Assembly: GCA_963748815.1 (NCBI GenBank)
Contig: CAVVKJ010000005.1
Coordinates: forward strand, 288,001-352,000
Length of the DNA stretch: 64,000 nt
Direction of reading: 5' to 3'
Origin: an uncultured Gemmatimonadales bacterium
GTDB taxonomy: Bacteria > Gemmatimonadota > Gemmatimonadetes > Gemmatimonadales > GWC2-71-9
In this document: positions 1 to 64,000 of the stretch, in pieces
Layout of the letters: each line of letters starts with the position of its first letter
Numbering within the stretch: position 1 is the stretch's first letter
Notes under the pieces: model-generated
Told to the model about the DNA's origin: nothing
Database searches by the model: none
The model's input: the letters and a program-made list of their open reading frames with translations, nothing else
Program-made: the position numbers and the translations under genes

Positions 1-1146
1 GCGGTGTCGCGCTGGACTACACCTTCTTCCGGCCGAGCGTCCTCGTCGTCGGGGCGCTGGCGGCCTCCCAGGCGGGAGCGGACGACCCGACGGTCACCGA
101 GGTGAGCGGCGGCGTGAAATGGCAGTGGACCCCCGGCATGGCCGTCCAGGCGGGTGCAGGGCGGCGGCTGAGCGCGAGCGGTCCCGATCTGCGGCTGACG
201 TTCGGCGTCTCGAGCACCTTCGGGTTCCGTCGCCTGGTGCCGGTGCGCCCCCCGTCCGGGCCGGCGCGCGTGCGCGGCCGAGCCGAGCAGTACTACGCCC
301 CCGGTTCGTTCAATTGGACCTTCCGGCGGGCGTATCCCGATGCCGCGCGGCTCTTCAACGCCTTCGACTACGGGCACGCCATCCTGTACGAGCGACTCAC
401 TACCGATCCCGACGGCGATCCGGCGTGGCTCGAGGTCGGGAAGTTCGACTACCTCACCACCGACCTGCTGGTCCGCGCCACCGCGACTGCCGATCGCGGA
501 GGAAGCGATCTTCCCGGCGTACGCCGCCCGCTACTGGCCGGCGGCGCTCGCCTTCGACTGGGCGCACCAGCTGCACCGGCAGGTGTACGACGCGTTGAGC
601 GACGAACGGCTGACGCCGGAAGCGCGCGACTCACTCGTCGAGCGGCTGACCGACTACTACCTGTCGCGGCGCGACCTTGCGTTCGCTCCCGTGCCGAAGA
701 GCATGGCGCTCATGCTCGGACAGCCCTATTCCGAGGCGTTTCACCATGCCTTCCCGAAGTTCAACGGGCTGATCTGGGCGTATCACTGGCTGCAGGTCGG
801 CCTGTATGAACCGCTGATGGTCGAGGAGACCCCGGGGGCGCGCCGAGCCGGCATCAACGCCGCGCTCGCCCGCTTTCACGCGATGATCCCGGACAATTTC
901 CCGGCCATCATGCCGATGACGCCGATGGTGGCACCCACCTTCACGGCCCGGCATCCGCGCGCCGCCGCCATCTTCGACAACCTGCACAGCCTGCACGACA
1001 TCATCTCCGACATCCTGCTCTCGGACGCGGTGGCCCCCGACAACAAGCGGGCCGCCATCGAGGCGGCCCTGCAGGAGTTCCGGGACGAAACCCGAAACGT
1101 GATGTCGGACGAGGCGTGGCGGGGGATTCCCGGGCACGCGCACTGA
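1..1146 (+). CDS. 5'-truncated protein: C-terminal part of a putative beta-barrel fused to a His-rich helical domain; frameshift near 478
   Basis: Open frame from base 3 (GVALDYTFFRPS...VKWQWTPGMAVQAGAG...LTFGVSSTF) runs into FNAFDYGHAILYE. It continues in ORF 340..1146 (PPRLPIAEEAIFP...FDWAHQLH...IWAYHWLQ...FDNLHSLHD). Confidence 0.6.
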
Positions 1147-1147
1147 G

Positions 1148-1873
1148 TCAGCCGCTGGCCATCGCCCCGAGGACGCTCGGCAGCGCGCCGATGATCCAGA
1201 CGATCGCGGCGCCGACCAGCGCCTTGCTCATCGGGATCTTCCCGACGACGCGGAGACCGACCGCGACGAGGAAAGTGATCCAGAGGGTGAAGAGGTCCAC
1301 GCGCAGGAGCATCGCCATCAGCATCGTGGAGGCGGTGTCCGGGTCCAACGGCCGCGCCAGTCCGAGAGAGGTCGAGGCCCGACCCGTCAGCGACTCCTCC
1401 GGGAGGAGAAGCACCTGCGCGCCCGAGACCAGCAGTTCGAGGATTCGCGGAAAATAGCTGTAGGTGGCGATCATCATCGCGGCCCCGAGCGAGACCGCCG
1501 CGCCGACGATCTTGCCGGCGACCCAGGTGGTGAGCCCGAGCAGCAGGACGATGAACGGCACCATGACGAAGACCCCGACCGAGGCAAACTTCTCGGAGGT
1601 CGCACGCATGCTGGTGGCCATCTCCTCGGTCATCTGGGGGTTCTTGGCCAGGGTCTTCGCGATGTTGCGCGAGATCTCGGCGTCCATCATGGGCTGAAAC
1701 GCGCCCTTCAATCCCATGTAGATCGCCACGAACAGCACGATGAGGACGAGGAAGGGAACGAGGAACCCGGCATCCTTGCGGCGCTCGAACACGGCGGACG
1801 GCTTGATGAAGATCTCGAGGAAGTCTTCCCAGAGGGCGGCGCGTTCAGGGGTCGGTGCGGCGGGAGCGGTCAT
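1148..1873 (-). CDS. YIP1 family membrane protein
   Basis: MTAPAAPTPERAALWEDFLEIFIKPSAVFE start with several hydrophobic helices; ATG overlaps the cutA stop (ATGA). Confidence 0.75.
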   Translation of the reverse strand: MTAPAAPTPERAALWEDFLEIFIKPSAVFERRKDAGFLVPFLVLIVLFVAIYMGLKGAFQPMMDAEISRNIAKTLAKNPQMTEEMATSMRATSEKFASVGVFVMVPFIVLLLGLTTWVAGKIVGAAVSLGAAMMIATYSYFPRILELLVSGAQVLLLPEESLTGRASTSLGLARPLDPDTASTMLMAMLLRVDLFTLWITFLVAVGLRVVGKIPMSKALVGAAIVWIIGALPSVLGAMASG

Positions 1874-2211
1874 GTCGATCCTCCGATTGAGGACGCCGTT
1901 TCGGCGCGAATCCAGGCAAGGTAGTCGGCGCTGCCGGCGGCGATGGCGGTGGCGATGATCTCGGGGTTGTCGTAGCTGTGCGCCGTGCGAACGTGCTGGT
2001 CCAGTTCGGGGTAACGCGCCCGCGTGGTCTTCAGGATGCAGAGCCACTCCTCCGCGGTCCGCACCCGGCCGTCCCATCGAAAGGTGGATTGCATCGGGCC
2101 CACCACCTGTCCGCAGGCGGCGAGTCGCCGCTCCACCGCACTCCTCGTGATCCGGTCCGCCTCCTCACGGGAGGAGGCGGCCACCGTCACCTGGAGGCAG
2201 TCGTCGATCAC
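1870..2211 (-). CDS. cutA: divalent-cation tolerance protein CutA
   Basis: VERRLAACGQVVGPMQSTFRWDG...EEWLCILKT...HSYDNPEIIA...YLAWI motifs. Confidence 0.92.
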   Translation of the reverse strand: MIDDCLQVTVAASSREEADRITRSAVERRLAACGQVVGPMQSTFRWDGRVRTAEEWLCILKTTRARYPELDQHVRTAHSYDNPEIIATAIAAGSADYLAWIRAETASSIGGST

Positions 2212-2603
2212 GAGGCCGGCGCGGCCGCCGGGATGCCGGGAGTCTCGTGGCCGCGCCGCCCATCGGCGATCGGATCGACCGCGGTGCGCCAGCCGCTCCG
2301 GAACTGCAGGGTCAGACGGTGGCCCAGGCTGTCCACCGTCACGTTGACGATGTCGGGCATGGTCCGGGCGTAGGCGGCACCGGCCGTCGCCTGCGCCCCG
2401 AAGTCTGCCGGCGTGTCGCCCTGATAGGCGAAGCCGAACTCACGCGCCACGGCCACCGCCTGCGCCTGTTCCGTCCCGTAGCGGGCAAACTGGTCGGGCG
2501 GAATCAGCCCCTTCTGGGAGACCACCGGGGAGTAGCTGTCGTAGCTCGGGCAGCCGGCCAGGGCCAGCACGAGCAGCGGGAGGGCGAAAAGGCGTCGCAT
2601 CAA
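2208..2603 (-). CDS. hypothetical lipoprotein
   Basis: Signal peptide with lipobox LAGC; stop overlaps the cutA start. Confidence 0.7.
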   Translation of the reverse strand: MMRRLFALPLLVLALAGCPSYDSYSPVVSQKGLIPPDQFARYGTEQAQAVAVAREFGFAYQGDTPADFGAQATAGAAYARTMPDIVNVTVDSLGHRLTLQFRSGWRTAVDPIADGRRGHETPGIPAAAPAS

Positions 2604-2679
2604 GGGCGTCCTGGGGTCTGGGCGGTCCGCGTAAGCGCCCGGGCCGTTCCAGCCGGGGCGAATCCAACTACCTTAAATA

Positions 2680-3442
2680 ATGCCAATTGCGTGTTCTCCC
2701 AAGGGGCGGACGCTCGCCCTGCTCCTTGGGCTGGTGGTCACGGGCGCACCACCCCCCAGCCTCCGCGCCCAGGACGCGCAGCCTCCCCATCAGATCAAGT
2801 GGTACGAGCCGGTGGCCGTCGCCGCCGGCGTCTCCCTCTTCTTCCTGGTGGACAATCCCGTCCGGAGCTACATGCTCGACAACCAGACGGCGAGCAAGGA
2901 CGATGTGGCGAGCGCCTTCAAGAAGCTCGGGCGAGCCGGAGGTCTGGGCCCTGGTGCCGGCGGTGATGGTCGGGACCGGCCTCGCCCTCAAGAAGCCGGG
3001 GCTGGCTCGGTCCGGGCTCCGCGCCGTCACCTCCGCGGCGCTGGCAGGGGGCGTCACCGCCATCCTGAAGGTTACCTTCGGCCGGGAACGGCCGATCGAG
3101 GCGAGCGCGGAACCGCTGGACTTCGAGCCGTTTTCCTTGTCGACCGACGACGCCTCCATGCCCTCCGGACACACGGCCACGGCGTTCGGCCTCATGGCGA
3201 GTCTGGCCGAGGACGTCCATCCGCTCTGGGCCAAGATCGGTCTCTACACCCTGGCGACGGGCACCGCCTGGTCCCGGGTCTACAACAATCAGCACTGGAC
3301 CAGCGACGTCATTGCCGGCGCCATCGTCGGCATCACCTCGGCCAAGCTCGTCAGCGGGAAGTGGCAGGTCTGGGGAATCCGACCGCCGTCGATCTTCACC
3401 GACGGCCACCAGGTGACGGTCAGCTGGCAGGGCACATTCTAG
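2680..3442 (+). CDS. PAP2 family phosphatase (frameshift near 2930)
   Basis: N-terminus in ORF 2680, C-terminus in ORF 2687..3442 with PAP2 motifs KVTFGRERP, SMPSGHT, SRVYNNQHWTSDV. Confidence 0.85.
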
Positions 3443-3453
3443 GAGCTTCGCAC

Positions 3454-4434
3454 GTGCGTTCAACCCTCACGAGGCGGGCCGTGATGGCCGCCGCCCTCCT
3501 CATCCTCGGAGTTCCCGTGCGAGCGCCGGCACAGGACGTCCCCCTGCAGGGCGACCTGGTCGTCTTCAACGCCGGCAGCCTCGGCCTCCCGTTCCGGAAT
3601 CTCCTCAAGGCCTTCAAGCAGGCGAATCCGGAGGTCCGAACCTCCCAGGAATCGGCCGGCAGCCTGGAGTCCGCCAGGAAAATCACGGACCTGGGCAAGA
3701 CCCCGGACATCCTGGCGGTGGCCGACTACGCCATCATCCCCAAGCTGCTCATCCCCGGGCACACCGAGTGGTACGCCACGATTGCCACCAACTCGCTGGT
3801 CCTCGCGTTTCGGGACGAATCGCAGGGGGCGTTCGACATCGACACCCAGAATTGGTACCGGGTGCTGCTGCGCTCCGGCATCCGCACCGGGCGATCGGAT
3901 CCGGCGCTCGATCCGGCGGGATACCGGACGCTGATGGTGTGGCAGCTCGCGGAGCGGTTCTACCGGCAGCCGACACTGGCCCGCCTGCTCCAGAACGCCA
4001 GTCCGCCGCGCTACATGCGGCCGAAGGAGGCCGACCTCACGGCGCTCCTCCAGCTGGGGGAACTCGACTACATCTGGACCTACGCCTCGATCGCTCGGAT
4101 CAATGGGTTCCGCTGGGTGGACCTCCCACCGGAGATCAACCTGAGCGACCCCTCGCAGGCCGCGACCTACGCGGAGGCGCGGGTGGCGCTTCCCGGCGCC
4201 GCGAAAGGGGCGAAGGACAGCGTGGAATTCCGCGGCGAGCCCATCGTGTATGCGCTCACCATCCCGCGGAACGCGCCGCATCCCAAGATCGCCGAGGCGT
4301 TCGTGCGCTTTCTTTTTTCGCAGGACGGGCAGCGGATTCTGGCGGAGGCGGGGCTGCAGCCGGCGGTGCCTCCCGCGCTCGGCGGGCCGGGCCAGCCGCC
4401 GTTATCTTTGCGGGGACTTTTTCCCCATGAGTGA
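3454..4434 (+). CDS. tungstate/molybdate ABC transporter substrate-binding protein (WtpA/ModA-like)
   Basis: AGGAG RBS at 3441, GTG start, signal peptide; VFNAGSL, ESAGSLESARKITDLG, SDPALDPAGYRTLMVWQLAE, MRPKEADL, GEPIVYALTIP motifs. Confidence 0.85.
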   Translation: MRSTLTRRAVMAAALLILGVPVRAPAQDVPLQGDLVVFNAGSLGLPFRNLLKAFKQANPEVRTSQESAGSLESARKITDLGKTPDILAVADYAIIPKLLIPGHTEWYATIATNSLVLAFRDESQGAFDIDTQNWYRVLLRSGIRTGRSDPALDPAGYRTLMVWQLAERFYRQPTLARLLQNASPPRYMRPKEADLTALLQLGELDYIWTYASIARINGFRWVDLPPEINLSDPSQAATYAEARVALPGAAKGAKDSVEFRGEPIVYALTIPRNAPHPKIAEAFVRFLFSQDGQRILAEAGLQPAVPPALGGPGQPPLSLRGLFPHE

Positions 4435-4440
4435 GCCGAT

Positions 4441-6066
4441 ATGAGCGCCTACCGCACCCCTGCCCCCCGCAACGAACCGGTCCTCAATTACGCCCCGGGA
4501 TCCCCCGAGCGGGCGGCGCTGAAGGCGGCGCTGGCCCGGATGTCGGGCGAGACGATCGAGATTCCCGTCGTGATCGGCGGGCAGGAGTTCCGGACCGGGC
4601 GGACCATCGACGTCGTGTCGCCGCACCAGCACAGTCGCGTCCTCGCCAAGGCCCACCTGGCCGATCCGGCGCTCATCACCAAGGCGGTCGACAACGCCAC
4701 GGCCGCGCAGCGGGAATGGGCGGCCCTGCCCTTTGTCGACCGGGCGGCGGTCTTCCTCAAGGCGGCCGACCTGCTGGCGGGTCCCTGGCGCCAGGTCGTC
4801 AACGCCGCCACGATGCTCGGCCAGAGCAAGACGGCGTACCAGGCGGAAATCGACAGCGCCTGTGAACTGATCGACTTCCTGCGCTTCAACGTGCACTTCG
4901 CCGAGCGGCTCTACGAAGAGCAGCCGGTCTCCTCGCCCGGTATCTGGAACCGGATGGATCACCGGCCGCTCGAGGGGTTCGTCTACGCGATCACGCCGTT
5001 CAACTTCACGGCCATCGGCGGCAACCTGCCGACGACGCCCGCCATTCTCGGCAACGTCGCGATCTGGAAGCCGGCGGCGTCGGCGCTCCTCAGCAACTGG
5101 TACGTCTACAAGCTGCTGGAGGCGGCGGGGCTTCCGCCGGGGGTCATCAACTTCGTCCCCGGCAGCGCTGCGCAGGTGTCCGACCTGCTGCTGGCCGACC
5201 GGCGGCTCGCCGGCATTCACTTCACCGGTTCGACCGAGGTCTTCCAGACGCTCTGGCGGACGGTGGGCGCCAACCTCCCGAACTACGCCTCCTACCCGCG
5301 GCTGGTCGGGGAAACGGGCGGCAAGGACTTTGTGGTGGCGCACGCCAGCGCCGACGTCGACGCACTGGCGGTGGCGCTGGTCCGGGGGGCCTTCGAGTAC
5401 CAGGGCCAGAAGTGCAGCGCGGCCTCCCGGGCCTACGTGCCGGACAACCTCTGGCCCGCAGTGCGGGAACGGGTCGTGGCGATGATGGCCGACATCAGGA
5501 TGGGCGACGTCGCCGACTTCCGGAATTTCGTCGGCGCCGTCATCGACCGGAAGGCCTACACCAGCATTTCCGAGTACATCGCGACCGCCAGGAAAGCGAA
5601 GGGCGTCGAGGTCGTGGCGGGCGGCTCGTGTGATGACTCGGTGGGCTACTTCATCGAGCCGACGCTGCTCCGTGCCGACGATCCGAAGTACCGCACGATG
5701 TGCGAGGAGATCTTCGGCCCGGTGCTGACGCTGCACGTCTACCCCGCGGCCCAGTGGGAGGAAACACTCGCGCTGGTGGACAGCACGAGCCCCTACGCCC
5801 TGACCGGGTCGGTCTTTGCCCGGGACCGCCGGGTGCTCGCGCAGGCCTCGGAGGCGCTCCGAAACGCCGCCGGCAACTTTTACCTGAACGACAAGCCGAC
5901 CGGCGCCGTGGTGGGGCAGCAGCCCTTCGGTGGCGCGCGCGCCAGCGGCACCAACGACAAGGCGGGGTCGATCCTGAACCTGATGCGGTGGATCTCGCCG
6001 CGGACGATCAAGGAGACATTTGATCCACCGACGAAGTACCGGTATCCGTTCATGGATGCGGAGTAG
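4441..6066 (+). CDS. pruA: L-glutamate gamma-semialdehyde (P5C) dehydrogenase
   Basis: NEPVLNYAPGSPER start; EIDSACELIDFLRFN, FTGST, GETGGKDF, FEYQGQKCSA, NDKPTGAVVGQQPFGG. Confidence 0.95.
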   Translation: MSAYRTPAPRNEPVLNYAPGSPERAALKAALARMSGETIEIPVVIGGQEFRTGRTIDVVSPHQHSRVLAKAHLADPALITKAVDNATAAQREWAALPFVDRAAVFLKAADLLAGPWRQVVNAATMLGQSKTAYQAEIDSACELIDFLRFNVHFAERLYEEQPVSSPGIWNRMDHRPLEGFVYAITPFNFTAIGGNLPTTPAILGNVAIWKPAASALLSNWYVYKLLEAAGLPPGVINFVPGSAAQVSDLLLADRRLAGIHFTGSTEVFQTLWRTVGANLPNYASYPRLVGETGGKDFVVAHASADVDALAVALVRGAFEYQGQKCSAASRAYVPDNLWPAVRERVVAMMADIRMGDVADFRNFVGAVIDRKAYTSISEYIATARKAKGVEVVAGGSCDDSVGYFIEPTLLRADDPKYRTMCEEIFGPVLTLHVYPAAQWEETLALVDSTSPYALTGSVFARDRRVLAQASEALRNAAGNFYLNDKPTGAVVGQQPFGGARASGTNDKAGSILNLMRWISPRTIKETFDPPTKYRYPFMDAE

Positions 6067-6098
6067 GCGGGGACGCGGGAAAGCGGGGAAGCGGGGAA
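6067..6098 (+). repeat. G-rich octamer tandem repeat (GCGGGGAA-like x4)
   Basis: GCGGGGAC GCGGGAAA GCGGGGAA GCGGGGAA directly after the pruA stop. Confidence 0.7.
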
Positions 6099-6107
6099 GG
6101 AGGTCGG

Positions 6108-6911
6108 ATGGCCACGACAATCCTGGGGGTAGGTGCGCACGGCAGTGCGCTCCTGCCCCAGTTCGTTGTTGCACTGCTGGTCGCGGTGCCGTTTCCCGCC
6201 GCCGCGCAGGCCCCCGCGTACACCGCGGCGACCATCGGCTGCGCGCGATTCGCCGAATCGGTGCGCGGCGAACTCGAGTCCATGGTCGGGTCGGTGCGCC
6301 GGACCGAGACGCTCGGCCGGGACGGGGTCCTGGCCATGCGCGCCGCGGAGGACAGCTCGGGACTCACCGTGGAGTCGTGGTACGAGACGCTCGCGGTCTA
6401 CCGGGAGGGGTCGGAGGGCCGGTTCGCTCCCGGCGCGGAAGGGATTCTCGGGGGGCGGTACCTCGGCACCCTCGACCCGCAGGGGGACTACCTGTCGAGC
6501 GTCACCCCTTTCGTGCCGGTCGCGCTCCGCGACATCTTTGACTTTGGCCGGATCCTGCTCCACTTCTTTCCGCCGCTGCCCCCGCGCCCGCTCGCGCCCG
6601 GCGGCGAGTGGACGGACGGGGCGGAGCTGACGATCTGGCGGCTGGCCGACAGCGCGGGGGGTGGCGGACCCGTCGAGCGCTACCGGTGGATTCGCCGCGC
6701 ATCCTGGGAGGAAGGCGTCGGCGTGGGGGACTCCACTCTCGTGGTCCACCGCACCGAGACGGAGCAGGGAAGTGTGCAGTGGCGGGCGGGTGAGGGCCCG
6801 CTCGGCTGGAGCAGCAGCACGATCGCGAAGGTGGAGTTGACCAACGGCGCGGGCCGGAGTGCGCTGACGCAGGATGTGCGGGTGCGGCGGGAAGCGGACA
6901 CCTGCCGGTAG
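6108..6911 (+). CDS. hypothetical exported protein
   Basis: GGAGG RBS, signal peptide ending AAA|QAP, beta-rich mature part. Confidence 0.65.
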   Translation: MATTILGVGAHGSALLPQFVVALLVAVPFPAAAQAPAYTAATIGCARFAESVRGELESMVGSVRRTETLGRDGVLAMRAAEDSSGLTVESWYETLAVYREGSEGRFAPGAEGILGGRYLGTLDPQGDYLSSVTPFVPVALRDIFDFGRILLHFFPPLPPRPLAPGGEWTDGAELTIWRLADSAGGGGPVERYRWIRRASWEEGVGVGDSTLVVHRTETEQGSVQWRAGEGPLGWSSSTIAKVELTNGAGRSALTQDVRVRREADTCR

Positions 6912-7014
6912 CCACGTGCGCGATGCGATGCAGGCGTTTTCCCGACGCGGATTCTCTTGCGTGGAATTCGAGTCCATCCTAATTTGGTGCAACCTGCCTC
7001 CGGAGGCACCGCCG

Positions 7015-8133
7015 ATGTCGGAAAGCTTTCTAAGCTCCGACGAATACGACGAGAACGCCCATTCCCTCTATAACGAAGGCCGGTACGACGAAGCGCTGGA
7101 TCTGCTCCGCGTCGGGGTGACGCTCTATCCGCACGCGGTGGAGCTGCACGTGGGCATGGCCTACGCCTACCTCGCCCGCGAAGAATACGCCTGGTCGCGC
7201 CGAAGTTTCGACCGTGCGCTCTCGCGCGACCCCGACCACGAAGACGCCCTCGCCGGACTCGGCGAAACCCTCCTCAAGATCGGCGACCGCGGCGGCGCCC
7301 TCGCCGCCTTCGAGCGCGTCGTCGCGCTCGGCTTCCGAGACGATCACGAGCTCATGCTGCAGCTCGGGCGCGCCCTCTTTCGCGAGGGACTGCTCGCCCA
7401 GGCCCACCGCTTCTTCGAGTTTGCCGTCTCCGCCCATCCCGATTCGCCGGAAGCCGCCGCCTGCGTCGGCTACGCGTCGCACCGGCTCGGGAACGAGAGC
7501 GGCGCGCTCTACTGGTTGCGGCGCGCCCTCGAAATCGACCCCACGTACGCCGAAGCGCGGGTCTACCTCGCCAACCTCCTCTACGACCGGGGGGAATCGG
7601 AGGCGGCGCTGCACCATCTGGAGCGGACCCAGCCCGAGGAGCATTTCGACGAGCTGGCGCTCTGGCGCTACATCGAGCTGAAGAAGTCGCTCTTCCGGCT
7701 GCCCGACGACGACCCCGAGCTGGTGCCGTGGCTGGCGCGGCTGGGCGAGGTGGCCGCCGAGCCGGACAGCATCGACATGCTGCTCGCGGAGATGGAGGCG
7801 CTCCTTCCCGACGGCACCCTCCGCGATCCGAACCAGCTGGAACTCTTCGGCACGCTTCTCACCGAGCTGCAGGCGATGCAGAAGCGGCCCAACGTCGGGG
7901 AGTCGCACCTGGTGGCGACCCTCTCGGGGCACCTCTTCAACGGCACGTGGGAGGAGATTCTCCTCCAGATGAAGGCCGCCGACCAGGACGGCTCGTCGGC
8001 GTCGCTGGTGGAGTTCATGGCGGGCCTGGCCCGCCGCGGGCAGGCGGAAACCGGCATCGTCATTCCGGTCACCGACGCCGAGGCGTTCATTCGCGGCAGT
8101 TCCGAAGCCGGGGTCCTGCGCATCATCCAATAG
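7015..8133 (+). CDS. tetratricopeptide repeat protein
   Basis: GGAGG RBS before MSESFLSSDEY; repeated TPR patterns (ALSRDPDHEDALAGLG, ALEIDPTYAEARVYLA). Confidence 0.85.
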   Translation: MSESFLSSDEYDENAHSLYNEGRYDEALDLLRVGVTLYPHAVELHVGMAYAYLAREEYAWSRRSFDRALSRDPDHEDALAGLGETLLKIGDRGGALAAFERVVALGFRDDHELMLQLGRALFREGLLAQAHRFFEFAVSAHPDSPEAAACVGYASHRLGNESGALYWLRRALEIDPTYAEARVYLANLLYDRGESEAALHHLERTQPEEHFDELALWRYIELKKSLFRLPDDDPELVPWLARLGEVAAEPDSIDMLLAEMEALLPDGTLRDPNQLELFGTLLTELQAMQKRPNVGESHLVATLSGHLFNGTWEEILLQMKAADQDGSSASLVEFMAGLARRGQAETGIVIPVTDAEAFIRGSSEAGVLRIIQ

Positions 8134-8155
8134 CATCCCTCCGTTACCTTTCGGC

Positions 8156-10774
8156 ATGTCCACTACGCCATCCTGGACCGCGGGCGTCGTCCGCGAAGTC
8201 CTGCCGAACGGCCTCACGCTGCTCGCCCAGCGCGATCCTTCCGCCCCTGCCGTGGCGGTCGTCACCCACGTGAAAGCGGGCTTTTTCGACGAACCCGATC
8301 GGTGGGCGGGGATCAGCCACGTCCTCGAGCACATGTTCTTCAAGGGGACGCCGACGCGCGGCGTGGGTGAAGTGGCGCGGCAGACCAAGGCGGCGGGCGG
8401 GTATCTCAACGCGGGCACCGCCTACGACTACACCACCTACTATGTGACGCTTCCCGCCGAGGCACTCGAAACGGCGCTCGACATCCAGGCCGACGCATTG
8501 CAGCACGCCACGCTGGACCGCGACGAACTCGCCCGCGAACTGCAGGTGATCATCCAGGAGGCGAAGCGGAAGCTCGATTCGCCGGGGTCGCTGGCGCACG
8601 AGACGCTGCACGAGGTGCTATTCGACCGGCACCGGATCCGGCGGTGGCGGATCGGGACGGAGGAGGCGCTGGCGGGCTTCACGCGCGAGGATGTGGCGGG
8701 ATACTACGGCTCGCGCTACGTGCCGGACCGCACCATCGTGGCCATCGTGGGCGACGTCGACCCCGCGGAGGCGCTCCGCGCCGCGCGGGCGCGCTACGCC
8801 GCCTGGCCGGCACGCGTCGCCGGCCGCGATCCGTCGCCCGCGGAGCCGGCGCGGCACGATGTCCGCGCCCGCACGCTCCGCGGCCCCATCGCCCTCGCGC
8901 AGCTGGCGCTCGGCTGGCGCACGGTGCCGCCGCTGCATCCGGACGCGCCCGCGCTCGATCTCGCGGCTGCGGTGCTGGGCAGCGGGCGCGGATCGTGGTT
9001 GTACCGTGGCGTCCGCGCGCCGGGGCTCGCCACCGGCGTTTCGGCGTACCACTACTCACCCACCGAGGTCGGGGTGTTCAGCATCGGGGCGGAGCTCGAG
9101 CCGGAGCGGCTTCCGGCCGCTCTCGATGAAATTGCGAAAGCGGTGCTGGCGCTCCGGAGCGGGGGGCCGACCGACGCAGACATCGAGCGCGCTCGCGCCC
9201 TCCTGCTGACCCGATTGGGGCGCCAGCTCGAGACGATGGATGGGCGCGCAAGCGCCCTCGCGTCGGCGGAGGCCCTGCGCGACATCGGTCTGCTCGATGA
9301 GGAGTTTGCCCAGCTCGCCGCCGTGACCGCCGCCGACGTCCAGCGCGTCGCGGAGTTGTACCTGCGGCCGGACAGCGTCGGCGCGGTGGCGTACCTGCCC
9401 GAGGAGCGTGGCGCCGATCTCTCCGCGGCCGCGCTCGGCGCGGCCTTCGGCAAGCCGGTCGGTGCGCGCGCCGTTCCCGCCGCCCAGCCGGTTCCGGTCG
9501 CCCGCAGCGTCAATGGCCGCCCGCAGGGCCGGACCACCGCGGGCGTCCTGCACGTGGCGCTCGAGGGCGCCGATCTCCTCGTGCGCCGGAAGCCGGGCGT
9601 GCCGGCGGTGTCGCTCGGCCTGTACGTCGCGAGGGGCGGTACTGAATTGCCCGCGGAGGCGGGGCTGGGCTCGCTGGCGCTCCGCAGCGCCATTCGGGGC
9701 GCCGGGGCATACGACGCGGAGCAGCTTGCCCTCGCCTTCGAGCGGCTGGGCGGGAGCCTCGGCGCATCGGCCGCCACCGACTGGCTCGGCATGGGGACGA
9801 GCGTGATGTCCGCGCGACTGGCCCCGGCGGCCGCGCTGCTGCGACTGGCGCTGGAGGAACCCCACCTGGCGGCGGCGGAGGTGATCCGCGAGCGCGAGCT
9901 GATGATGGAAGAGGCGCGCCAGGTGGCCGACGACACCTTCCGCTATCCGTTCCAGCTCGCCTTCCGCGGCGCGTTCGGCGAAACCGCCTACGGGTTGCCC
10001 GCCAACGGGCTCGAAGAAACCCTCCGGGACATCGTTCCGGCGCGCGTGGCGGAGTGGCATCGCGCCGCGGTGCGTGGCCAGCGTCTCACCGTGGTCGCGG
10101 TCGGCGATCTTGAACCGGAGCGCGCCGCGGATGAGCTGGCCGCCGTCTTCCGCGACTGGCAGAGCGCCTCGCAGGCTCCGCTCTCACCGCTCCGTTGGGA
10201 GCCGGGCAGTTCGCCGGTCGCGCAGGTGGTGCCCCTCGGCAAGGCGCAATCGGCATTCGCCATGCTGTTCCCCGGGCCGGGCCGTCGGGACTCCCGGCAC
10301 TACGCCGCGGAGGTGTGGGCCGCGGTCGCGAGCGGGCTCGGTGGACGGCTCTTCGACGCGCTGCGGGAGCGGCGCTCGCTGGCGTACACCGTTCTCGCCT
10401 TCGCCTGGCCGCGGCTCCGGGGCGGCGCGCTCGGCACCTACATCGCCATGGCGCCGGAGCGGGAGGTCGAGGCGCGGGAAGCGATGCTGGCGGAGCTGGC
10501 GCGGTTCGCGGACGAGCCGGTCACGCCGGACGAATTGCGCGGCGCCATCGGCTACCTTGCGGGGCAGGCGGCGGTCCAGCGCCAGAGCGCCGGCCACCTG
10601 CTGTCGGAAATCGTGGACGCGTGGATGCTGGGGGCGGGGCTCGACGAGCTGGAGGATCCGGGGGCGCCGTATCATCGCGTGACGGCCGAGGCGGTCTGGG
10701 AGGTGGCGCGGGAGTCCCTGCGGCCGGAGCGCCGCGCCGAGGGGGTCGTGCGGGGCACCGGCGGCGGGCGCTAG
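8156..10774 (+). CDS. M16 family (pitrilysin/PqqL-like) zinc peptidase, two-module
   Basis: GISHVLEHMFFKGT (HxxEH) in the first half; the second M16 module lacks the motif; GGRLFDALRERRSLAY. Confidence 0.92.
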   Translation: MSTTPSWTAGVVREVLPNGLTLLAQRDPSAPAVAVVTHVKAGFFDEPDRWAGISHVLEHMFFKGTPTRGVGEVARQTKAAGGYLNAGTAYDYTTYYVTLPAEALETALDIQADALQHATLDRDELARELQVIIQEAKRKLDSPGSLAHETLHEVLFDRHRIRRWRIGTEEALAGFTREDVAGYYGSRYVPDRTIVAIVGDVDPAEALRAARARYAAWPARVAGRDPSPAEPARHDVRARTLRGPIALAQLALGWRTVPPLHPDAPALDLAAAVLGSGRGSWLYRGVRAPGLATGVSAYHYSPTEVGVFSIGAELEPERLPAALDEIAKAVLALRSGGPTDADIERARALLLTRLGRQLETMDGRASALASAEALRDIGLLDEEFAQLAAVTAADVQRVAELYLRPDSVGAVAYLPEERGADLSAAALGAAFGKPVGARAVPAAQPVPVARSVNGRPQGRTTAGVLHVALEGADLLVRRKPGVPAVSLGLYVARGGTELPAEAGLGSLALRSAIRGAGAYDAEQLALAFERLGGSLGASAATDWLGMGTSVMSARLAPAAALLRLALEEPHLAAAEVIRERELMMEEARQVADDTFRYPFQLAFRGAFGETAYGLPANGLEETLRDIVPARVAEWHRAAVRGQRLTVVAVGDLEPERAADELAAVFRDWQSASQAPLSPLRWEPGSSPVAQVVPLGKAQSAFAMLFPGPGRRDSRHYAAEVWAAVASGLGGRLFDALRERRSLAYTVLAFAWPRLRGGALGTYIAMAPEREVEAREAMLAELARFADEPVTPDELRGAIGYLAGQAAVQRQSAGHLLSEIVDAWMLGAGLDELEDPGAPYHRVTAEAVWEVARESLRPERRAEGVVRGTGGGR

Positions 10775-11229
10775 AACATCGACATCGCAAGAATGGAGCG
10801 GAGGTTGTCGTTGGTAGCGCGGAGCCGGATGGAGAGCAGGCGCACCATGGCGCGCAGGACCTTGCCGGCGAGCTCGGGGTCGAGGTCCAGCACGATCTCG
10901 AGGTCGGCCCGGCTGATGGTCAACAGGCGGCAGCCCCCGTTGCTGATGGCGTCGGTCGAGCGCTCGGAGCGGTCGAACACGGCCATTTCGCCGAAGCAGG
11001 CACCCGGCTTCAGGATGGCCAGCGCCTCCTCTCCGCTGCCGGGGATGTCGCGGCTGATGCGGACGTCGCCCTCGAGGATGAGAAAGAGCCGGTTGCCGGG
11101 CTCCCCCTCCTTGAAAATCGTCTGGCCCGGGTGATAGCTCTGTTCCCTGCAGGTCTCGGCGATCTTGGCGAGCTCGTCGTCGTCCAGCGTGGCGAAGAGC
11201 GCGACCTGGCGAAGCAGCGGCTGGTGCAT
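10771..11229 (-). CDS. stand-alone cyclic nucleotide-binding domain protein
   Basis: IFKEGEPGNRLFLILEGDVRI...GACFGEMAVFDRSERSTDA; no HTH domain. Confidence 0.9.
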   Translation of the reverse strand: MHQPLLRQVALFATLDDDELAKIAETCREQSYHPGQTIFKEGEPGNRLFLILEGDVRISRDIPGSGEEALAILKPGACFGEMAVFDRSERSTDAISNGGCRLLTISRADLEIVLDLDPELAGKVLRAMVRLLSIRLRATNDNLRSILAMSMF

Positions 11230-11258
11230 GGGCGTCTCGTGGCTCGAAGGGAGAGGAG

Positions 11259-11807
11259 ATGACCGAAGCTAGGCCCGATGCCAACGGCGAGCAAGCGCGC
11301 CGCAGCCGGTTTACGGTGGCGGATTTCTTCACTGTCCTCCGCCTGCCGCTGGCCGTCGCCTTTCCGCTGGTGAGCGACGGCTGGCGCCTCGTCGTGCTGG
11401 CGGTGGCGGCGGGATCCGACCTGCTCGACGGCTTCCTCGCGCGGCGCATCGGCAGCTCACGCTTTGGCCCTGTCATCGACCCGGTGGCCGACAAGCTCTT
11501 CATGGCCGTGGCGTTCGGCACCGTGCTCTTTTCCGGGCAACTCGCCTGGTGGGAATTGCTGGGTGTCCTGGCGCGTGACATCGCCGCGAGCGCCGCGTTC
11601 TTCATCACCGGCGTCCGGGGGCGGGCCAGCGCCATCCCGGCCCGCGCCGGCGGCAAGGCGGTCACGGTGCTGCAAGTGGCCACGCTCTTTGCCTTCGTCC
11701 TCGGCTCGCCGCTCCTTCGCCCACTCGCGTGGGCCACGGCTGCCGTCGCCTTGTACGCCATCTGGGATTACACCCGGGCGGCGGCGACCTCCTCACGACC
11801 ACTCTAG
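11259..11807 (+). CDS. CDP-alcohol phosphatidyltransferase family protein
   Basis: DLLDGFLARRIG...FGPVIDPVADK signature. Confidence 0.9.
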   Translation: MTEARPDANGEQARRSRFTVADFFTVLRLPLAVAFPLVSDGWRLVVLAVAAGSDLLDGFLARRIGSSRFGPVIDPVADKLFMAVAFGTVLFSGQLAWWELLGVLARDIAASAAFFITGVRGRASAIPARAGGKAVTVLQVATLFAFVLGSPLLRPLAWATAAVALYAIWDYTRAAATSSRPL

Positions 11808-11817
11808 GAACCGTCCC

Positions 11818-12234
11818 ATGACTGCCGCACCAGAAACCAAGCAGGTCACCCTTCGCTGGCTCGACGAGCTCCGCTTCGAGGGAGGGGAGCCCGGCGGCCC
11901 GCAAGTCCTCATCGACGCCGACAATGTCCAGTCCCCCGGACCGATGCTGCAGCTGCTCCTAGCCGCCGGCGCCTGCAGCGGGGCGGACGTCGTCTCGATC
12001 CTGAAGAAGATGCAGGTCCAGCTCGCGTCGGTGGAGATCGCCATGTCAGGCGTCCGGCGCACCGAGCACCCGAGGCGGTACACCGCCATTCATTACGCCT
12101 GGACCATCCGCGGCGCGGGCGTCGACGAGACCAAGGCGCGGCGCGCCATCGACCTCTCGATGGAGAAGTACTGTTCCGTTCTCCACTCGCTGGCCCCCGA
12201 CATCGCGACGAGCTATGCCCTTACCCTGGTCTAG
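11818..12234 (+). CDS. OsmC/YhfA family protein
   Basis: PGPMLQLLLAAGACSGADVVSILKK...AIDLSMEKYCSV. Confidence 0.9.
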   Translation: MTAAPETKQVTLRWLDELRFEGGEPGGPQVLIDADNVQSPGPMLQLLLAAGACSGADVVSILKKMQVQLASVEIAMSGVRRTEHPRRYTAIHYAWTIRGAGVDETKARRAIDLSMEKYCSVLHSLAPDIATSYALTLV

Positions 12235-12703
12235 GGGCCTCGTCCTGCTGGCGCTGGCCGGCGGGGTGGGCGCCTCGCCGCTCGCGGGGCAGGGGGGCGC
12301 GGTCCGGGAACTGGGGGCGGAGGCGGTGGCCACCGGGTCCGATCCCGCGACCTACACCGGCGGCGTCACCGCGTCGATCCGGCCGAGCGTGCGGACCCGC
12401 ATCGGACTTTATGCGGGGGGCGGGGTGAACGGTGATGGGGAGGGGGTGGGGCGGGCGGAACTGCTCGGCCAGTTCCTGCTCAATCCACGGAGCACGCACC
12501 TCGGGTTCTACGCCGGCGGGGGGCTGGCCGGGGCGTTCGCCAGCGGCGCGGCCAACGGGTACCTCGTGCTGCTGGTGGGGCTGGAGAGCCGCCCTGGCGG
12601 GACCGGCGGGTGGTTTGTCGAAGCGGGGGTGGGCGGGGGCGCGCGGGTTGCCGCCGGATACCGGTGGCGAAAACTCCCGCCGGGCTGGCGGGCGGAGCGT
12701 TGA
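12215..12703 (+). CDS. hypothetical exported protein, possible small beta-barrel
   Basis: Signal peptide (LAG|QG) and alternating Gly/aromatic strands ending AAGYRW. Confidence 0.55.
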   Translation: MPLPWSRGLVLLALAGGVGASPLAGQGGAVRELGAEAVATGSDPATYTGGVTASIRPSVRTRIGLYAGGGVNGDGEGVGRAELLGQFLLNPRSTHLGFYAGGGLAGAFASGAANGYLVLLVGLESRPGGTGGWFVEAGVGGGARVAAGYRWRKLPPGWRAER

Positions 12704-12709
12704 TGCCAA

Positions 12710-12738
12710 ACCGCCCCGGGAGCGTGTCCCGGGGCGGT
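12710..12738. terminator. hairpin between convergent genes
   Basis: ACCGCCCCGGGA-GCGTG-TCCCGGGGCGGT, a 12-bp stem. Confidence 0.7.
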
Positions 12739-12743
12739 GTGTG

Positions 12744-13016
12744 CTACTCGGCGGATCCGCTGCCGACGGTCTCGGCCTGGCGCTGCACCACGGGCCGACA
12801 GTACCGCTCGCCGAGGAGGCGGAGGTTGGCGCGATCCTCTTCCGCGAGGTCGGGATAGCGCTCTGTCAGATACTGCATGGTGTCGTCGAACCAGTCCTTC
12901 TGGTGTTCGAGCTCGGCTTCCATCACGCCGCACCGAAGGATGTGGCTGAAGAGTTCGTCGCGCGCCTGGTCGAACGAGGCGGGCGGCGCCGACCGCGGGG
13001 TCTTTTTCTTGGTCAT
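12744..13016 (-). CDS. small hypothetical protein
   Basis: GAGGAAGG RBS; non-shadow composition (FDQARDELFSHILRCGV). Confidence 0.7.
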   Translation of the reverse strand: MTKKKTPRSAPPASFDQARDELFSHILRCGVMEAELEHQKDWFDDTMQYLTERYPDLAEEDRANLRLLGERYCRPVVQRQAETVGSGSAE

Positions 13017-13220
13017 GCACCTTCCTCTGGGTGGAACTCGGCCCCGGTATCAAATGCGCCGGGCGTGCTGAAACATAACAGGGGACGGGGTGAATTCGCA
13101 AAGGTTTCGGCCCGAGCGCTGGGCCTGTAATCCATTACATTCCAGTCGGTTGATGCCGCTGGCCGGCTCGCCGGCCCGCCCGTTCGCGACACCGTGTGAC
13201 TCATTTGAGGACGACCTCCC

Positions 13221-13904
13221 ATGGCTGGATCCACCTCCCTGAACCGCTTCTATCTCATCTTGCTGGCCGTCGCGGTTGTCGGCGGCGGGCTGCTCTTCCG
13301 GCAGGTGCGCCGCGGGGGCCCAACGATCTCCCCCGATGTCGTGGTGACGGTGGCCGACACCGCGGGGTTCTCGGGCTACTACCTCGGGAATCCGAACGCC
13401 CCGGTCGTCATTACCGAGTACGCGGACTACCAGTGTCCCGCCTGCCAGAGTTTCGACATGGTCCAGTTTCCCGACATCGTTCGGCAGATGATCGAGACCG
13501 GCCAGGTCCGGTGGCGGTACCGGGACTTCCCGCTGAACATGCACCCCTTCGCCTGGCTGGCCGCGCACTCCGCCGCCTGTGGCGACGACCAGGGCAAGTA
13601 CTGGCCGCAGCACGCCGCGATTTACCAGGGCCAGGGAAACTGGTCGCGCGAGACGGAGCCGTCGGGGACATTCCGCGATTACGCGGAGCGGAACGGACTC
13701 GACATGAAGGCCTACGATGCCTGCATGCAGTCGGCGAAGTTCGCGGGCCGCATCAAGGCGAGCTATGAGGAGGGGGCGGCCGCCGGGGTGGGTGGCACGC
13801 CGACCTTCTTCGTCAACGGGCGCCTCTTCAACGGCACCTCGTCGTCCGACGCGCTCAAGCGCATCGTCGACTCGCTGGCTCCGGCGCCCGCCCCGGCGCC
13901 ATGA
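13221..13904 (+). CDS. DsbA family thiol:disulfide oxidoreductase (membrane-anchored)
   Basis: EYADYQCPAC, YRDFPL, GVGGTPTFFVNG; N-terminal TM helix. Confidence 0.9.
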   Translation: MAGSTSLNRFYLILLAVAVVGGGLLFRQVRRGGPTISPDVVVTVADTAGFSGYYLGNPNAPVVITEYADYQCPACQSFDMVQFPDIVRQMIETGQVRWRYRDFPLNMHPFAWLAAHSAACGDDQGKYWPQHAAIYQGQGNWSRETEPSGTFRDYAERNGLDMKAYDACMQSAKFAGRIKASYEEGAAAGVGGTPTFFVNGRLFNGTSSSDALKRIVDSLAPAPAPAP

Positions 13905-14326
13905 AGTATCGGATGGGGGTGGCGCTCCTCAGCCTGACCGGCGTCCTGATTTCCGCCTACCTCTGGATGTTCAAGCACGGCTACATCGGGTCCCTCGCCT
14001 GCGGCAGCGGCGAGTGCGCCACCGTCCAGCTCAGCGAATACAGCAGTTTCCTCGGCGTGGACGTGGCGCTCCTCGGGGCGCTGGCGTACCTCGCCCTGCT
14101 GGGCCTGGCGATGCTCGGCCTCCAGCCGGCCTGGCTGGACCGCCGGGAGCCGACCCGCGGCATCCTGCTGCTCGCCGGCGGCGGGGTGCTCTTTGCCGGC
14201 TACCTGACCTGGCTGGAGTTGTTCGTGATTCACGCCATCTGCCGCTGGTGCGTCGGATCGGCGGTGATCATCGTGCTGGTCCTGACGCTCGCGACGCTCG
14301 ACCACCGCCGCCTGGCCCGCCGCTGA
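13901..14326 (+). CDS. vitamin K epoxide reductase (VKOR) family protein
   Basis: LACGSGECATVQLSEYS and AICRWCV motifs; ATGA overlap with dsbA. Confidence 0.92.
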   Translation: MKYRMGVALLSLTGVLISAYLWMFKHGYIGSLACGSGECATVQLSEYSSFLGVDVALLGALAYLALLGLAMLGLQPAWLDRREPTRGILLLAGGGVLFAGYLTWLELFVIHAICRWCVGSAVIIVLVLTLATLDHRRLARR

Positions 14327-14327
14327 G

Positions 14328-16262
14328 ATGAGCGCCCCCGACGACGCCGGCCACGCCCAGAAGGCAGGGCTCACCGCTCTCGCGCTCGGGGCTCTCGGCG
14401 TCGTCTACGGGGACATCGGCACCAGCCCGCTCTACGCCATGAAGGAGGCATTCACCGGGGCGCACGGCCTGCCTCCGACGCCCGAGAATGTCTACGGTGT
14501 CCTCTCCCTCATCTTCTGGTCGCTCAACTTCGTCATTTCGTTCAAGTACATCGGCTTCGTGATGCGGGCCGACAACCGGGGCGAGGGGGGGATCATCGCC
14601 CTCCTCGCCCTGGTCCGCTCCAGGAAGGCCACCGGACGAGGGCAGGCGATCCTCGTGGGGCTCGGCCTGCTCGGCGCGGCGCTCCTGTATGGCGAGGGGA
14701 TCATCACCCCCGCTATCAGCGTCCTCGGCGCCGTCGAGGGCATCGCGGTGGCGTCGCCGACCTTCGCGCACTTCGTGGTGCCGGTCGCGCTGGTCATCCT
14801 GGTCGGGTTGTTCTGGTTCCAGCACCACGGCACCGACCGGATCGGGAAGGCATTCGGGCCGATCATGGTGGTCTGGTTCCTCGTGATCGCCGTCCTCGGG
14901 GTCCGGGGCATCACCCTGCACCCGGAAGTGCTGCGCGCGGTGAACCCCTGGTATGCGGTGGAGTTCTTCATCAACGACCGGCTGGAGGGGTTCCTGATCC
15001 TCGGCGCGGTGGTGCTGGTCATCACCGGCGGCGAGGCGCTCTACGCCGACATGGGCCACTTCGGGCGCAGGCCGATCCGACTGGCGTGGTTCGCCTTCGC
15101 CCTGCCGGCGCTGCTGCTGAACTACTTCGGGCAGGCGGCCCTGCTGATCCAGAGCCCCGGCGTCGAGAATCCCTTCTTCGCGCTGGCGCCGCAGTGGTTC
15201 CTCTACCCGACCATCGCGATCGCGACGCTCGCCGCCATCGTGGCGTCGCAGGCGCTGATTTCCGGGGCGTTTTCCCTGACCCGCCAGGCGGTGCAGCTCG
15301 GCTACAGCCCGCGCGTGACGATCGTGCACACCTCGCGCACCGAGGCGGGGCAGATCTACATCCCCGAGGTCAACCAGGCGCTCGCCGTCGGGTGCATCCT
15401 GCTGGTGCTCGGCTTCCGGAGCGCCACCAACCTGGCGGCGGCGTACGGCATCGCGGTCACCGGCACCATGGCCATCTCCACGCTGCTCTTCTTCCGCGTG
15501 GCGCGTGACCTCTGGCACTGGAAGTTGATCGCCGCCGCCACGCTGTGCGGCGTCTTCCTGATCGTGGACCTGTCGTTCTTCGGGGCCAACGTCATCAAGT
15601 TCGCCGACGGCGGATGGTTCCCGATCGCGGTCGCCGCCGTCGTCTACACGCTGATGACGACCTGGAAGCGCGGGCGGGCCAAGCTCACCTCCCTCACCCA
15701 GCAGACCAGCCTCCCCATCGACCTCTTCCTGGCCGACGTGGCCAAGCGGCCCCCGGTCCGGGTGCCCGGCACGGCGGTCGTCCTCACCTCCACGCTGGAC
15801 ATCGCGCCGCCCGTCCTGCTGCACCACCTGAAGCACAACAAGGTCCTGCATCAACGGGTCATCCTCCTCTCCATCGTGACGGAGGAGGTGCCGCAGGTGT
15901 CGGCCGCAGACCGGGTCGAGTCCCGCGAACTTGGCGAGGGGTTCTGGCGGGTGGTGGGGCACTACGGCTTCATGGAGAGCCCGGATGTGCCGGCGTTCCT
16001 CACCCGGCTCGGCGAGTCAAGCATCCCGGGGTCCCCGGAGCCGGTCTTCCTCACCCAGACCTCGTTCTTCCTCGGGCGGGAGACGCTGATCGCCACGCCG
16101 CGCGGCAAGCTGCCGAAGCGGCTCCCCGGTGACCCGCGGCCGATGCCGTACTGGCGCCGCAGGCTGTTCATCATCATGACGCGCAATGCGCAGTCCGCCG
16201 CTGCCTTCTTCGGGCTGCCGCCGAACCGGGTCGTCGAATTGGGAGCGCAGATCCAGATCTGA
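14328..16262 (+). CDS. kup: potassium transporter Kup (copy 1)
   Basis: GVVYGDIGTSPLY, RADNRGEGG, GGEALYADMGHFG, NRVVELGAQIQI. Confidence 0.96.
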   Translation: MSAPDDAGHAQKAGLTALALGALGVVYGDIGTSPLYAMKEAFTGAHGLPPTPENVYGVLSLIFWSLNFVISFKYIGFVMRADNRGEGGIIALLALVRSRKATGRGQAILVGLGLLGAALLYGEGIITPAISVLGAVEGIAVASPTFAHFVVPVALVILVGLFWFQHHGTDRIGKAFGPIMVVWFLVIAVLGVRGITLHPEVLRAVNPWYAVEFFINDRLEGFLILGAVVLVITGGEALYADMGHFGRRPIRLAWFAFALPALLLNYFGQAALLIQSPGVENPFFALAPQWFLYPTIAIATLAAIVASQALISGAFSLTRQAVQLGYSPRVTIVHTSRTEAGQIYIPEVNQALAVGCILLVLGFRSATNLAAAYGIAVTGTMAISTLLFFRVARDLWHWKLIAAATLCGVFLIVDLSFFGANVIKFADGGWFPIAVAAVVYTLMTTWKRGRAKLTSLTQQTSLPIDLFLADVAKRPPVRVPGTAVVLTSTLDIAPPVLLHHLKHNKVLHQRVILLSIVTEEVPQVSAADRVESRELGEGFWRVVGHYGFMESPDVPAFLTRLGESSIPGSPEPVFLTQTSFFLGRETLIATPRGKLPKRLPGDPRPMPYWRRRLFIIMTRNAQSAAAFFGLPPNRVVELGAQIQI

Positions 16263-16264
16263 CC

Positions 16265-18199
16265 ATGACCTCTCACGACAATCGACCGGGGCATGATCAT
16301 GGCACACGGCTGGGCGCGCTGGCGCTCGGCGCCCTCGGCGTGGTCTACGGCGACATCGGAACGAGCCCGCTCTACGCCCTGAAGGAGGCGTTCACCGGGA
16401 CACACGGTCTCTCTCCGACCCCCGCCAACGTGTTCGGCGTCCTCTCGCTGGTTTTCTGGTCGCTCAACTTCGTCATCTCGTTCAAGTACATCGCCTTCGT
16501 GATGCGGGCCGACAACCGGGGGGAGGGGGGTATTCTGGCCCTCCTGGCGCTGGTGCGTGCCCGCGAGTCGGGCGGACGCGGTCAGGCGGTCCTGGTCATG
16601 CTGGGACTCTTCGGCGCGGCGCTCCTCTACGGCGACGGGGTCATTACGCCGGCCATCAGCGTCCTCGGCGCCATCGAGGGGCTGGAGGTGGCCGCGCCGG
16701 CGCTCGCCCATGTTGTCGTGCCGCTCTCCGTCCTCATCCTGGTCGCGCTCTTCTCGGCCCAGCGGCACGGCACCGACCGGATTGGGAAGGCCTTCGGGCC
16801 CATCATGCTGGTCTGGTTTTGCTGCCTGGCGCTGCTCGGATTGCGGGGTATCGCCATGCATCCGGAAGTGCTCGGCGCGGTGAATCCCTGGCATGCGGTG
16901 CTGTTCTTCGTCGAGGACGGGTGGCGGGGTTTCCTGATCCTCGGCGCGGTGGTGCTGGTCGTGACCGGTGGCGAGGCGCTGTACGCCGACATGGGGCACT
17001 TCGGACGGCGCCCGATCCAGCTGGCCTGGTTCGGCGTCGCCCTGCCGGCGCTCCTCCTCAACTATTTCGGGCAGGCGGCCCTGCTCATCCAGACGCCCGG
17101 CGTGGAGAACCCGTTCTTCGCGCTGGTGCCGGCGTGGTTCCTCTACCCGATGGTCGTCATCGCCGCCCTGGCGGCGGTGGTGGCCTCCCAGGCCCTGATT
17201 TCGGGAGCGTTCTCGCTGACGCGGCAGGCGGTGCAGCTGGGGTACAGCCCCCGTGTGACGATCGTGCACACCTCGCGCACCGAGGTCGGGCAGATCTACG
17301 TCCCCGAGGTGAACCAGGCGCTGGCGGTGGCGTGTGTCCTCCTGGTCATCGGCTTCAAGAGTTCCACCAACCTGGCCGCCGCGTACGGCATCGCGGTCAC
17401 CGGCACGATGATCATCACGACCATCCTGTTCTATCGCGTGGCGCGCGACCGGTGGCACTGGAGCGTTCCGGTGGCGGGGACCCTCTGCGGGCTCTTTCTC
17501 GTGGTCGACCTGGCCTTCTTCGGGGCCAACATCATCAAGTTTGTCGATGGCGGGTGGTTTCCGATCGTCGTGGCGGCCGTGGTCTATACCCTGATGAGCA
17601 CCTGGAAGCGGGGGCGCGACAGGATCAGGGCGCTCGCCGACGAGTCGAGCCTTCCGATCGATCTGCTCCTCTCCGATTTTGCGGCGCATCCGCCGGTGCG
17701 GGTCCCCGGCACGGCCATTTTCCTGACTGCGGTCACCGGCATCGCCCCGTCGGTCCTGCTGCACCATCTGAAGCACAACCGGTCGCTCCACCAGCGGGTC
17801 ATCCTGTTGTCCATGGTCACGGAAGAAGTACCGCAGGTCGATGCGGCAGCTCGACTGGAATGCGCGGACCTGGGGCAGGGATGCTGGCAGGTGATCGGGC
17901 ACTACGGGTTCATGGAGACGCCGGATGTCCCGGCGCTGTTGATGCAGATGGGCGAGGTGGATTCACCGGGGGTGCCTGCCCGGGTGTTCCTGACCCAGTC
18001 CTCGTTCTACCTCGGGCGGGACACGCTCATCGCGACGCACGCGCCGCGGGCCAGGCGGAGCCCGGGAGCGCCCCGGCCGATGTCCTATTGGCGGCGCATC
18101 CTCTTCATCGTGATGTCCCGCAACGCGCAATCGGCGACGACGTTCTTCGGCTTGCCGCCGAACCGGGTCGTTGAACTGGGGGCCCAGATCCAGATTTAA
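16265..18199 (+). CDS. kup: potassium transporter Kup (copy 2, tandem paralog)
   Basis: Same motifs and same 644-aa length as copy 1. Confidence 0.96.
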   Translation: MTSHDNRPGHDHGTRLGALALGALGVVYGDIGTSPLYALKEAFTGTHGLSPTPANVFGVLSLVFWSLNFVISFKYIAFVMRADNRGEGGILALLALVRARESGGRGQAVLVMLGLFGAALLYGDGVITPAISVLGAIEGLEVAAPALAHVVVPLSVLILVALFSAQRHGTDRIGKAFGPIMLVWFCCLALLGLRGIAMHPEVLGAVNPWHAVLFFVEDGWRGFLILGAVVLVVTGGEALYADMGHFGRRPIQLAWFGVALPALLLNYFGQAALLIQTPGVENPFFALVPAWFLYPMVVIAALAAVVASQALISGAFSLTRQAVQLGYSPRVTIVHTSRTEVGQIYVPEVNQALAVACVLLVIGFKSSTNLAAAYGIAVTGTMIITTILFYRVARDRWHWSVPVAGTLCGLFLVVDLAFFGANIIKFVDGGWFPIVVAAVVYTLMSTWKRGRDRIRALADESSLPIDLLLSDFAAHPPVRVPGTAIFLTAVTGIAPSVLLHHLKHNRSLHQRVILLSMVTEEVPQVDAAARLECADLGQGCWQVIGHYGFMETPDVPALLMQMGEVDSPGVPARVFLTQSSFYLGRDTLIATHAPRARRSPGAPRPMSYWRRILFIVMSRNAQSATTFFGLPPNRVVELGAQIQI

Positions 18200-18207
18200 G
18201 AAAATGG

Positions 18208-18265
18208 ACCCCGGCTTGTGCCGGGGTGACGGCTTGTGCCGGGGTGACGGCTTGCGCCGGGGTGG
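18208..18265. repeat. 18-bp tandem repeat x3 derived from a palindrome
   Basis: CGGCTTGTGCCGGGGTGA x2 plus CGGCTTGCGCCGGGGTGG; the first unit completes ACCCCGGC-TTGT-GCCGGGGT. Confidence 0.8.
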
Positions 18266-18300
18266 CGGCCGTCGCATCTGCTTCCCCGCTTCCCCGCTTC

Positions 18301-20258
<1,958 letters not shown>

Positions 20259-20405
20259 GCGGAGAATTCCTCCGGTCGGGTCGGGTCCGTGCCGGTCGGC
20301 GGCCCTTGCAGGCCAGCCGCCGGGCGGGCGGAGTGCGGGAGACGCGGGCGCTGAAAGCCCTTGCAGTCTCGGTCCAAGCGACGGATTGACAACGCGTTAG
20401 ATCGA

Positions 20406-20420
20406 TGGCACCAATTTCGC
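20406..20420 (+). promoter_or_regulatory. possible sigma-54 promoter; a TTGACA hexamer also lies at 20386-20391
   Basis: TGGCACCAATTTCGC has GG-N10-GC spacing and one mismatch to TGGCAC-N5-TTGC. Confidence 0.35.
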
Positions 20421-20468
20421 CTTTTCCAGCGGCGGGAGGCATCTTGCCCCCCGGAACAATACAACTGA

Positions 20469-20562
20469 TCCGCCCGATAATAGCACACCCGGAGCGATCC
20501 GGGGCCGCAAAACTGGAGGTCTCATCCGAAGTCGGATGAGATAGCTCGGTGCCGAAGGTGGA
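20469..20562 (+). ncRNA. GEMM-I (c-di-GMP-I class) riboswitch aptamer, A20 variant predicted to bind 3',3'-cGAMP
   Basis: P1 TCCGCC/GGTGGA; J1/2 CGATAATA; P2 GC-ACA-CCCGGA-GCGA-TCCGGG-GCC-GC; AAA junction; P3 ACTGGAG-GTCTCATCCGA/TCGGATGAGAT-AG-CTCGGT; 3' GCCGAA. Confidence 0.85.
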
Positions 20563-20579
20563 ATGCACACGACTCGATG

Positions 20580-20630
20580 AGCGTGGCGTTTCGGCCGGTT
20601 GGCGTGGCGAAACGACCACGCTTTGCTTAT
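20580..20630 (+). terminator. putative intrinsic terminator / riboswitch expression platform
   Basis: AGCGTGG-CGTTTCG...CGAAACG-A-CCACGCT stem followed by TTGCTTAT, between the aptamer and the STAS RBS. Confidence 0.6.
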
Positions 20631-20652
20631 GTCGGGCCAGGGAGAACACCGC

Positions 20653-20967
20653 ATGGTGCCCGACACCCAGACCGTCCGAGAACTGACCGCGCCGCCGTCG
20701 CTCGGACTTGAAACCCGCGCCACTTTCCGCCAGGCCGCCGTCGGCGTCCTCGAGGAGATGCCCGAAGGGGAGAGCCGCCTGGTCATCGACCTGGCTGGCA
20801 CGCGCCACGTGGATTCGGCCGGCCTCGGCGCCCTGATGCTGGTGCAGCGACGCGCCGGCGAGCGGCGTCAGCGGGTGACCCTCCGCTCGGCGAGCGAGGA
20901 ACTTCGGTTCCTCCTCATGCTCACCAAGCTGGAGGACCTCTTCGAACTGGAACCGAAGCAGGTGTAG
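20653..20967 (+). CDS. STAS domain protein (anti-sigma factor antagonist)
   Basis: GGAGA RBS; LVIDLAGTRHVDSAGLGALM with the phosphorylatable Ser motif DSAG. Confidence 0.9.
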   Translation: MVPDTQTVRELTAPPSLGLETRATFRQAAVGVLEEMPEGESRLVIDLAGTRHVDSAGLGALMLVQRRAGERRQRVTLRSASEELRFLLMLTKLEDLFELEPKQV

Positions 20968-21024
20968 TCTTATACTCCGTGGACGCCCGCCGCTCCGGCA
21001 GGCGATCCGTGCCTTCCGGGCGGG

Positions 21025-21396
21025 GTGATGACCGAACCGCGTGCACCACGCCGGGTGTTGTTCATCGAAGATGAGCCCGCCCTGCGCATCAGCTACGAAC
21101 GCTTCTTCCGGCCGCGCTACGCCATGGCGTTTGCGTCGTCGGGGGCGGAGGCGCTGGCCCGGGTCGCCGAGGGGCCGCTGGACGTCGTGGTGCTCGACAT
21201 GCGTCTCCCCGACACCGACGGCGTCGAGCTGCTCCGGCGCATCCGCGAAACCCATCCGGACATCCCCGTCATCATCACCACCGCCTACGTGAGCGTGGAG
21301 CCGCAGCTTCGCGTCCTCGACCTGGCGCACAGCGCCTACCTGATCAAGCCCTTCGACCTCGACGAACTCGGCGCCGCCATTGATCGAGCCGGCTGA
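21025..21396 (+). CDS. single-domain response regulator (REC)
   Basis: VLFIEDE, VVVLDMRLPDTDG, PVIITTAY, YLIKPFD. Confidence 0.92.
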   Translation: MMTEPRAPRRVLFIEDEPALRISYERFFRPRYAMAFASSGAEALARVAEGPLDVVVLDMRLPDTDGVELLRRIRETHPDIPVIITTAYVSVEPQLRVLDLAHSAYLIKPFDLDELGAAIDRAG

Positions 21397-22099
21397 CGCA
21401 CCCCTCCTGGCGGCGCGCGGCCTGGTGCGCGCCTTCGGGGCGTTGCAGGTCCTGCGCGGCGTGGATCTCGAGGTGCGGCGCGGCGAAATGCTGGCGGTCG
21501 CCGGCTCGAACGGCGCCGGCAAGACGACGCTGCTCCGGCTCCTGGCGGGGCTCATGCGCCCCAGCGCTGGCGAGGTGCACATCCACGGCCGGCGGCTGAC
21601 CCGCGACGACCCGGCGCCCCGGCGCGCCATCGGGCTCCTGTCGCACCACACCTTTCTCTACGACGACCTCACCCCGGCGGAAAACCTCCTCTTCACGGCC
21701 AAGCTGTACGGCCTCCCCGACGCCGCGGCCGCCACCCGTACGGCGCTCGACGAAGTCGGGCTTTCCGCGCGCGCCAACACCCCCGTGCGCCACCTGAGCC
21801 GGGGCCTCCTGCAGCGCGCCGCGATTGCCCGCGCGCTGCTGCACCAGCCCGACGTCATCCTCCTCGACGAGCCGTTCACCGGGCTCGACGCGCCGTCCGC
21901 CGACCGATTCCGGGGGCTGCTGGCGTCGCAACTGGCCCGGGGCCGGGCGCTGGTGCTGGTCAGCCACCATCTTGCCGAGGCGTGGGAACTGGCGACCCAC
22001 GTGGCGGTGCTGGCCGGCGGTCGCTGGGCGCTCGAGGGCGAGCGCCCCGCCGACCTCGCGGCCTTTCACGCGCGCTACGCTGAGTTGGTCCATGGTTGA
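21380..22099 (+). CDS. ccmA: heme ABC exporter ATP-binding protein CcmA
   Basis: GSNGAGKTT, LYDDLTPAENL, LSRGLLQR, LLDEPFTGLD; lies upstream of ccmB/C. Confidence 0.88.
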   Translation: MIEPADAPLLAARGLVRAFGALQVLRGVDLEVRRGEMLAVAGSNGAGKTTLLRLLAGLMRPSAGEVHIHGRRLTRDDPAPRRAIGLLSHHTFLYDDLTPAENLLFTAKLYGLPDAAAATRTALDEVGLSARANTPVRHLSRGLLQRAAIARALLHQPDVILLDEPFTGLDAPSADRFRGLLASQLARGRALVLVSHHLAEAWELATHVAVLAGGRWALEGERPADLAAFHARYAELVHG

Positions 22100-22772
22100 G
22101 TTCATGCGCCTGGCCTTCGCGATCGCCGGCAAGGACATCCGGCTCGAGCTGCGCAGCCGCACCGCGCTGCTCTCGGCCATCGTCTTTTCCGCCCTGGTGC
22201 TGGTGGTCTTCAACTTCGCGCGCGATCCCACCGCGCTGGCCGCCGTGGATCTCGCGCCGAGTGTCCTCTGGGTCACCTTCGCCTTCGGGGCGGTCATCGC
22301 GCTCAACCGCGCCTTCTACGTGGAGCGCGAAAACGCCGCGCTCGATGGCATCCTCCTCGCGCCGGTGCCGCGGAGCGCGCTTTATGTCGGCAAGCTGCTC
22401 GCCAACCTGGCGTTCGTGGGTGTGGTGGAGGCGGTGGCGCTGCCCCTCTTCGTGCTGTTCTTCAACGTCTCCCTGGGGCATGCCCTTCCCGGCATTCTCG
22501 GCGTCACCGCGCTCGCCACGATCGGCTTCGTGGCGGTCGGCACCATTTTCAGCGCCATGGTGGTGCGGACCCGCTTTGCTGAACTGATGCTCCCGGTGCT
22601 GCTCCTGCCGTTCATGGTCCCGCCGCTGGTCGGCGCGGTCCAGGTGACGGCCAAGCTCCTGGCGGGCCGCCCGTTGAGCGAGATGATGGGCTGGCTTAGG
22701 TTACTGACGCTCTATGATGTCGGCTTCGTGACCCTCTGTATCCTCGTCTTTCCGGCGGTCGTCGACGAATGA
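22092..22772 (+). CDS. ccmB: heme exporter protein CcmB
   Basis: KDIRLELRSR, ERENAALDGILLAP, LMLPVLLLPFMVP. Confidence 0.9.
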   Translation: MVEFMRLAFAIAGKDIRLELRSRTALLSAIVFSALVLVVFNFARDPTALAAVDLAPSVLWVTFAFGAVIALNRAFYVERENAALDGILLAPVPRSALYVGKLLANLAFVGVVEAVALPLFVLFFNVSLGHALPGILGVTALATIGFVAVGTIFSAMVVRTRFAELMLPVLLLPFMVPPLVGAVQVTAKLLAGRPLSEMMGWLRLLTLYDVGFVTLCILVFPAVVDE

Positions 22773-23470
22773 CACCCGAACTCCTTGCTGCCACCCGCAT
22801 CGTCCGCCGAGGCCAGGTGCTCACGGCCCTCGGCCTGCTCGCGGCCGCGGTCGTCTATGTCATTGCGCTCTGCTACACCCCGGTGGAGGTGCGGCAGGGA
22901 CTCGCGCAGAAGATCTTCTACGTGCACGCGCCGGCGGCGTGGGGTGCCCTCGTGGCCTTCGCCGTCGTCGGCATCGTGAGCATCCTCTACCTCTGGCTGC
23001 AGGACGAGCGGCTCGACCTCTTCGCGGCCAGCTCGGCGGAGGTCGGCATCGCCTTTTCCCTCGTGATGCTGACGACCGGCCCGATCTGGGGCAAGACCGT
23101 CTGGGGCACCTGGTGGACCTGGGACGCGCGCCTGACCCTGACCCTCTTCCTCTTCTTCCTGTTCATCGGGTACCTCGCGCTGCGGGCGGCGGTGCAGGAC
23201 CGCGGCGAACGCGCGCGGTTCAGCGCGGTGGTCGGGATCATGGGCCTGGTGCTCGTGCCGTTCATCCACCTGAGCGTCTACCTCTTCCGGACCCTGCATC
23301 CCCAGCCCGTGCTCCTGAAGCCGAGCGCGCCGTCGATGCCGCCGGAAATGCTGCGCGCGCTGCTCTCGGGGATGGCCGCATTCACGATCCTCTACATCGG
23401 GTTCGTCGTCCTGCGCTACGGATTGGCGCGGCTGGACAACCTGCGGGAAGGAGCCGGCGATGCCTTTTGA
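22769..23470 (+). CDS. ccmC: heme exporter/chaperone CcmC
   Basis: IFYVHAPAAW and WWD motif TGPIWGKTVWGTWWTWDARLT, plus FRTLHP. Confidence 0.93.
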   Translation: MTPELLAATRIVRRGQVLTALGLLAAAVVYVIALCYTPVEVRQGLAQKIFYVHAPAAWGALVAFAVVGIVSILYLWLQDERLDLFAASSAEVGIAFSLVMLTTGPIWGKTVWGTWWTWDARLTLTLFLFFLFIGYLALRAAVQDRGERARFSAVVGIMGLVLVPFIHLSVYLFRTLHPQPVLLKPSAPSMPPEMLRALLSGMAAFTILYIGFVVLRYGLARLDNLREGAGDAF

Positions 23471-23615
23471 CACTCCGCAGAACGGCGGATTCCTGGCCGC
23501 CGCCTACATCGTGGCGGCGGTGATTTATGTCGCATACGCGACCAGTCTCTTCCTGCGCGCGCGTCGGGCCATGCGACAGGCGGGGCAGGGGGGCAGCGGG
23601 GCAGCGGGGCCGTAG
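23460..23615 (+). CDS. ccmD: CcmD-like small membrane protein (51 aa, absent from ORF track)
   Basis: MPFDTPQNGGFLAAAYIVAAVIYVAYATSLFLRARRAMRQAGQGGSGAAGP*; AAGGAG RBS; overlaps ccmC end; AAY-hydrophobic helix followed by a basic tail. Confidence 0.75.
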   Translation: MPFDTPQNGGFLAAAYIVAAVIYVAYATSLFLRARRAMRQAGQGGSGAAGP

Positions 23616-23653
23616 GGGCGCGACGAAATCCGCGCAGCGTCACAGGCACTCAA

Positions 23654-23689
23654 CAAACGGTCCCCCGGTCAAAACCGGGGGACCGTTTG
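23654..23689. terminator. bidirectional terminator hairpin
   Basis: CAAACGGTCCCCCGGT-CAAA-ACCGGGGGACCGTTTG, a 16-bp perfect stem between convergent operons. Confidence 0.85.
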
Positions 23690-23717
23690 CATCGAGACCA
23701 GCGGGACCGCGACGTCG

Positions 23718-24398
23718 TCAGTCGGTCGCCTTCGCGAACAGCACCTTTTCCCAGAGGAACGCCGCCACGAGCGCCCCGAGGATCGGGCCGACCCAGTAGA
23801 CGCCCTGGCTGATCCACTGCCCGGAGACGAGGGCCGGGCCGAAGGCGCGCGCCGGATTCAGGGCGGCGCCGGTGAGCGACCCGCCGAAGAGGATGCCGAG
23901 GAAGAGGGTGAGCCCGATCCCGAAGCCCGCCACCTTCGGGGCCTCCGCCGAGACGGCGGTGCCGAGGACGGCGCTCATCAGGAAGAAGGTCAGGATCGCC
24001 TCGATGAGGATGGCCTGCCCGAGGGTGATGTTGGCGGCGATGGCGGGAGTCCCCAACGCGAGCACCTTGGTCACGCCGCCGGGAAGGAGCGACTTGAGCA
24101 CCAGCGCGGCAAGGGCGGCGCCGATGAGCTGCGCCACGACGTACAGCGCCGCCGACTTGGCGTCGATGCGCCGGATGGCCAGCATGCCGGCCGTCACCGC
24201 GGGGTTGAGGTGGCCACCGGAAATGTTCATCGTGGCGGTGACGCCGATGGCGAGCGCGATGCCGTGGGCGAACGCGATCCCGAGGAGGCCGAAGTCGGCT
24301 TTCGGGAAGTTGGTCGTCATCACGGCGCCGGCGCCGAAGAAGACGAGCATGAATGTGCCGAAGGATTCGGCGACCAGCCGACGGGACAAAGGATGCAT
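23718..24398 (-). CDS. MIP family channel (aquaporin-like)
   Basis: SGGHLNPAVT and ALNPARAFGP NPA motifs. Confidence 0.95.
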   Translation of the reverse strand: MHPLSRRLVAESFGTFMLVFFGAGAVMTTNFPKADFGLLGIAFAHGIALAIGVTATMNISGGHLNPAVTAGMLAIRRIDAKSAALYVVAQLIGAALAALVLKSLLPGGVTKVLALGTPAIAANITLGQAILIEAILTFFLMSAVLGTAVSAEAPKVAGFGIGLTLFLGILFGGSLTGAALNPARAFGPALVSGQWISQGVYWVGPILGALVAAFLWEKVLFAKATD

Positions 24399-24451
24399 CC
24401 TGCTACCTCGCGTATCGGGGAAGAGGGCCGTCCAGATGGCGGCGAATGTAA

Positions 24452-25696
24452 TCAGTCGATGCGGCGGAGCACCAGCGCGGCGTTGATGCCGCCGAACCCG
24501 AACGAATTGCTGAGCAGGTAGTCCGGCGCCGCGGTCCGGCCGCCCGTGGCAAGATAGTCGAGGTCGCAGGCGGGGTCGGGGTCCCGGAGGTTCAGCGTCG
24601 GCGGGAGCCAGCCGCGGTGGCTCGCCAGGGCGCAGATGGCCGCCTCGATGGCGCCGCTCGCGCCCAGCGCATGGCCGTAGTACCCCTTGGTGCCGCTGAT
24701 GGCCAGCCGCCCGGCGTGCTCGCCGAATACCTGCTTCAGCGCCCCGGTCTCGGTGGAGTCGTTCAGCGGCGTCGAGGAGCCGTGGGCGTTCACATAGCCG
24801 ATGCTCGCGGGCGCCACCCGGGCTTCCGCCAGCGCCAGGCGCATGGCGCGCGCCGCCTGCGCACCGTCGGCTCGGGGGGCGGTCATGTGGTAGGCGTCGT
24901 TCGTCAGCCCGTAGCCGCAGAGTTCCGCGTAGATCCGCGCGCCCCGCGCGAGCGCGTGCGCGCGTTCCTCCAGCACCAGCACCGCCGCCCCCTCGCCCAT
25001 CACGAAGCCGTCTCGCCCGGCGTCGAAGGGCCGGCTGGCGGTGCCGGGGTCGTCGTTCCGGGTGGACATGGCGCGGATGATGGCGAACGCTCCGAAGCTG
25101 AGGGGGGCGAGCGGCGCCTCGGCGCCGCCGGCGATCATGACGTCGGCGTCGCCCCGCATGATGGCGCGGAAGCCGTCGCCGATCGCGATGGTCCCCGAAG
25201 CGCAGCTCATCCCGTTGGTGCTGTTGGGTCCCGTCACGCCGAAGGTGATCGCCACGTTGCAGCTGGCCGCGCCCGCAAAGACCATCAGCGCCAGCCCGGG
25301 ATCCACCGCCCGGATCCCCCCGTCGACGTAGCGCGCGTGCTCCCCCTCCGCCATTCCGATTCCGCCGAGGGCGGTGCCCATCATGACCCCGACCCGGTCG
25401 CGGTCCTCCCGCGCCAGGTCGAGTTCGGCGTCGGCCACGGCCATCCGGCTCGCCGCCACGCTGAACTGGCCGAAGCGGTCGATGCGCCGCGCCTTCCGCT
25501 CCTCGATATGGTCGGTGGCGTGGAAGTCGTCCACCTGCGCGGCAATCCGCGTGCGGAACGGCGCGGGATCGAACCGGGTGATGGTTCGCACCGCCGACTC
25601 GCCCCGCTGCAGCCCCGCCCAGAGTCCCTCGACCCCGATGCCGATCGGCGTGATGGCGCCGATGCCGGTGATGACCACCCGCCGCGCGTCAGCCAC
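24452..25696 (-). CDS. beta-ketoacyl-ACP synthase II family ketosynthase (FabF-like)
   Basis: RRVVITGIG, catalytic Cys in MSCASG, NAHGSST, GHALGASG, SNSFGFGG. Confidence 0.92.
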   Translation of the reverse strand: MADARRVVITGIGAITPIGIGVEGLWAGLQRGESAVRTITRFDPAPFRTRIAAQVDDFHATDHIEERKARRIDRFGQFSVAASRMAVADAELDLAREDRDRVGVMMGTALGGIGMAEGEHARYVDGGIRAVDPGLALMVFAGAASCNVAITFGVTGPNSTNGMSCASGTIAIGDGFRAIMRGDADVMIAGGAEAPLAPLSFGAFAIIRAMSTRNDDPGTASRPFDAGRDGFVMGEGAAVLVLEERAHALARGARIYAELCGYGLTNDAYHMTAPRADGAQAARAMRLALAEARVAPASIGYVNAHGSSTPLNDSTETGALKQVFGEHAGRLAISGTKGYYGHALGASGAIEAAICALASHRGWLPPTLNLRDPDPACDLDYLATGGRTAAPDYLLSNSFGFGGINAALVLRRID

Positions 25697-26153
25697 GGGA
25701 CGACTCGACCGCGCGGGCGAGCCCCGCCAGCGTGCGTGACGCGATCCCGTGCACGAAGACCGGCCCGATGACCCACTCGGCGGCCGGCACCCGGATCAGC
25801 GGCCAGTTCGGTCCGTCCCATGTGTGCACGATTGTCACGTCCGTTTCCGCGGGCCCGCGTGGCGCCACGCTCCAGAGCACGTCCATTCCCCGGGTAATGC
25901 CGCGGACATGCCGGTACCGGACCTCGCGGCGGGCTGCGTCGATCCACATCTCCGATTCCCACCACACCGGCCAGCCCAGCGGACCGAAGGGGCGCACCGC
26001 GGCCATCTCGACCACCCCGCCGTCGGCGCGCCGGCCGTTGAAGCGTACCCAGCGATAGTGGGGCAGCCGCTCCGGCCATCGTTCGACATCAGCGGCGGCC
26101 TCGAACATCTGCGCGGCGGGGGCACGGACGATGGCGCGGTCCACCGTGCGCAT
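25689..26153 (-). CDS. SRPBCC / polyketide cyclase-aromatase family protein
   Basis: MRTVDRAIVRAPAAQMFEAAADVERWPERLPHY; ATG overlaps the methyltransferase stop (TGATG). Confidence 0.8.
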   Translation of the reverse strand: MRTVDRAIVRAPAAQMFEAAADVERWPERLPHYRWVRFNGRRADGGVVEMAAVRPFGPLGWPVWWESEMWIDAARREVRYRHVRGITRGMDVLWSVAPRGPAETDVTIVHTWDGPNWPLIRVPAAEWVIGPVFVHGIASRTLAGLARAVESSRG

Positions 26154-26872
26154 CAGCCCGTGCTCCAGTAGGCCACGACCCGGAAGCCGGGCCGACGGCA
26201 TACATGGGCCGAGTGGCCGGCACGGGCCACGAGCGCCGTCAACTCCCCGACGTCGTACCCCCGGCGCACCGAGGTGATCCCATCGGCCCGGGTCACCGCG
26301 TCGAAGCCGAGCAGCGCGCTGCCGATCCGGAAACTTGCGACCGCCAGTTCGGAACGCCGGAGGTCGGCCACCACCACGCCGATCCGCGCGAGCCGGCTCA
26401 CCGCACGGAACAGGTCGACCGCGGCGTCCGCCGCCAGGTGATGCGCCACCTGGCTGAGCAGGACGATGTCGACGGCGCCCGGGCGCACGGGCAGGTGCCC
26501 GGCGCAGCCGAGCAGGGTCGGGACCCCGCGCGCGGAGGCGAGTCGCGCCGCCACGGGGCTCCGCTCGAGGCCGAGAGCGCGCATCGACCGGCCGCGGCGT
26601 GCGGCGCGTTCCACTGCCGCCACCGGGAGGTCCCCCGCGCCGGTTCCGATGTCCAATAATGTCACGGGGTGGGCATGCCGTAGGGGCAAGGCATGCCTTG
26701 CCCCGACGGCACGCCGCAATAACTGGTCAATGCCCCACAGCGCGGCGGCGCGGCCGCCGAACCACCAGTTGGCGCGGGCGATGTTGCCCAGGGAACGCGC
26801 CACGACGGCGGGGTCGGCCCCGGGATCGTCGAGCAGCTCGGTGCCCAGCGGCGCCACGGCGGGGGCGGTCAC
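26153..26872 (-). CDS. SAM-dependent methyltransferase domain protein
   Basis: TELLDDP...ARANWWFGG, LLDIGTGAGD, SQVAHHL, DGITSVRRGY; GTGA overlap with the upstream gene. Confidence 0.85.
   Translation of the reverse strand: MTAPAVAPLGTELLDDPGADPAVVARSLGNIARANWWFGGRAAALWGIDQLLRRAVGARHALPLRHAHPVTLLDIGTGAGDLPVAAVERAARRGRSMRALGLERSPVAARLASARGVPTLLGCAGHLPVRPGAVDIVLLSQVAHHLAADAAVDLFRAVSRLARIGVVVADLRRSELAVASFRIGSALLGFDAVTRADGITSVRRGYDVGELTALVARAGHSAHVCRRPGFRVVAYWSTG
26676..26711. repeat. GTAG-family REP palindrome inside the methyltransferase CDS
   Basis: TGCCGTAGGGGCAAGGCATGCCTTGCCCCGACGGCA is palindromic with one mismatch and encodes AVGARHALPLRH. Confidence 0.75.
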
Positions 26873-27357
26873 CCGTGCTGGAGTCCGGTGTAGCCGCCGC
26901 GGAAGTACACCAGCGGCGCGCCATCGGTCGTGGCGCCGCGCACCACGCGGCCCACCACGATGGTGTGGTCGCCGCCGGGAAGGGTGGCGTGCGGCACGCA
27001 TTCGATCGAGGCGAGGACGCCGTCGAGCACCGGCTGGCCGCCCGGGGAGGTGTGGTATCCCACGCCGTCGAACCGGTGGAGGTGCTTCGTCGCGAAGCGT
27101 CGCGAGAGCGACTCCTGCGACGCCTCGAGGATGTTGATCACGAACCCCGGGGCGTCCAGCAGGCTCGCGTACAGCTCGGCGGCGTGGTCGATGCAGAGCG
27201 ACACCAGCGGCGGGTCGAGCGACACCGACGCCAGGCTGTTGGCGGTCATCCCGGCCGGCTCGCCATCGGGCAAGGTCAGTGTGACGATGGTGACGCCGGT
27301 GGCGAAGCGGCCGAGCAGCTGGCGGAAGTCGGCGGGGTCGAGGTCGGGCCGGCTCAT
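26869..27357 (-). CDS. flavin reductase family protein (HpaC/RutF-like)
   Basis: FRQLLGRFATGVTIVT, GMTANSLASVSLDPPLV, GGDHTIVVG, PLVYFRGGY. Confidence 0.93.
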   Translation of the reverse strand: MSRPDLDPADFRQLLGRFATGVTIVTLTLPDGEPAGMTANSLASVSLDPPLVSLCIDHAAELYASLLDAPGFVINILEASQESLSRRFATKHLHRFDGVGYHTSPGGQPVLDGVLASIECVPHATLPGGDHTIVVGRVVRGATTDGAPLVYFRGGYTGLQHG

Positions 27358-28571
27358 AGGATCATCCGGGTGAGGAAGCGTGGATTCAGGATGCGACCGG
27401 CGGGGACGAAGTCGCCGGTGACGCCGATGAGGGTATGCGCCATCTCGGGGTGGCGACCGAGCCGGCCGACCGCGCGATCGAAGATGGATGGAAGGTACAT
27501 CCCGAAGCCGATGAGCCGTTCGACCGCCCACTTGCCCGCGAACGCCTGTCGGCGGAGTTGCCGGTACGGGGCGAGGGCTCCGGCCCCGGGCACGCCCGGG
27601 CGTTCGAGCGCGCCGCAAGCCGTGTCCGCGGCCATTTCGGCGCCGCGGAGGGCGGAGTAGATCCCCTGGCCGGTAAAGGGGTCAAAGAAGTCCGCGGCGT
27701 CACCCACCAGCAGCGCGCCGTCGGTCGTGACCCGGCCGGCGCGGGAGGCGAAGGGGCCGGTGACCAGTACCTCGCGTTCGAGGCGGTGGCGATCGACACG
27801 ACCCCGCACCCCGGGAAAGCCTTCGAGAGCGGCGAAAAAGAAGCTCCGTGCGTCCCCGCGCGCGCCGGCCGCGAGAACCTGCGGCACCACGAGCGCCACG
27901 TTGTAGAGGTCGCCGCCGATCCGGTTGAGGCCGACGTAGCCGCCGGCTCCCACGTGCATCTCGGCAGTGGCGCCCATTCCACGCACCCCGCTCACGTGGG
28001 CCACGAGCGCCACCCGACGCGGGAGCGTGCTGATGCGGCGGCCGATGCGCCGCGCCACCAGGGAGCCGAGCCCGTCAGCTCCGATGGTCAACCGGGCGCG
28101 AATCGGGGAGTGTCGGCCGTCGGGTCCGCGCACGAGGACGCCGGCCACCGCCCCCTGGTCGTGGAGCAACCCCTCCACCCGGGTGCGCTCCCGCACTTCG
28201 GCTCCCGCCTCGCGGGCCGCCTGGACCAGCCGCGCGTCGAGGATCCGTCTCGGGAGCGAGAGGCCGGCCGGGCGGAAGGGCCGAGGCGTCGCCTCGCAGA
28301 AAAGTCCGGTGAGCCGGCTGCCGTGCGGGGCAACTACGGTGGTCCCCGCCAGCGCCACCGCGCCGGCGGCTTCGAGGTCCGGTACCACGCCGAGACGGTC
28401 CAGCAGGCGGACCGCCTCGGGACTCATGTATTCCGAGCACGGTTTGTCCCGGGGAAAGGCCGCACGGTCCACTACCACGACGCGCCACCCGGCACGCGCG
28501 AGGTGCGCGGCGGCGGCGCTGCCGCCAGGGCCGGCACCGGCGATCACGACATCGGCGTCGGTGGCGCTCAG
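27354..28571 (-). CDS. NAD(P)/FAD-dependent oxidoreductase, geranylgeranyl reductase family (start uncertain)
   Basis: DVVIAGAGPGGS, FPRDKPCSEY, IGADG, LLVGDAADFFDPFTGQGI. Confidence 0.88.
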   Translation of the reverse strand: MSATDADVVIAGAGPGGSAAAAHLARAGWRVVVVDRAAFPRDKPCSEYMSPEAVRLLDRLGVVPDLEAAGAVALAGTTVVAPHGSRLTGLFCEATPRPFRPAGLSLPRRILDARLVQAAREAGAEVRERTRVEGLLHDQGAVAGVLVRGPDGRHSPIRARLTIGADGLGSLVARRIGRRISTLPRRVALVAHVSGVRGMGATAEMHVGAGGYVGLNRIGGDLYNVALVVPQVLAAGARGDARSFFFAALEGFPGVRGRVDRHRLEREVLVTGPFASRAGRVTTDGALLVGDAADFFDPFTGQGIYSALRGAEMAADTACGALERPGVPGAGALAPYRQLRRQAFAGKWAVERLIGFGMYLPSIFDRAVGRLGRHPEMAHTLIGVTGDFVPAGRILNPRFLTRMIL

Positions 28572-29338
28572 GGCAGCGGTCCGATCCAGCCGAACGCGAC
28601 CCACCCCGCGGCCGTGGCGGCCAGCGTCACCAGCGCGTTGACGCCGTCGTTGCCGAGCATGCTCCACCCTCCCATGTGCCGCGTGGGGTTCCCGCACCGG
28701 TGCCGCCGGCGTTCGCTCTCCTGGTCACACTGCGCACAGCGAAACCTGCCCTGCACGCCGGCACCGAGGAAGGAGTCGAGGAGCATCCCGGCCATGCCGA
28801 TTCCGAAGCTTACCAGTGCGCCGGCCCCTCCCACGAGCGGGACAGCCGACGCGCCGACGAGCGCGGCCCCGACGCCGGCGCCCGCCGTGCCGAGCAGGGA
28901 GACGCCGCCGCTGGTCCCCGGGGGCACGGGCTGGCCGGTGAGGATGTGCCGGGGAGGAGCGGCGCTGTGGGCGCCGATGCCGGTGGCCCAGGTGTCGGCG
29001 GCCGCCGCGGCGAGTCCCGCCGCGAAGGCGAGGAATGCCGCGGGGCCTCCCAGGAGGAGTGCCAGGGCGGGGGCGCCGCCGTTGGCGAGCACCTGCCGGG
29101 CGTCGCGCCGGTCGCCTTTGGAATCGAGGGTGAATGGGGGGCCCGGCCAGATCCGGGAAATTGCGCTGCTGGGCAGGAAGAAGGCGATCAGGACCACGCC
29201 AGCGGGCCACCCTCCCGCGCCGAGCGTCACCATTCCGACGCCGGCCGCGGCGATGGCGCCCGAGGGGGCCAGCATGCCGGCACGCCACGCGAGCGCCGCC
29301 ACGGCTCCCGCCGCCAGGGCGGCTGTTGCGATGCCCAC
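28568..29338 (-). CDS. DUF92 (TMEM19/VTE6-like) membrane protein
   Basis: RRDARQVLANGG, AAADTWATGIG, VPPGTSGGVSLLG, DSFLGA-x-QG, CxxC..HxC, NDGVN. Confidence 0.9.
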   Translation of the reverse strand: MGIATAALAAGAVAALAWRAGMLAPSGAIAAAGVGMVTLGAGGWPAGVVLIAFFLPSSAISRIWPGPPFTLDSKGDRRDARQVLANGGAPALALLLGGPAAFLAFAAGLAAAAADTWATGIGAHSAAPPRHILTGQPVPPGTSGGVSLLGTAGAGVGAALVGASAVPLVGGAGALVSFGIGMAGMLLDSFLGAGVQGRFRCAQCDQESERRRHRCGNPTRHMGGWSMLGNDGVNALVTLAATAAGWVAFGWIGPLP

Positions 29339-29340
29339 GG

Positions 29341-29589
29341 TCAGGCCGGGGAGTCGTTCCGGAGCGCCTGCCGGATGCGCGAGACGACGGCGTCGGGACA
29401 GCGCACTCCCCTGGCCGCGCGCTCGAGCGCCGCAAGAAAATTGCGCTCGAAGTGGGCGTGCTCGAGGCAGTGCCCGCAGGCGGCGAGATGGCCCGCCACG
29501 CGAGCCTGGTTGTCGGGGGTCAGCTCCTCTTTCAGGTAGTCCTGGAGCAGGAGCAGCGCCTCGCCGCAGTCGAGCTGTCGGTCGTTCAT
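29341..29589 (-). CDS. zinc-finger anti-sigma factor (zf-HC2, RsrA/RshA-like)
   Basis: CGEALLLLQDYL...HLAACGHC (HxxxCxxC). Confidence 0.85.
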   Translation of the reverse strand: MNDRQLDCGEALLLLQDYLKEELTPDNQARVAGHLAACGHCLEHAHFERNFLAALERAARGVRCPDAVVSRIRQALRNDSPA

Positions 29590-30153
29590 GATGCCTTCCC
29601 CGGGCGCACGAGGCCCGCCTCGATCGCCATAGTCCAGCAGCGTCCCCTGCAATTGCTTCCGCGCGCGGAAGAGCCGGGACTTCACCGTCCCGACCGGCAC
29701 GCCGAGCGTGTCGGCAATCTGCGCGTAGCCGAGTCCCTCCACGTCGCTCAGGACTACGACCTCGCGAAACTCCTCCGGGAGCGCATCGATCGCGGCGAGG
29801 ATCCGGTCGTCCACCAGGGCGTGAAAGAACTCGCCTTCCGGGTCGTGCCCCGCCTCCGCGTGCACAAGGGCGTGCTGCTCCGCCACGTCGAGGTCCACCG
29901 TGACCGGGGCCCGGCGCCGCCGTCGGTAGTCGTTGATGAAGGTGTTCCTCAGAATGGTCAACAGCCAGCCGCGGGCGTTGGTTCCCTGGCGGAAGGTGTC
30001 CCAGGCGCGAAAGGCCTTGAGGACGCTGTCCTGGACGAGGTCTTCGGCGTTGGCGGGCTCCCCCGTCAGCCGCAGTGCCACGCGGTACATCAGGTCGAGA
30101 TGCGGGAGCACATCGTGTTCGAAAGCATCCTGGGTCGCGGGGGCGGGGGCCAT
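29586..30153 (-). CDS. ECF RNA polymerase sigma factor (SigH/SigR-like); apparent 1-nt insertion near 29628
   Basis: AEDLVQDSVLKAFRAWDTFRQGTNARGWLLTILRNTFIN, PVGTVKSRLFRARK; removing one G restores YAIEAGLVRPGKAS* with an ATGA overlap to the anti-sigma. Confidence 0.9.
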
Positions 30154-30269
30154 CGATGGAATTTCCCCGCGCGCCGCAGCGTTCGCAAGCGCCTCTGGTT
30201 CGCGAGCCGGTCCGTGGGTAACTTCTGCGCGTCTATGTCGAGGAACCCCCGTCCTTTCCCGCGCCAACG

Positions 30270-30899
30270 TTGAGCGACACCGAGGGCCCACCGGCCATCG
30301 TGCCGCTCAGCCTGCTGGAGGCGCTTCGCAACCTCGACACCCCGGTCGGTGACGGGCTCGAGGAAGTGGCGGGGGAAATCGTCGCCAAGCGCTTCGGCTT
30401 GAGCTCCACGGTGGCCGCCCAGATCCGGCGCTACGAGGATGCGTATCGCCGGGGGTTGCCGGTGCCGCTCGATGAGACCGTCGGCGTCTTCCGGCTGGTG
30501 GGACGCCGGCCCGATGCGGCGCTCGTGTACGCCGACGCCGGGCGGCGGGCCGCCCGGTACGCCGCCCGCGGAGTGTCCCTTCCTGCCCGGCTGCTCCTGG
30601 CCACGATGCCGGGGTTCATCCGCCGCCGGGTGGGCGCGAGGGCGGCCATCCGCGCCGCGCGCCGGGTGTTCTCCGGGTCGCTCGTCATCCGTGGCCGTTC
30701 CGCCGAGGCGACGATGGCCCGCCCGCTTTCCCTGCTCGCACTGCCCGAGGGGCAGGCGTGCTCCTTCTATGGCGCGGCGTTCGCCGAACTGCTCCGCGCC
30801 CTCACCGGTTTCGAAGGTGCCATGGTCCACATGCGCTGCCGGGGCCGGGGAGACGACACTTGTCGGTGGCAGGCCGCCGCCGCGGAGGGTTACTCATGA
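30270..30899 (+). CDS. hypothetical protein with C-terminal V4R-like domain
   Basis: GQACSFYGAAFAELL...HMRCRGRGDDTCRW, the V4R Cys pattern; GAGGA RBS-like site upstream, TTG start. Confidence 0.65.
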   Translation: MSDTEGPPAIVPLSLLEALRNLDTPVGDGLEEVAGEIVAKRFGLSSTVAAQIRRYEDAYRRGLPVPLDETVGVFRLVGRRPDAALVYADAGRRAARYAARGVSLPARLLLATMPGFIRRRVGARAAIRAARRVFSGSLVIRGRSAEATMARPLSLLALPEGQACSFYGAAFAELLRALTGFEGAMVHMRCRGRGDDTCRWQAAAAEGYS

Positions 30900-32080
30900 C
30901 CGCCCACGCACTCCCCGATCGCCGGCAACTGGCCGAAGGTCTCGACGCGGTCGGCGCCGACGGCTGGCTCCTCTTCGACTTCCACGGCCTCAATCCGGTG
31001 GCCGGGCGTGTGCTCGGGCTCGGCGGGATGGGGAGCCGCCGGCTCTTCGTCCTGCTGCCGAAGGAAGGGGAGCCGGTGGCGGTGGTCCACAAGATCGAGA
31101 TGCAGCCTCTCGAGGGGTTTCCCGGCAAGCTCCTTCCCTACGCCCGGTGGGAGGAACTCCACGCCGCGCTCGGTTCGATCGTGAAGGGCCGGACGCTGGC
31201 CATGGAAATCTCCCCGGACGACGCCGTCCCGTATCTCGACCGCGTCCCCCACGGGGTCATCCAGCTCATCACCAGGCTCGGGGGCACGGTTGTCCCGTCG
31301 TCCTCGCTGGTGACCCGCTTCGCGTCGCGCTGGAGCGACGCCGAACTGGCGGACCATCGCTACGCGGCGGAGGCGCTCGCCGACATCGCCCGGAGTGAGC
31401 TGGCCTGGGCGGTGACCCAGGGGGGCAAGGGGCTGACGGAGACGGCGCTGCAGGCGCGGGTGGTGGCGGCGATGGAGGGCCGCGGGCTGAAGCTGACGAC
31501 CCTCCCGATCGTGGGCTTCGGCGCCAACGCCGCCAATCCCCACTATGAGCCGGAGGCGGGCAGGGACGCCACGCTGGCCAAGGACCAGGTGATTCTCCTC
31601 GACCTCTGGGGGGGGAAGGGGAGCACGACCACGGTCTTCGCCGACCAGACCTGGATGGGGTACTCGGGCACCGCGGTGCCGGCCGAGGTCGAGCGGGTCT
31701 GGACCACGGTCCGGGATGCCCGGGACGCGGCGATTGCCGCCGTTCAGCAGGGGGCCAGAGAGGGGCGGGAGGTGGCGGGCTTCGAGGGGGACCGGGCAGC
31801 TCGCGGGGTCATCGAAGCGGCGGGGTTCGGGGAGTACTTCGTGCACCGGACCGGCCACTCGATCGACCGGGACCTCCACGGTTCGGGCCCGCATCTGGAC
31901 GATTACGAGACACATGACGACCGGAAGCTGATGCCAGGGGTCGGATTCTCGGTGGAGCCGGGCATCTATATATCTGGGCGGATCGGGGTCCGGAGCGAGA
32001 TCAACATGTACTGGGGGCCGGACGGGCCGGAAGTGACCCCGGCGGAGCCGCAGCGGGAGCTGATCCGGATTGGGGGTTAG
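30896..32080 (+). CDS. M24 family Xaa-Pro peptidase
   Basis: ANPHYEP, LLDLWG, ADQTW, HRTGHSID, FSVEPGIY, GVRSEIN. Confidence 0.92.
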   Translation: MTAHALPDRRQLAEGLDAVGADGWLLFDFHGLNPVAGRVLGLGGMGSRRLFVLLPKEGEPVAVVHKIEMQPLEGFPGKLLPYARWEELHAALGSIVKGRTLAMEISPDDAVPYLDRVPHGVIQLITRLGGTVVPSSSLVTRFASRWSDAELADHRYAAEALADIARSELAWAVTQGGKGLTETALQARVVAAMEGRGLKLTTLPIVGFGANAANPHYEPEAGRDATLAKDQVILLDLWGGKGSTTTVFADQTWMGYSGTAVPAEVERVWTTVRDARDAAIAAVQQGAREGREVAGFEGDRAARGVIEAAGFGEYFVHRTGHSIDRDLHGSGPHLDDYETHDDRKLMPGVGFSVEPGIYISGRIGVRSEINMYWGPDGPEVTPAEPQRELIRIGG

Positions 32081-32220
32081 CCCCCCCCTTCCCAAATCCG
32101 GATTCGCGGGATAAGCTTGTCGGGCAAGGTGGTGGCCGCACCGCCGAGCATCGCCCCATCCCGGTCTGTTGCATTCAGTTACAGCAAGGTTCCTGTCGCA
32201 TTCTGATTCGTGACAGTTCC

Positions 32221-32249
32221 TTGACACGTGATTTGGGTCACGTCATATT
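32221..32249 (+). promoter_or_regulatory. sigma-70 promoter with an overlapping CRP/FNR-like palindrome
   Basis: TTGACA-N17-CATATT; ACGTGA-TTTGGG-TCACGT at 32226-32243. Confidence 0.65.
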
Positions 32250-32447
32250 GATTCAACCGACCGGGCCGCGGTCGGATGCCTCAATTTCTTCGCAGCACCT
32301 TCGTGTGGTTTTCTCCCGCCGGCTTGTTCCGGCGTATCCGCAGTCGCATTCCCCAACTCGGCGCGTCAGGCGCAAGGAGGGAAGCGCGTGCATTTCGTTG
32401 TTCGATTCGCAGGCAACACTGGGTTCACACCTTTGGAGGACGTGTCC

Positions 32448-35400
32448 ATGAAGCAAAGTTGTGTGAGCGCCTTCACCCGTGCGGCGCGGTACCTCGCGCT
32501 GACGGCAGTCGTTCTGGCGACGGGAGCCTCGACGCTCTTCGCCCAGGCCGCGACTGGTAAGATTGAAGGCAAGGTGCGCGACCAGCAGGGCGCGCCAATC
32601 GCGAACGTGCAGGTCATCATCATCGGTTCGAAGTTCGGCGCGCAGACCAACGCCGACGGCTACTACTTCATCAACCTCGTCCCCGCCGGCAACGTGACGT
32701 TGCAGGCCTCCTTCATCGGATACAAGAAGACGCAAATCACCGACCTCCGCGTCCTCTCCGGCCAGACGATCACGGCCGACATCACGATGGAATCGACCCC
32801 GGTCGAGGTCCAGGAAATCACGGTCGTCGCGGCCCAGAACGAACTGGTCCCCCGTGACGCGGTCACCACCAAGCAGAACGTCCAGGGCAACTACACCGAG
32901 AAGCTGCCGGTGGACCAGATCAACAACGCCCTGGCACTGCAGCCGGGCGTCGTGGCCAGCACGGGTGGCACCACGCTTTCCATCCGCGGCGGCCGGACCG
33001 ACGAGCAGGCCGTGTACGTCGACGGCGTTCCGGTCGGCGCGGGCAACCGCGGCGGCGGCTTCGTCACCGGCGGCGGCAACTCGATCTCCATCGGCACCAA
33101 CGGCTTCGAAGACGCCTCCGTCACGACGGGCGCCGGTTCGGCGGCCTTCGGCGGCGCCCAGTCGGGCATCATCTCGATCTCGACCCGGACCGGTGGCGAC
33201 AAGTTCACCGGCGCGGTCGGCTTCGAGTCCGACGGGCTCTTCGGCAACAGCGTGAGCCTCGGCTTCAACCGGATCACCGCCAGCCTCGGCGGCCCGATCG
33301 TCAACAACCTCTCCTTCTTCGTCAGCGGCGTGCTCGCCGGCGCTGCCAGCGCCGGGACCGGCCAGGACCGCGCCAACTCGCCGTACTTCACGGTGGCGGG
33401 CGTGGACACGGTCGTCGCGGTGCCGGACAGCAAGGGGAACGCCGTACTCCGACACGACGTATGTCACCGTCGACCAGTACGCCGTGTACACCGGCAAGTG
33501 CGACGAGACCATGACGTACGCCGGCATCAACATCCAGAACAGCACCAACCCCGACATCGCCAACAACTACGGGGTCGACTGCCAGGGCATCCAGCTGCCG
33601 GGTACCGCCAATTCGCAGTACCAGCTGCAGGGCAAGCTCAACTACACGTACGGCACCGGTTCGCGCATCTTCCTCAGCGCGAACGCGAGCCAGGCGCAGG
33701 GGCGGAACTTCACCTACGCCAACCTGTACAACCCGCAGCAGATCTTCGGCAACACCGGCACCAACCAGGTCTACACCCTCGGGTGGACGCAGAACCTGGC
33801 CAAGTCGTCGGCGCGGGCGCTGGCGCTCGACGTCTCCCTCTCGTACCAGACGGACGAGTTCATCACCTCGCCGCTGACCCGGGAGTCGGAAGTCGACAGC
33901 CGGAACCCGTGGGGCGGCTTCATGATCTCGCCGCTCAAGTACCAGTTCAACTTCGACAACTTCCCGCTGAACCAGGAGTTGATGGACAACTTCCAGCAGA
34001 ACAAGGCGAACAGCCGGCGCTCTCCGTACGACCTGGAGAACACCGCGCAGTACAGCCTGGTCGACAAGTGGCGGAACAACGCCTACGGCCTCATCGGCTT
34101 CACCGAAGCCGGCGGCCCGACCGGCCGGCTGACCATGAACCAGGAAAACCGGTTCATCGGCGCGGCGGCCCTCGACTGGCAGGTGGACCGCTACAACCGC
34201 CTCAAGATCGGTGGCGGCTACACCGGGTATCGACATCACCTCGTACTCGTCGTCCATGACCAGCCAGGCGTTCTCCGACTTCTACATGGAGAAGCCGACG
34301 TCCTAGACCGGCTACGCGGAAGACCGCCTCGACCTCGGCGACGTGGTCCTCGTGGCGGGCATCCGGTACGACTACTACAACAGCAACGCGTCGCACCCGC
34401 AGTACTGCGACTCGACGGGCTCGTGCCAGCCGACCGTCCGGATTTCGAGCAACCCGCTCTGGGATCCGAACGATGTCCAGGCCTCGCTCGACACCATCTA
34501 CACGCCGGACCAGTCGCACGACTACATCTCGCCGCACATCCAGGTGGCGTTCCCGGTGAGCGACCGGACCAACATGCGCTTCTCCTACGCGCACCAGGTC
34601 CAGCCGCCGGACTTCTCGCTGGTCCTCGGCGGCATCAACACCGACCTCGCCGTGACGAACACCAACCACGTCTACGGGTCGGACCTGGACTTCGGGACCA
34701 CGATCAGCTTCGAGTTCGGCATCCGGCACGCCTTCTCGGACGACTTCGTGCTCGACTTCTCGGCGTACAACCGCGACGCGCAGGCCAACCAGGCCGGCCG
34801 CCTGCTCTCGTTGTACGACCCGCTCAAGCAGCAGAACCAGGACATCCGGATGATGACGAACGCGGACTTCGGCAACTACCGCGGCTTCGACGTCCGGCTC
34901 GACAAGCGGATCGGCAGCCTCTTCAACGGCACGCTGGCGTACTCCTTCAGCGACGCCAAGAACACCGGCTCGGATCCGTTCACGTACATCAACTTCGGCT
35001 CGCGCATCGTGAACCAGATCTCCGGCGGTAACGATCCGCCGCCGTCGGCCTACCTGCCGACGACCTACACCCGGCCGCACAACCTGGCCGGTTCGTTCTC
35101 GATGACGTTCCCGAATGGCTGGCACTCGGGCTCGACCAGCGGCGCCATCCTCCAGAACGTGGGCATCTTCGCCACCTTCCGGGTGGCCAGCGGCACCGCC
35201 TACACCCGCTGCCCGGTGGAAACCGGCAACGAGTCGGTCATCTCCCCCGGCGTCTGCGCCCGGCAGTTCGAGGGCGACGTCAACGGCTCGCGCCTCCCGA
35301 CCTTCCGGAATACCGACCTCCGGGTCACCAAGGGCTTCCGGTTCGGCGGCGTGGACCTCACCGGGTACGTCGACGTCCGGAACCTCTTCAACTTCACCAA

Positions 35401-35770
35401 CACCACGCAGGTGTTCGCCGAGAACAACAGCATCACGAACACCGTTGAGCTCGAGGAGACCTGGACCGGCGACTCGTCCGGGTACGCGAAGGAAGCCATC
35501 GCGTCGGGCAGCTACGACGCGGAGAACGGCGACATGTTCCTGCCGACGCCCTCGGGCTGCGGCAACTGGGTGACGCAGGACGGCAAGGCCGCCGCGCCGA
35601 ACTGCGTGTACCTGGTCCGCGCCGAAGAGCGTTTCGGCAACGGCGACGGCGTGTTCAGCCTCTCCGAGCAGCGTCGGGCGTCGGAAGCCCTGTACTACGC
35701 GGGCCGCAGCGAGGCGAACTTCACCGCCGCGCCACGACGGATCCGGCTTGGGTTGGAGCTCAATTTCTAG
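32448..35770 (+). CDS. TonB-dependent receptor with N-terminal carboxypeptidase-regulatory-like domain (frameshifts near 33445 and 34230; in-frame TAG at 34304)
   Basis: GGAGG RBS, signal peptide, GKIEGKVRD..., plug motif LSIRGGRTDEQAVYVDG, ISPHIQVAFPVS, C-terminal PRRIRLGLELNF. Confidence 0.9.
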
Positions 35771-35860
35771 CGTGATCGATCCACGGCGGGAGGGGGGCCG
35801 GCGCGCCGAACGGCGCCGTCCCCCGTCCAGCCGAACAGTATCCATCTGAGAGAGGATGCA

Positions 35861-38800
35861 ATGCACTCACCATTCCGTAAGAGGGGCGTCATCCTGGCGG
35901 GCCTGCTGGCGCTGGCGCTCGCGGCGGCTTTGCCGTCGAACGCCATGGCCAAGCCGGAACCGGGGGCCAAGAAGTCGGCCAAGGGATTCCGGCTCTTCGC
36001 CCGTCCCCTGGGCGCCATGACGATCAACCGCGTCTACTGCGGTCTGTCGTCCGACGGCCAGATCTGCGTCGACTCCACCAACTCCTCCACCGTCGGTGGC
36101 GGGTACTGGCCCAAGGGCACGGCGGACCAGTACATCTTCAACACCGGCCTGCAGCTGGCCGGCGTCGTTTCCCCGCTGGACGGCGGCCCCTGGGCCGGCG
36201 ACACCACGGGCGCGTTCTTCTTCGATCCGAAGGGGACCACCCAGCACGGCACCCAGGTGGAGCCGATCTACAACACGTCGAACAGCAGCCGACCTCGACG
36301 ACCTGCCGCTGGCCGGCTACGTCCCCTTCGGCGACGCCACGGCCGACCTGTACAACCCGCTCCTGACCGGCACCGCCACGGACCGGAAGAAGCAGGCGTC
36401 ACAGGGCGACGTCTGGTGGATGTCGTGGGACGGCGACCCGGCGCTCAACGCCGGCCGCAAGCACCCGCTCGGCATCGTCGTCGAGACCCGCGGCATGGGG
36501 TGGAACTTCCCCACCGGCAACGAAGACATCATCTACTTCGTCTACACCTTCTACAACGTCACCACGACGAACCCGGCCGACTACGTCAACATCCGGCCGG
36601 AAATGCAGGCGATCCTGCTCGACAAGGCGGCGGAGTTCCAGGCCAAGAACAACGCGACGTTCAACGTGACCCTGCCGACCGGCGGGTACACGATCGACGA
36701 CCTGTACGCGGCGTTCGCGACCGACATGGACGTGGCCTCGGCCGGCACGAACTACTCCAGCGTCAACCTGCCGTTCGCCCTGGGCTATACCTACGTCCAG
36801 AGCTTCGCGGGTGAAGTCTCCTGGACCTTCGACCCGAACATCTTCTCGGCGCCCTTCATGTTCGGCGCCGGCTTCGCGGGGGTCAAGTACCTGAAGAGCC
36901 CCACCGGTCCGGGCGAAATCCAGCTCTTCTCCAACACGGTCAACGGCTCCCCCTTCCCGGGCGCCTTCAACGACCCGCAGAACACCATCCAGCTCTGGCG
37001 CTACCTCTCGGGCAACATCTCGGTGCCCGCCGGCGACCAGCCCTGCAACACCGGCGATCCGTCGTCCAGCCGCATCTGCTGGATCAACAACACCCAGCCG
37101 GCTGACATGCGCTTCTTCCAGTCCTCCAGCGGCTTCTCGCTGCCGCCGGGCGGCCAGGGTTCGATCGTCGTGGCGTACATCTTCGCCGCCCCGGTGGCGG
37201 CGGGCGGTTGCCCCGCCCCCGGCCCGACCTGCGGCGGCGGCAACGTGAAGCCCGGCAACCCAACGCTGCTCGGCAGCCCGGCGGGCATGACCGGCGGCGT
37301 CAACCTGGTGGACAGCATCACCGGGTACATCTCGGCGACCGACCTCGACCTCAGCGGCGAGTACGAGCAGGAAGGCACCGCCGGTCCGGAGTGGACCGTG
37401 GTTCCCGGCTCGCTCCTCGGCAAGTCCTACACGGCCCAGGCCGTGTTCGACGCGAAGTTCCTGCTGCCGTTCGCGCCGGACCCGCCGAAGTTCTTCCTGA
37501 TCCCGAGCAACAACCAGGTCACGGTGGTCTGGCAGGCGTCGCCGTCGGAAGCCAACGGCGACCCGTACTACGCCATCGCCTCCGATCCGAGCAGCGCGCT
37601 CTACGACCCGAACTATCGGCAGTACGACGTCGAAGGGTACCGGATCTATCGTGGCCGGGTGGACAGCCCGGACGAGATGGCGCTCATTGCCCAGTTCGAC
37701 TTTTCGGGCACCATCTTCAACGACTATGACGGCGTCATCAACTACGTGGACGGCTGCGCTCCCGAACTGGAACATCTACCTCGACTGCCCGGTCGCCTGT
37801 CCATCGACCCGGTCGTCCCCGGTCAGCCGCGCACGGTGGCCAACCCGAACCCGATCGTCAGCCCGTTCATCGAGACGAAGTTCGGCAACCGGCTGGCGCT
37901 GGCGAGCGGGCTGTCCATCACCACCAAGGCGGACACGGTCGTCACCGGCGGCAACTCCGGGCTTCCGCCGCTTCGCGACACCGGCATCCCGTACATCTAC
38001 GTGGACAACGGCGTCCGCAACAACTTCCGGTACTTCTACGTGGTCACGGCGTTCGACGTGAACTCGTGGACGTCCGGCCCGACCAGCCTCGAGTCGCCCG
38101 AAGGCGGGGACCGCGTCGGTCATTCCGCAGGCGCTGGCGTCCAACCTCGTGCAGACCGGCACCCTCACGCCGGGCATGTTCGGGCGGCCCAGCGCCGAGG
38201 AGCCGGGCGGAACCAACCAGAGCCTCGTCTTCCCCAAGACGCCCGGGCTCAACACCAACGGCACCTTCACCGGGCCCTTCCCGCCGGCCACGGTTCAGCT
38301 CGGCTTCGTCGGGTTCGCGAGCCAGGTGGTCGGCGCCTCCGGGGCGCTCTCCGCGAAGCTCGACAGCCTCCAGGTCGGCGACGTCGACCTGACCGGCTGC
38401 TGCGGCGGCGGTCAGCCCGGTAAGCCGGCGGTGTACTACTTCACGATGTCCAACGGGTCGGACCCGGCATTCCAGATCGCGGTCCCGCTCCAGCAGGACC
38501 TCGGCGTACGATGTGTCGACCGACGTGTACTTCGCCGGTCCGGCCATCGACGGCTCCCTCGCCTCGCTCTACGGCGGCGACGGAACCTACGGCACCCTCA
38601 GCGCGCTCTTCACCCCGACCATCACCGCGGGCCCGATTGCCGCGGACTGGGGACTCGGGTCGGCGCTCAATGAACCGTTCCTCGCGCCGTCGGAGTTCCC
38701 GACCGGCGTGACCGGCGTCAACTACAACGGCTGGCGCTGGTTCGACGGCCCCTCGCCGACGACCAACGAGACCATGGCCGATCCGATCGGCGGTTCCTGC

Positions 38801-39895
38801 GGCACCGGAGCCACCGGCACGACGGCCTGCGCCAGCCAACGGCACCACGTCGTTCGCGAACGCCGGCCAGCTGACCGGGGTCACCACGGTCTACCAGCCG
38901 ATGTCGTACAACATGTACAACCGTGAATGGCGCAACGTGGCCGAATACCCAGTCGAGCGCCATTCGCGCCGCCGACTTCAACGTCTACTGGGGTGCGGCC
39001 GGCGTCGTCGACTCGATCATCGACGTCACCCACAACGTTGAGGTCCCCTTCCAGACCACCGCCGGTGGCGGCTGGGGCATCCTGAACACCTCCGACCAGG
39101 GGGCGGGCGGCTTCGACAACCGGCCGACCGTGCTGACTCCGACCGACTGGACCTGCGTGGATCCATTGCGCACCCAGGCGCCGGGCAGCGGCGCGGGCAC
39201 ATTCTTCCCGTGTGCCGCCGCCGCAGGCTTCGTCCTGAGCAACACGGCGGAGCTCGGCGCCATCGCCTTCGGTTCAGGCAATGCGCAGTCGGCCACGGCC
39301 ACCAAGTCGGACCGCAACCCGGCCAACATCGAGGCCGAGGGCGGCTTCTACATCTGGATCGCCGGCACCATCAGCGGCTTCACAATGCCGTCGCTGCCGG
39401 CGGCCGGCACGGTCTGGGCCCTCCGGAGCTACACCGGCGTCATCTACGGTGGCAACGGCGTGGCGCAGTCCGGCAATCGCGGTCCCTACTCGTTCGTGGC
39501 GGCCACCCGGCCGTTCACTGCGGTGGGCGCCACGATGGGCGTGCGAATACGACGTGGTCAACGACTTCAACGTCGCTGCGTCGAACCTGGATCTCTCGAC
39601 GATCCACACGGTGCCGGATCCGTACTACGTCACCAACGCCTACGAGGTGGACTACACCTCGAAGGTCATCAAGTTCGTGAACCTTCCGCTGCAGGCGACG
39701 ATCCGCATCTACTCGTCGAGCGGGATCCTGGTCCGGGTCCTCAATTACGAGGCCTCTCAGAACGGCGGCATGCTGGACTGGAACGTCCGGAACCGGAACA
39801 ACCAGGTCGTTGCAAGCGGTGTGTACTTCTATCACGTCGAATCGGGCAGTGCGCGCCACATCGGGCGCATGACGATCGTCAACTTCGCCAAGTAG
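35861..39895 (+). CDS. large (~1340 aa) secreted protein with FN3-like elements and a T9SS-type C-terminal sorting domain (multiple frameshifts)
   Basis: Signal peptide; QVTVVWQ...VEGYRIYRG...YFYVVTAFD; C-terminal IHTVPDPYY...IKFVNLP..ATIRIYSSSGILVR...WNVRNRNNQVVASGVYFYHVE. Confidence 0.8.
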
Positions 39896-39901
39896 CCACG
39901 C

Positions 39902-39935
39902 CGGGGGTGGGGGGAACATTTCCCCCCACATCCCG
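39902..39935 (+). other. intergenic stem-loop between the CTD gene and porV
   Basis: GTGGGGGGAA-CAT-TTCCCCCCAC core stem with no U-tract. Confidence 0.6.
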
Positions 39936-39956
39936 CATCCAGGAGACAGAATACTT

Positions 39957-41078
39957 ATGAAGCGGCACACTGCGCATGGGTTGGCCCTGGCGGCGCTGCT
40001 GGTGGGCGGGTTGCCCGTGGCCCTCGCGGCCCAGGCATCCGAGATCAACGCGGACAACACGCCATACGGCACGACGTCGGGAGAATTTCTTCTCCTCGGC
40101 GCCAGCGCCCGCGGCGCCGCGCTCGGCAACGCCTTCCAGGCCATCGCCAACGACGTCTCGGCCCTCTATTACAATCCCGCCGGCATCGCCATGATGGAAC
40201 GCCCGGGAGCGCTCGTCAGCACGTACTCGTACGTCGCCAGCACCCGGTACAGCTGGGGCGGTTTGGCCTTTCCGTTCTCGGGCGGCGCCCGGGCGGTCGG
40301 CCTCCACCTCGGCACCTTCGGGTTCAAGGACCAGCCGGAATACACGGTGGACCTCCCCGACGGCACCGGCGGCACCTACTCCGTGAGCGAGTCCTACCTC
40401 GGCCTCACCTACGCGGAGAACTTCTCGGACCGCTTCTCGGCCGGCATCACCGCCAAGGGCGTCTTCGACCAGCTGGGTGAAGTGAGCGGGAGCGCGTTCG
40501 CGGTCGACTTCGGCACCAATTTCCACTCGGCGCTGAACAACCACCCGATCAAGTTCTCCTTCGTCATCCAGAACCTCGGCACCAACCTGAGCTACAGCGG
40601 CGACGCGCTCAACGTCGGCGTCCCCCGGGACCCGGCCGAAGGCGAAGAGGCCGTGCCGAGCAACCCGCAGCCGGGTTCGTACCGCACCAAGGCGTTCTCG
40701 CTGCCGACCACCTTCACCGTGGCCGTGGCGTACGACATCATCGCCAAGGAAAGCACCCGCTGGACGCTGCTCGCCGACTTCAACCAGCCGAACAACACGG
40801 GCCCCGGCTACGTGTTCGGCACGGAGTTCGGCTTCCCGCAGATGGGCGGCAGCAACTTCAACGGGTCGGTCCGCGCCAGCTACAGCTACGCCTCGGCCAA
40901 CTCCGGTCAGGACGTCTCGGGCAGCCAGCTCAACGAAGAGCAGAGCTACCAGGGCTCCGCCGTCGGCGGCGGCCTGAGCTACACGACCGAAACGTTCAAT
41001 CTCGGGTTCGACTATGCCTGGAAGTACATGGGCATTCTCGGCTCGACCAATTTCTTCACGTTCAGCATCGGCTGGTAA
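39957..41078 (+). CDS. PorV/PorQ family outer-membrane protein
   Basis: EFLLLGASARGAALGNAF...DVSALYYNPAG N-terminal signature; AFAVDFG; C-terminal FTFSIGW. Confidence 0.88.
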   Translation: MKRHTAHGLALAALLVGGLPVALAAQASEINADNTPYGTTSGEFLLLGASARGAALGNAFQAIANDVSALYYNPAGIAMMERPGALVSTYSYVASTRYSWGGLAFPFSGGARAVGLHLGTFGFKDQPEYTVDLPDGTGGTYSVSESYLGLTYAENFSDRFSAGITAKGVFDQLGEVSGSAFAVDFGTNFHSALNNHPIKFSFVIQNLGTNLSYSGDALNVGVPRDPAEGEEAVPSNPQPGSYRTKAFSLPTTFTVAVAYDIIAKESTRWTLLADFNQPNNTGPGYVFGTEFGFPQMGGSNFNGSVRASYSYASANSGQDVSGSQLNEEQSYQGSAVGGGLSYTTETFNLGFDYAWKYMGILGSTNFFTFSIGW

Positions 41079-41127
41079 CGGCGCGATGCGACGGCAGCGG
41101 CTCCGGCCGCTGCCGCCCAGGAGCACA

Positions 41128-42567
41128 ATGGTTCGCTGGTTTTCGCTGGCCCTCGCGGCTGGCGTACTCGTCGCCCCGACCCGGATCGGTGAGCGGCCAG
41201 CCGAAGATGTGATGGCGGTCCGGGCGGTCCGGTTCTATCGGGCCGAAACCCGCCAGACACTGGTCAAGGCGTTTGTTCAGATTCCGTACGTGGTCTTCTC
41301 GAACGACGCCGGCACCGGCTCCAGCGACCAGGTCACCTACTTCGTGACCGTCAAGGTGTCCGATTCCACCGGACTCGGGCTCCTGCAGGAAGGATGGACC
41401 AACCACATCGCGAAGGCCCTGGCGGTGCCGGGGGTGGTGGGGCTGGAAATGCTGGAGTTCCCTGTCCTCCCCGGGAACTACGTCCTCGACGTGACGATCG
41501 AGGACAGCGTGACCGGGCGGAAGGCGTTCGCCACGGCGGCCATCGAGGGGTATCGATCCCCGCCGGCCGTCTCGGACCTGCTGCTTTCCCCGGAAATCCG
41601 GGTGGCAGCGCCGGGCGACACGGTGCCGAAGCCCGGCGAGTTGCGGATCGGGAATGTCCTGGTGACCGGAGCGGTGGAACTGCACCTGACGCCGCTGCAG
41701 AGCCAGGCCTACTACCTGATCGAGGCGTACGGTGCGGCACCCGCGAACGGCACCTTGTCGGCCGCCATTCGCGACTCGGCAGGGAAGACGATCCTGAAGA
41801 CGCCAGCGGCGGCGGTCAACGTGCCGGCCGGTGGCGGAGTCCTGAAGGGTCAGCTGGACTTGACGGGGTTGCCGGAAGGGCAGTACACGATGGCGGTGTC
41901 AGTCGCCCTCGAAGGCGTCACGTCGGAGCGGGAACAGCCCTTCGTGATGGCCAATCTCGACGAAACGCTGCGCAAGGAAGCGGCGCGAATCGAGATGGAA
42001 CAGCGGACCGACGCGGGGTACTTTGCCGCGATGAACGAGGCGCAGCTGGACAGCGCCGCCGGTCCCCTGCTCTACATCGCGACGCCGTCGGACGGGCTGA
42101 ACATGTACAAGGACCTGAGCGTCGATGCCAAACGGCGCTGGTTGACGGAGTTCTGGGTCCAGCGGGACCTGAGTCCCGGGGTGGCGCGGAACGAGACGCG
42201 CGAGAATTTCTACGAGGCGGTCGCCTACGCCAACCAGCAGTTCAAGGTGGGGGGTCGCCGCACCACCCCAGGGTGGCGCACCGACCGGGGCCGGATCTAC
42301 GCGAAGCACGGGCCCTACGACGCGTTCCTCGACCGGGTGTCCCAGGGCCAGGCGCCGCCCTACCAGGTCTGGCGCTATACGAAGCAGAAGGACCTGTATT
42401 ACATCTTTGTTGACCGGAACAATCTGGGCGAGTTCCTGATGATTTACACGAACGACCTCACCGAGGTCTCCCGGCCCGACTGGCGGGATCTCCTGACCGC
42501 CGACGGGGTCATCGATGTGGGGCGCTGGCTGGGCGTGAATTTCTTCGGACCACAAAGCGACCAGTAA
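41128..42567 (+). CDS. GWxTD domain-containing protein
   Basis: EFWVQRD...FYEAVAYANQQF...PGWRTDRGRIYAKHGP. Confidence 0.88.
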   Translation: MVRWFSLALAAGVLVAPTRIGERPAEDVMAVRAVRFYRAETRQTLVKAFVQIPYVVFSNDAGTGSSDQVTYFVTVKVSDSTGLGLLQEGWTNHIAKALAVPGVVGLEMLEFPVLPGNYVLDVTIEDSVTGRKAFATAAIEGYRSPPAVSDLLLSPEIRVAAPGDTVPKPGELRIGNVLVTGAVELHLTPLQSQAYYLIEAYGAAPANGTLSAAIRDSAGKTILKTPAAAVNVPAGGGVLKGQLDLTGLPEGQYTMAVSVALEGVTSEREQPFVMANLDETLRKEAARIEMEQRTDAGYFAAMNEAQLDSAAGPLLYIATPSDGLNMYKDLSVDAKRRWLTEFWVQRDLSPGVARNETRENFYEAVAYANQQFKVGGRRTTPGWRTDRGRIYAKHGPYDAFLDRVSQGQAPPYQVWRYTKQKDLYYIFVDRNNLGEFLMIYTNDLTEVSRPDWRDLLTADGVIDVGRWLGVNFFGPQSDQ

Positions 42568-42651
42568 ACGATTGGTTCATTTCAAGGGAGTTTCACTGCA
42601 GGACGCCGGAAAGAGCCGCTTTCCACCGTCTTCCGAGAACGAGGTACAAGT

Positions 42652-44362
42652 ATGACACGTTTGATTCGTGGTTCGGTCCTGCTCGCCGCCTGTGTGGGCC
42701 TCTGGTCTTGTGGCACTGACTCGACCTCGAGTGAGGCCGGGGTGCCCTACAAGATCGTCTCACTGCCATCGGTGGTGTTCATCAAGACCGATTCGTCCCA
42801 GCTGATTTCCTTCCAGCTGGTCGATGAGCTCGACGGACAGATCCCGACGAACTGGACGCTGACCAGCGCCTCGCCGAACTTCACGGTGGCGCTGGACTCG
42901 TCCTATCGCGTGGTCTACAACTCCGACGGCACCCTCACGCTGCCGGATTCTCAGACCGAGGTGCGCGCCACCATCACGGGCACCAGCCTGCTCGGTATCT
43001 CGGAATTCACCGTCTCGGCCGGCGGCAAGACGCTGACCATCCCGGTGAACACCGTCCCCGGCACCCTGTACGCCACCTTCAGCCCGGCCAACCCGGCTCC
43101 CGGCGAAACCGTCACTATGACGATGCCGCCGTCGCTCCGGCTCACCCCGGCGTCCAGGATCGGGTTCCCCGGCAACAACACGAGCGCGACCGACACCTCG
43201 AGCATCCGGAACCTGGTCATCGCGGCGGACTCGATGTCGGCCACGTTCATCGCCGCGCCGACGGTCGACACGGTGGCGCGGGTCACGAACGTCTACAACA
43301 CCGAGTTCCCGACCATCGTCCCCGTCACGCTGACCAGCCAGACCAAGGTGACCGGCACGCAGTCGGCCACCTGGAACGGGCAGCTGCCGGCCACGCTCTC
43401 CCCGCTGGTCGGCGGCCAGCTGACGGCCACGCTCGACCCGGCGTATGCGTACAAGTGCGACCCGACCTGCGCCAACGCGCTCCGTCGGTCTTCTCCTTCC
43501 CGACGCAGACGGCGCCGATCGTGGTGAGCGTCTCGGCGGACAGCACGGTCGCCACGCTCCAGGTCGGCCCGAACGTGCTCGTCGGTGCTCCAGGTGACCC
43601 GCATCACCTTCAAGGGCGCGCCGATGTTCGAGTACACGCTGACCTCGGCGGATGAGGTGAACAGCACTCGGTGTGCCTGACTTCCACGGCCACGTTGAGC
43701 GCTACACACCCCCAGATTGGCGACACCATCGACGCTTACGGCTTGCGGCGGGTCAAGTTCGACCTTCTCGGCCAGCTGGCGCGTACCACGGCCCTAATGC
43801 GGCGTGCGATGGTCCGTCAGCGCGGACAGCTCCCACCATGACGATCCAGCCGTAGCCCGGCTCCACCGGACTGCCGACCGTGAGCGGCGTTATCGCACCG
43901 ACGGACCCGGCTTTGCCAATCGTCCTTCCGGCCGGGCACGTCGAACTTGCTCACGCAATCGACCGCGACGAGCCATCCCCCCACCGGGACCCGACGCCTG
44001 GCACTGCCCGGTAATCGTTCTACGAACGCCGGGCTGTTCGACTCGGTCATCCTGCGGGCGTGTCAGCTGCGGTCTGAACGATCGTCGATGCGTCAGGATC
44101 GACCAGATCACCGTGCCGCGGGGAGCAGGACCTTCACCCCGACTTGGTCGAACGACTCGGCCCTTGGCGACTGCTACTTCCCAAGCCACGCTGGCGGATT
44201 CGCGGTGCGGGCATCACTACTGGATGCGATGCTCACGGCAGGGGAGACTGCACAACCGGAAAGCTGACGGCCGACCTTCCCGGCGGGAACGTACTTCCTG
44301 GAGGTGGAGAATCGTGCCGGTATCCGATCCGGATCCGATCTGGCTCAGATTCAGCTCAGTAG
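42652..44362 (+). CDS. putative beta-rich lipoprotein; 3' half heavily disrupted by indels, end approximate
   Basis: GAGG RBS, lipobox LWSC; Thr/Ser/Pro-rich Ig-like strands; frame lost after ~43480; residual LPAGTYFLEVEN-like sequence near 44290. Confidence 0.5.
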
Positions 44363-44462
44363 AGCAAGGAGTAGCGATGGTAGTGGGAGACTGGGCAGCG
44401 CCCCCGCGAATATCCGGGGGCGCTCTTGCGTTGCCGTCCTCCGGCGAGCCCCGGCTCGCGCG

Positions 44463-45867
44463 CTACCTGGTCGGGTCTCCCAGGCCCGCGGCGTAGAGTG
44501 AGCCGATGCGCTGCACGCGGAAGATGTAGGCGCCGTCCACGCCGGTCAGCTCCCACACCCTGTTGCCGGCCTGGTCCACCTCGATGACCCGCCCGCGCGC
44601 GGCCGAACGACACCGTCCCGTGCCCGTCGGCGTGGTACTGGGTGCTCCCGCCGACGTTGGTATAGGTGGTCGGGGCGTCGATGAACTCCCATTCCATCGT
44701 GGCCGTCATTGCGTCGGTGTCGAGCAGGTACCGCACGAACCGGCTCGGCGCCGACAGGCCGTTGTCCAGCATCTGGACTTGGTCCGGGCCCCGCCCACCG
44801 GACGCCGTGCTGCCGCTGGAAGCTGCCCTTCGGGTCGCCCAGGATGGTGAACTCGTTCGCGAGCCCGCCGAACCGCCAGATGACCGCCCCGGTGACGCGG
44901 TCGACCTTGGTCACCTCGTCGAGGCTCCGGAAGCCGAGGATGAGATTGGAGTCGCTGTCGAACCCGAGGCCGTTGCCATGCGTGAAGTTGACCGCCGGCC
45001 CGGTCCGCTCGGACAGGGCCAGGTCGGTGATGGCGAAGTGGTCGAAGGCGTTCCACTCCCAGAGCACCGCGCCGGTGGCGGAGAGATGCTGCACCACCGT
45101 GGCGGTCACCGCCGCGGCCGCCTGCCCGCCGACGGCGGTCAGGTCCATCGTGCGGGTTTCGTCGCAGAGCAGCCAGGCGTCGCCACCGGCGCTCGATCAG
45201 CAGATCGTGGAAGCGGGTCGGCCGCCCGGAACATGCGAGGGTCGCCGGTCTGCTCACCGAGGCTGTTCAGCACCCGAAATTCCGTCTCGAGCGGGCCGGT
45301 ACCGAGGAGCGTGTAGCGCCCCACCGGATGCGCCTGAAAGGAATTGAGGGTGCCGTTCGGCGAATGAGTGGTACCAGACCACCTTCCCCGAGTTGTCGAC
45401 GGTGACCGCCGCCATCCGGCAGCGACAGCGCCAGGTAGCCTGGCTGCGCGGAGGTGCCGACGCTTCCGATGGCGGGAATCCAGGCCGGCAGCGACCCGCT
45501 GGTAAAGGGGAGGGAGTCGACGACGCGATCGGCCGATCCCGGCCAGCGTGAGGACGACGCGGAAGGTGTAGGCGGTCGCGGTGTCGAGGCCGAGGACGGG
45601 GACCCGGACCACGGTGTCGCCGGCGAATCCGACTGCCGGGGTCCGGACCACCGGCGCCGCGCCACCGCCTGGTACTCGATGTAGGCGCTGTCGTACGCCT
45701 CGGCCCGGACCAGCACCGCGGCCGCGAGCACGTTTTCCGGAATGTCCTGTACCGATGCGCCGGCGTATTGCTGGGGAGGGGTCGGGGCCTGGGTGTCGGA
45801 GTCGCTGCATCCCGCCAGCCACAGCGAACGCGAAGGCGGCGACAAGGGCACGTGGAAGCCGGGTCAT
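44463..45867 (-). CDS. aryl-sulfate sulfotransferase (ASST)-like lipoprotein (multiple frameshifts)
   Basis: Fragments LWEWNAFDH, NFTHGNGL, LILGFRSLDEVTKVD...VIWRFGG, FQRQHGVR, GGSTQ; N-terminal lipoprotein-like signal. Confidence 0.7.
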
Positions 45868-45902
45868 TCGGTCCTCTGGGTCTGGACGTGTGTCTCAGGG
45901 GG

Positions 45903-47718
45903 TCATGCCTCGGCGGGGACGCCCTCCAACTCGGCATCTCCACTTCGGAACTGTCGTCTGATATAAGCGAGAATAGAGGCCATTTTGCGCCAGCAGGTCG
46001 GTGTGCGTCCCTTCCTCCACCACCCGCCCGTGGTCCAGCACCACCAGCCGGTCGGCCCGCCGGACGGTGCTCAGGCGGTGGGCAATAATAAGCGTGGTGC
46101 GGCCGACCAGCAGCTTTTCGAGGGCGTCCTCCACCAGCCGTTCGCTCTCGGTGTCCAGGCTGCTGGTGGCCTCGTCGAGGACCAGGACAGCCGGGTCCTT
46201 GAGCACCGCCCGGGCAATGGCAATCCGCTGCCGCTGGCCCCCCGACAGCTTGACCCCCCGCTCCCCCACGATCGTCCCGTAGCCGTCCGGCAGCCGCTCC
46301 ACGAACTCGTGGGCGTGCGCGGCACGGGCCGCCCGCTCCACGTCAGCCTCAGAGGCATCTGGGCGCGCATAGGCGATGTTCTCGCGGACGGTGCCGCTGA
46401 ACAGGGCCGGCTCCTGGGGGACCACCCCGATGGCACCCCGAAGGTCCCTGAGCCGAAGCTGGCGGACATCCACCCCCTCCAGCCGGATGCTCCCCTCCGC
46501 CACGTCCCAGAACCGGGGGAGGAGGCTCACCAGCGTCGTCTTTCCGGCCCCCGAGGGCCCCACGATGGCCACCACCTCGCCCGGCGCCAGCGCCAGCGAC
46601 ACCTCCCGGACGGCCCAGGGGGCGTCGGGGTGGTCCAGGTACCTGAAGGACACCCGGTCGAATTCCACCCGGCCCCTGAGCGGCGTGGGGAGGGGGGTGG
46701 GAGCGGGGGGGTCGGCAATGGCGGAATCGGCCTCGAGCAGCTGGAACACCCGCTCCGCTGCCCCCACCGATTCCTGGTAGTTGCTGAAGAAGGAGGCCAG
46801 CGCCCCCACCGAGGCGGCAATCGTCACGGTGTACAGGAGGAAGCTCACCAGGGTGCCGGCGGTCAGGGAGCCGTCCAGCACCAGCCGCCCCCCCTGCCAG
46901 AGCACGATGACGATCCCGGTGAACATGCTGAAGGTGATGGCCCCGAAGAACACCCCGCGCACCTGCGCCCGGACCAACGCCGACTCGACCACCTTGCCGA
47001 TCATCCCGCCATACCGCGCCCGCTCCGCCGGTTCCTGCACGAAGCTCTGCACCGTCCGGATCTGGCTGAAGGCCTCCTCCGCCACCGCCGTCGCGTCGGC
47101 CACCCGGTCCTGGACCCCGGTGCTGATTCGCCGGAGGCGGCGGCCGAAGAAGAGCGCCGTCCAGACCGCCACCGGGACGACGGCGAGGGCGGTGAGCGTC
47201 AGGCGGGGCTGGAGCCAGGTGAGGAGCGCGATGCCGCCCACCAGCGCCAGGATCTGCCGCGAAAATTCCGCGATCTGGTGGCTCAGGACCCCCTGCAGGA
47301 GCCCGATGTCGATGGTCAGCCGGCTGGTGAGCTCTCCCGTCTTCCGGTCGGCAAAGAACCCCGGCGGCATGTCCAGCAGCTTGGCGAAGAGCTCTTCGCG
47401 GAGGCCGGCCACCGCCCGCTCGCCGGTGGCGCTGAGGAGGTAGGTCTGGGCGTAGTTGAGAAAGGCCTGGATCAGGAAGAGTCCGGTCAGGCCGAGGGCC
47501 ACCCGGTCGAGGAGCGAGCGGTCCTGGTCCACGAAGGCCGCGTCGAGGAGGCGTCCCACTACCAGCGGAAAGGCGAGTCCGATGGCGGCGCTCAGGAGCA
47601 GCGCCAGCGACGCGAGCGCCAGCGCCCGGCGGTGGGGCCGCACCCGCGGCCAGAGGCGGGTGAGCTGCTTTGGGGATGGGAGACGGCGGCGGGCGGCTGG
47701 CTCGAGGGGCGTCGTCAC
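45903..47718 (-). CDS. ABC transporter fused permease/ATPase (MsbA-like exporter)
   Basis: Six TM helices, GPSGAGKTT, LSGGQRQR, LDEATSSLD, IAHRLST; GTG overlaps the cyoE stop; probable indel near 45957. Confidence 0.92.
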
Positions 47719-48699
47719 CGGCCGAGGGGGCTGGCCACCGGGGCCGGCTGGTCGAGAATGAGGACCTCGGGCGTTTCCGCCTGCGCCTCGCGGGGCAGGG
47801 CGCGGTCCACGCTCATCGCCACGAAGAGCAGCGCGAGGTAGGCGAGGGAATACTTGTACATCTTCCAGGCGGTGGGGGTGACGCCCTCTTCCCGCAGCAG
47901 CTGGAAGTTGTACCAGAGGAACCGGCCGCCGAGCGCCAGCGCCGCCACCGCGTAGAGGAGGCCGAACGCCCCGAAGAGGGCGGGGAGGATGGTCAGCGGA
48001 ATCAGGATGAGGGTGTAGATGAGCATCTGCACCTTGGTTTCCCGGTCGCCCCGGACCACCGGCAGCATCGGGACCCCCGCCTTCGCGTACTCCCCCTTCT
48101 TCAGCAGCGCCAGCGCCCAGAAGTGCGGCGGGGTCCAGTAGAAGATGATCGCGAAGAGGTAGAAGGCGGTGAGGTCCAGCTTGCCCGCCATGGCGGCGTA
48201 GCCGACGAGCGGTGGAAACGCGCCTGCCGCCCCTCCGATGACGATGTTCTGCGGGGTGGAGCGCTTGAGCCAGACGGTGTAAATCAGCACGTAGAAGAGG
48301 AGTCCGCCGAGCGCCAGCCAGGCGCTGAGCGGGTTGGCAAAGCGCCAGAGGATGGCGAAGGCCAGCGTGCCGAGCCCGATCCCGAACGCCAGCGCGGCCA
48401 GCGGCGCCACCCGCCCGGAGGGGACGGGACGCAGCCTGGTCCGGGACATGAAATGGTCGATGTCCTGGTCGAACCACATGTTGATGGCGTTGGCGCCGCC
48501 GGCCATCAGGAATCCGCCGAGGAGCACCCAGCCCACGAGGGAAAGGGGGGCGCGCCGAGTCCGGTGATGTACATCGGGGCGACGGCGGTCACCAGCAGGA
48601 GGGAAATGACCCGGGGCTTGGTCAGGGCGACGAGGTCGCGCACCAGGGAGGGGTGAACCTTTCGGTCATCCCGGCCCGTGGTTGGTTCCGATCCGCCAT
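47715..48699 (-). CDS. cyoE: heme o synthase (protoheme IX farnesyltransferase), frameshifted 5' part
   Basis: LTKPRVISLLLVT, NMWFDQDID..MSRTRLRPVPSG, NIVIGGAAGAFPP, YWTPPHFWAL. Confidence 0.93.
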
Positions 48700-48799
48700 G
48701 CAACACACCCATGCCTGCTCCGGGTCACTGGGAAAGGGGAAAAGAAACGGCCCCGGGCGGGTCCTTGTCAAGCGGAGCCGAGGGGCGCAAACTCCACCG

Positions 48800-50170
48800 A
48801 TGCAAACAAATAGCGCTGGAACCGGCGTCCGCGACGCCTGGGGCGAACGCCTCCCCCGCCGCCTCGGCCTCATGAGTGCGGTGGCGGTCCTGGTCGGCTC
48901 GACAATCGGCAGCGGGATCTTTCGGGTGCCGGCCAGCGTGGCCGGGCGGATCACGGAGCCGGGCCCCTTCCTGCTGGCCTGGGCCATCGGCGGGGCCATC
49001 GTGCTCTGCGGAGCCCTCACCTACGCCGAGCTTGCTGCCGCGCTCCCGAGATCCGGGGGCGTCTTCGCGTATATCCTCGAGGCGTTCGGTCCCCTCCCCG
49101 CCTTCCTCTTCGGCTGGTCGACGCTGGCGGTCATTCGCGCCTCGGCGCTGGGGGCCATCTCGACGATCTTCGCCGAGTACCTCGGCTACTTCCTTCCCCT
49201 GACCGCCACGCAGGTCCAGTACGTGGCGGCGGGGGCCATCATCCTGGTGGGGCTCTTCAACTACTTCGGCGTCAACATCGCCGCCGTCCTGGTCAATCTG
49301 TCGACCGTGGTCAAGTACGGGGCGCTGGTGGCGCTGGCGGGGCTGGCCTTCACCATCGGCGAGGGCACCACCGCCAACTTTGCTCCGGTGTGGGGCGGTG
49401 GCGTGCAGCTGTCCATCATGGGGACCGCCCTCATCTCGATCATGTGGACCTATGACGGGTGGGCCGACCTGGCCTATCTCGGTGGCGAAGTGAAGGATCC
49501 CGCCCGGAACCTCCCGCGGGCGCTCCTGCTGGGCACGGTGGCCATCATCGCCATCTACCTCGTGGTGAACCTGGCCTACCTCTACCTGGTGCCGCTGCCG
49601 CAGATGGCGGGGTCCGCGCTCATCGCCGCCACCGCGGCCGAGCGGATCCCCCTCTTCGGGGGCGGGGCGGGGGGCGTCATTGCCGGCGTGGTGATGATTT
49701 CCACCTTCAGCGCGCTCCTCGGTTCGATGATGACGGGCCCGCGGGTCTTCTTCGCCATGGCCGACCGCGGCCTCTTCTTCACCGCGATCGCGCGGGTCAG
49801 CCCCCGGTACCAGAGCCCCTCCGTGGCGATCCTGCTCGCCACCGGACTCGGCGTGGTGTACGTCCTGCTCAACGACTTCCAGCAGCTGGCCGACAAGTTC
49901 ATTCTCGGGATCTGGCCGTTCTACGCCCTGGCGGTCGCGGCGGTCTTCGTCCTCCGGAAGAAGCAGCCCGACCTGGTGCGCCCCTACCGGACGTGGGGGT
50001 ATCCGGTGGTCCCCCTGCTGTTCATGGGGGCCTCGATCGCGATCATCGTGAACGCCCTGTGGACCGACCCGGTCAACACCGGTATCACATTCGGGATTAT
50101 CCTGGTCGGGGTTCCGGTGTATTTCGTCTGGCGCCGTGTGGCCCGTCCGGCGGCCATCGCCGAGTCCTGA
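48800..50170 (+). CDS. APC family amino acid permease
   Basis: GSTIGSGIF, YAELAAALPRSGG, WTYDGW..GEVKDPARNLP, RPYRTWGYP. Confidence 0.93.
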   Translation: MQTNSAGTGVRDAWGERLPRRLGLMSAVAVLVGSTIGSGIFRVPASVAGRITEPGPFLLAWAIGGAIVLCGALTYAELAAALPRSGGVFAYILEAFGPLPAFLFGWSTLAVIRASALGAISTIFAEYLGYFLPLTATQVQYVAAGAIILVGLFNYFGVNIAAVLVNLSTVVKYGALVALAGLAFTIGEGTTANFAPVWGGGVQLSIMGTALISIMWTYDGWADLAYLGGEVKDPARNLPRALLLGTVAIIAIYLVVNLAYLYLVPLPQMAGSALIAATAAERIPLFGGGAGGVIAGVVMISTFSALLGSMMTGPRVFFAMADRGLFFTAIARVSPRYQSPSVAILLATGLGVVYVLLNDFQQLADKFILGIWPFYALAVAAVFVLRKKQPDLVRPYRTWGYPVVPLLFMGASIAIIVNALWTDPVNTGITFGIILVGVPVYFVWRRVARPAAIAES

Positions 50171-50341
50171 GGTCGGAATCGGCTCCTTGACCCCGGGCTG
50201 GCGAGGCGTAAGTTTTTCGGCCATCGCCCGGATGTGCCGGGCCGCCATTTGGGGGTGACCGGCCAGTCGCGGTCACGGGATGACGTGGGGCCAATTCTCC
50301 TGTCGGACGTGCGCCTTATTTACTCCAGTCGAGGTGTCCCT

Positions 50342-53300
50342 ATGCAGTCATGGTTTCGTCGGGTAGCGACCGCGACGGCCGTGGGCGTGCTGTTTGCGCT
50401 CGGGGCCGGCAATCTCTTCGCGCAGGGCGTCACAACGGCGGCGGTGACGGGGACCGTCACGCAGGAGACCGGGGCGCCGGTCGAGGGCGCCGTGATCACG
50501 CTGACCAACCGCGGCACCGGCGCCAAGACCACCGCGACCACGCAGGGGAACGGCAAGTTCTTCATCGAAAACGCGCCGGTCGGCGGCCCCTACACCATCG
50601 AGGCCCGCGCGATCGGCTTCGAGAGCGCCCGGCGCGACAACGTGATGCTCTCCCTCGGCCAGCGCTTTGTCTCCAACTTCACGCTCCGGCAGCAGGTCGT
50701 GGAGCTGCAGGAAATCGCGGTCAACGCCGAAACCGGCGACCCGGTCATGAACACCGCGAAGACCGGCGTGGCGCAGTCGATCAGCGACAGCGCCATCAGC
50801 CGCCTCCCCGTGCTGGGCGGCAACTTCACGAACCTGGTGGCGACCACGCCCCAGGTCGCGTCGATCGGCGCCGGTGTCTCGGCCGCCGGGCAGAACAACC
50901 GGTTCAACAGCATCCAGATCGACGGCGGCGTCAACAACGACCTCTTCGGGCTCGGCGCCACCGGCGCCCCCGGCGGCCAGGCGGACTCCAGGGCCATTTC
51001 CTTCGCCGCGGTGAAGGAATTCCAGGTGCTCATCGCCCCGTTCGACGTGCGGCAGGGCAACTTCGCCGGCGGCCTCGTCAACGCCGTCACGAAGTCGGGA
51101 GCCAACGCCTTTCACGGGTCGGTGTTCGGGCGCCTGCAGAACCAGGACCTGGTGGGCACCGACGTCAACGGCCAGAAGGCGGCGGACTTCAAGGTCCTGC
51201 AGTACGGCGGCACCCTGAGCGGCGCCATCCTCAAGGACAAGCTCCACTACTTCGCCGCGGCCGACATCCAGGAGCGGACCACGCCGTTCGACGGCATCAC
51301 GCTCGAGGAGTCCGGCGCCGCGCCGGGCGACGCCGAGCGGATGATCAACCATCTCAACGCCCTCGGGGCCGATCAGTGGGGCGGGGCCGGCAACGCCGGC
51401 GGCTTCCTGATCGAAAATCCGAACCCGACCTTCTTCGGGAAGCTCACCTGGGCGCCGGCCGCCAACCACAACGTCTCGCTCTCCTACAACAACGTCGAGG
51501 CGTCGGTGGACGTGATCAGCCGACGGCGGAACGGCGACTGGTCGCTGAGCTCCAACGCCTACTCCATCGAGAACAACACCAATTCGCTCCGGCTCATCTG
51601 GAGCGCGCTCTTTGGCGGCAAGTACTCCAACGAGTTCATCGGCGGCTGGCAGTCGATCCGGGACAACCGGCCCCCCGCCGCGACCTATCCGACGATCTAT
51701 GTCGGCTCGGGCGGATCGGGCACGCGCCTGGCGGCGGGCGCCGAGCGCTTCTCGCAGGACAACTCGCTGGACCAGGACATCTTCGAACTGACCGACAACC
51801 TGACCATCGGCGTCGGCGATCACCGGGTCACCGTCGGCACCCACAACGAGTTCTTCGGGTTCAACAACCACTTCTTCCCGCAGAGCATCGGGCAGTGGAC
51901 CTTTGCCAACATCGACTCCTTCGAGAACAACGCGCCGGTCCGGTTCGACCGCGCGCTGCCGCTCATTCCCGGCGGCCCGGTGTCGGACTTCAGCGTGAAC
52001 CAGTGGGGGCTCTACGCGCAGGACCAGTTCAACATCGGCAACCTCGCGCTGACGGTTGGCCTCCGGTGGGACGACCCCATCTTCCCCGATTCGCCGACCT
52101 ACAACCCGACGCTTGACTCCATCACCTCGGATGGGGCGTTGTGGACCGGCGGGACCATCAACACCAGCGTGGTGCCGAGCGGCAACGCCACCTGGTCGCC
52201 GCGCATCGGCTTCAACTGGGACGTGGACGGCTCCGGCACGACGATCGTCCGCGGCGGCGTCGGCTACTTCGGCGGCCGGCCGGCCTACGTCTGGATGTCG
52301 AATGCCTACGTGCAACACCGGCATGACGCAGACCCAGCTCACCTGCCGGAACGACAACGCCAACCCGGACGACAACGTGCCGGGCTTCTCCCTCGATCCC
52401 TCGCTGCAGCCGACCACGTGCGCCGGCACCGCCGGGGTCCTGCCGCCGATTCCGACCATCAACTACTTCGACCCCGACTTCAAGTTCGAGCAGAACATGA
52501 AGCTGTCGTTCGGCGTCGATCATCGGCTGCCGTGGGGGATGGTCGGCACGATCGACCTGCTGTACACCAAGTCCAAGAACACCCTCTACATCCAGGACAA
52601 CAACCTCCAGGGCGTGGTGGACGAGAGCACCCTCACCTACGCCACTGGCGAGGGCAACCGGGCGCGCTACGGCGTGAACTCCGTCACGACCGGCGCCGCC
52701 ACGCCGCTGAAGCAGACCGCCGCCTTCGGCAACGTGCTCGAGCACCTGAACAAGTCCGAGGACCACGCCTTCAGCGGCACCATCCAGCTGCAGAAGCGCT
52801 TCTCCAACGGGATCGAGTTCAACGGCGGGTACACCTACAGCGACGCGCAGGACGTGATGTCGCTGACGTCGAGCATCGCCTTCTCCAACTACGGATTCGC
52901 GACGCTCAACGGCCTGCTCAACGACCGCGAGCTGACCACCTCCACCTTCAGCCGCCCGCACCGGGTGGTCCTGAGCGGGAGCGTCAACCTCCCGGGTGAC
53001 TTCGACTTCTCCCTGATCTACTCGGGCGTCTCGGGCTCGCCCTACGGCTACGTGATCAACGGCGACGCCAACGCCGACGGCGTCGGCGGCACCAACCGCG
53101 AGTTCAACGACATGTTCTACATCCCGCGGGACCGGGATGACATCACGATGTACGGCGCGACGGCCGCGGCGCAGAACGCCTCGTACGACTCGCTGGCCAA
53201 CTTCATCAACTCCCAGGACTGCGTCCGCAACCAGCGCGGCCAGATCATGGAGCGGAACAGCTGCCGGAACGCCTGGGTCAACCGGCTCGACGCCCGGCTC

Positions 53301-53558
53301 CAGAAGAACATCCCGACCTTCAACGGCCAGGTGATGGTCCTGTCGCTGGACGTCTTCAACCTGCTCAACATGATCGACAAGGACTGGGGTCTCGTGAAGA
53401 CGACCAGCGCCTTCGAAGGCCAGAGCCTGGTCCAGCTTCGCGGCTGGGACCCGCTCTACAACCGCGGCATCTACAGCAACGCCTTCCCCATCCTCAACCG
53501 GGTCGATCCGATCGCTTCCGTCTGGCGCATTCAGCTGGGCGGCAAGTACATCTGGTAA
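50342..53558 (+). CDS. TonB-dependent receptor, Oar-like (frameshift near 52310)
   Basis: Signal peptide LFA|QGVTTA, NSIQIDGGVNNDLFG, PFDVRQGNFAGGLVNAVTKSG, WSPRIGFNWD, C-terminal WRIQLGGKYIW. Confidence 0.92.
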
Positions 53559-53581
53559 CGAGGACTGGCTCTACCGCATGA

Positions 53582-53617
53582 CGACACGGCCCCCGGGATG
53601 TCCCGGGGGCCGTGTCG
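53582..53617. terminator. terminator-like hairpin
   Basis: CGACACGGCCCCCGGGA-TG-TCCCGGGGGCCGTGTCG. Confidence 0.75.
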
Positions 53618-53640
53618 CGTTGGGGAGGTTCAGGCCCCAG

Positions 53641-53691
53641 CGGGTGCGGACGGTAGGGGCACGACGCGTCGTGCCCCTACGTCCGCACCCG
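53641..53691. repeat. GTAG-family REP within an extended palindrome overlapping the lptG stop
   Basis: CGGGTGCGGACG-G-TAGGGGCACGAC-GC-GTCGTGCCCCTA-CGTCCGCACCCG. Confidence 0.8.
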
Positions 53692-54762
53692 TTTCAGCAG
53701 CACCAGGGCCGCGCCCAGGAACAGGACGTTGGGCGCCCACGCCGCCACCAGCGGGTCGATGATCCCGCCGTTGCCCACCGCCTTGGCGAGGTTGATGATC
53801 AGCAGGAACAGCACCGTCGTCGCCAGGCTGATGGCGATGCCGTAGGCCGCCCCGGCGCGCGGGGAGCTCAGGCTCAGCGGCGCGCCGAAGAGCGCGATGA
53901 TGAGGCAGGTCACCGGCACTGCGATCTTGAGCGCCCGCTCGACCCGCAGCTTGTTCACGTCGTTGCCGGAGCGCCGCAGCCCCTCGATGTACTCCCCGAG
54001 CTCCCGGTACCGCATCTCCGCCGGGGCCTTCGAGGCGGCCAGCAGCTGGCTCGGCGTCTGGGAGAGGGCGCGGAGCCGCATTTCCTGCGCGGTGAACATC
54101 GGCTGGCTCAGCCCGCCGTAGATGACCCGGCTCGAGGCGCCCCAGATGCGCCAGACGGAGGCGGTGCTGTCATACGTGGCGCTGTCCGCGCTGACCGAGA
54201 GGTACGGATAGCTCGTGCCGTTGCCCTGGCGGAGGAAGACGGGCTCCCGGAGCACCTGGTTGACCACGTCGAGGGTGCGGATGGTGTACACCCAGTTGGC
54301 GTCGGCGCCGTACACGAAGTTGTAGCGGTAGGCGGTCCGGGTGCGCGACGACCGGGACTTCTGGAGCTCCAGCGACTTGCTGGACGCCGCCACCGAGATC
54401 TCCCCCACCGCGAAGGCCAGCACGGCGGCCGCCGCCGCCGCCCCGAAGACGGGGCGGGCCAGCCGGTGAAAACTCATCCCCCCCGCCTGCGCCGCCACGA
54501 TCTCCGAGTTCCGGCTCATCGTCCCCAGCGTGAACACGGTCGCGAAAAAGACCGAGGCGGGCATCACCATTGCGATCTCTTCCGGCAGCACGTACACGTA
54601 GCTCTGCAGGATTTCCGTGACGGTCAACCCGTTGCTGAGCAGCCGCCGCATGTTGTCGGTGATCTTGATGAGCACCGACACCACCGGAAACCCGAAGGCG
54701 GTGAGCACGAAGATCCGGATCCAGGAGCGCAGGATGTACCGGTCGAGGAGGCCGATGCCCAT
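53677..54762 (-). CDS. lptG: LptF/LptG family permease (LptG-like)
   Basis: LLDRYIL, MSRNSEIVAAQAGGMS, KIAVPVTCLIIALFGAP, AAWAPNVLF. Confidence 0.85.
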   Translation of the reverse strand: MGIGLLDRYILRSWIRIFVLTAFGFPVVSVLIKITDNMRRLLSNGLTVTEILQSYVYVLPEEIAMVMPASVFFATVFTLGTMSRNSEIVAAQAGGMSFHRLARPVFGAAAAAAVLAFAVGEISVAASSKSLELQKSRSSRTRTAYRYNFVYGADANWVYTIRTLDVVNQVLREPVFLRQGNGTSYPYLSVSADSATYDSTASVWRIWGASSRVIYGGLSQPMFTAQEMRLRALSQTPSQLLAASKAPAEMRYRELGEYIEGLRRSGNDVNKLRVERALKIAVPVTCLIIALFGAPLSLSSPRAGAAYGIAISLATTVLFLLIINLAKAVGNGGIIDPLVAAWAPNVLFLGAALVLLKRVRT

Positions 54763-56396
54763 CACCGTCGCCTCCACCGCGCCACCCGGCGCCGCAGCAT
54801 GTCCGTCAGCTCCGCGAGGTCGCCGCCGCGGGTCGAGCCGAGCTCCCGGTTGACCCGGAGGAGCCCCACGACGCCGAGGAGGGTGAAGATCACGTTGGGG
54901 GCCCACATCACCACGGCGGGCGGGAGGATGCCCGCGTCGGCCAGCGGTTCCCCGGCGGTGAGGCTGATGTAATAGAGGGCGAAAATGCCGAGCCCCCCGC
55001 CGAGGACCAGCCCCATTCCGCCGCGAGGAAACCGGAGCGCCAGCGGGATGCCGACCAGGACGAAGACCATGCAGGCCACCGTGATCGCGTACTTCTTGTG
55101 GACCTCGACGAGGAAGCCGTCGGCGGTCCGCCGGGCGGACTTGATGCCCTCCACGGTGGTGGCCACGTCGATCCACGACGAGAGGGTCACCTCGCGGGGC
55201 TCCCCACCCGCCGGCTCGACGCCGGCGCTGGGACGCCCCGTGGCCTCCGCCGGCGCGGGGAGAGAGTCCATGCTTCCGGTCTCGAGCTTTCGCCTGAGCG
55301 CCTCCCGCTTCCAGAGCGGCACCTCCTGCTCCTGGAACCGGGGGTTCCTCGGCGGGGGCCGCTGCCCCGGCTTGGCGCCCCCCGGCCGCTGTGCGGGGTC
55401 CTGGGCCTCGGCCGTCACCGGAAGGAGCCGCCCGCCGAGGGACCTGAACCATCGGCACCACGGCGCACCCGCGGCCCGCCCGCTGTCCGGGGTCGCCTCC
55501 GGAGCGGGGGGCAGTCCGAGCAGCGCCCGCAGGTCCGTCTCCAGTCGCTCGGCGCGGGCCTCGGTGAAGGACCGCATGGCCGCGGCGGTGTCCCCCACGA
55601 TGTCGAGCATCTCGCAGGTCGTCATTTCCCGGTCGCTCTTCGGCACGTCCCCTTCGGTGCGCGTCAGGGTGTTGCCGACGCTCCGGACCCGCATGGTGTT
55701 GACGGTGAAGTAGGTGAGCTGCAGGAGCCCCGGTTCCGTCCCCTTGAACTGCATGATCGAGCCGTCGTACAGGGTCAGGTAGAGGTCGTTCTGGTTCGCC
55801 TCGAAGCCCATCCGGCCGCTGTCGGCGTAGATGACCTGGCGCCCCTGCGTCCCCGACATGTCGAAGATCGTCACGTCGCGGAGGCGCCCGTCGGCCGGCT
55901 CGATCCGGCCCGCCCGGAGGAAAAGCTCGGAGGGGGGGACCTCGTTCAGCGCCTGCTCCCGGAACTCGACCGTCGGTCGCTTGCGGCCAATGTCGAACAG
56001 CAGCGCCTTGAGCCGCAGGTTGGCCGCGGGGAGGCCCTGGTCGACGAAGACGAAGTCGGCGGCGGTCAGCAGCAGCGCCGCCAGGAACACCGGCCGCAGC
56101 AGCTGCCCGATGGAGATGCCGCTGGCCCGCATGGCGGTGATCTCGTTCCCCGAGGCCAGCGTGGTGAAGGCGTACAGCACGGCGAGGAGCACCGCCATCG
56201 GCAGCGTCATGGCCACGATGAAGGGGAGGCTGAGGAGGAAGACTTCGCCGATCAGGCTCCAGGGCAGCCCCTTGCCGACCAGCGCGCCGAACCGCTTGGC
56301 GATCTGATTCAGCAGCATGATGCTGGTCAGCGCCGCCACCGCAAACACGAACGGGGCCGCCAGCTGCCGGAGGACGTACCGGCTCAGCAGGCGCAC
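54762..56396 (-). CDS. lptF: LptF/LptG family permease (LptF-like) with a long periplasmic insertion
   Basis: LLSRYVLRQL, NEITAMRASGIS, VEVHKKYAI, MWAPNVIF. Confidence 0.85.
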   Translation of the reverse strand: MRLLSRYVLRQLAAPFVFAVAALTSIMLLNQIAKRFGALVGKGLPWSLIGEVFLLSLPFIVAMTLPMAVLLAVLYAFTTLASGNEITAMRASGISIGQLLRPVFLAALLLTAADFVFVDQGLPAANLRLKALLFDIGRKRPTVEFREQALNEVPPSELFLRAGRIEPADGRLRDVTIFDMSGTQGRQVIYADSGRMGFEANQNDLYLTLYDGSIMQFKGTEPGLLQLTYFTVNTMRVRSVGNTLTRTEGDVPKSDREMTTCEMLDIVGDTAAAMRSFTEARAERLETDLRALLGLPPAPEATPDSGRAAGAPWCRWFRSLGGRLLPVTAEAQDPAQRPGGAKPGQRPPPRNPRFQEQEVPLWKREALRRKLETGSMDSLPAPAEATGRPSAGVEPAGGEPREVTLSSWIDVATTVEGIKSARRTADGFLVEVHKKYAITVACMVFVLVGIPLALRFPRGGMGLVLGGGLGIFALYYISLTAGEPLADAGILPPAVVMWAPNVIFTLLGVVGLLRVNRELGSTRGGDLAELTDMLRRRVARWRRR

Positions 56397-56411
56397 GGGG
56401 GGCCCGGACGG

Positions 56412-56440
56412 TTGAACGACATTTTTTCGGGCGCTATATT
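56412..56440 (+). promoter_or_regulatory. sigma-70 promoter for sprA
   Basis: TTGAAC-N17-TATATT in the short divergent lptF/sprA gap. Confidence 0.6.
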
Positions 56441-56484
56441 GCCGAGGTTCCTCACCACTCTCGCCTCTCATCTCCCGGACACGC

Positions 56485-59400
56485 GTGGCCCGTCTTGCCG
56501 TTGCTCTCGGGTGCCTGCTGTTGCTGCTGCCCGCCGTCGCGTCCGCCCAGGACGAGCCGGGGGCCATCGGCGTCGGCGCGACCTTCAATCTACCGCTCCC
56601 GGCGCTCCGGCAACCGCCCCAGGCGCGGGCGGCCTGGCTGGGGGCGCCCAGCGTCACGCCGGCCCAGGCGGGGGCACGGTGGCAGGCGCAGCTGGATCAT
56701 CGGCTCGACCGCGAGCGGGCGGCGTCGAGCTCCGCCACGCTCATGGCCGCGCTCTACGGGACCAACAACCTGCAGGTCCAGTACATCGACGCTTCGCTGG
56801 AGGAGCGCAAGAGCATCCTCGGGATCCCGTCAAAATACGCCGATTTGCGCATCGACGGCTCGGTCTTCCTGGAGGTGCGCACCGACCGTCTCCGGAACCT
56901 GACCTGTACCCCGGCGCAGTTGCTGGACCAGAACTCCGGCTGCCGGGGCGGGTTCAAGGCCCCCCGGCTCGACAACGAGTTCAACGCCAAGGTCGGCGGC
57001 CTGATCGGCAGCCGGCTCCACCTGAACGTCGACTACGACTCCCGCCGGGAGTTCAACGCGAACAACGACATCCAGGTCTACTACCAGGGGCTGCAGGACG
57101 AAATCCTGCAACGGGTCGAGGTCGGCACCGTGTCGTTCCGGACCCCGGCCTCCCGCTTCCTGACCGCCGCCATCCCCGCCAACAATTTCGGCCTCAACGC
57201 CACCTTCGAGTTCGGCGCCGTGACGCTGCAGGCCATGATGGCGACGCAGGAGGGCAGCGTCGTCGGCCAGCGCGTCTACACCGTCGGCTCCACCACCAGC
57301 GAGCCCCAGGATCGGCTGGTGCGCGACCTCGACTTCGAGACGGGGCGGTTCTTCTGGGCGGTCGACCCCGCGACGCTCCCGAACTACCCCTTCGTGGACA
57401 TCCTCAACCTCGACGCGGTGGCCATTCCCGCGGCGGTGCAGCCCGCGGACGCGCAGGTCCGCGTCTATCGCTACCGCACCGGCGCCGGGAGCGGGCTCAA
57501 CCCCAACCTGGGCGGCATCACCGCCATCGGGTTCCGGCCGGACGGCCCCGAGCGGGTCGAGGGCACCTGGCAACTGCTGCTCCAGGGAGAGGACTACTAC
57601 CTCGACCCCTCCGCCACCTGGTTTGCGCTGGCCACCAAGCTGGACCAGAACGACTATCTCGCCGTCAGCTACATCACCGTCACCGGCACCCAGGTCGGGA
57701 CCTTTCCGGCCGGCGAGAACCCGGCGGTCACCGACAGCGTCCTGCTCGTGTCCATCCCGTTGCAGGGACCCACGCAGCAGACCTTCCGGCACGAGATGCG
57801 CCAGGTCTACCGGGTCTCGGGCACCGACCTCGAGCGGCCCTCGCTCAAGGTCACCGTCACGCTGAACCAGTCCGAGCGTCCCTCGAACGACGAAGCGCAG
57901 ACGTACCTCGCCTTCTTCGGGCTGGCCATCCCGCCCGACCCGCACATCTTCGACGTCGACAACCGGGTCTTCCCCCGGGTCCGCGATCCGGGCGCGGATC
58001 TCGTCCTGCGCGAGTCGTACATCGCCTATCCCTCGCTCAAGCCGTTCATCGACCCGCGGCTGCAGCCGAACGAACGGGCCGATTCGGTCTACAACTCGCC
58101 GGTGTACCTGCTCCTGACGCCGCAGGGCCCGCCGTCGCGCTTCCAGATGCGGTTGGAATACAACGCCGCCGGCGGGACCGATCCCGGCAGCCTGAACCTC
58201 AACGCCCTGCAAATCCGCCGCGGCTCGGAGCAGTTGATCGCGGGCGGCCGGGTGCTCGAGCGCGGCGTGGACTACGAGATCAACTACGATCTTGGCCAGG
58301 TCACCTTCAACAGCCCCGCCACCCTCTTCCCCTCGGGCGTCGGCACCGTCACGGCGCGGTTCGAGGAGCGGGGCATCTTTGCCGTGGCGCCGACCTCGAT
58401 CCTCGGCGGGACGCTGAGCTACTCGCTGGGCGACGTGGGGTCGGTCAACCTGATCGGGATGTACCAGAAGGAGCAGTCGGTGTTCACCCGGCCGACCCTC
58501 GGGTTCGAGCCGACCTCCAACCTGCTCACCGGCGTCACGACCGACCTTCGGTTCCAGGTGGACGGCGTCAGTCGGTTCTTCAACAAGCTCACGTCGCAAA
58601 GCGTGACCGCCCCCTCCGTCCTCGACATCCGGGCCGAATACGGCACCACCCATCCCGACCCGAACATCATCGGGCAGGCGTACCTCGAGGACTTCGAGGG
58701 GGAGTCGGCCATTCCGGTCTCGCTCCTCACCTCGCGCTGGGACTACGGCAGCGTGCCGCAGTCGTCCGCGGGGGTGGAGAGCCTCGGGTTTGCCACCGGC
58801 TTCGACTCGCTCTGGGCGGTCCAGCTCTCCTGGCAGAACCTGATCCCGGCCTGCTCCGGCTGCCCCCCGGTCGAGCTCTACCCGCAGGACATCGACCCGA
58901 CCATCCGGACCAACGGCCAGGGGAGCCTCAACGAGACGGTCTTGTACATGACCTTCCACGCCGACACCGCCGGCGGGATGGTGCAGCAGAACAACCGTTC
59001 GCTGTGGACCCAGCCGGACCGGCCGTTCACGCCCCGCTGGCGCTCGATGGTGACGCCGCTCTCCCAGACCGGCATCGACCTCTCCCGGGCGGAATACCTC
59101 GAGTTCTGGGTCTTCCAGGGCGGGGAAAAGACGGTCGACTCGGCGGGGATGCAGCTGGTCGTGGACCTCGGCTCGGTCAGCGAGGACGCGCTTGCGGTGG
59201 CCCCGGACAGCCTGACGGTGGTGGGGTCGGACAGCCTCTACACCGGCCGGCACTACACCGGCGTCGGCCTCCTCAACACCGAGCGGCAGTCCACCGGCAT
59301 CTTCAACGCCTCCACCGACGACATCGGCATCCTGCTCGACCGGGTCGACTCCCTCTTCGTCAACGGCGCGGTGCAGTCCGAGGTCCAGACCTGCGCCCAG

Positions 59401-62400
59401 GTCCTCTCCGAGACGGTGTCGATCTACCCCTGGGGCGACCTGAGCAGCCGGTGCTCCAACGGCAACGGCTTTCTCGACACGGAGGACCTGAACGGCGACA
59501 ACCGCCTGAACGCGCAGGGCTCCAACGACAACGTGCTGCGATGGATCATCCAGCCCAACGATCTCTCCCAGTACTACGTGCGCACCGGCGCGACCTACAC
59601 CAACACGCAGGGGCAGACGTCGACCTGGACGCTCTACCGGATCCCGATGCGGATTCCCGACGCGACGATCGGCACGCCGAACCTGCGACTCGTCCAGAAC
59701 ATGCGGGTGACGCTCGTCGCCCCCGACACGCCGGAGCCGGACGTCGTCGCGCGCTTCGCGCTGGCGCGGATGCGCTTCACCGGCGCGCCCTGGGTGCGCC
59801 GGGCCGATACGCCGCTCATCGGCATCGGCGGGTCGGTGGCGAGCCCCACCGGGACGATGTTCGCCGCGGTCATCTCGACGGAGGACATCGCGCTCGGGTA
59901 TGACCTCCCCGCCCGGGCGTGGTGAACGAGCCGGCCCAGAACAACAACGGCCAGGCCGTGCAGGGGGTCCAGATCAACGAGAAGTCGCTCCGGGTCGTCG
60001 CCACGTCGCTCGACGTCGGCGAACGCGCCGAGGCGTACCAGCGCTTCCCCTCCGGCCCCCAGAACGTGCTCAAGTACCAGCAGGTGCAGGTCTGGTTCCG
60101 CGGCCGCGGCGCCGGGTGGGAGAGCGGGGACCTCAACGCCTACTTCAAGATCGGCAGCGACGACCAGAACTGGTACATGTTCATCCGGCCCGCCAGCAGC
60201 ACCGTCTGGGTGCCGGAGGCGGTGATCAGCATTCCCGTCTGGCGGCAGCTCCGCGCGCAAATCGAGCAGCGGTGGCTGCAGGGGCTGCCGCCCAGCGGGG
60301 CCGTCGAGTGCGGCATCGGCGATCCCGCGGCCTACGTCGCCTGCGACGGACCCTACGTGGTGCAGGTGGCCGATCCCGGCGTCAATCCGCCCAACCTCGC
60401 CGCCGCCCAGGAGATGGCCGCGGGCATCTACCGCGTCGCCGACACCGAGGTGCTGACCACGGTCGAGCTCTGGGTCGACGACATCCGGCTCGACGATCCG
60501 GTGACGGAGTCCGGTGCGTCCATGGCGTTCGACGCGCGGCTCGCGGCGGCGGATGTGGCGGACTTCTCGGTCAACTACGTGCGGCAGGACGGCCTCTTCC
60601 AGCAGATCGGGCGGGACCCGACCTACCGCACCACCGGCGCGCTCGTCCTCGGCACCAACCTCCGGGTGGACCGGTTCCTTCCGGCCTCCTTCGGGGTCGC
60701 CGTCCCGTTCTCGATCAGCCACACCTACACCTCCGCCGATCCGATCCTCATCGGCGGCACCGACATCCTCGCCGCCGACATCGAGAACCTGCGCCAGCCG
60801 TCCAGTGGACTGACGCAGGTCAACTTCGGCATCCGCCGGACCCGAAAGGGCACCAACGCTCTCCAGCGAGGGTTGGTCGACCCGCTGACCTTCACCGGCT
60901 CGTTCACCTCCGGGCAGAGCCAGACGGAGCTCTCCTCGGGGACGACCTCCGCCAGTCTCTTCAACCTCACCTACAACCTGTTCCTGCCCAGGACCGGACC
61001 GGCGGTTTCGCTGGGCGGGGCCGTGGACGCGCTGCCAGGCTGGGTGGGGAGGAGCGAGGGGCTGACGGCCGCCCGAACGACGCAGTTCGGGCTGGCGCCG
61101 ACCGGGATTCGACTAGGCAGCCAACTGGCGCGCACGGAGAGCGACTTCACCGGCTACCTCGTCCCGGTGCTCCGCCCCGGCGACGCCGCCCTGCAGCCGG
61201 CGGTGTCCCTCACCAACCTCTGGCGCAACAGCGCCGGTGTCACCTGGCAGCCAGTCGGGATGCTCACCTTCAGCGCCGACCTCGCGAGCACCCGGGATCT
61301 CCGGGATTACGACGACACCACCTCGATCGGCCGCCTTACCGATGCCTCCCGGAAGGAATTCCTCGGCATCGACGTGGGGGTGGAGCGCGACCGGACGCTG
61401 GGGACCGCCATCAACCTCAGCCCACGCCTGACCTCCTGGCTGCGGGGGCGATTCATCACGACGAGCAACTTCGTGCTTTCCCGGAGCCTGACCAGCCGGG
61501 CCCCGATCCAGGAATACGGCGACAGCGGGATCTACATCCTTCCCCAGACGCTGAACAACCTCCGGTCACGCGAATTCGGCTTCACGATCGACGCGCCCCG
61601 TGGCTTCAAGCAGCTGTTCAAGGACTCGAGCGCCGCCACCCGCGCCCTGCTCGGACTCCGGGTGCTGGACTTCGTCTACCGGACCTCGCGCGCCTCGACC
61701 TACGACCTCGCCACCTTCAATCCCGATCTCCGGTACATGCTCGCCCGCGGGAGCACCTCGGACTTCCTGACCCAGGACGGCGATTCGGCGCTTAACGTCG
61801 TCGAGACCACGACGATCACCGTTGGCGGCGGTGCCGATCTGCCGTACGGCATCACCGCCGGGCTGCAGTACTCCTCCTCGGAGATCGACCGGTACGCCCG
61901 CGCCAGCAACGGCTACCTCCTCTCCGAGATCACCCAGAAGGAATGGCCCATCTTCCAGGCGCGGTGGACCCAGACGGTCAAGCAGGGACTGCTCTCCGTG
62001 GTGAGCCTCTCCACCAACATCCGGAAGCGTTCCGGGCAGACGGTGCTCCCCTCCTCCACCGTCAGCGCCGTGTCCCTCAACGAGACCTCCACCTGGACCA
62101 ATGACCTCCAGCTCACCTTTCGCCAGGGCATCAGCCTCACCCTCGGCTATGGGGTCTCCAGCAACGAGCGCCAGAGCAACGGCACCACCACCCTCGGCGA
62201 CGGCACCGACATCACCGCCAACCTGATTTACCTCTTCCGGCTTCCCGGCAGCCTCAGCAGCGCACGCAAGCAGATGCGGGTCTCGATCAACGCGCTGTCC
62301 AGCAAGGCGGAGACCTGCCTGGAACTGCCAGGGAACCCGAACTGCACCGGGATTTCCGACATCCGCCGGAAGACGCTGCGCGCCGGCGTCGACACCGACA

Positions 62401-62531
62401 TCCTGAGCATCCTGACCGGCGGCTTCCAGGCGGCCTACGTCATCAACGACGTCCGCCAGCTCAACCGGAAAACCGAGCAGCTCACGCTCAGCCTGACCTT
62501 CCAGCTCTCCCTCTTTTCCGGAGATTATTGA
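56485..62531 (+). CDS. sprA: SprA/Sov-like T9SS outer-membrane translocon (~2000 aa; frameshift near 59908)
   Basis: VGGLIGSRLHLNVDYDS, YYQGLQDEILQRVEVG.VSF, GRVLERGVDYEINYDLGQVTF, AYLEDFEG, LDTEDLNGD, ELWVDDIRL, then a long beta-strand C-terminal half. Confidence 0.85.
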
Positions 62532-63433
62532 TGCAGTTCTCTCGCGGGCCGGCCCTCGCGGCCGTCCTGATGCTCGCCTGCGCCGGCCCGAAGCCCTCCC
62601 GTCCGTTCGACGGTGCGGCGGCGTTTCGCGCGGTGGAGGTGCAAGTGGGGTTCGGGCCCAGGATTCCCGGCGAGCCGGGGCATCGGGCCGAGGCGGCGTG
62701 GCTCGACAGCCTGCTGGCGGGGCTCGCCGATACCGTCATCGTGCAGCGCTGGACCCACCGGACCGCGCGCGGCGACTCGCTCCCCCTCGTCAATTTCGTC
62801 GCCCGCTTCAATCCGTCGGCGGGGGAACGGATCCTCTTCCTGGCCCACTGGGACACCCGGCCGATCGCCGACCAGGCCAAGGGTCCCGACAGCCTGCTCC
62901 CCGTGCCCGGGGCCAACGACGGCGCCTCCGGCACCGCCGTCCTCCTCGGCGTCGCGGCCGCGCTCCGCGCGGCGCCGCCGTCGGTCGGCGTGGACCTCCT
63001 CTTCGTCGATGGAGAGGACTACGGCGTCTTCGACGACAAGGTGGACGTGCTGCTTGGCTCCCGGTATTACGCGGCCAACCCCGCGCCCGGCTCGCCGCCG
63101 CTCTACGCCGTGCTCTTCGACATGGTCGGCGACCGAGACCTGCAGATCTACCAGGAGGGCAACTCGGTCACCGGCGCCCCCGAGGTGGTGGACCTGGTCT
63201 GGCAGGTGGCGCGGAAGGCAGGCCACGGCAATGTCTTCATCCCCTCCCTCCGGTACACCCTCACCGACGACCACCTGTCGCTGCAGGCCAAGGGGATCCG
63301 GGCCATCGATGTGGTGGACTTCGACTATCCGTACTGGCACACGCCGCAGGACACCCCGGACAAGGTGAGCGCGCAGAGCCTGCAGGCGGTCGGCGAAGTG
63401 GCGCTGGCCCTGGTGGCAAACTCCGAACGCTGA
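62528..63433 (+). CDS. M28 family lipoprotein, probable glutaminyl cyclase
   Basis: Lipobox LAC; FDG...QVGFGPRIPG, AHWDTRP, GANDGASG, DGEDYG, FDMVGD, TDDH, YWHTPQDT. Confidence 0.8.
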   Translation: MMQFSRGPALAAVLMLACAGPKPSRPFDGAAAFRAVEVQVGFGPRIPGEPGHRAEAAWLDSLLAGLADTVIVQRWTHRTARGDSLPLVNFVARFNPSAGERILFLAHWDTRPIADQAKGPDSLLPVPGANDGASGTAVLLGVAAALRAAPPSVGVDLLFVDGEDYGVFDDKVDVLLGSRYYAANPAPGSPPLYAVLFDMVGDRDLQIYQEGNSVTGAPEVVDLVWQVARKAGHGNVFIPSLRYTLTDDHLSLQAKGIRAIDVVDFDYPYWHTPQDTPDKVSAQSLQAVGEVALALVANSER

Positions 63434-63514
63434 GCGAGGGCCCGGCGGGAACAGGCGCCCGCCGGCGTTCGCAGGAGTTCGCCACCAGGCCCCGTCGCTG
63501 GCATCGTCCCGGGC

Positions 63515-64000
63515 ATGGAACCCACCGAGCGCCGGGCCATCCTGTTGCTGCTCCTGCTGGGGGTCGTCGGGCAGGGGGTCCGCTGGGTCGCGGGCCGGCC
63601 CGGGGAGCCGCCGGGGCAGGTGGCCCTCATGCCCGTGGAGCGGCGAGGAAATCCCGCCGCCCATCGGGATAGCGCGTTGGCCGTGGCTCGCCCCATGGCG
63701 CCGGGAGAGACCCTCGATCCCGACCGGGCCACGGTCGCCGAGCTGCTCCGACTTCCGAAGGTGGGCCCCGCGCTGGCCCGCGCCATCGTGGCCGACCGGG
63801 AGGCGAAAGGCCCGTTTCGGAATGCCCAGGGCCTCGACCGGGTCTCCGGCATCGGCCCCAGGCTGCTCGAGGCCGTCGGGCCCTTCCTGGCGTTCGCCGG
63901 GGGCGGTCCGGGCGGGGGTGGCGCGGGGTCGGACCCGCGGGCGTGCGAGGTGGAGCCCGTGGCCTGCCGGCTCAATCTCAACTCGGCGACCGCGGCGGAA
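63515..64000 (+). CDS. comEA: ComEA family helix-hairpin-helix DNA-binding protein (3'-truncated by window)
   Basis: MEPTERRAILLLLLLG TM segment; DPDRATVAELLRLPKVGPALARAIVADREAKGPF...LDRVSGIGP; a second HhH starts at LNLNSATAAE. Confidence 0.8.
   Translation, partial: MEPTERRAILLLLLLGVVGQGVRWVAGRPGEPPGQVALMPVERRGNPAAHRDSALAVARPMAPGETLDPDRATVAELLRLPKVGPALARAIVADREAKGPFRNAQGLDRVSGIGPRLLEAVGPFLAFAGGGPGGGGAGSDPRACEVEPVACRLNLNSATAAE

Follow-up and report, generated by a model that had tools for sequence, protein, structure and literature searches.

cGAMP signalling by GGDEF-derived enzymes and riboswitches is known from Geobacter, Myxococcus and Bdellovibrio and has been described as narrowly distributed. 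The closest comparison for the RNA studied here is given by the GEMM-Ib aptamers of Geobacter (Gs1761, which lies before pgcA; Gm0970; pilM). In the window, i.e. the whole 64-kb stretch of DNA that was analysed, we found an RNA that shares with them the GEMM-I fold, the A at the G20 column, the C kept for the guanine of the ligand and the occurrence in multiple copies per genome. A link to cytochromes is also common to both, with cytochrome genes in Geobacter and ccmABC here. In either case a GGDEF-derived synthase, here a candidate, and an Rxx(Q/N) HD-GYP are found in one genome. The synthases differ in that the Geobacter enzyme has Ser348/Tyr304 and a receiver as input, whereas the candidate has Asn348/Phe304 and an Fe-S/hydrogenase-like input domain.

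The same A and the same fold are found in the Vc2 G20A mutant and in the aptamer Cbe 1-2, and by its letters the window RNA cannot be told apart from these. The source genome of Cbe 1-2 has not been reported to make cGAMP via a Hypr enzyme; here, in contrast, one family combines the aptamer with two enzymes, a cyclase and a phosphodiesterase, that each vary at a specificity position. In our literature search no paper was found that ties Gemmatimonadota to cGAMP or to GEMM riboswitches.

A GEMM-I riboswitch in the leader of a STAS, receiver and ccmABC operon

At gathering thresholds the cmscan search of the whole window gave a single match, RF01051 (c-di-GMP-I), at 20472-20556 on the + strand. 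Its 49.8 bits (E 9.8e-07) exceeded the cut-off of 35, and the model was spanned in full (1-87). The preliminary description had called a GEMM-I riboswitch with its helices from the letters, and the covariance model agreed with that call, every named element being present (Table 1). The GGC variant (RF03167) was rejected, as its model gave 45 bits where 59 are required and the aptamer reads GCAAAA, with no G replacing the first junction A.

Table 1. Features of the leader and of the operon that follows it.
Feature	Position	Strand	Basis or remark
Candidate sigma-54 type promoter TGGCAC-N5-TCGC, GG/GC 10 bases apart	20406-20420	+	read from sequence
GEMM-I aptamer (c-di-GMP-I fold) including P1	20469-20562	+	RF01051; P1/P2/P3 covariation; near-invariant letters genus-wide
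P1, TCCGCC with GGTGGA	20469-20474 with 20557-20562	+	read from sequence
J1/2, CGATAATA	20475-20482	+	read from sequence
Adenine at ligand-contacting position (Vc2 G20, Gs1761 A14)	20482	+	RF01051 model position 11
P2, GCGA loop at 20494-20497	20488-20493 with 20498-20503	+	read from sequence
Junction, GC then AAA	20507-20511	+	read from sequence
P3, GTCTC with GAGAT, AG next at 20543-20544	20519-20523 with 20538-20542	+	read from sequence
GCCGAA	20551-20556	+	read from sequence
Alternative hairpin, P1 3' strand with 5' arm of spacer hairpin	20557-20595 (20551-20599 with GCCGAA)	+	minimum-free-energy fold
Spacer hairpin of 14 pairs and a bulge (20580-20622), then TTTGCTT	20580-20628	+	terminator-like
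Pre-SD strand, GCTTATGTCGGGC	20625-20637	+	complementary to aptamer 5' strand 20472-20484
Shine-Dalgarno (SD) GGGAG	20640-20644	+	just 3' of pre-SD strand
First gene 3' of the switch, STAS-domain protein of the anti-sigma-factor-antagonist type	20653-20967	+	Pfam STAS_2 E 2e-12, STAS E 2.2e-07
Stand-alone response-regulator receiver	21025-21396	+	Pfam Response_reg E 1.2e-24
ccmA	21380-22099	+	Pfam ABC_tran 1.2e-32
ccmB	22092-22772	+	Pfam CcmB 1.1e-31
ccmC	22769-23470	+	Pfam Cytochrom_C_asm 2.7e-27

The helices P1, P2 and P3 are maintained through compensatory change. In 56 distinct related aptamers 94.7% of the paired cells could pair, compared with 29-44% when the partners were slid, and 17/26 pairs showed two-sided changes; none of these measures was reached by any of the shuffles (0/500). 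Two ligand-contacting residues, the A that follows the GC pair and the C in GCCGAA (presumably A47 and C92), were invariant columns in 56/56 aligned aptamers. By eye, GYGA loops on P2 went together with an intact GUCUC/GAGAY helix, and in the 3/56 rows with a GAAA loop CUAAAG...UAKGA was found.

A20482 falls on position 11 of the RF01051 model, where the consensus is G and which we take to be G20 of Vc2. This placement is consistent with PMC6140456 and with how the Rfam model of the GGC variant is laid out. The adenine named in the preliminary description was thereby found at the G20 column, and of the further copies that it had suggested one was found elsewhere in the genome, likewise of the A20 type (53.8 bits with RF01051). 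Neither a G20 aptamer nor a c-di-GMP-II aptamer was found in this genome, which is 86% complete. Both A20 copies were retained in 16/17 genomes of the genus, the remaining genome being fragmented and showing one, and all aptamers of the genus (33/33) had A at this column. Across 41 genomes of the order, A was found in 51/70 RF01051 matches. It was constant in all STAS-leader orthologues read (genus, G018, G020-G023 and G025); G20 was retained in other GEMM-I aptamers of G021 and G022. Downstream of the G20 copy in G022 lies a pilin-like gene, as also in G017 and G019. For one aptamer subtype, among the matches listed (80 loci), we counted 37 A and 5 G in Gemmatimonadota and 9 A and 29 G in other phyla; no Geobacter loci were among these 80 matches.

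The STAS gene was found 3' of an A20 aptamer throughout the genus and in G018, G020, G021, G022, G023 and G025. The match of its product to the NCBIfam anti-sigma factor antagonist model stayed under the cut-off of that model. The reading frames of ccmABC (21380-23470) overlap, and their products are predicted to serve heme export for cytochrome c maturation. The candidate promoter, which we take to be of the sigma-54 type from its consensus, was nearly unchanged in 17/17 window-type leaders of the genus, and in G018 and G020-G025 a TGGCAY-N5-NYGC element precedes the aptamer by 45-60 nt. The genome encodes an rpoN DNA-binding domain (211 bits). We concluded that the operon of STAS, receiver and ccmABC genes has in its 5' leader a riboswitch with the GEMM-I fold.

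Candidate cyclase and phosphodiesterase

Outside the window the genome encodes a conserved cyclase of 568 aa composed of 4Fe-4S, hydrogenase-like and GGDEF domains. An Asn is aligned to PleD D344 (GacA S348), a position that is Asp in diguanylate cyclases, and a Phe replaces the cross-dimer Arg (GacA Y304); the motif is GGDEF, not GGEEF. The specificity column was set by the N339/S348 spacing given in PMC6456294, together with the PleD alignment. In that paper the correlates of the Hypr type are Ser348, a non-Arg cross-dimer residue and GGDEF only. Like the Hypr enzymes GacA, GacB and Bd0367, the candidate has a non-Asp base-reading residue, a non-Arg aromatic cross-dimer residue, the central Asp of GGDEF and an RxxD I-site; where these have Ser/Thr at 348 it has Asn. 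All full-length orthologues (19/19) carried the Asn together with RYGGDEF, and the residue at the Tyr304 position was F in 15 of them, Y in 3 and L in 1. The Asp-type paralogues had Arg at this position in 9/10 cases and GGEEF in 8/9 of these, with one GGEEL and one motif not read. In the genomes of the genus that showed no such cyclase (n=4) the locus was likewise absent or lay at a contig end.

A receiver-HD-GYP in the genome carries RxxQ, with RPYQ aligned to RPYK of PmGH, and both HHERWDGDGYP and LHDIGK are present. By its sequence the protein would be of the cGAMP-specific PmxA type, which has unbroken HD and GYP motifs and Rxx(Q/N) for Rxx(K/R). Among the orthologues read, Q was found in 23/23 of the family of the window genome (f1) and R in 5/5 of another family (f2); three further HD-GYPs of the own genome have RxxR. 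According to the preprint 10.1101/600031, Rxx(Q/N) makes up 4.69% of HD-GYPs, and cGAMP was degraded by 5/6 of those tested and selectively by 3. HD-GYPs whose flanking residues are I/M escape the pattern of our RxxQ census.

The preliminary description had proposed a cGAMP signalling network and suggested looking for a Hypr GGDEF cyclase and a cGAMP-degrading HD-GYP. The latter has a candidate in the RxxQ receiver-HD-GYP; the former was not found, as Ser/Thr at 348 was found in 0/9 own GGDEF domains with a readable column (genome 86% complete) and in 0/17 genomes of the genus by pattern search, and no CD-NTase (SMODS domain) matched in the own genome at the same completeness. With no canonical synthase, and with an Asn348/Phe304 GGDEF protein and an RxxQ HD-GYP present, the network is plausible and unproven. 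For Asn-type GGDEF domains our literature search found no biochemistry. The Asn pattern demands ND..GH..GN and variants of it are missed. In one relative (G019) the Asn type was absent, but a Ser348/Tyr304/GGDEF enzyme was present. Such Ser348/Tyr304 enzymes were found in 5/41 genomes of the order, and 4 of these 5 gave no RF01051 match at all.

Which cyclic dinucleotide the aptamer reads

The aptamer had been called cGAMP-type in the preliminary description. Of this the GEMM-I fold and A20 stand; A20 as a proof of cGAMP sensing does not. In PMC6140456 the binding values of Vc2 G20A were 53 nM for c-di-GMP and 120 nM for cGAMP, the natural A20 aptamer Cbe 1-2 preferred c-di-GMP (30 nM vs 463 nM for cGAMP), and the cGAMP preference of Gs1761 was merely about 3-fold in some constructs. 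According to the same source, A20 alone does not predict selectivity.

Our best reading, to which we give a probability of roughly 45%, is that the window aptamer is a cGAMP-responsive switch. The ligand would be a cyclic dinucleotide that is read by the C, in a Watson-Crick pair with its G, and by A20482, and it would most likely be 3',3'-cGAMP rather than c-di-GMP. The signal would be made by the candidate 4Fe-4S/hydrogenase-like/GGDEF cyclase with its Asn and Phe and removed by the candidate RxxQ receiver-HD-GYP. The variants at the specificity positions of these two enzymes appear to lend the cGAMP reading circumstantial support.

We see a realistic chance too, somewhat short of even, that the GEMM-I switch is ordinary or bispecific and reads c-di-GMP in the cell. 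A20 would then just tune the affinity down to a useful range, or be tolerated via a protonated adenine-guanine pair, and the Asn-type GGDEF and the RxxQ HD-GYP would be unconnected to the aptamer. The affinities of the A20 aptamers cited above fit this, including the low selectivity of Gs1761 itself. Asp-type GGDEF domains number 8 in the own genome and are spread over about 7 genes, of which one codes for a GGDEF-EAL protein, so that c-di-GMP is made and could occupy the aptamer; the three RxxR HD-GYPs point the same way, and A20 aptamers are the only RNA readers found there. The distribution among relatives also speaks against cGAMP and, where A20 occurs without the Asn pattern, for c-di-GMP. 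Four nearly complete genomes (G025, G027, G031 and G033) have A20 aptamers, in G025 on the STAS leader, and lack the Asn pattern as well as the Ser pattern, and the HD-GYP orthologue read in three of them (G025, G031 and G033) has RxxR in all three. Counted by genera of the order, A20 and Asn occurred together in 6, A20 alone in 6, Asn alone in 3 and neither in 4. Outside the phylum, in genomes among the matches listed, the Asn pattern was seen in 1/9 with A20 and 2/28 with G20, leaving 8/9 with A20 and no Asn pattern, and RxxQ in 0/37. A simple link between aptamer and enzymes is disfavoured by the relatives with complete genomes in which A20 aptamers persist although both enzyme variants are lacking. 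What argues against c-di-GMP is that the STAS leader is strictly A whereas other leaders of the same genomes have G (G021 and G022), and that the family of the window genome unites all three variants at specificity positions. The choice between cGAMP and c-di-GMP can be decided by binding assays only.

Another product of the Asn-type enzyme, e.g. c-di-AMP or a mixed product besides 3',3'-cGAMP, seems very improbable to us as the ligand. An amide side chain could bond to adenine at its Watson-Crick face, and the own genome yielded no DAC domain, although at 86% completeness a DAC gene may merely be missing. Against it stands the CC of GCCGAA, which presumably includes the column of the ligand-pairing C (C92 of Vc2) and was invariant in 56/56 aligned aptamers, so that the ligand needs at least one guanine.

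One Gemmatimonadales family might run a full second cyclic-dinucleotide pathway besides c-di-GMP with three retuned parts, a picture that we hold to be less likely than not. Its writer would be a new kind of promiscuous GGDEF enzyme (Asn348/Phe304, with 4Fe-4S and [FeFe]-hydrogenase-like sensors) converting redox or hydrogen input into cGAMP, its eraser the RxxQ receiver-HD-GYP and its readers the two A20 riboswitches, one of which would set a partner-switching pair and heme export for cytochrome c maturation behind a sigma-54 promoter. Hypr-type cGAMP signalling would then reach a new phylum, and there would be another amino-acid solution for the acceptance of ATP in the GGDEF site. Should the aptamers prefer cGAMP, the pathway extends to an abundant, little-cultured phylum of soil and water and touches respiration, by cytochrome c maturation, once more. 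Should the Asn/Phe cyclase take ATP, the search rule of Ser/Thr at one position is too narrow. Binding of c-di-GMP would give a clean warning that A20 is not a stand-alone rule for annotating cGAMP riboswitches.

Expression platform and direction of the switch

The pre-SD strand was the best RNAduplex partner of the aptamer 5' strand (-20.7 kcal/mol, z -2.8, reached by 2/200 shuffles). The same arrangement, in other letters, was found in the second copy and in four other genera (G018, G021, G022 and G023). The long-range helix was weak (z above -1) in 3/17 leaders of the genus, and it was not the top duplex in G020 or G025. When the aptamer was masked, the accessibility of the SD went up in 2/7 leaders, down in 1/7 and was about unchanged in 4/7. 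With the ligand absent, the aptamer 5' strand (half of P1, J1/2 and A20) would pair with the strand just 5' of the SD, and UCC of P1 with GGA of the SD; with the ligand bound, the 5' strand would be held in the aptamer and the ribosome site would be free. We lean slightly towards this direction, an ON switch. The pilM riboswitch is a compact terminator ON switch according to PMC9262584, whereas the platform here, which has a long-range anti-aptamer strand, appears to be translational.

We consider it rather unlikely that the leader is a Cd1-type OFF switch acting on transcription, for any ligand. The P1 stabilised by the ligand would release the 5' arm of the hairpin at 20580-20622, leading to termination at TTTGCTT, and without ligand the P1 3' strand and GCCGAA would pair with that arm. 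The alternative hairpin (-22.5 kcal/mol folded alone), possibly an antiterminator by its predicted fold, competes with both P1 and the long spacer hairpin (-28.3 kcal/mol). The order of strands is that of Cd1, the c-di-GMP OFF riboswitch of Clostridioides difficile, as laid out in PMC9262584: P1 5', P1 3', switching strand, terminator strand, with the antiterminator reaching into GCCGAA. Across the genus the 43-nt spacer hairpin was identical in 17/17 leaders except for one loop base while its flanks vary, which fits strands with two pairing duties. The invariance extends over the alternative hairpin and therefore leaves no covariation by which to test it. Unlike Cd1, this leader has a second, shorter hairpin at 20601-20622 (-12.1 kcal/mol) that could form in either state with the same T-tract; this inner form of 7 pairs was the one picked by the terminator scan, and it was still preferred by the fold when the aptamer was enforced. 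The leader also has, unlike Cd1, the added pre-SD strand that pairs with the aptamer 5' side. The OFF switch is further disfavoured by a weak T-tract, by spacer hairpins that differ in other genera and by RNA-library contigs that span the leader and continue beyond the hairpin to reach the STAS gene in 4/4 runs, although this coverage weighs little because such libraries can contain DNA.

Three other features of the leader were considered and rejected. The ATG of a possible leader peptide at 20577 is replaced in G003, G015 and G016, and a local SD hairpin of 20630-20637 with 20659-20666 was, by eye, only partially retained in the genus. Two RNA contigs, each of a different study, stop at 20627, and we read these ends as branch points of the assembly graph where strains diverge, instead of as termination.

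Aptamer class and leader architecture

Scanning the whole window with cmscan under Rfam curated thresholds gave a single RF01051 (c-di-GMP-I) match, at 20472-20556 of the forward strand, which covered the full model with 49.8 bits (E 9.8e-07; cut-off 35 bits). The preliminary description had proposed a GEMM-I riboswitch here with an adenine in place of Vc2 G20, and both points held: every element that it named was present at its place, and A20482 aligned to model position 11, a G in the consensus. We take position 11 to be the Vc2 G20 column by the Vc2 numbering, and this agrees with the layout of the GGC-variant model and with the description in PMC6140456. The GGC variant itself was ruled out, its model giving 45 bits against a cut-off of 59.

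An alignment of 56 distinct aptamers of the same subtype, collected among relatives and by scanning species genomes and given a hand-written structure, had standard pairs in 94.7% of cells, compared with 29-44% when the 3' partners were slid by 1-3 columns. Both sides had changed at 17 of 26 pairs, and in P1 at all six; the observed pairing and covariation values were reached by none of 500 shuffles. We concluded that the feature is real, well conserved and of the GEMM-I class with the A20 mark.

Features of the leader and its gene surroundings (window coordinates unless a locus is named; aptamer elements read from the sequence)
Feature	Position	Strand	Detail
Acetyl-CoA synthetase gene	18301-20258	-	upstream of aptamer; reads in three overlapping frames
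Candidate sigma-54 type promoter	20406-20420	+	TGGCAC-N5-TCGC; about 50 nt before aptamer; GG/GC ten bases apart
P1	20469-20474, 20557-20562	+	TCCGCC with GGTGGA
J1/2		+	CGATAATA, last base A20482
P2 tetraloop	20494-20497	+	GCGA
GC-AAA junction		+	between P2 and P3 elements
P3		+	GTCTC/GAGAT helix, then AG
GCCGAA	20551-20556	+	
Spacer hairpin	20580-20622	+	14 pairs and one bulge; 3' of P1; TTTGCTT next
Pre-SD strand	20625-20637	+	GCTTATGTCGGGC; complementary to aptamer 5' side
Shine-Dalgarno (SD)	20640-20644	+	GGGAG; ATG at 20653
STAS-domain protein	20653-20967	+	first gene downstream
Stand-alone receiver	21025-21396	+	second gene downstream
ccmA, ccmB, ccmC	21380-23470	+	last three of five downstream genes
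Lipoprotein-like HEMLH protein	L001 982-1413	-	143 residues; kept across genus
Membrane HD-GYP	L259 721-2154	+	canonical RPYR; window's contig, 1.8 kb after Asn-type GGDEF gene

The element at 20406-20420 is read as a candidate sigma-54 type promoter of the -24/-12 kind. It was nearly invariant in the genus (the 17 genomes with a window-type leader), and seven other genera had TGGCAY-N5-NYGC; the window's own genome encodes rpoN. A sigma-54 promoter ahead of a riboswitch leader would be unusual. The 43-nt spacer hairpin was identical in 17 of 17 genus leaders but for one loop base, with variable flanks, and this constraint exceeds the need of a terminator stem. The tip of P3 in the aptamer varies freely while the hairpin stays fixed.

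The aptamer 5' side, GCCCGATAATAGC (20472-20484), takes in half of P1, J1/2 and A20 and is complementary to the pre-SD strand. With RNAduplex the best partner of this 5' strand was sought across 250 nt downstream, with 200 shuffles as reference. In the window it lay exactly at the pre-SD strand, at -20.7 kcal/mol (z -2.8; 2 of 200 shuffles did as well). This was also the best site for the second copy in the own genome (-22.6) and in relatives, namely G018 (-31.4, z -6.3, 0 of 200 shuffles), G004, G009 and G011 (about -26, 0 of 200 shuffles), G021 and G022. The letters of the two strands vary by lineage with the pairing kept. The helix was weak in three of the 17 genus leaders (G006, G007, G008; z > -1) and in G023, while in G020 and G025 the pre-SD strand was not the best duplex found by RNAduplex. 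Only 2 of 19 G20 aptamers of relatives reached z -2. In the window-type leader, UCC of P1 is also able to pair with GGA of the SD.

In the mechanism that we propose, the aptamer and the pre-SD strand would compete for the aptamer's 5' side, a contest that the comparative evidence favours. With ligand bound, the ribosome site would become accessible and the switch would be ON, the direction to which we lean slightly. Thermodynamic predictions of SD access were mixed: with the aptamer masked, the predicted unpaired probability of the SD rose in two of seven leaders, fell in one and stayed about the same in four. The leader may instead act as a transcriptional OFF switch like Cd1, with which it shares the strand order given in PMC9262584. 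The 3' strand of P1 together with GCCGAA is able to form a helix of -22.5 kcal/mol with the long hairpin's 5' arm, and this helix would compete with P1 as well as with that hairpin itself (-28.3). A shorter hairpin (-12.1) in front of the T-tract TTTGCTT is nevertheless possible in either state, and it stayed when the aptamer was enforced in the fold.

Leader contigs were found in the metatranscriptome assemblies of all four runs (four studies), one spanning 20472-20645 and another 20532-20764, into the STAS gene; coming from libraries that can contain DNA, they lend weak support to expression of the leader. Two contigs stop at 20627, which was rejected as an RNA 3' end because strain divergence begins there.

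Candidate enzymes of cGAMP turnover

About 10 genes of the own genome, two of which are interrupted by frame shifts, account for 12 GGDEF matches. The base-reading column is the last residue of NDxxGHxxG- (PleD Asp344 by alignment) and corresponds to Ser348 in GacA (PMC6456294). Eight domains had Asp there and one Asn; one degenerate domain was unreadable and two further short matches miss the column. The Hypr (GacA-type) cyclase looked for as part of a suggested cGAMP network was thus not found, with no Ser or Thr among the readable GGDEF domains of this 86% complete genome, in which no SMODS CD-NTase was found either. Such a network remains plausible through two candidate enzymes, the Asn-type GGDEF and an RxxQ HD-GYP.

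The Asn-type protein (568 residues) is encoded on the same contig about 44 kb past the window end; besides the GGDEF domain it contains two 4Fe-4S motifs, a region like the iron-hydrogenase large subunit and another Fe-S motif. Of the 41 order genomes, 19 encoded a full-length orthologue. These genomes all belong to one family (f1), and all 19 proteins had Asn with RYGGDEF; in the four genus genomes lacking the enzyme, the neighbouring gene was also missing or lay at a contig end. According to PMC6456294, 94% of diguanylate cyclases have a cross-dimer Arg, which is Tyr304 in GacA and Tyr, Ser, Ala or Gln in mainly-cGAMP makers, and natural enzymes with Ser/Thr-348 always use GGDEF and not GGEEF. 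At the cross-dimer position, 15 of the 19 Asn enzymes had Phe, three Tyr and one Leu. Ten Asp-type paralogues from the same search had Arg in nine cases, with GGEEF in eight, GGEEL in one and one motif unread. The Asn enzymes therefore share GGDEF and a non-Arg cross-dimer residue with GacA and differ in having Asn for Ser348. This candidate promiscuous Asn/Phe GGDEF with redox-type input, judged from its residues, is the more novel part and lies outside the window. Between its gene and that of the membrane HD-GYP lies one for a protein of 251 residues that belongs to no known family.

Among the five HD-GYP domains of the own genome, one receiver-HD-GYP had RPYQ aligned to RPYK of PmGH. This RxxQ mark, found also in the cGAMP-specific PmxA, makes it a candidate for the cGAMP phosphodiesterase that the preliminary description proposed to search for. 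In 10.1101/600031, Rxx(Q/N) occurs in 4.69% of HD-GYP domains, and five of six such candidates tested degraded cGAMP, three selectively. All 23 orthologues read in f1 had Gln, and all five read in the family f2 had Arg; two more loci were unreadable.

Distribution of A20 and the ligand

The own assembly (19 contigs, 86% complete) held a further copy, the other of its two RF01051 matches, on a different contig (53.8 bits) and also with A at position 11. Across the order, 33 of 41 genomes gave 70 matches, all readable at this position (51 A, 19 G). In the genus, 17 of 17 genomes had the aptamer and 33 of 33 aptamers had A, with both copies in 16 genomes and a single, fragmented exception; other genera mixed A and G aptamers inside one genome. 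Among the 80 loci listed by a pattern scan for the subtype in species genomes, 42 stood in records titled Gemmatimonadota, Gemmatimonadales or similar, where A outnumbered G by 37 to 5; the 38 loci of other phyla had 9 A and 29 G, and none of those listed was from Geobacter. Two Gemmatimonadales leaders matched the window's, L186 across all 109 bases shown and L180 through the aptamer, which backs the earlier guess of a Gemmatimonadota origin.

An Asn-type DNA pattern was present in 21 of 41 order genomes, with no control matches, and a Ser/Thr-and-neighbouring-codon pattern gave 11 matches. Six of these had broken frames and were dismissed as chance; five were genuine GGDEF domains bearing the whole published Hypr signature of Ser348, Tyr304 and GGDEF (L125 in G019, L131 in G036, L132 in G028, L133 in G026, L134 in G040). 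RF01051 was not found in four of these five genomes, so any cGAMP there would be read by something else. The nearly complete G025, G027, G031 and G033 had A20 aptamers with neither pattern, and the HD-GYP orthologue was RxxR where read (G025, G031, G033). By genus, A20 and Asn occurred together in six, A20 alone in six, Asn alone in three and neither in four. Outside the phylum, among the loci listed, the Asn pattern was found in 1 of 9 genomes with an A20 aptamer of the subtype and 2 of 28 with a G20 one, and a broad RxxQ pattern in 0 of these 37; of 13 further Gemmatimonadota genomes, three had the latter, two of them along with the Asn pattern. A20 aptamers with neither enzyme variant speak against a simple link, and from this distribution we concluded that A20, Asn cyclase and RxxQ HD-GYP together are a trait of one family, its members kin, and not a general companionship of A20.

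Our main reading, a switch that prefers cGAMP and has the Asn/Phe cyclase as its source, is given a probability of about 0.45. A bispecific or c-di-GMP switch is nearly as likely. In PMC6140456, Vc2 G20A bound c-di-GMP at 53 nM and cGAMP at 120 nM, and the natural A20 aptamer Cbe 1-2 at 30 and 463 nM; the preference of Gs1761 ranged from about 3-fold to much more with construct and salt, the P1 stem being suspected. Point mutations low in P2 altered selectivity as well (PMC9262584). A20 is therefore required for the cGAMP class and insufficient to define it. Another dinucleotide accounts for a small remainder; a search of the own assembly, 86% complete, turned up no DAC (c-di-AMP synthase) domain.

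Genes beside the aptamers

The five genes downstream of the window aptamer have overlapping or closely spaced frames. A STAS gene came next after the A20 aptamer in the whole genus and in G018, G020, G021, G022, G023 and G025. The second own copy precedes the HEMLH protein, which had no match in Pfam or NCBIfam, and then rho. Genes after the G20 aptamers L011 (G017), L018 (G022) and L045 (G019) had a type IV pilin-like N terminus, judged by eye, whereas A20 aptamers of G022 and G019 precede other genes (STAS in G022), suggesting separate regulons for the two types.

The split acetyl-CoA synthetase gene and two more split genes of the own genome, both GGDEF (C17:109284/109598 and C10:64089/64348 on its contigs), are either assembly indel errors or broken genes. 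A third aptamer class combines A20 with GCAGAG replacing GCAAAG and a 3' GCCAGY, differing at two ligand-contact places. Its eight copies are L040, L041, L043, L049 and L067 (G019), L013 and L046 (G027) and L042 (G031), and a secreted or lipoprotein-like gene is next in at least three of them.

Follow-up and report, generated by a model that had tools for sequence, protein, structure and literature searches.

A TonB-dependent transporter, a large CTD-bearing protein and a PorV-family barrel encoded together in Gemmatimonadales: a possible surface capture-and-import unit

SusC/SusD, TbpA/TbpB, and BtuB/BtuG are transporter-plus-surface-binder pairs. For the secretion system of type IX (T9SS), current models treat the system as a Bacteroidota trait and hold that the carrier–cargo complex depends on the GldLM/GldKN energy chain for its release from SprA; passages of one study on Bacteroidota describe motor/hub genes as needed to free carrier and cargo from SprA (PMC10994853). 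The T9GPred rule, as worded in an excerpt of its source, makes GldK, L, M, N, SprA, and SprE mandatory (PMC10515386), so that the Gemmatimonadales genomes considered here would score as lacking a T9SS. Portions of two further accounts state that type B cargo stays bound to its carrier with an intact CTD (PMC9143113, PMC12618676), and part of another that the long CTD of the PorZ/PorU type (96–108 aa) is not cut (PMC11285876). Here we describe a gene triad (TonB-dependent transporter, CTD cargo, and PorV-family barrel) of which we found no description in the open-licence literature, in keeping with the earlier note on this DNA, which knew of no characterisation of such a module.

Operon layout and conservation

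The window, i.e., the whole stretch of 64,000 nucleotides analysed, comes from a soil-type Gemmatimonadota bacterium and contains the following features:

30899..32080, + strand: M24 (Xaa-Pro) peptidase (PF00557), its own transcription unit
32168..32182, + strand: direct-repeat-like element GTTnCAnnnnGTTAC, a candidate regulator site, ~40 bp upstream of the −35 box
32221..32249, + strand: predicted sigma-70-type promoter, TTGACA-17-CATATT, invariant in 16/16 upstream regions
32257..32275, + strand: conserved GC-rich inverted repeat just 3′ of the predicted transcription start
32448..35770, + strand: TonB-dependent transporter (TBDT) with N-terminal CarboxypepD_reg, plug, and barrel, not SusC (profile matches, model)
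35861..39895, + strand: large signal-peptide protein with a C-terminal T9SS-type CTD (the cargo); intact ortholog 1333 aa, 14 Cys
39957..41078, + strand: PorV/PorQ-family outer-membrane barrel of a dedicated subfamily (NF033709)
41128..42567, + strand: GWxTD-domain protein, signal peptide present (TIGR04514 and PF20094 both above cut-off)
42652..~44330 (end approximate), + strand: fifth gene, a variable lipoprotein with a lipobox Cys, frameshifted in the assembly
56485..62531, + strand: SprA/Sov translocon (TIGR04189), ~2010 aa, presumed export pore, with one frameshift near 59910

The four co-oriented genes at 32448–42567 that the earlier note had reported as an operon (TBDT, a ~1340-aa Cys-containing cargo, PorV-family barrel, and GWxTD protein) are all present as placed, each with profile matches and the cargo close to the size given; the observation is confirmed, and the lipoprotein gene, which the note had overlooked, is a fifth member. 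The latter lies 3′ of the GWxTD gene in 50/57 loci, and its product is 350–660 aa long in relatives, with a C-terminal PPC domain (PF04151) in the two tested. The GWxTD profile search matched no structure and no further family, and nothing relevant was found in the literature on this term.

The cargo ORF in the window is split over frames (eight net frame changes relative to the ortholog in genome G001), while the TBDT gene has assembly breaks near 33441 and 34230 and an in-frame TAG at 34304–34306, where the G001 ortholog has Trp. Extra bases at 34231, 37769, 37799–37804, and 39543 (the rows listed from a read comparison in which 12 further rows exist) are absent from short-read contigs of two near-identical populations, and the operon reading frames are intact in close relatives; pseudogene decay was therefore ruled out, and the frameshifts, which the earlier note had already marked as indels to be polished, are mostly assembly errors. 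RNA-run contigs from relatives cover parts of the operon, with one spanning CTD to PorV, and as such cannot demonstrate transcription or one single transcript.

The predicted promoter is the only promoter-like site in 31900–44600; shuffles give 0.9 such sites, and it is thus not significant alone. A similar pattern was present in 55/59 loci, a count made without a shuffle control. Positions of the GTTnCAnnnnGTTAC element are invariant in 16/16 aligned upstream regions, a looser pattern is found in 49/59 loci, and the exact pattern occurs at two sites in the whole genome; a role as a regulator site is possible. The core of the inverted repeat is found in 41/59 loci and may form a 5′ hairpin. 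A search for a riboswitch upstream of the operon found none. The M24 peptidase is the usual upstream neighbour (56/80 loci, truncated loci counted), and is at most a candidate for a functional tie to the module.

The conserved gene order that the earlier note had counted on was borne out. The TBDT gene is located directly upstream of the cargo gene in 77/79 genome loci (and in 69/70 metagenome loci with sequence there), and the PorV gene directly downstream in 63/66 genome loci and at least 54/59 metagenome loci; the full triad is present in 17 of 20 distant loci and recurs across Gemmatimonadota classes. Duplicated copies often consist of TBDT and cargo without PorV (L080, L081, L118, L186, L187), two loci have cargo and PorV without TBDT (L073, L075), and two have tandem cargo genes with neither partner (L136, L188). 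Each of nine genomes of family f10 carries at least seven copies of the dedicated PorV subfamily; a small second PorV-like gene was traced inside the genus alone, by means of a single-sequence query (4/141). A homologous triad is present in the cultured Rhodothermus marinus DSM 4252 (RMAR_RS14120-14115-14110), which opens the model to bench testing, and on the R. marinus plasmid NC_013502 the triad adjoins genes for a peptidoglycan-recognition protein and a serine hydrolase.

The TBDT has CarboxypepD_reg and Plug domains (PF07715 over cut-off; TBDT models match weakly). Its intact 1106-aa ortholog in G001 is predicted to adopt a TonB-dependent transporter fold (pLDDT 84.5), and Foldseek matched this model to TBDTs (E~1e-25, prob 1.0), including TbpA/B, BtuB3G3, and XusA/B structures; as modelled, the protein combines the plug and large β-barrel of this class. 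It scored 48 bits against the SusC model TIGR04056 (cut-off 368), a match in the N-terminal part only and obtained with the first frameshift fragment, and would not belong to the SusC family. As the earlier note had reported, SusD is missing: no operon protein matched the family, and PF07980 was found in 0/6 genomes of the genus (G000, the genome of the window, and five others; the control matched). PF07980 was found in 178/251 genomes overall and in 0/15 in classes with several triads. In the own family, 44/67 cargo-positive and 39/47 cargo-negative genomes have SusD, so that SusD and cargo are not mutually exclusive.

Cargo export and the type IX components

The cargo can be divided as follows:

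35980..37465, + strand: domain 1, galactose-mutarotase-like β-supersandwich (model pLDDT 89.4)
37466..38130, + strand: domain 2, fibronectin-III-like with insertions (Z 11.2, rmsd 2.2, 95 aligned)
38131..39574, + strand: variable β-rich region with 44% mean identity and, in the genus, two allele types
39575..39892, + strand: CTD, ~106 aa, the best-conserved part (75% mean identity)

The last ~106 aa gave weak matches to type-A-like CTD models, the best being to the PorZ C-terminus (E 3.3e-9), and fell around the TIGR04183 cut-off of 23 bits (21.5 in one run, 23.2 in another); the T9SS-type CTD of the earlier note is borderline by TIGR04183. The Gly of the I-Y-S-S-S-G loop is invariant and fits motif Lb3b4. 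A search of the CTD profile against solved structures retrieved no solved CTD. With 18 bits against the type B model CHU_C (cut-off 27) and no PorP-family match (in a search without a positive control), the cargo does not appear to be a type B cargo as defined by a TIGR04131/CHU_C CTD and a PorP/SprF carrier. The barrel encoded downstream belongs to the PorV/PorQ family (NF033709, 133 bits, cut-off 90; E 1.1e-8 against F. johnsoniae PorV) and scores below both equivalogs (NF033710, 44.7 vs. 250; NF033711, 66.7 vs. 220), and therefore would be neither a PorV nor a PorQ equivalog.

The earlier note had the cargo held by this barrel. The predicted CTD–PorV complex reached 0.89, as compared to 0.52 for the best control, on a scale whose mark is reached by 116/157 solved pairs and 2/215 mismatched pairs; this score may be remembered from solved PorV–CTD complexes, and likeness to them is what it shows. 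Runs had at least 77% of contacts in common, with partner pLDDT of at least 78. Binding of the CTD to its own barrel is thus supported by modelling, and the absence of any detected PorU-type peptidase sits well with retention. Mutual information over 96–135 paired sequences failed on the PorV–CTD positive control (3 of the top 30 pairs in the predicted interface, 2.2 expected), which makes the blank for TBDT and cargo uninformative.

The presumed pore, SprA (TIGR04189, 348 bits, over cut-off in G000), is encoded by a gene that begins 14 kb beyond the GWxTD gene; relatives likewise have it 15–25 kb away from the operon. It was found in 191/251 genomes, among them all 94 with cargo, a co-occurrence that agrees with the earlier note's export through this SprA and that is inflated, since the genes are linked within 15–25 kb and related genomes are not independent; cargo and dedicated PorV subfamily were found in 0/60 SprA-negative genomes. 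The cargo profile had no match in 97/191 SprA-positive genomes (some have a diverged triad; three of five tested gave no CTD match), indicating further roles for SprA. SprA-negative genera also contain a CTD-only protein; hence, the CTD fold is no proof of export, and this protein was not supported as a universal SprA partner. It is highly improbable that the cargo stays periplasmic or takes another route, its CTD-like Ig domain merely docking on the barrel: the lack of a known T9SS motor, the borderline CTD scores, and the CTD-fold protein of SprA-negative genera would fit, but the 60 SprA-negative genomes keep neither cargo nor carrier, and extracellular loops of PorV bind CTDs in solved translocons, as described in parts of the literature.

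GldK/PorK was over cut-off in 0/5 genomes, with no match whatever in G000 and G008 (98% complete); related FGE-fold proteins matched in three genomes and three controls. GldM was found in 0/5 and 0/251 genomes and GldN in 0/5 (no positive control matched for either, and diverged homologs could escape), and GldL in 0/4, where the intended positive control, a Parabacteroides record carrying sprA, also gave no match. No PorU C25 sortase (PF01364) was found in G000 or its genus, and the own family gave one weak match in 114 genomes, as compared to 15/15 genomes of other classes, which serve as an internal control; the PorU model NF033707 matched CTD segments alone. The earlier note had overlooked that T9SS motor/hub genes were not found in these genomes. 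What is new here is that neither GldK nor a PorU-type peptidase was found in the genus, that GldM was found in 0/251 genomes, and that no large CTD protein other than the cargo was detected; this implies a pared-down T9SS, the cargo staying on its barrel. Judged by profile matches, the system has the SprA of a canonical T9SS and not its GldK or PorU, and is not a canonical T9SS.

The TBDT could itself belong to the export apparatus, with TonB acting through it as the energy source in place of GldLM/GldKN to free PorV–cargo from SprA. We consider this very unlikely, because each triad has its own TBDT while genomes with many CTD proteins (28 matches in G042) would need a general energiser, the TBDT fold is that of an ordinary importer, and the neighbours of sprA here are lptF/G and a gene for an M28 peptidase, not tonB.

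Function of the cargo

Sequence searches with the cargo passenger gave no named family and no solved relative, and structure comparison found no fold shared with SusD; the cargo lacks a lipobox. These structure comparisons covered the cargo outside residues 753–1227. The supersandwich matched 9ju0 (Z 19.3, rmsd 3.0, 250 aligned) and 1ulv and 1lf6 (both Z 18.6) and resembles the N-terminus of GH15/GH94/GH65/GH116 enzymes, of which the N-terminal domains alone are covered; as modelled, it seems to be of carbohydrate-enzyme type without the matching catalytic domain, and non-catalytic-looking. Domain 2 matched the FN domains of PTP-delta in structure; its own mean identity is 63%, as compared to 44% for the variable region. 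The cargo might instead be a SusG-like surface enzyme that trims or epimerises the TBDT substrate, with the supersandwich as active domain; matches to mutarotase-like and lyase-type supersandwiches (Z 11–14) and the R-x-H, D-x-D, and D-x-R motifs invariant in Gemmatimonadales point that way. However, the top matches are non-catalytic N-terminal domains, and of the columns that 80% of the 28 diverse homologs conserve, several are Asp, Gly, Pro, and Trp, while the motif His is not among them, making an enzyme quite unlikely; these conserved residues may fit structure or metal binding.

Weak excess co-divergence was seen between the supersandwich and the TBDT barrel (r 0.31, p 0.002), the strongest signal among 28 tests made with 36 loci, after which it is borderline, the two regions also being adjacent in the DNA. 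Co-variation of the variable region with the fifth-gene lipoprotein appeared in same-genus tables and was rejected on 36 loci (r 0.06, p 0.19).

The reading that we favour, with about even confidence, is that the operon specifies a unit for capture at the surface and import, which relies on a reduced type IX pathway. Signal peptides were seen on the operon proteins, all of which would enter the periplasm by Sec. Going by the model, the cargo CTD very probably binds loops of the co-encoded barrel inside SprA, and co-occurrence suggests that the cargo probably crosses the outer membrane through SprA. If exported, it would quite probably stay on the barrel, there being no PorU that could remove the CTD; retention is the simplest fate because no PorU-type peptidase was found in the lineage, and it may be likened to that of PorZ on PorQ and of type B cargo on PorP/SprF. 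Somewhat less firmly, the tethered cargo may well sit at the co-expressed TBDT and gather substrate, the job of SusD or a surface-glycan-binding protein, the substrate probably being a nutrient in oligomeric form, either glycan or peptide; that the cargo forms a lid over the TBDT barrel in the literal sense is rather doubtful. As guesses, the GWxTD protein could be an accessory that works in the periplasm and is specific to the lineage, and the lipoprotein could be another binder at the surface. Overall, the interpretation in the earlier note is partly supported.

The conserved TBDT–cargo–PorV order, the co-occurrence with SprA, and the absence of SusD where triads multiply support a capture unit. 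On the lid role proposed in the earlier note, the gene linkage and the complementarity to SusD bear only indirectly. Single copy, fixed position, and near-consensus promoter seem more typical of housekeeping than of a locus tied to a particular substrate, and there is no conserved degrading enzyme inside the operon. The single copy at a fixed core locus and this promoter, together with a strong ribosome site and a hypervariable region whose alleles are swapped within a single genus, would also suit an abundant surface-layer or adhesion protein on its barrel, with the TBDT as co-expressed scaffold or unrelated importer; type B cargo–carrier pairs are often adhesins, according to a section of PMC9143113. 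We regard such a coat as unlikely, since it leaves unexplained both the TBDT–cargo adjacency, tighter than that of cargo and PorV and kept across phyla, and the multi-copy expansion where SusD is missing.

More tentatively, and with distinct doubt, Gemmatimonadales could have a minimal type IX route (SprA with a single carrier barrel, lacking a sortase and the GldKLMN energy chain) serving mainly to mount one giant protein on a TBDT, a third design for a transporter lid that would be common across FCB phyla other than Bacteroidota and perhaps near the ancestral T9SS, with energy-free or TonB-driven release from SprA. A lineage with SprA, a carrier, essentially one large cargo, and no detectable motor makes a minimal T9SS and its power source testable, and the module is a candidate for what takes the place of SusCD uptake in phyla that are abundant and little studied.

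Comparison with known systems

With canonical Bacteroidota T9SS, the locus has SprA, a PorV-family carrier, and CTD cargo in common, whereas GldK/L/M/N, PorU, and PorP were not found. PorZ–PorQ and PorU–PorV of the P. gingivalis attachment complex are alike in the PorV/PorQ-family barrel, the long CTD, and the PorZ-like C-terminus; however, they are general machinery, while the pair here is dedicated and co-encoded with a TBDT in a lineage where PorU was not found. Type B cargo and PorP/SprF carriers (SprB–SprF, PG1035–PorP) also have the carrier gene directly downstream of the cargo gene, but here the carrier is of the PorV and not the PorP family, the CTD is type-A-like, and a TBDT is the constant partner. 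The SusC/SusD utilisome, TbpA/TbpB, and BtuB/BtuG share the order of a TBDT gene followed by that of a large (presumed) extracellular partner, as well as a variable lipoprotein and multiple copies in some lineages; in contrast, the partner here is neither a lipoprotein nor SusD-like, the TBDT is not SusC, and the partner would be exported through SprA and tethered by a second barrel. The module is therefore not a SusCD member, and the SusCD-analogous character proposed in the earlier note holds as an analogy, the SusC score and the cargo fold both speaking against kinship.

Gene content and control region

The four genes described earlier in the window (G000:C5:288001–352000, on contig C5 of the source genome), encoding a TonB-dependent receptor (TBDR), a large cargo protein, a PorV/PorQ-family barrel, and a GWxTD protein, were all present; a fifth co-oriented gene, encoding a variable lipoprotein, was found 3′ of the GWxTD gene in 50 of 57 loci. 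Two window features are:

32168–32275: strongly conserved non-coding control region ahead of the TBDR gene, with a repeat-like element (GTTnCAnnnnGTTAC), a σ70 promoter close to consensus, and a 5′ inverted repeat rich in GC
35861–39895: cargo gene, spanning 8 net frame changes

Because the source assembly is rich in single-base insertions, intact orthologs from a genome of the same genus, G001, were used for analysis (cargo, 1333 aa; TBDR, 1106 aa); the G001 PorV is 98% identical to that of the window. The extra bases at 34231, 37769, 37799–37804, and 39543 were absent from contigs of two short-read runs (near-identical populations), in a comparison whose rows cover these positions; the window also has other breaks and a TAG at 34304. 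A domain search placed CarboxypepD_reg and Plug domains on the TBDR, and the model of its ortholog (pLDDT 84.5) presented TonB-dependent transporters as all of its top structural matches. The barrel scored over the cut-off of the PorV/PorQ family model and below both the PorV and PorQ equivalog models; the GWxTD gene product satisfied GWxTD models.

The promoter, the upstream repeat-like element, and the inverted repeat were kept in 16/16 aligned upstream regions; pattern counts, made without a shuffle control, were 55/59, 49/59, and 41/59 loci, respectively. The exact GTTnCAnnnnGTTAC repeat pattern has a single further site in the genome (C11:78715). A c-di-GMP-I riboswitch (RF01051, 49.8 bits) at 20472–20556 is unrelated to the operon.

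Conservation of gene order

The operon module is real and conserved, and its gene order, whose lack of conservation the earlier note had named as refuting, held across Gemmatimonadota: in the 80 top-ranked genome loci out of 264, the TBDR gene was immediately 5′ of the cargo gene in 77 of the 79 with sequence there, PorV immediately 3′ in 63/66, and GWxTD next after PorV in 57/63. Among the best 80 metagenome loci, the TBDR adjoined the cargo on its 5′ side in 69/70, and PorV on its 3′ side in 49/59 by script and at least 54/59 after inspection (three true absences, two undecided). Exceptions to the triad order were extra copies in variable regions, including TBDR and cargo without PorV (L080, L081, L118, L186, and L187), cargo and PorV without TBDR (L073 and L075), and tandem cargo genes (L136 and L188); the partial extra copies, i.e., all of these loci except L136, often lie amid Ser/Thr kinase genes. 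Among 20 distant loci from other families or classes, 17 presented the full triad, two were cut by contig ends, and one contained tandem cargo-like genes; GWxTD was next in just four, and the core unit is therefore the triad.

Rhodothermus marinus plasmid NC_013502 (L155:3407–15886) carries a TBDR, a 1132-aa hypothetical protein, and a PorV/PorQ gene in unchanged order, matching our profiles at E values of 1e-70, 5e-37 (mainly the CTD), and 3e-49, respectively. On one side the triad is bordered by an FG-GAP protein carrying a generic CTD, on the other by a peptidoglycan-recognition protein with a serine hydrolase; the setting looks like a peptidoglycan-scavenging locus. Atlas matches, taken as leads only, include a cluster from Ignavibacteriota, scored 0.98, and one from Fidelibacterota that contains Por_Secre_tail (0.90); the cargo N-terminal profile matched 1112 proteins in a 50% library. 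No characterization of the triad was found in the literature searched.

Cargo architecture and the CTD–PorV model

The cargo passenger (1194 residues, 63-row alignment) was modeled with pLDDT 89.4 and pTM 0.73. By fold comparison, residues ~40–533 form a galactose-mutarotase-like β-supersandwich resembling the domain at the N-terminus of enzymes from families GH15, GH94, GH65, and GH116 (the best match has Z 19.3, rmsd 3.0, and 250 aligned); the matches stop short of the catalytic domains of these enzymes, and a fold likeness is by itself no proof of function. Next come an FN3-like domain (Z 11.2), a variable region averaging 44% identity, and the CTD, which is the best-conserved part (75%). 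The proposed T9SS CTD scored at the borderline against TIGR04183; its closest likeness is to the PorZ C-terminus, and its length (106 aa) is that of uncleaved CTDs (PMC11285876).

Within the genus, the variable region (38131–39574) and the lipoprotein (42652–44330) presented matching allele types that do not track PorV or TBDR similarity, which suggests allele exchange; across the family this match was not significant.

An interface between CTD and PorV was predicted, as the earlier note had anticipated, with a complex score of 0.89 versus 0.52 for the best control; the mark used was reached by 116/157 solved pairs and 2/215 mismatched pairs, and runs had at least 77% of contacts in common with partner pLDDT of at least 78. 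Since PorV–CTD complexes have already been solved, the model shows likeness and is no proof that this copy binds.

Secretion components and relation to known systems

A single sample of 251 Gemmatimonadota genomes was surveyed, each with a completeness of 90% or more apart from the source genome; the unpublished G175 enters the tallies alone. SprA was found in 191, the PorV subfamily of the operon in 102, and cargo profile matches in 94 (in five of these the match was weak or incomplete and the PorV subfamily missing); no genome among the 251 had cargo or PorV subfamily without SprA, a co-occurrence in which kin are not independent and cargo and SprA genes lie 15–25 kb apart. Among the 97 SprA-positive genomes without a cargo match, some have a diverged triad and others no match to the CTD profile; SprA-positive G070, G092, and G033 gave no match to that profile. 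The cargo CTD is the sole FlgD_ig match in G000, G008, and G012, and G042 has 28. Further CTD-like matches in the source genome were one at E 0.08 and the first of two short proteins encoded on contig C10:

L044:1477–1926 (G000:C10 near 512737–513184), minus strand: 149-aa protein consisting solely of a signal peptide and a CTD-like domain, adjoining clpB
L042:1486–2355 (G000:C10 near 1109064–1109930), minus strand: second, short PorV-like barrel (289 aa; NF033709 36 bits, below cut-off)

Most of the class carries a relative of the former in single copy (matches in 214/251 genomes, SprA-negative genera among them); the latter is flanked by Zn-protease-like and aminopeptidase-like genes. In the window, sprA (53677–62531 region) is divergent from lptF/lptG and followed 3′ by an M28 peptidase gene and, past the window, type IV pilus genes; just 5′ of it, between an amino-acid permease gene and lptF/lptG, lies a second, frameshifted TBDR gene (50350–53550; OMP_b-brl_4 family, without SusD).

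C25/PorU-type peptidases were found in 15/15 genomes of other classes, none in the own genus, and one weak match in 114 genomes of the family. GldK had no match in G000 or G008, and related folds gave matches in other genomes; searches without positive controls found no GldM in 251 genomes, GldN in five, GldL in four, or PorP in five. Published papers rate GldKLMN as mandatory for T9SS (PMC10515386), describe energy-free SprA–PorV substrate loading and energy-dependent release in F. johnsoniae (PMC10994853; PMC12635249), place SprA across FCB, Chlorobiota excepted (PMC12611786), name T9SS in Gemmatimonadetes as merely possible (PMC11285876), and report no T9SS beyond Bacteroidetes with TXSScan (10.1101/031039).

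The TBDR is not SusC (48 bits versus a cut-off of 368). Points toward a SusCD-like role are the TBDR–cargo linkage, the tightest in the operon; the R. marinus flanking genes; the absence of SusD from all 15 other-class and six own-genus genomes (present in 178/251 overall); and family f10 (Glassbacteria records), with at least seven PorV-subfamily copies per genome and SusD absent in 9/9. Against it, or neutral, SusD also occurs in 44/67 cargo-positive family members, single copy and a strong promoter suggest a housekeeping product, and co-divergence of the supersandwich with the TBDR barrel gave a weak signal (r 0.31, p 0.002) out of 28 tests, for regions that adjoin in the DNA; residue co-variation analysis between proteins was without power. 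On this balance we infer, and go no further, that the cargo may act as a lid over the TBDR. The operon is not a SusCD member, nor is the system of this genome a canonical T9SS; the likeliest reading, at about an even chance, is that the module works like the PorZ–PorQ or SprB–SprF cargo–carrier pairs, here placed at the service of a TonB-dependent importer.
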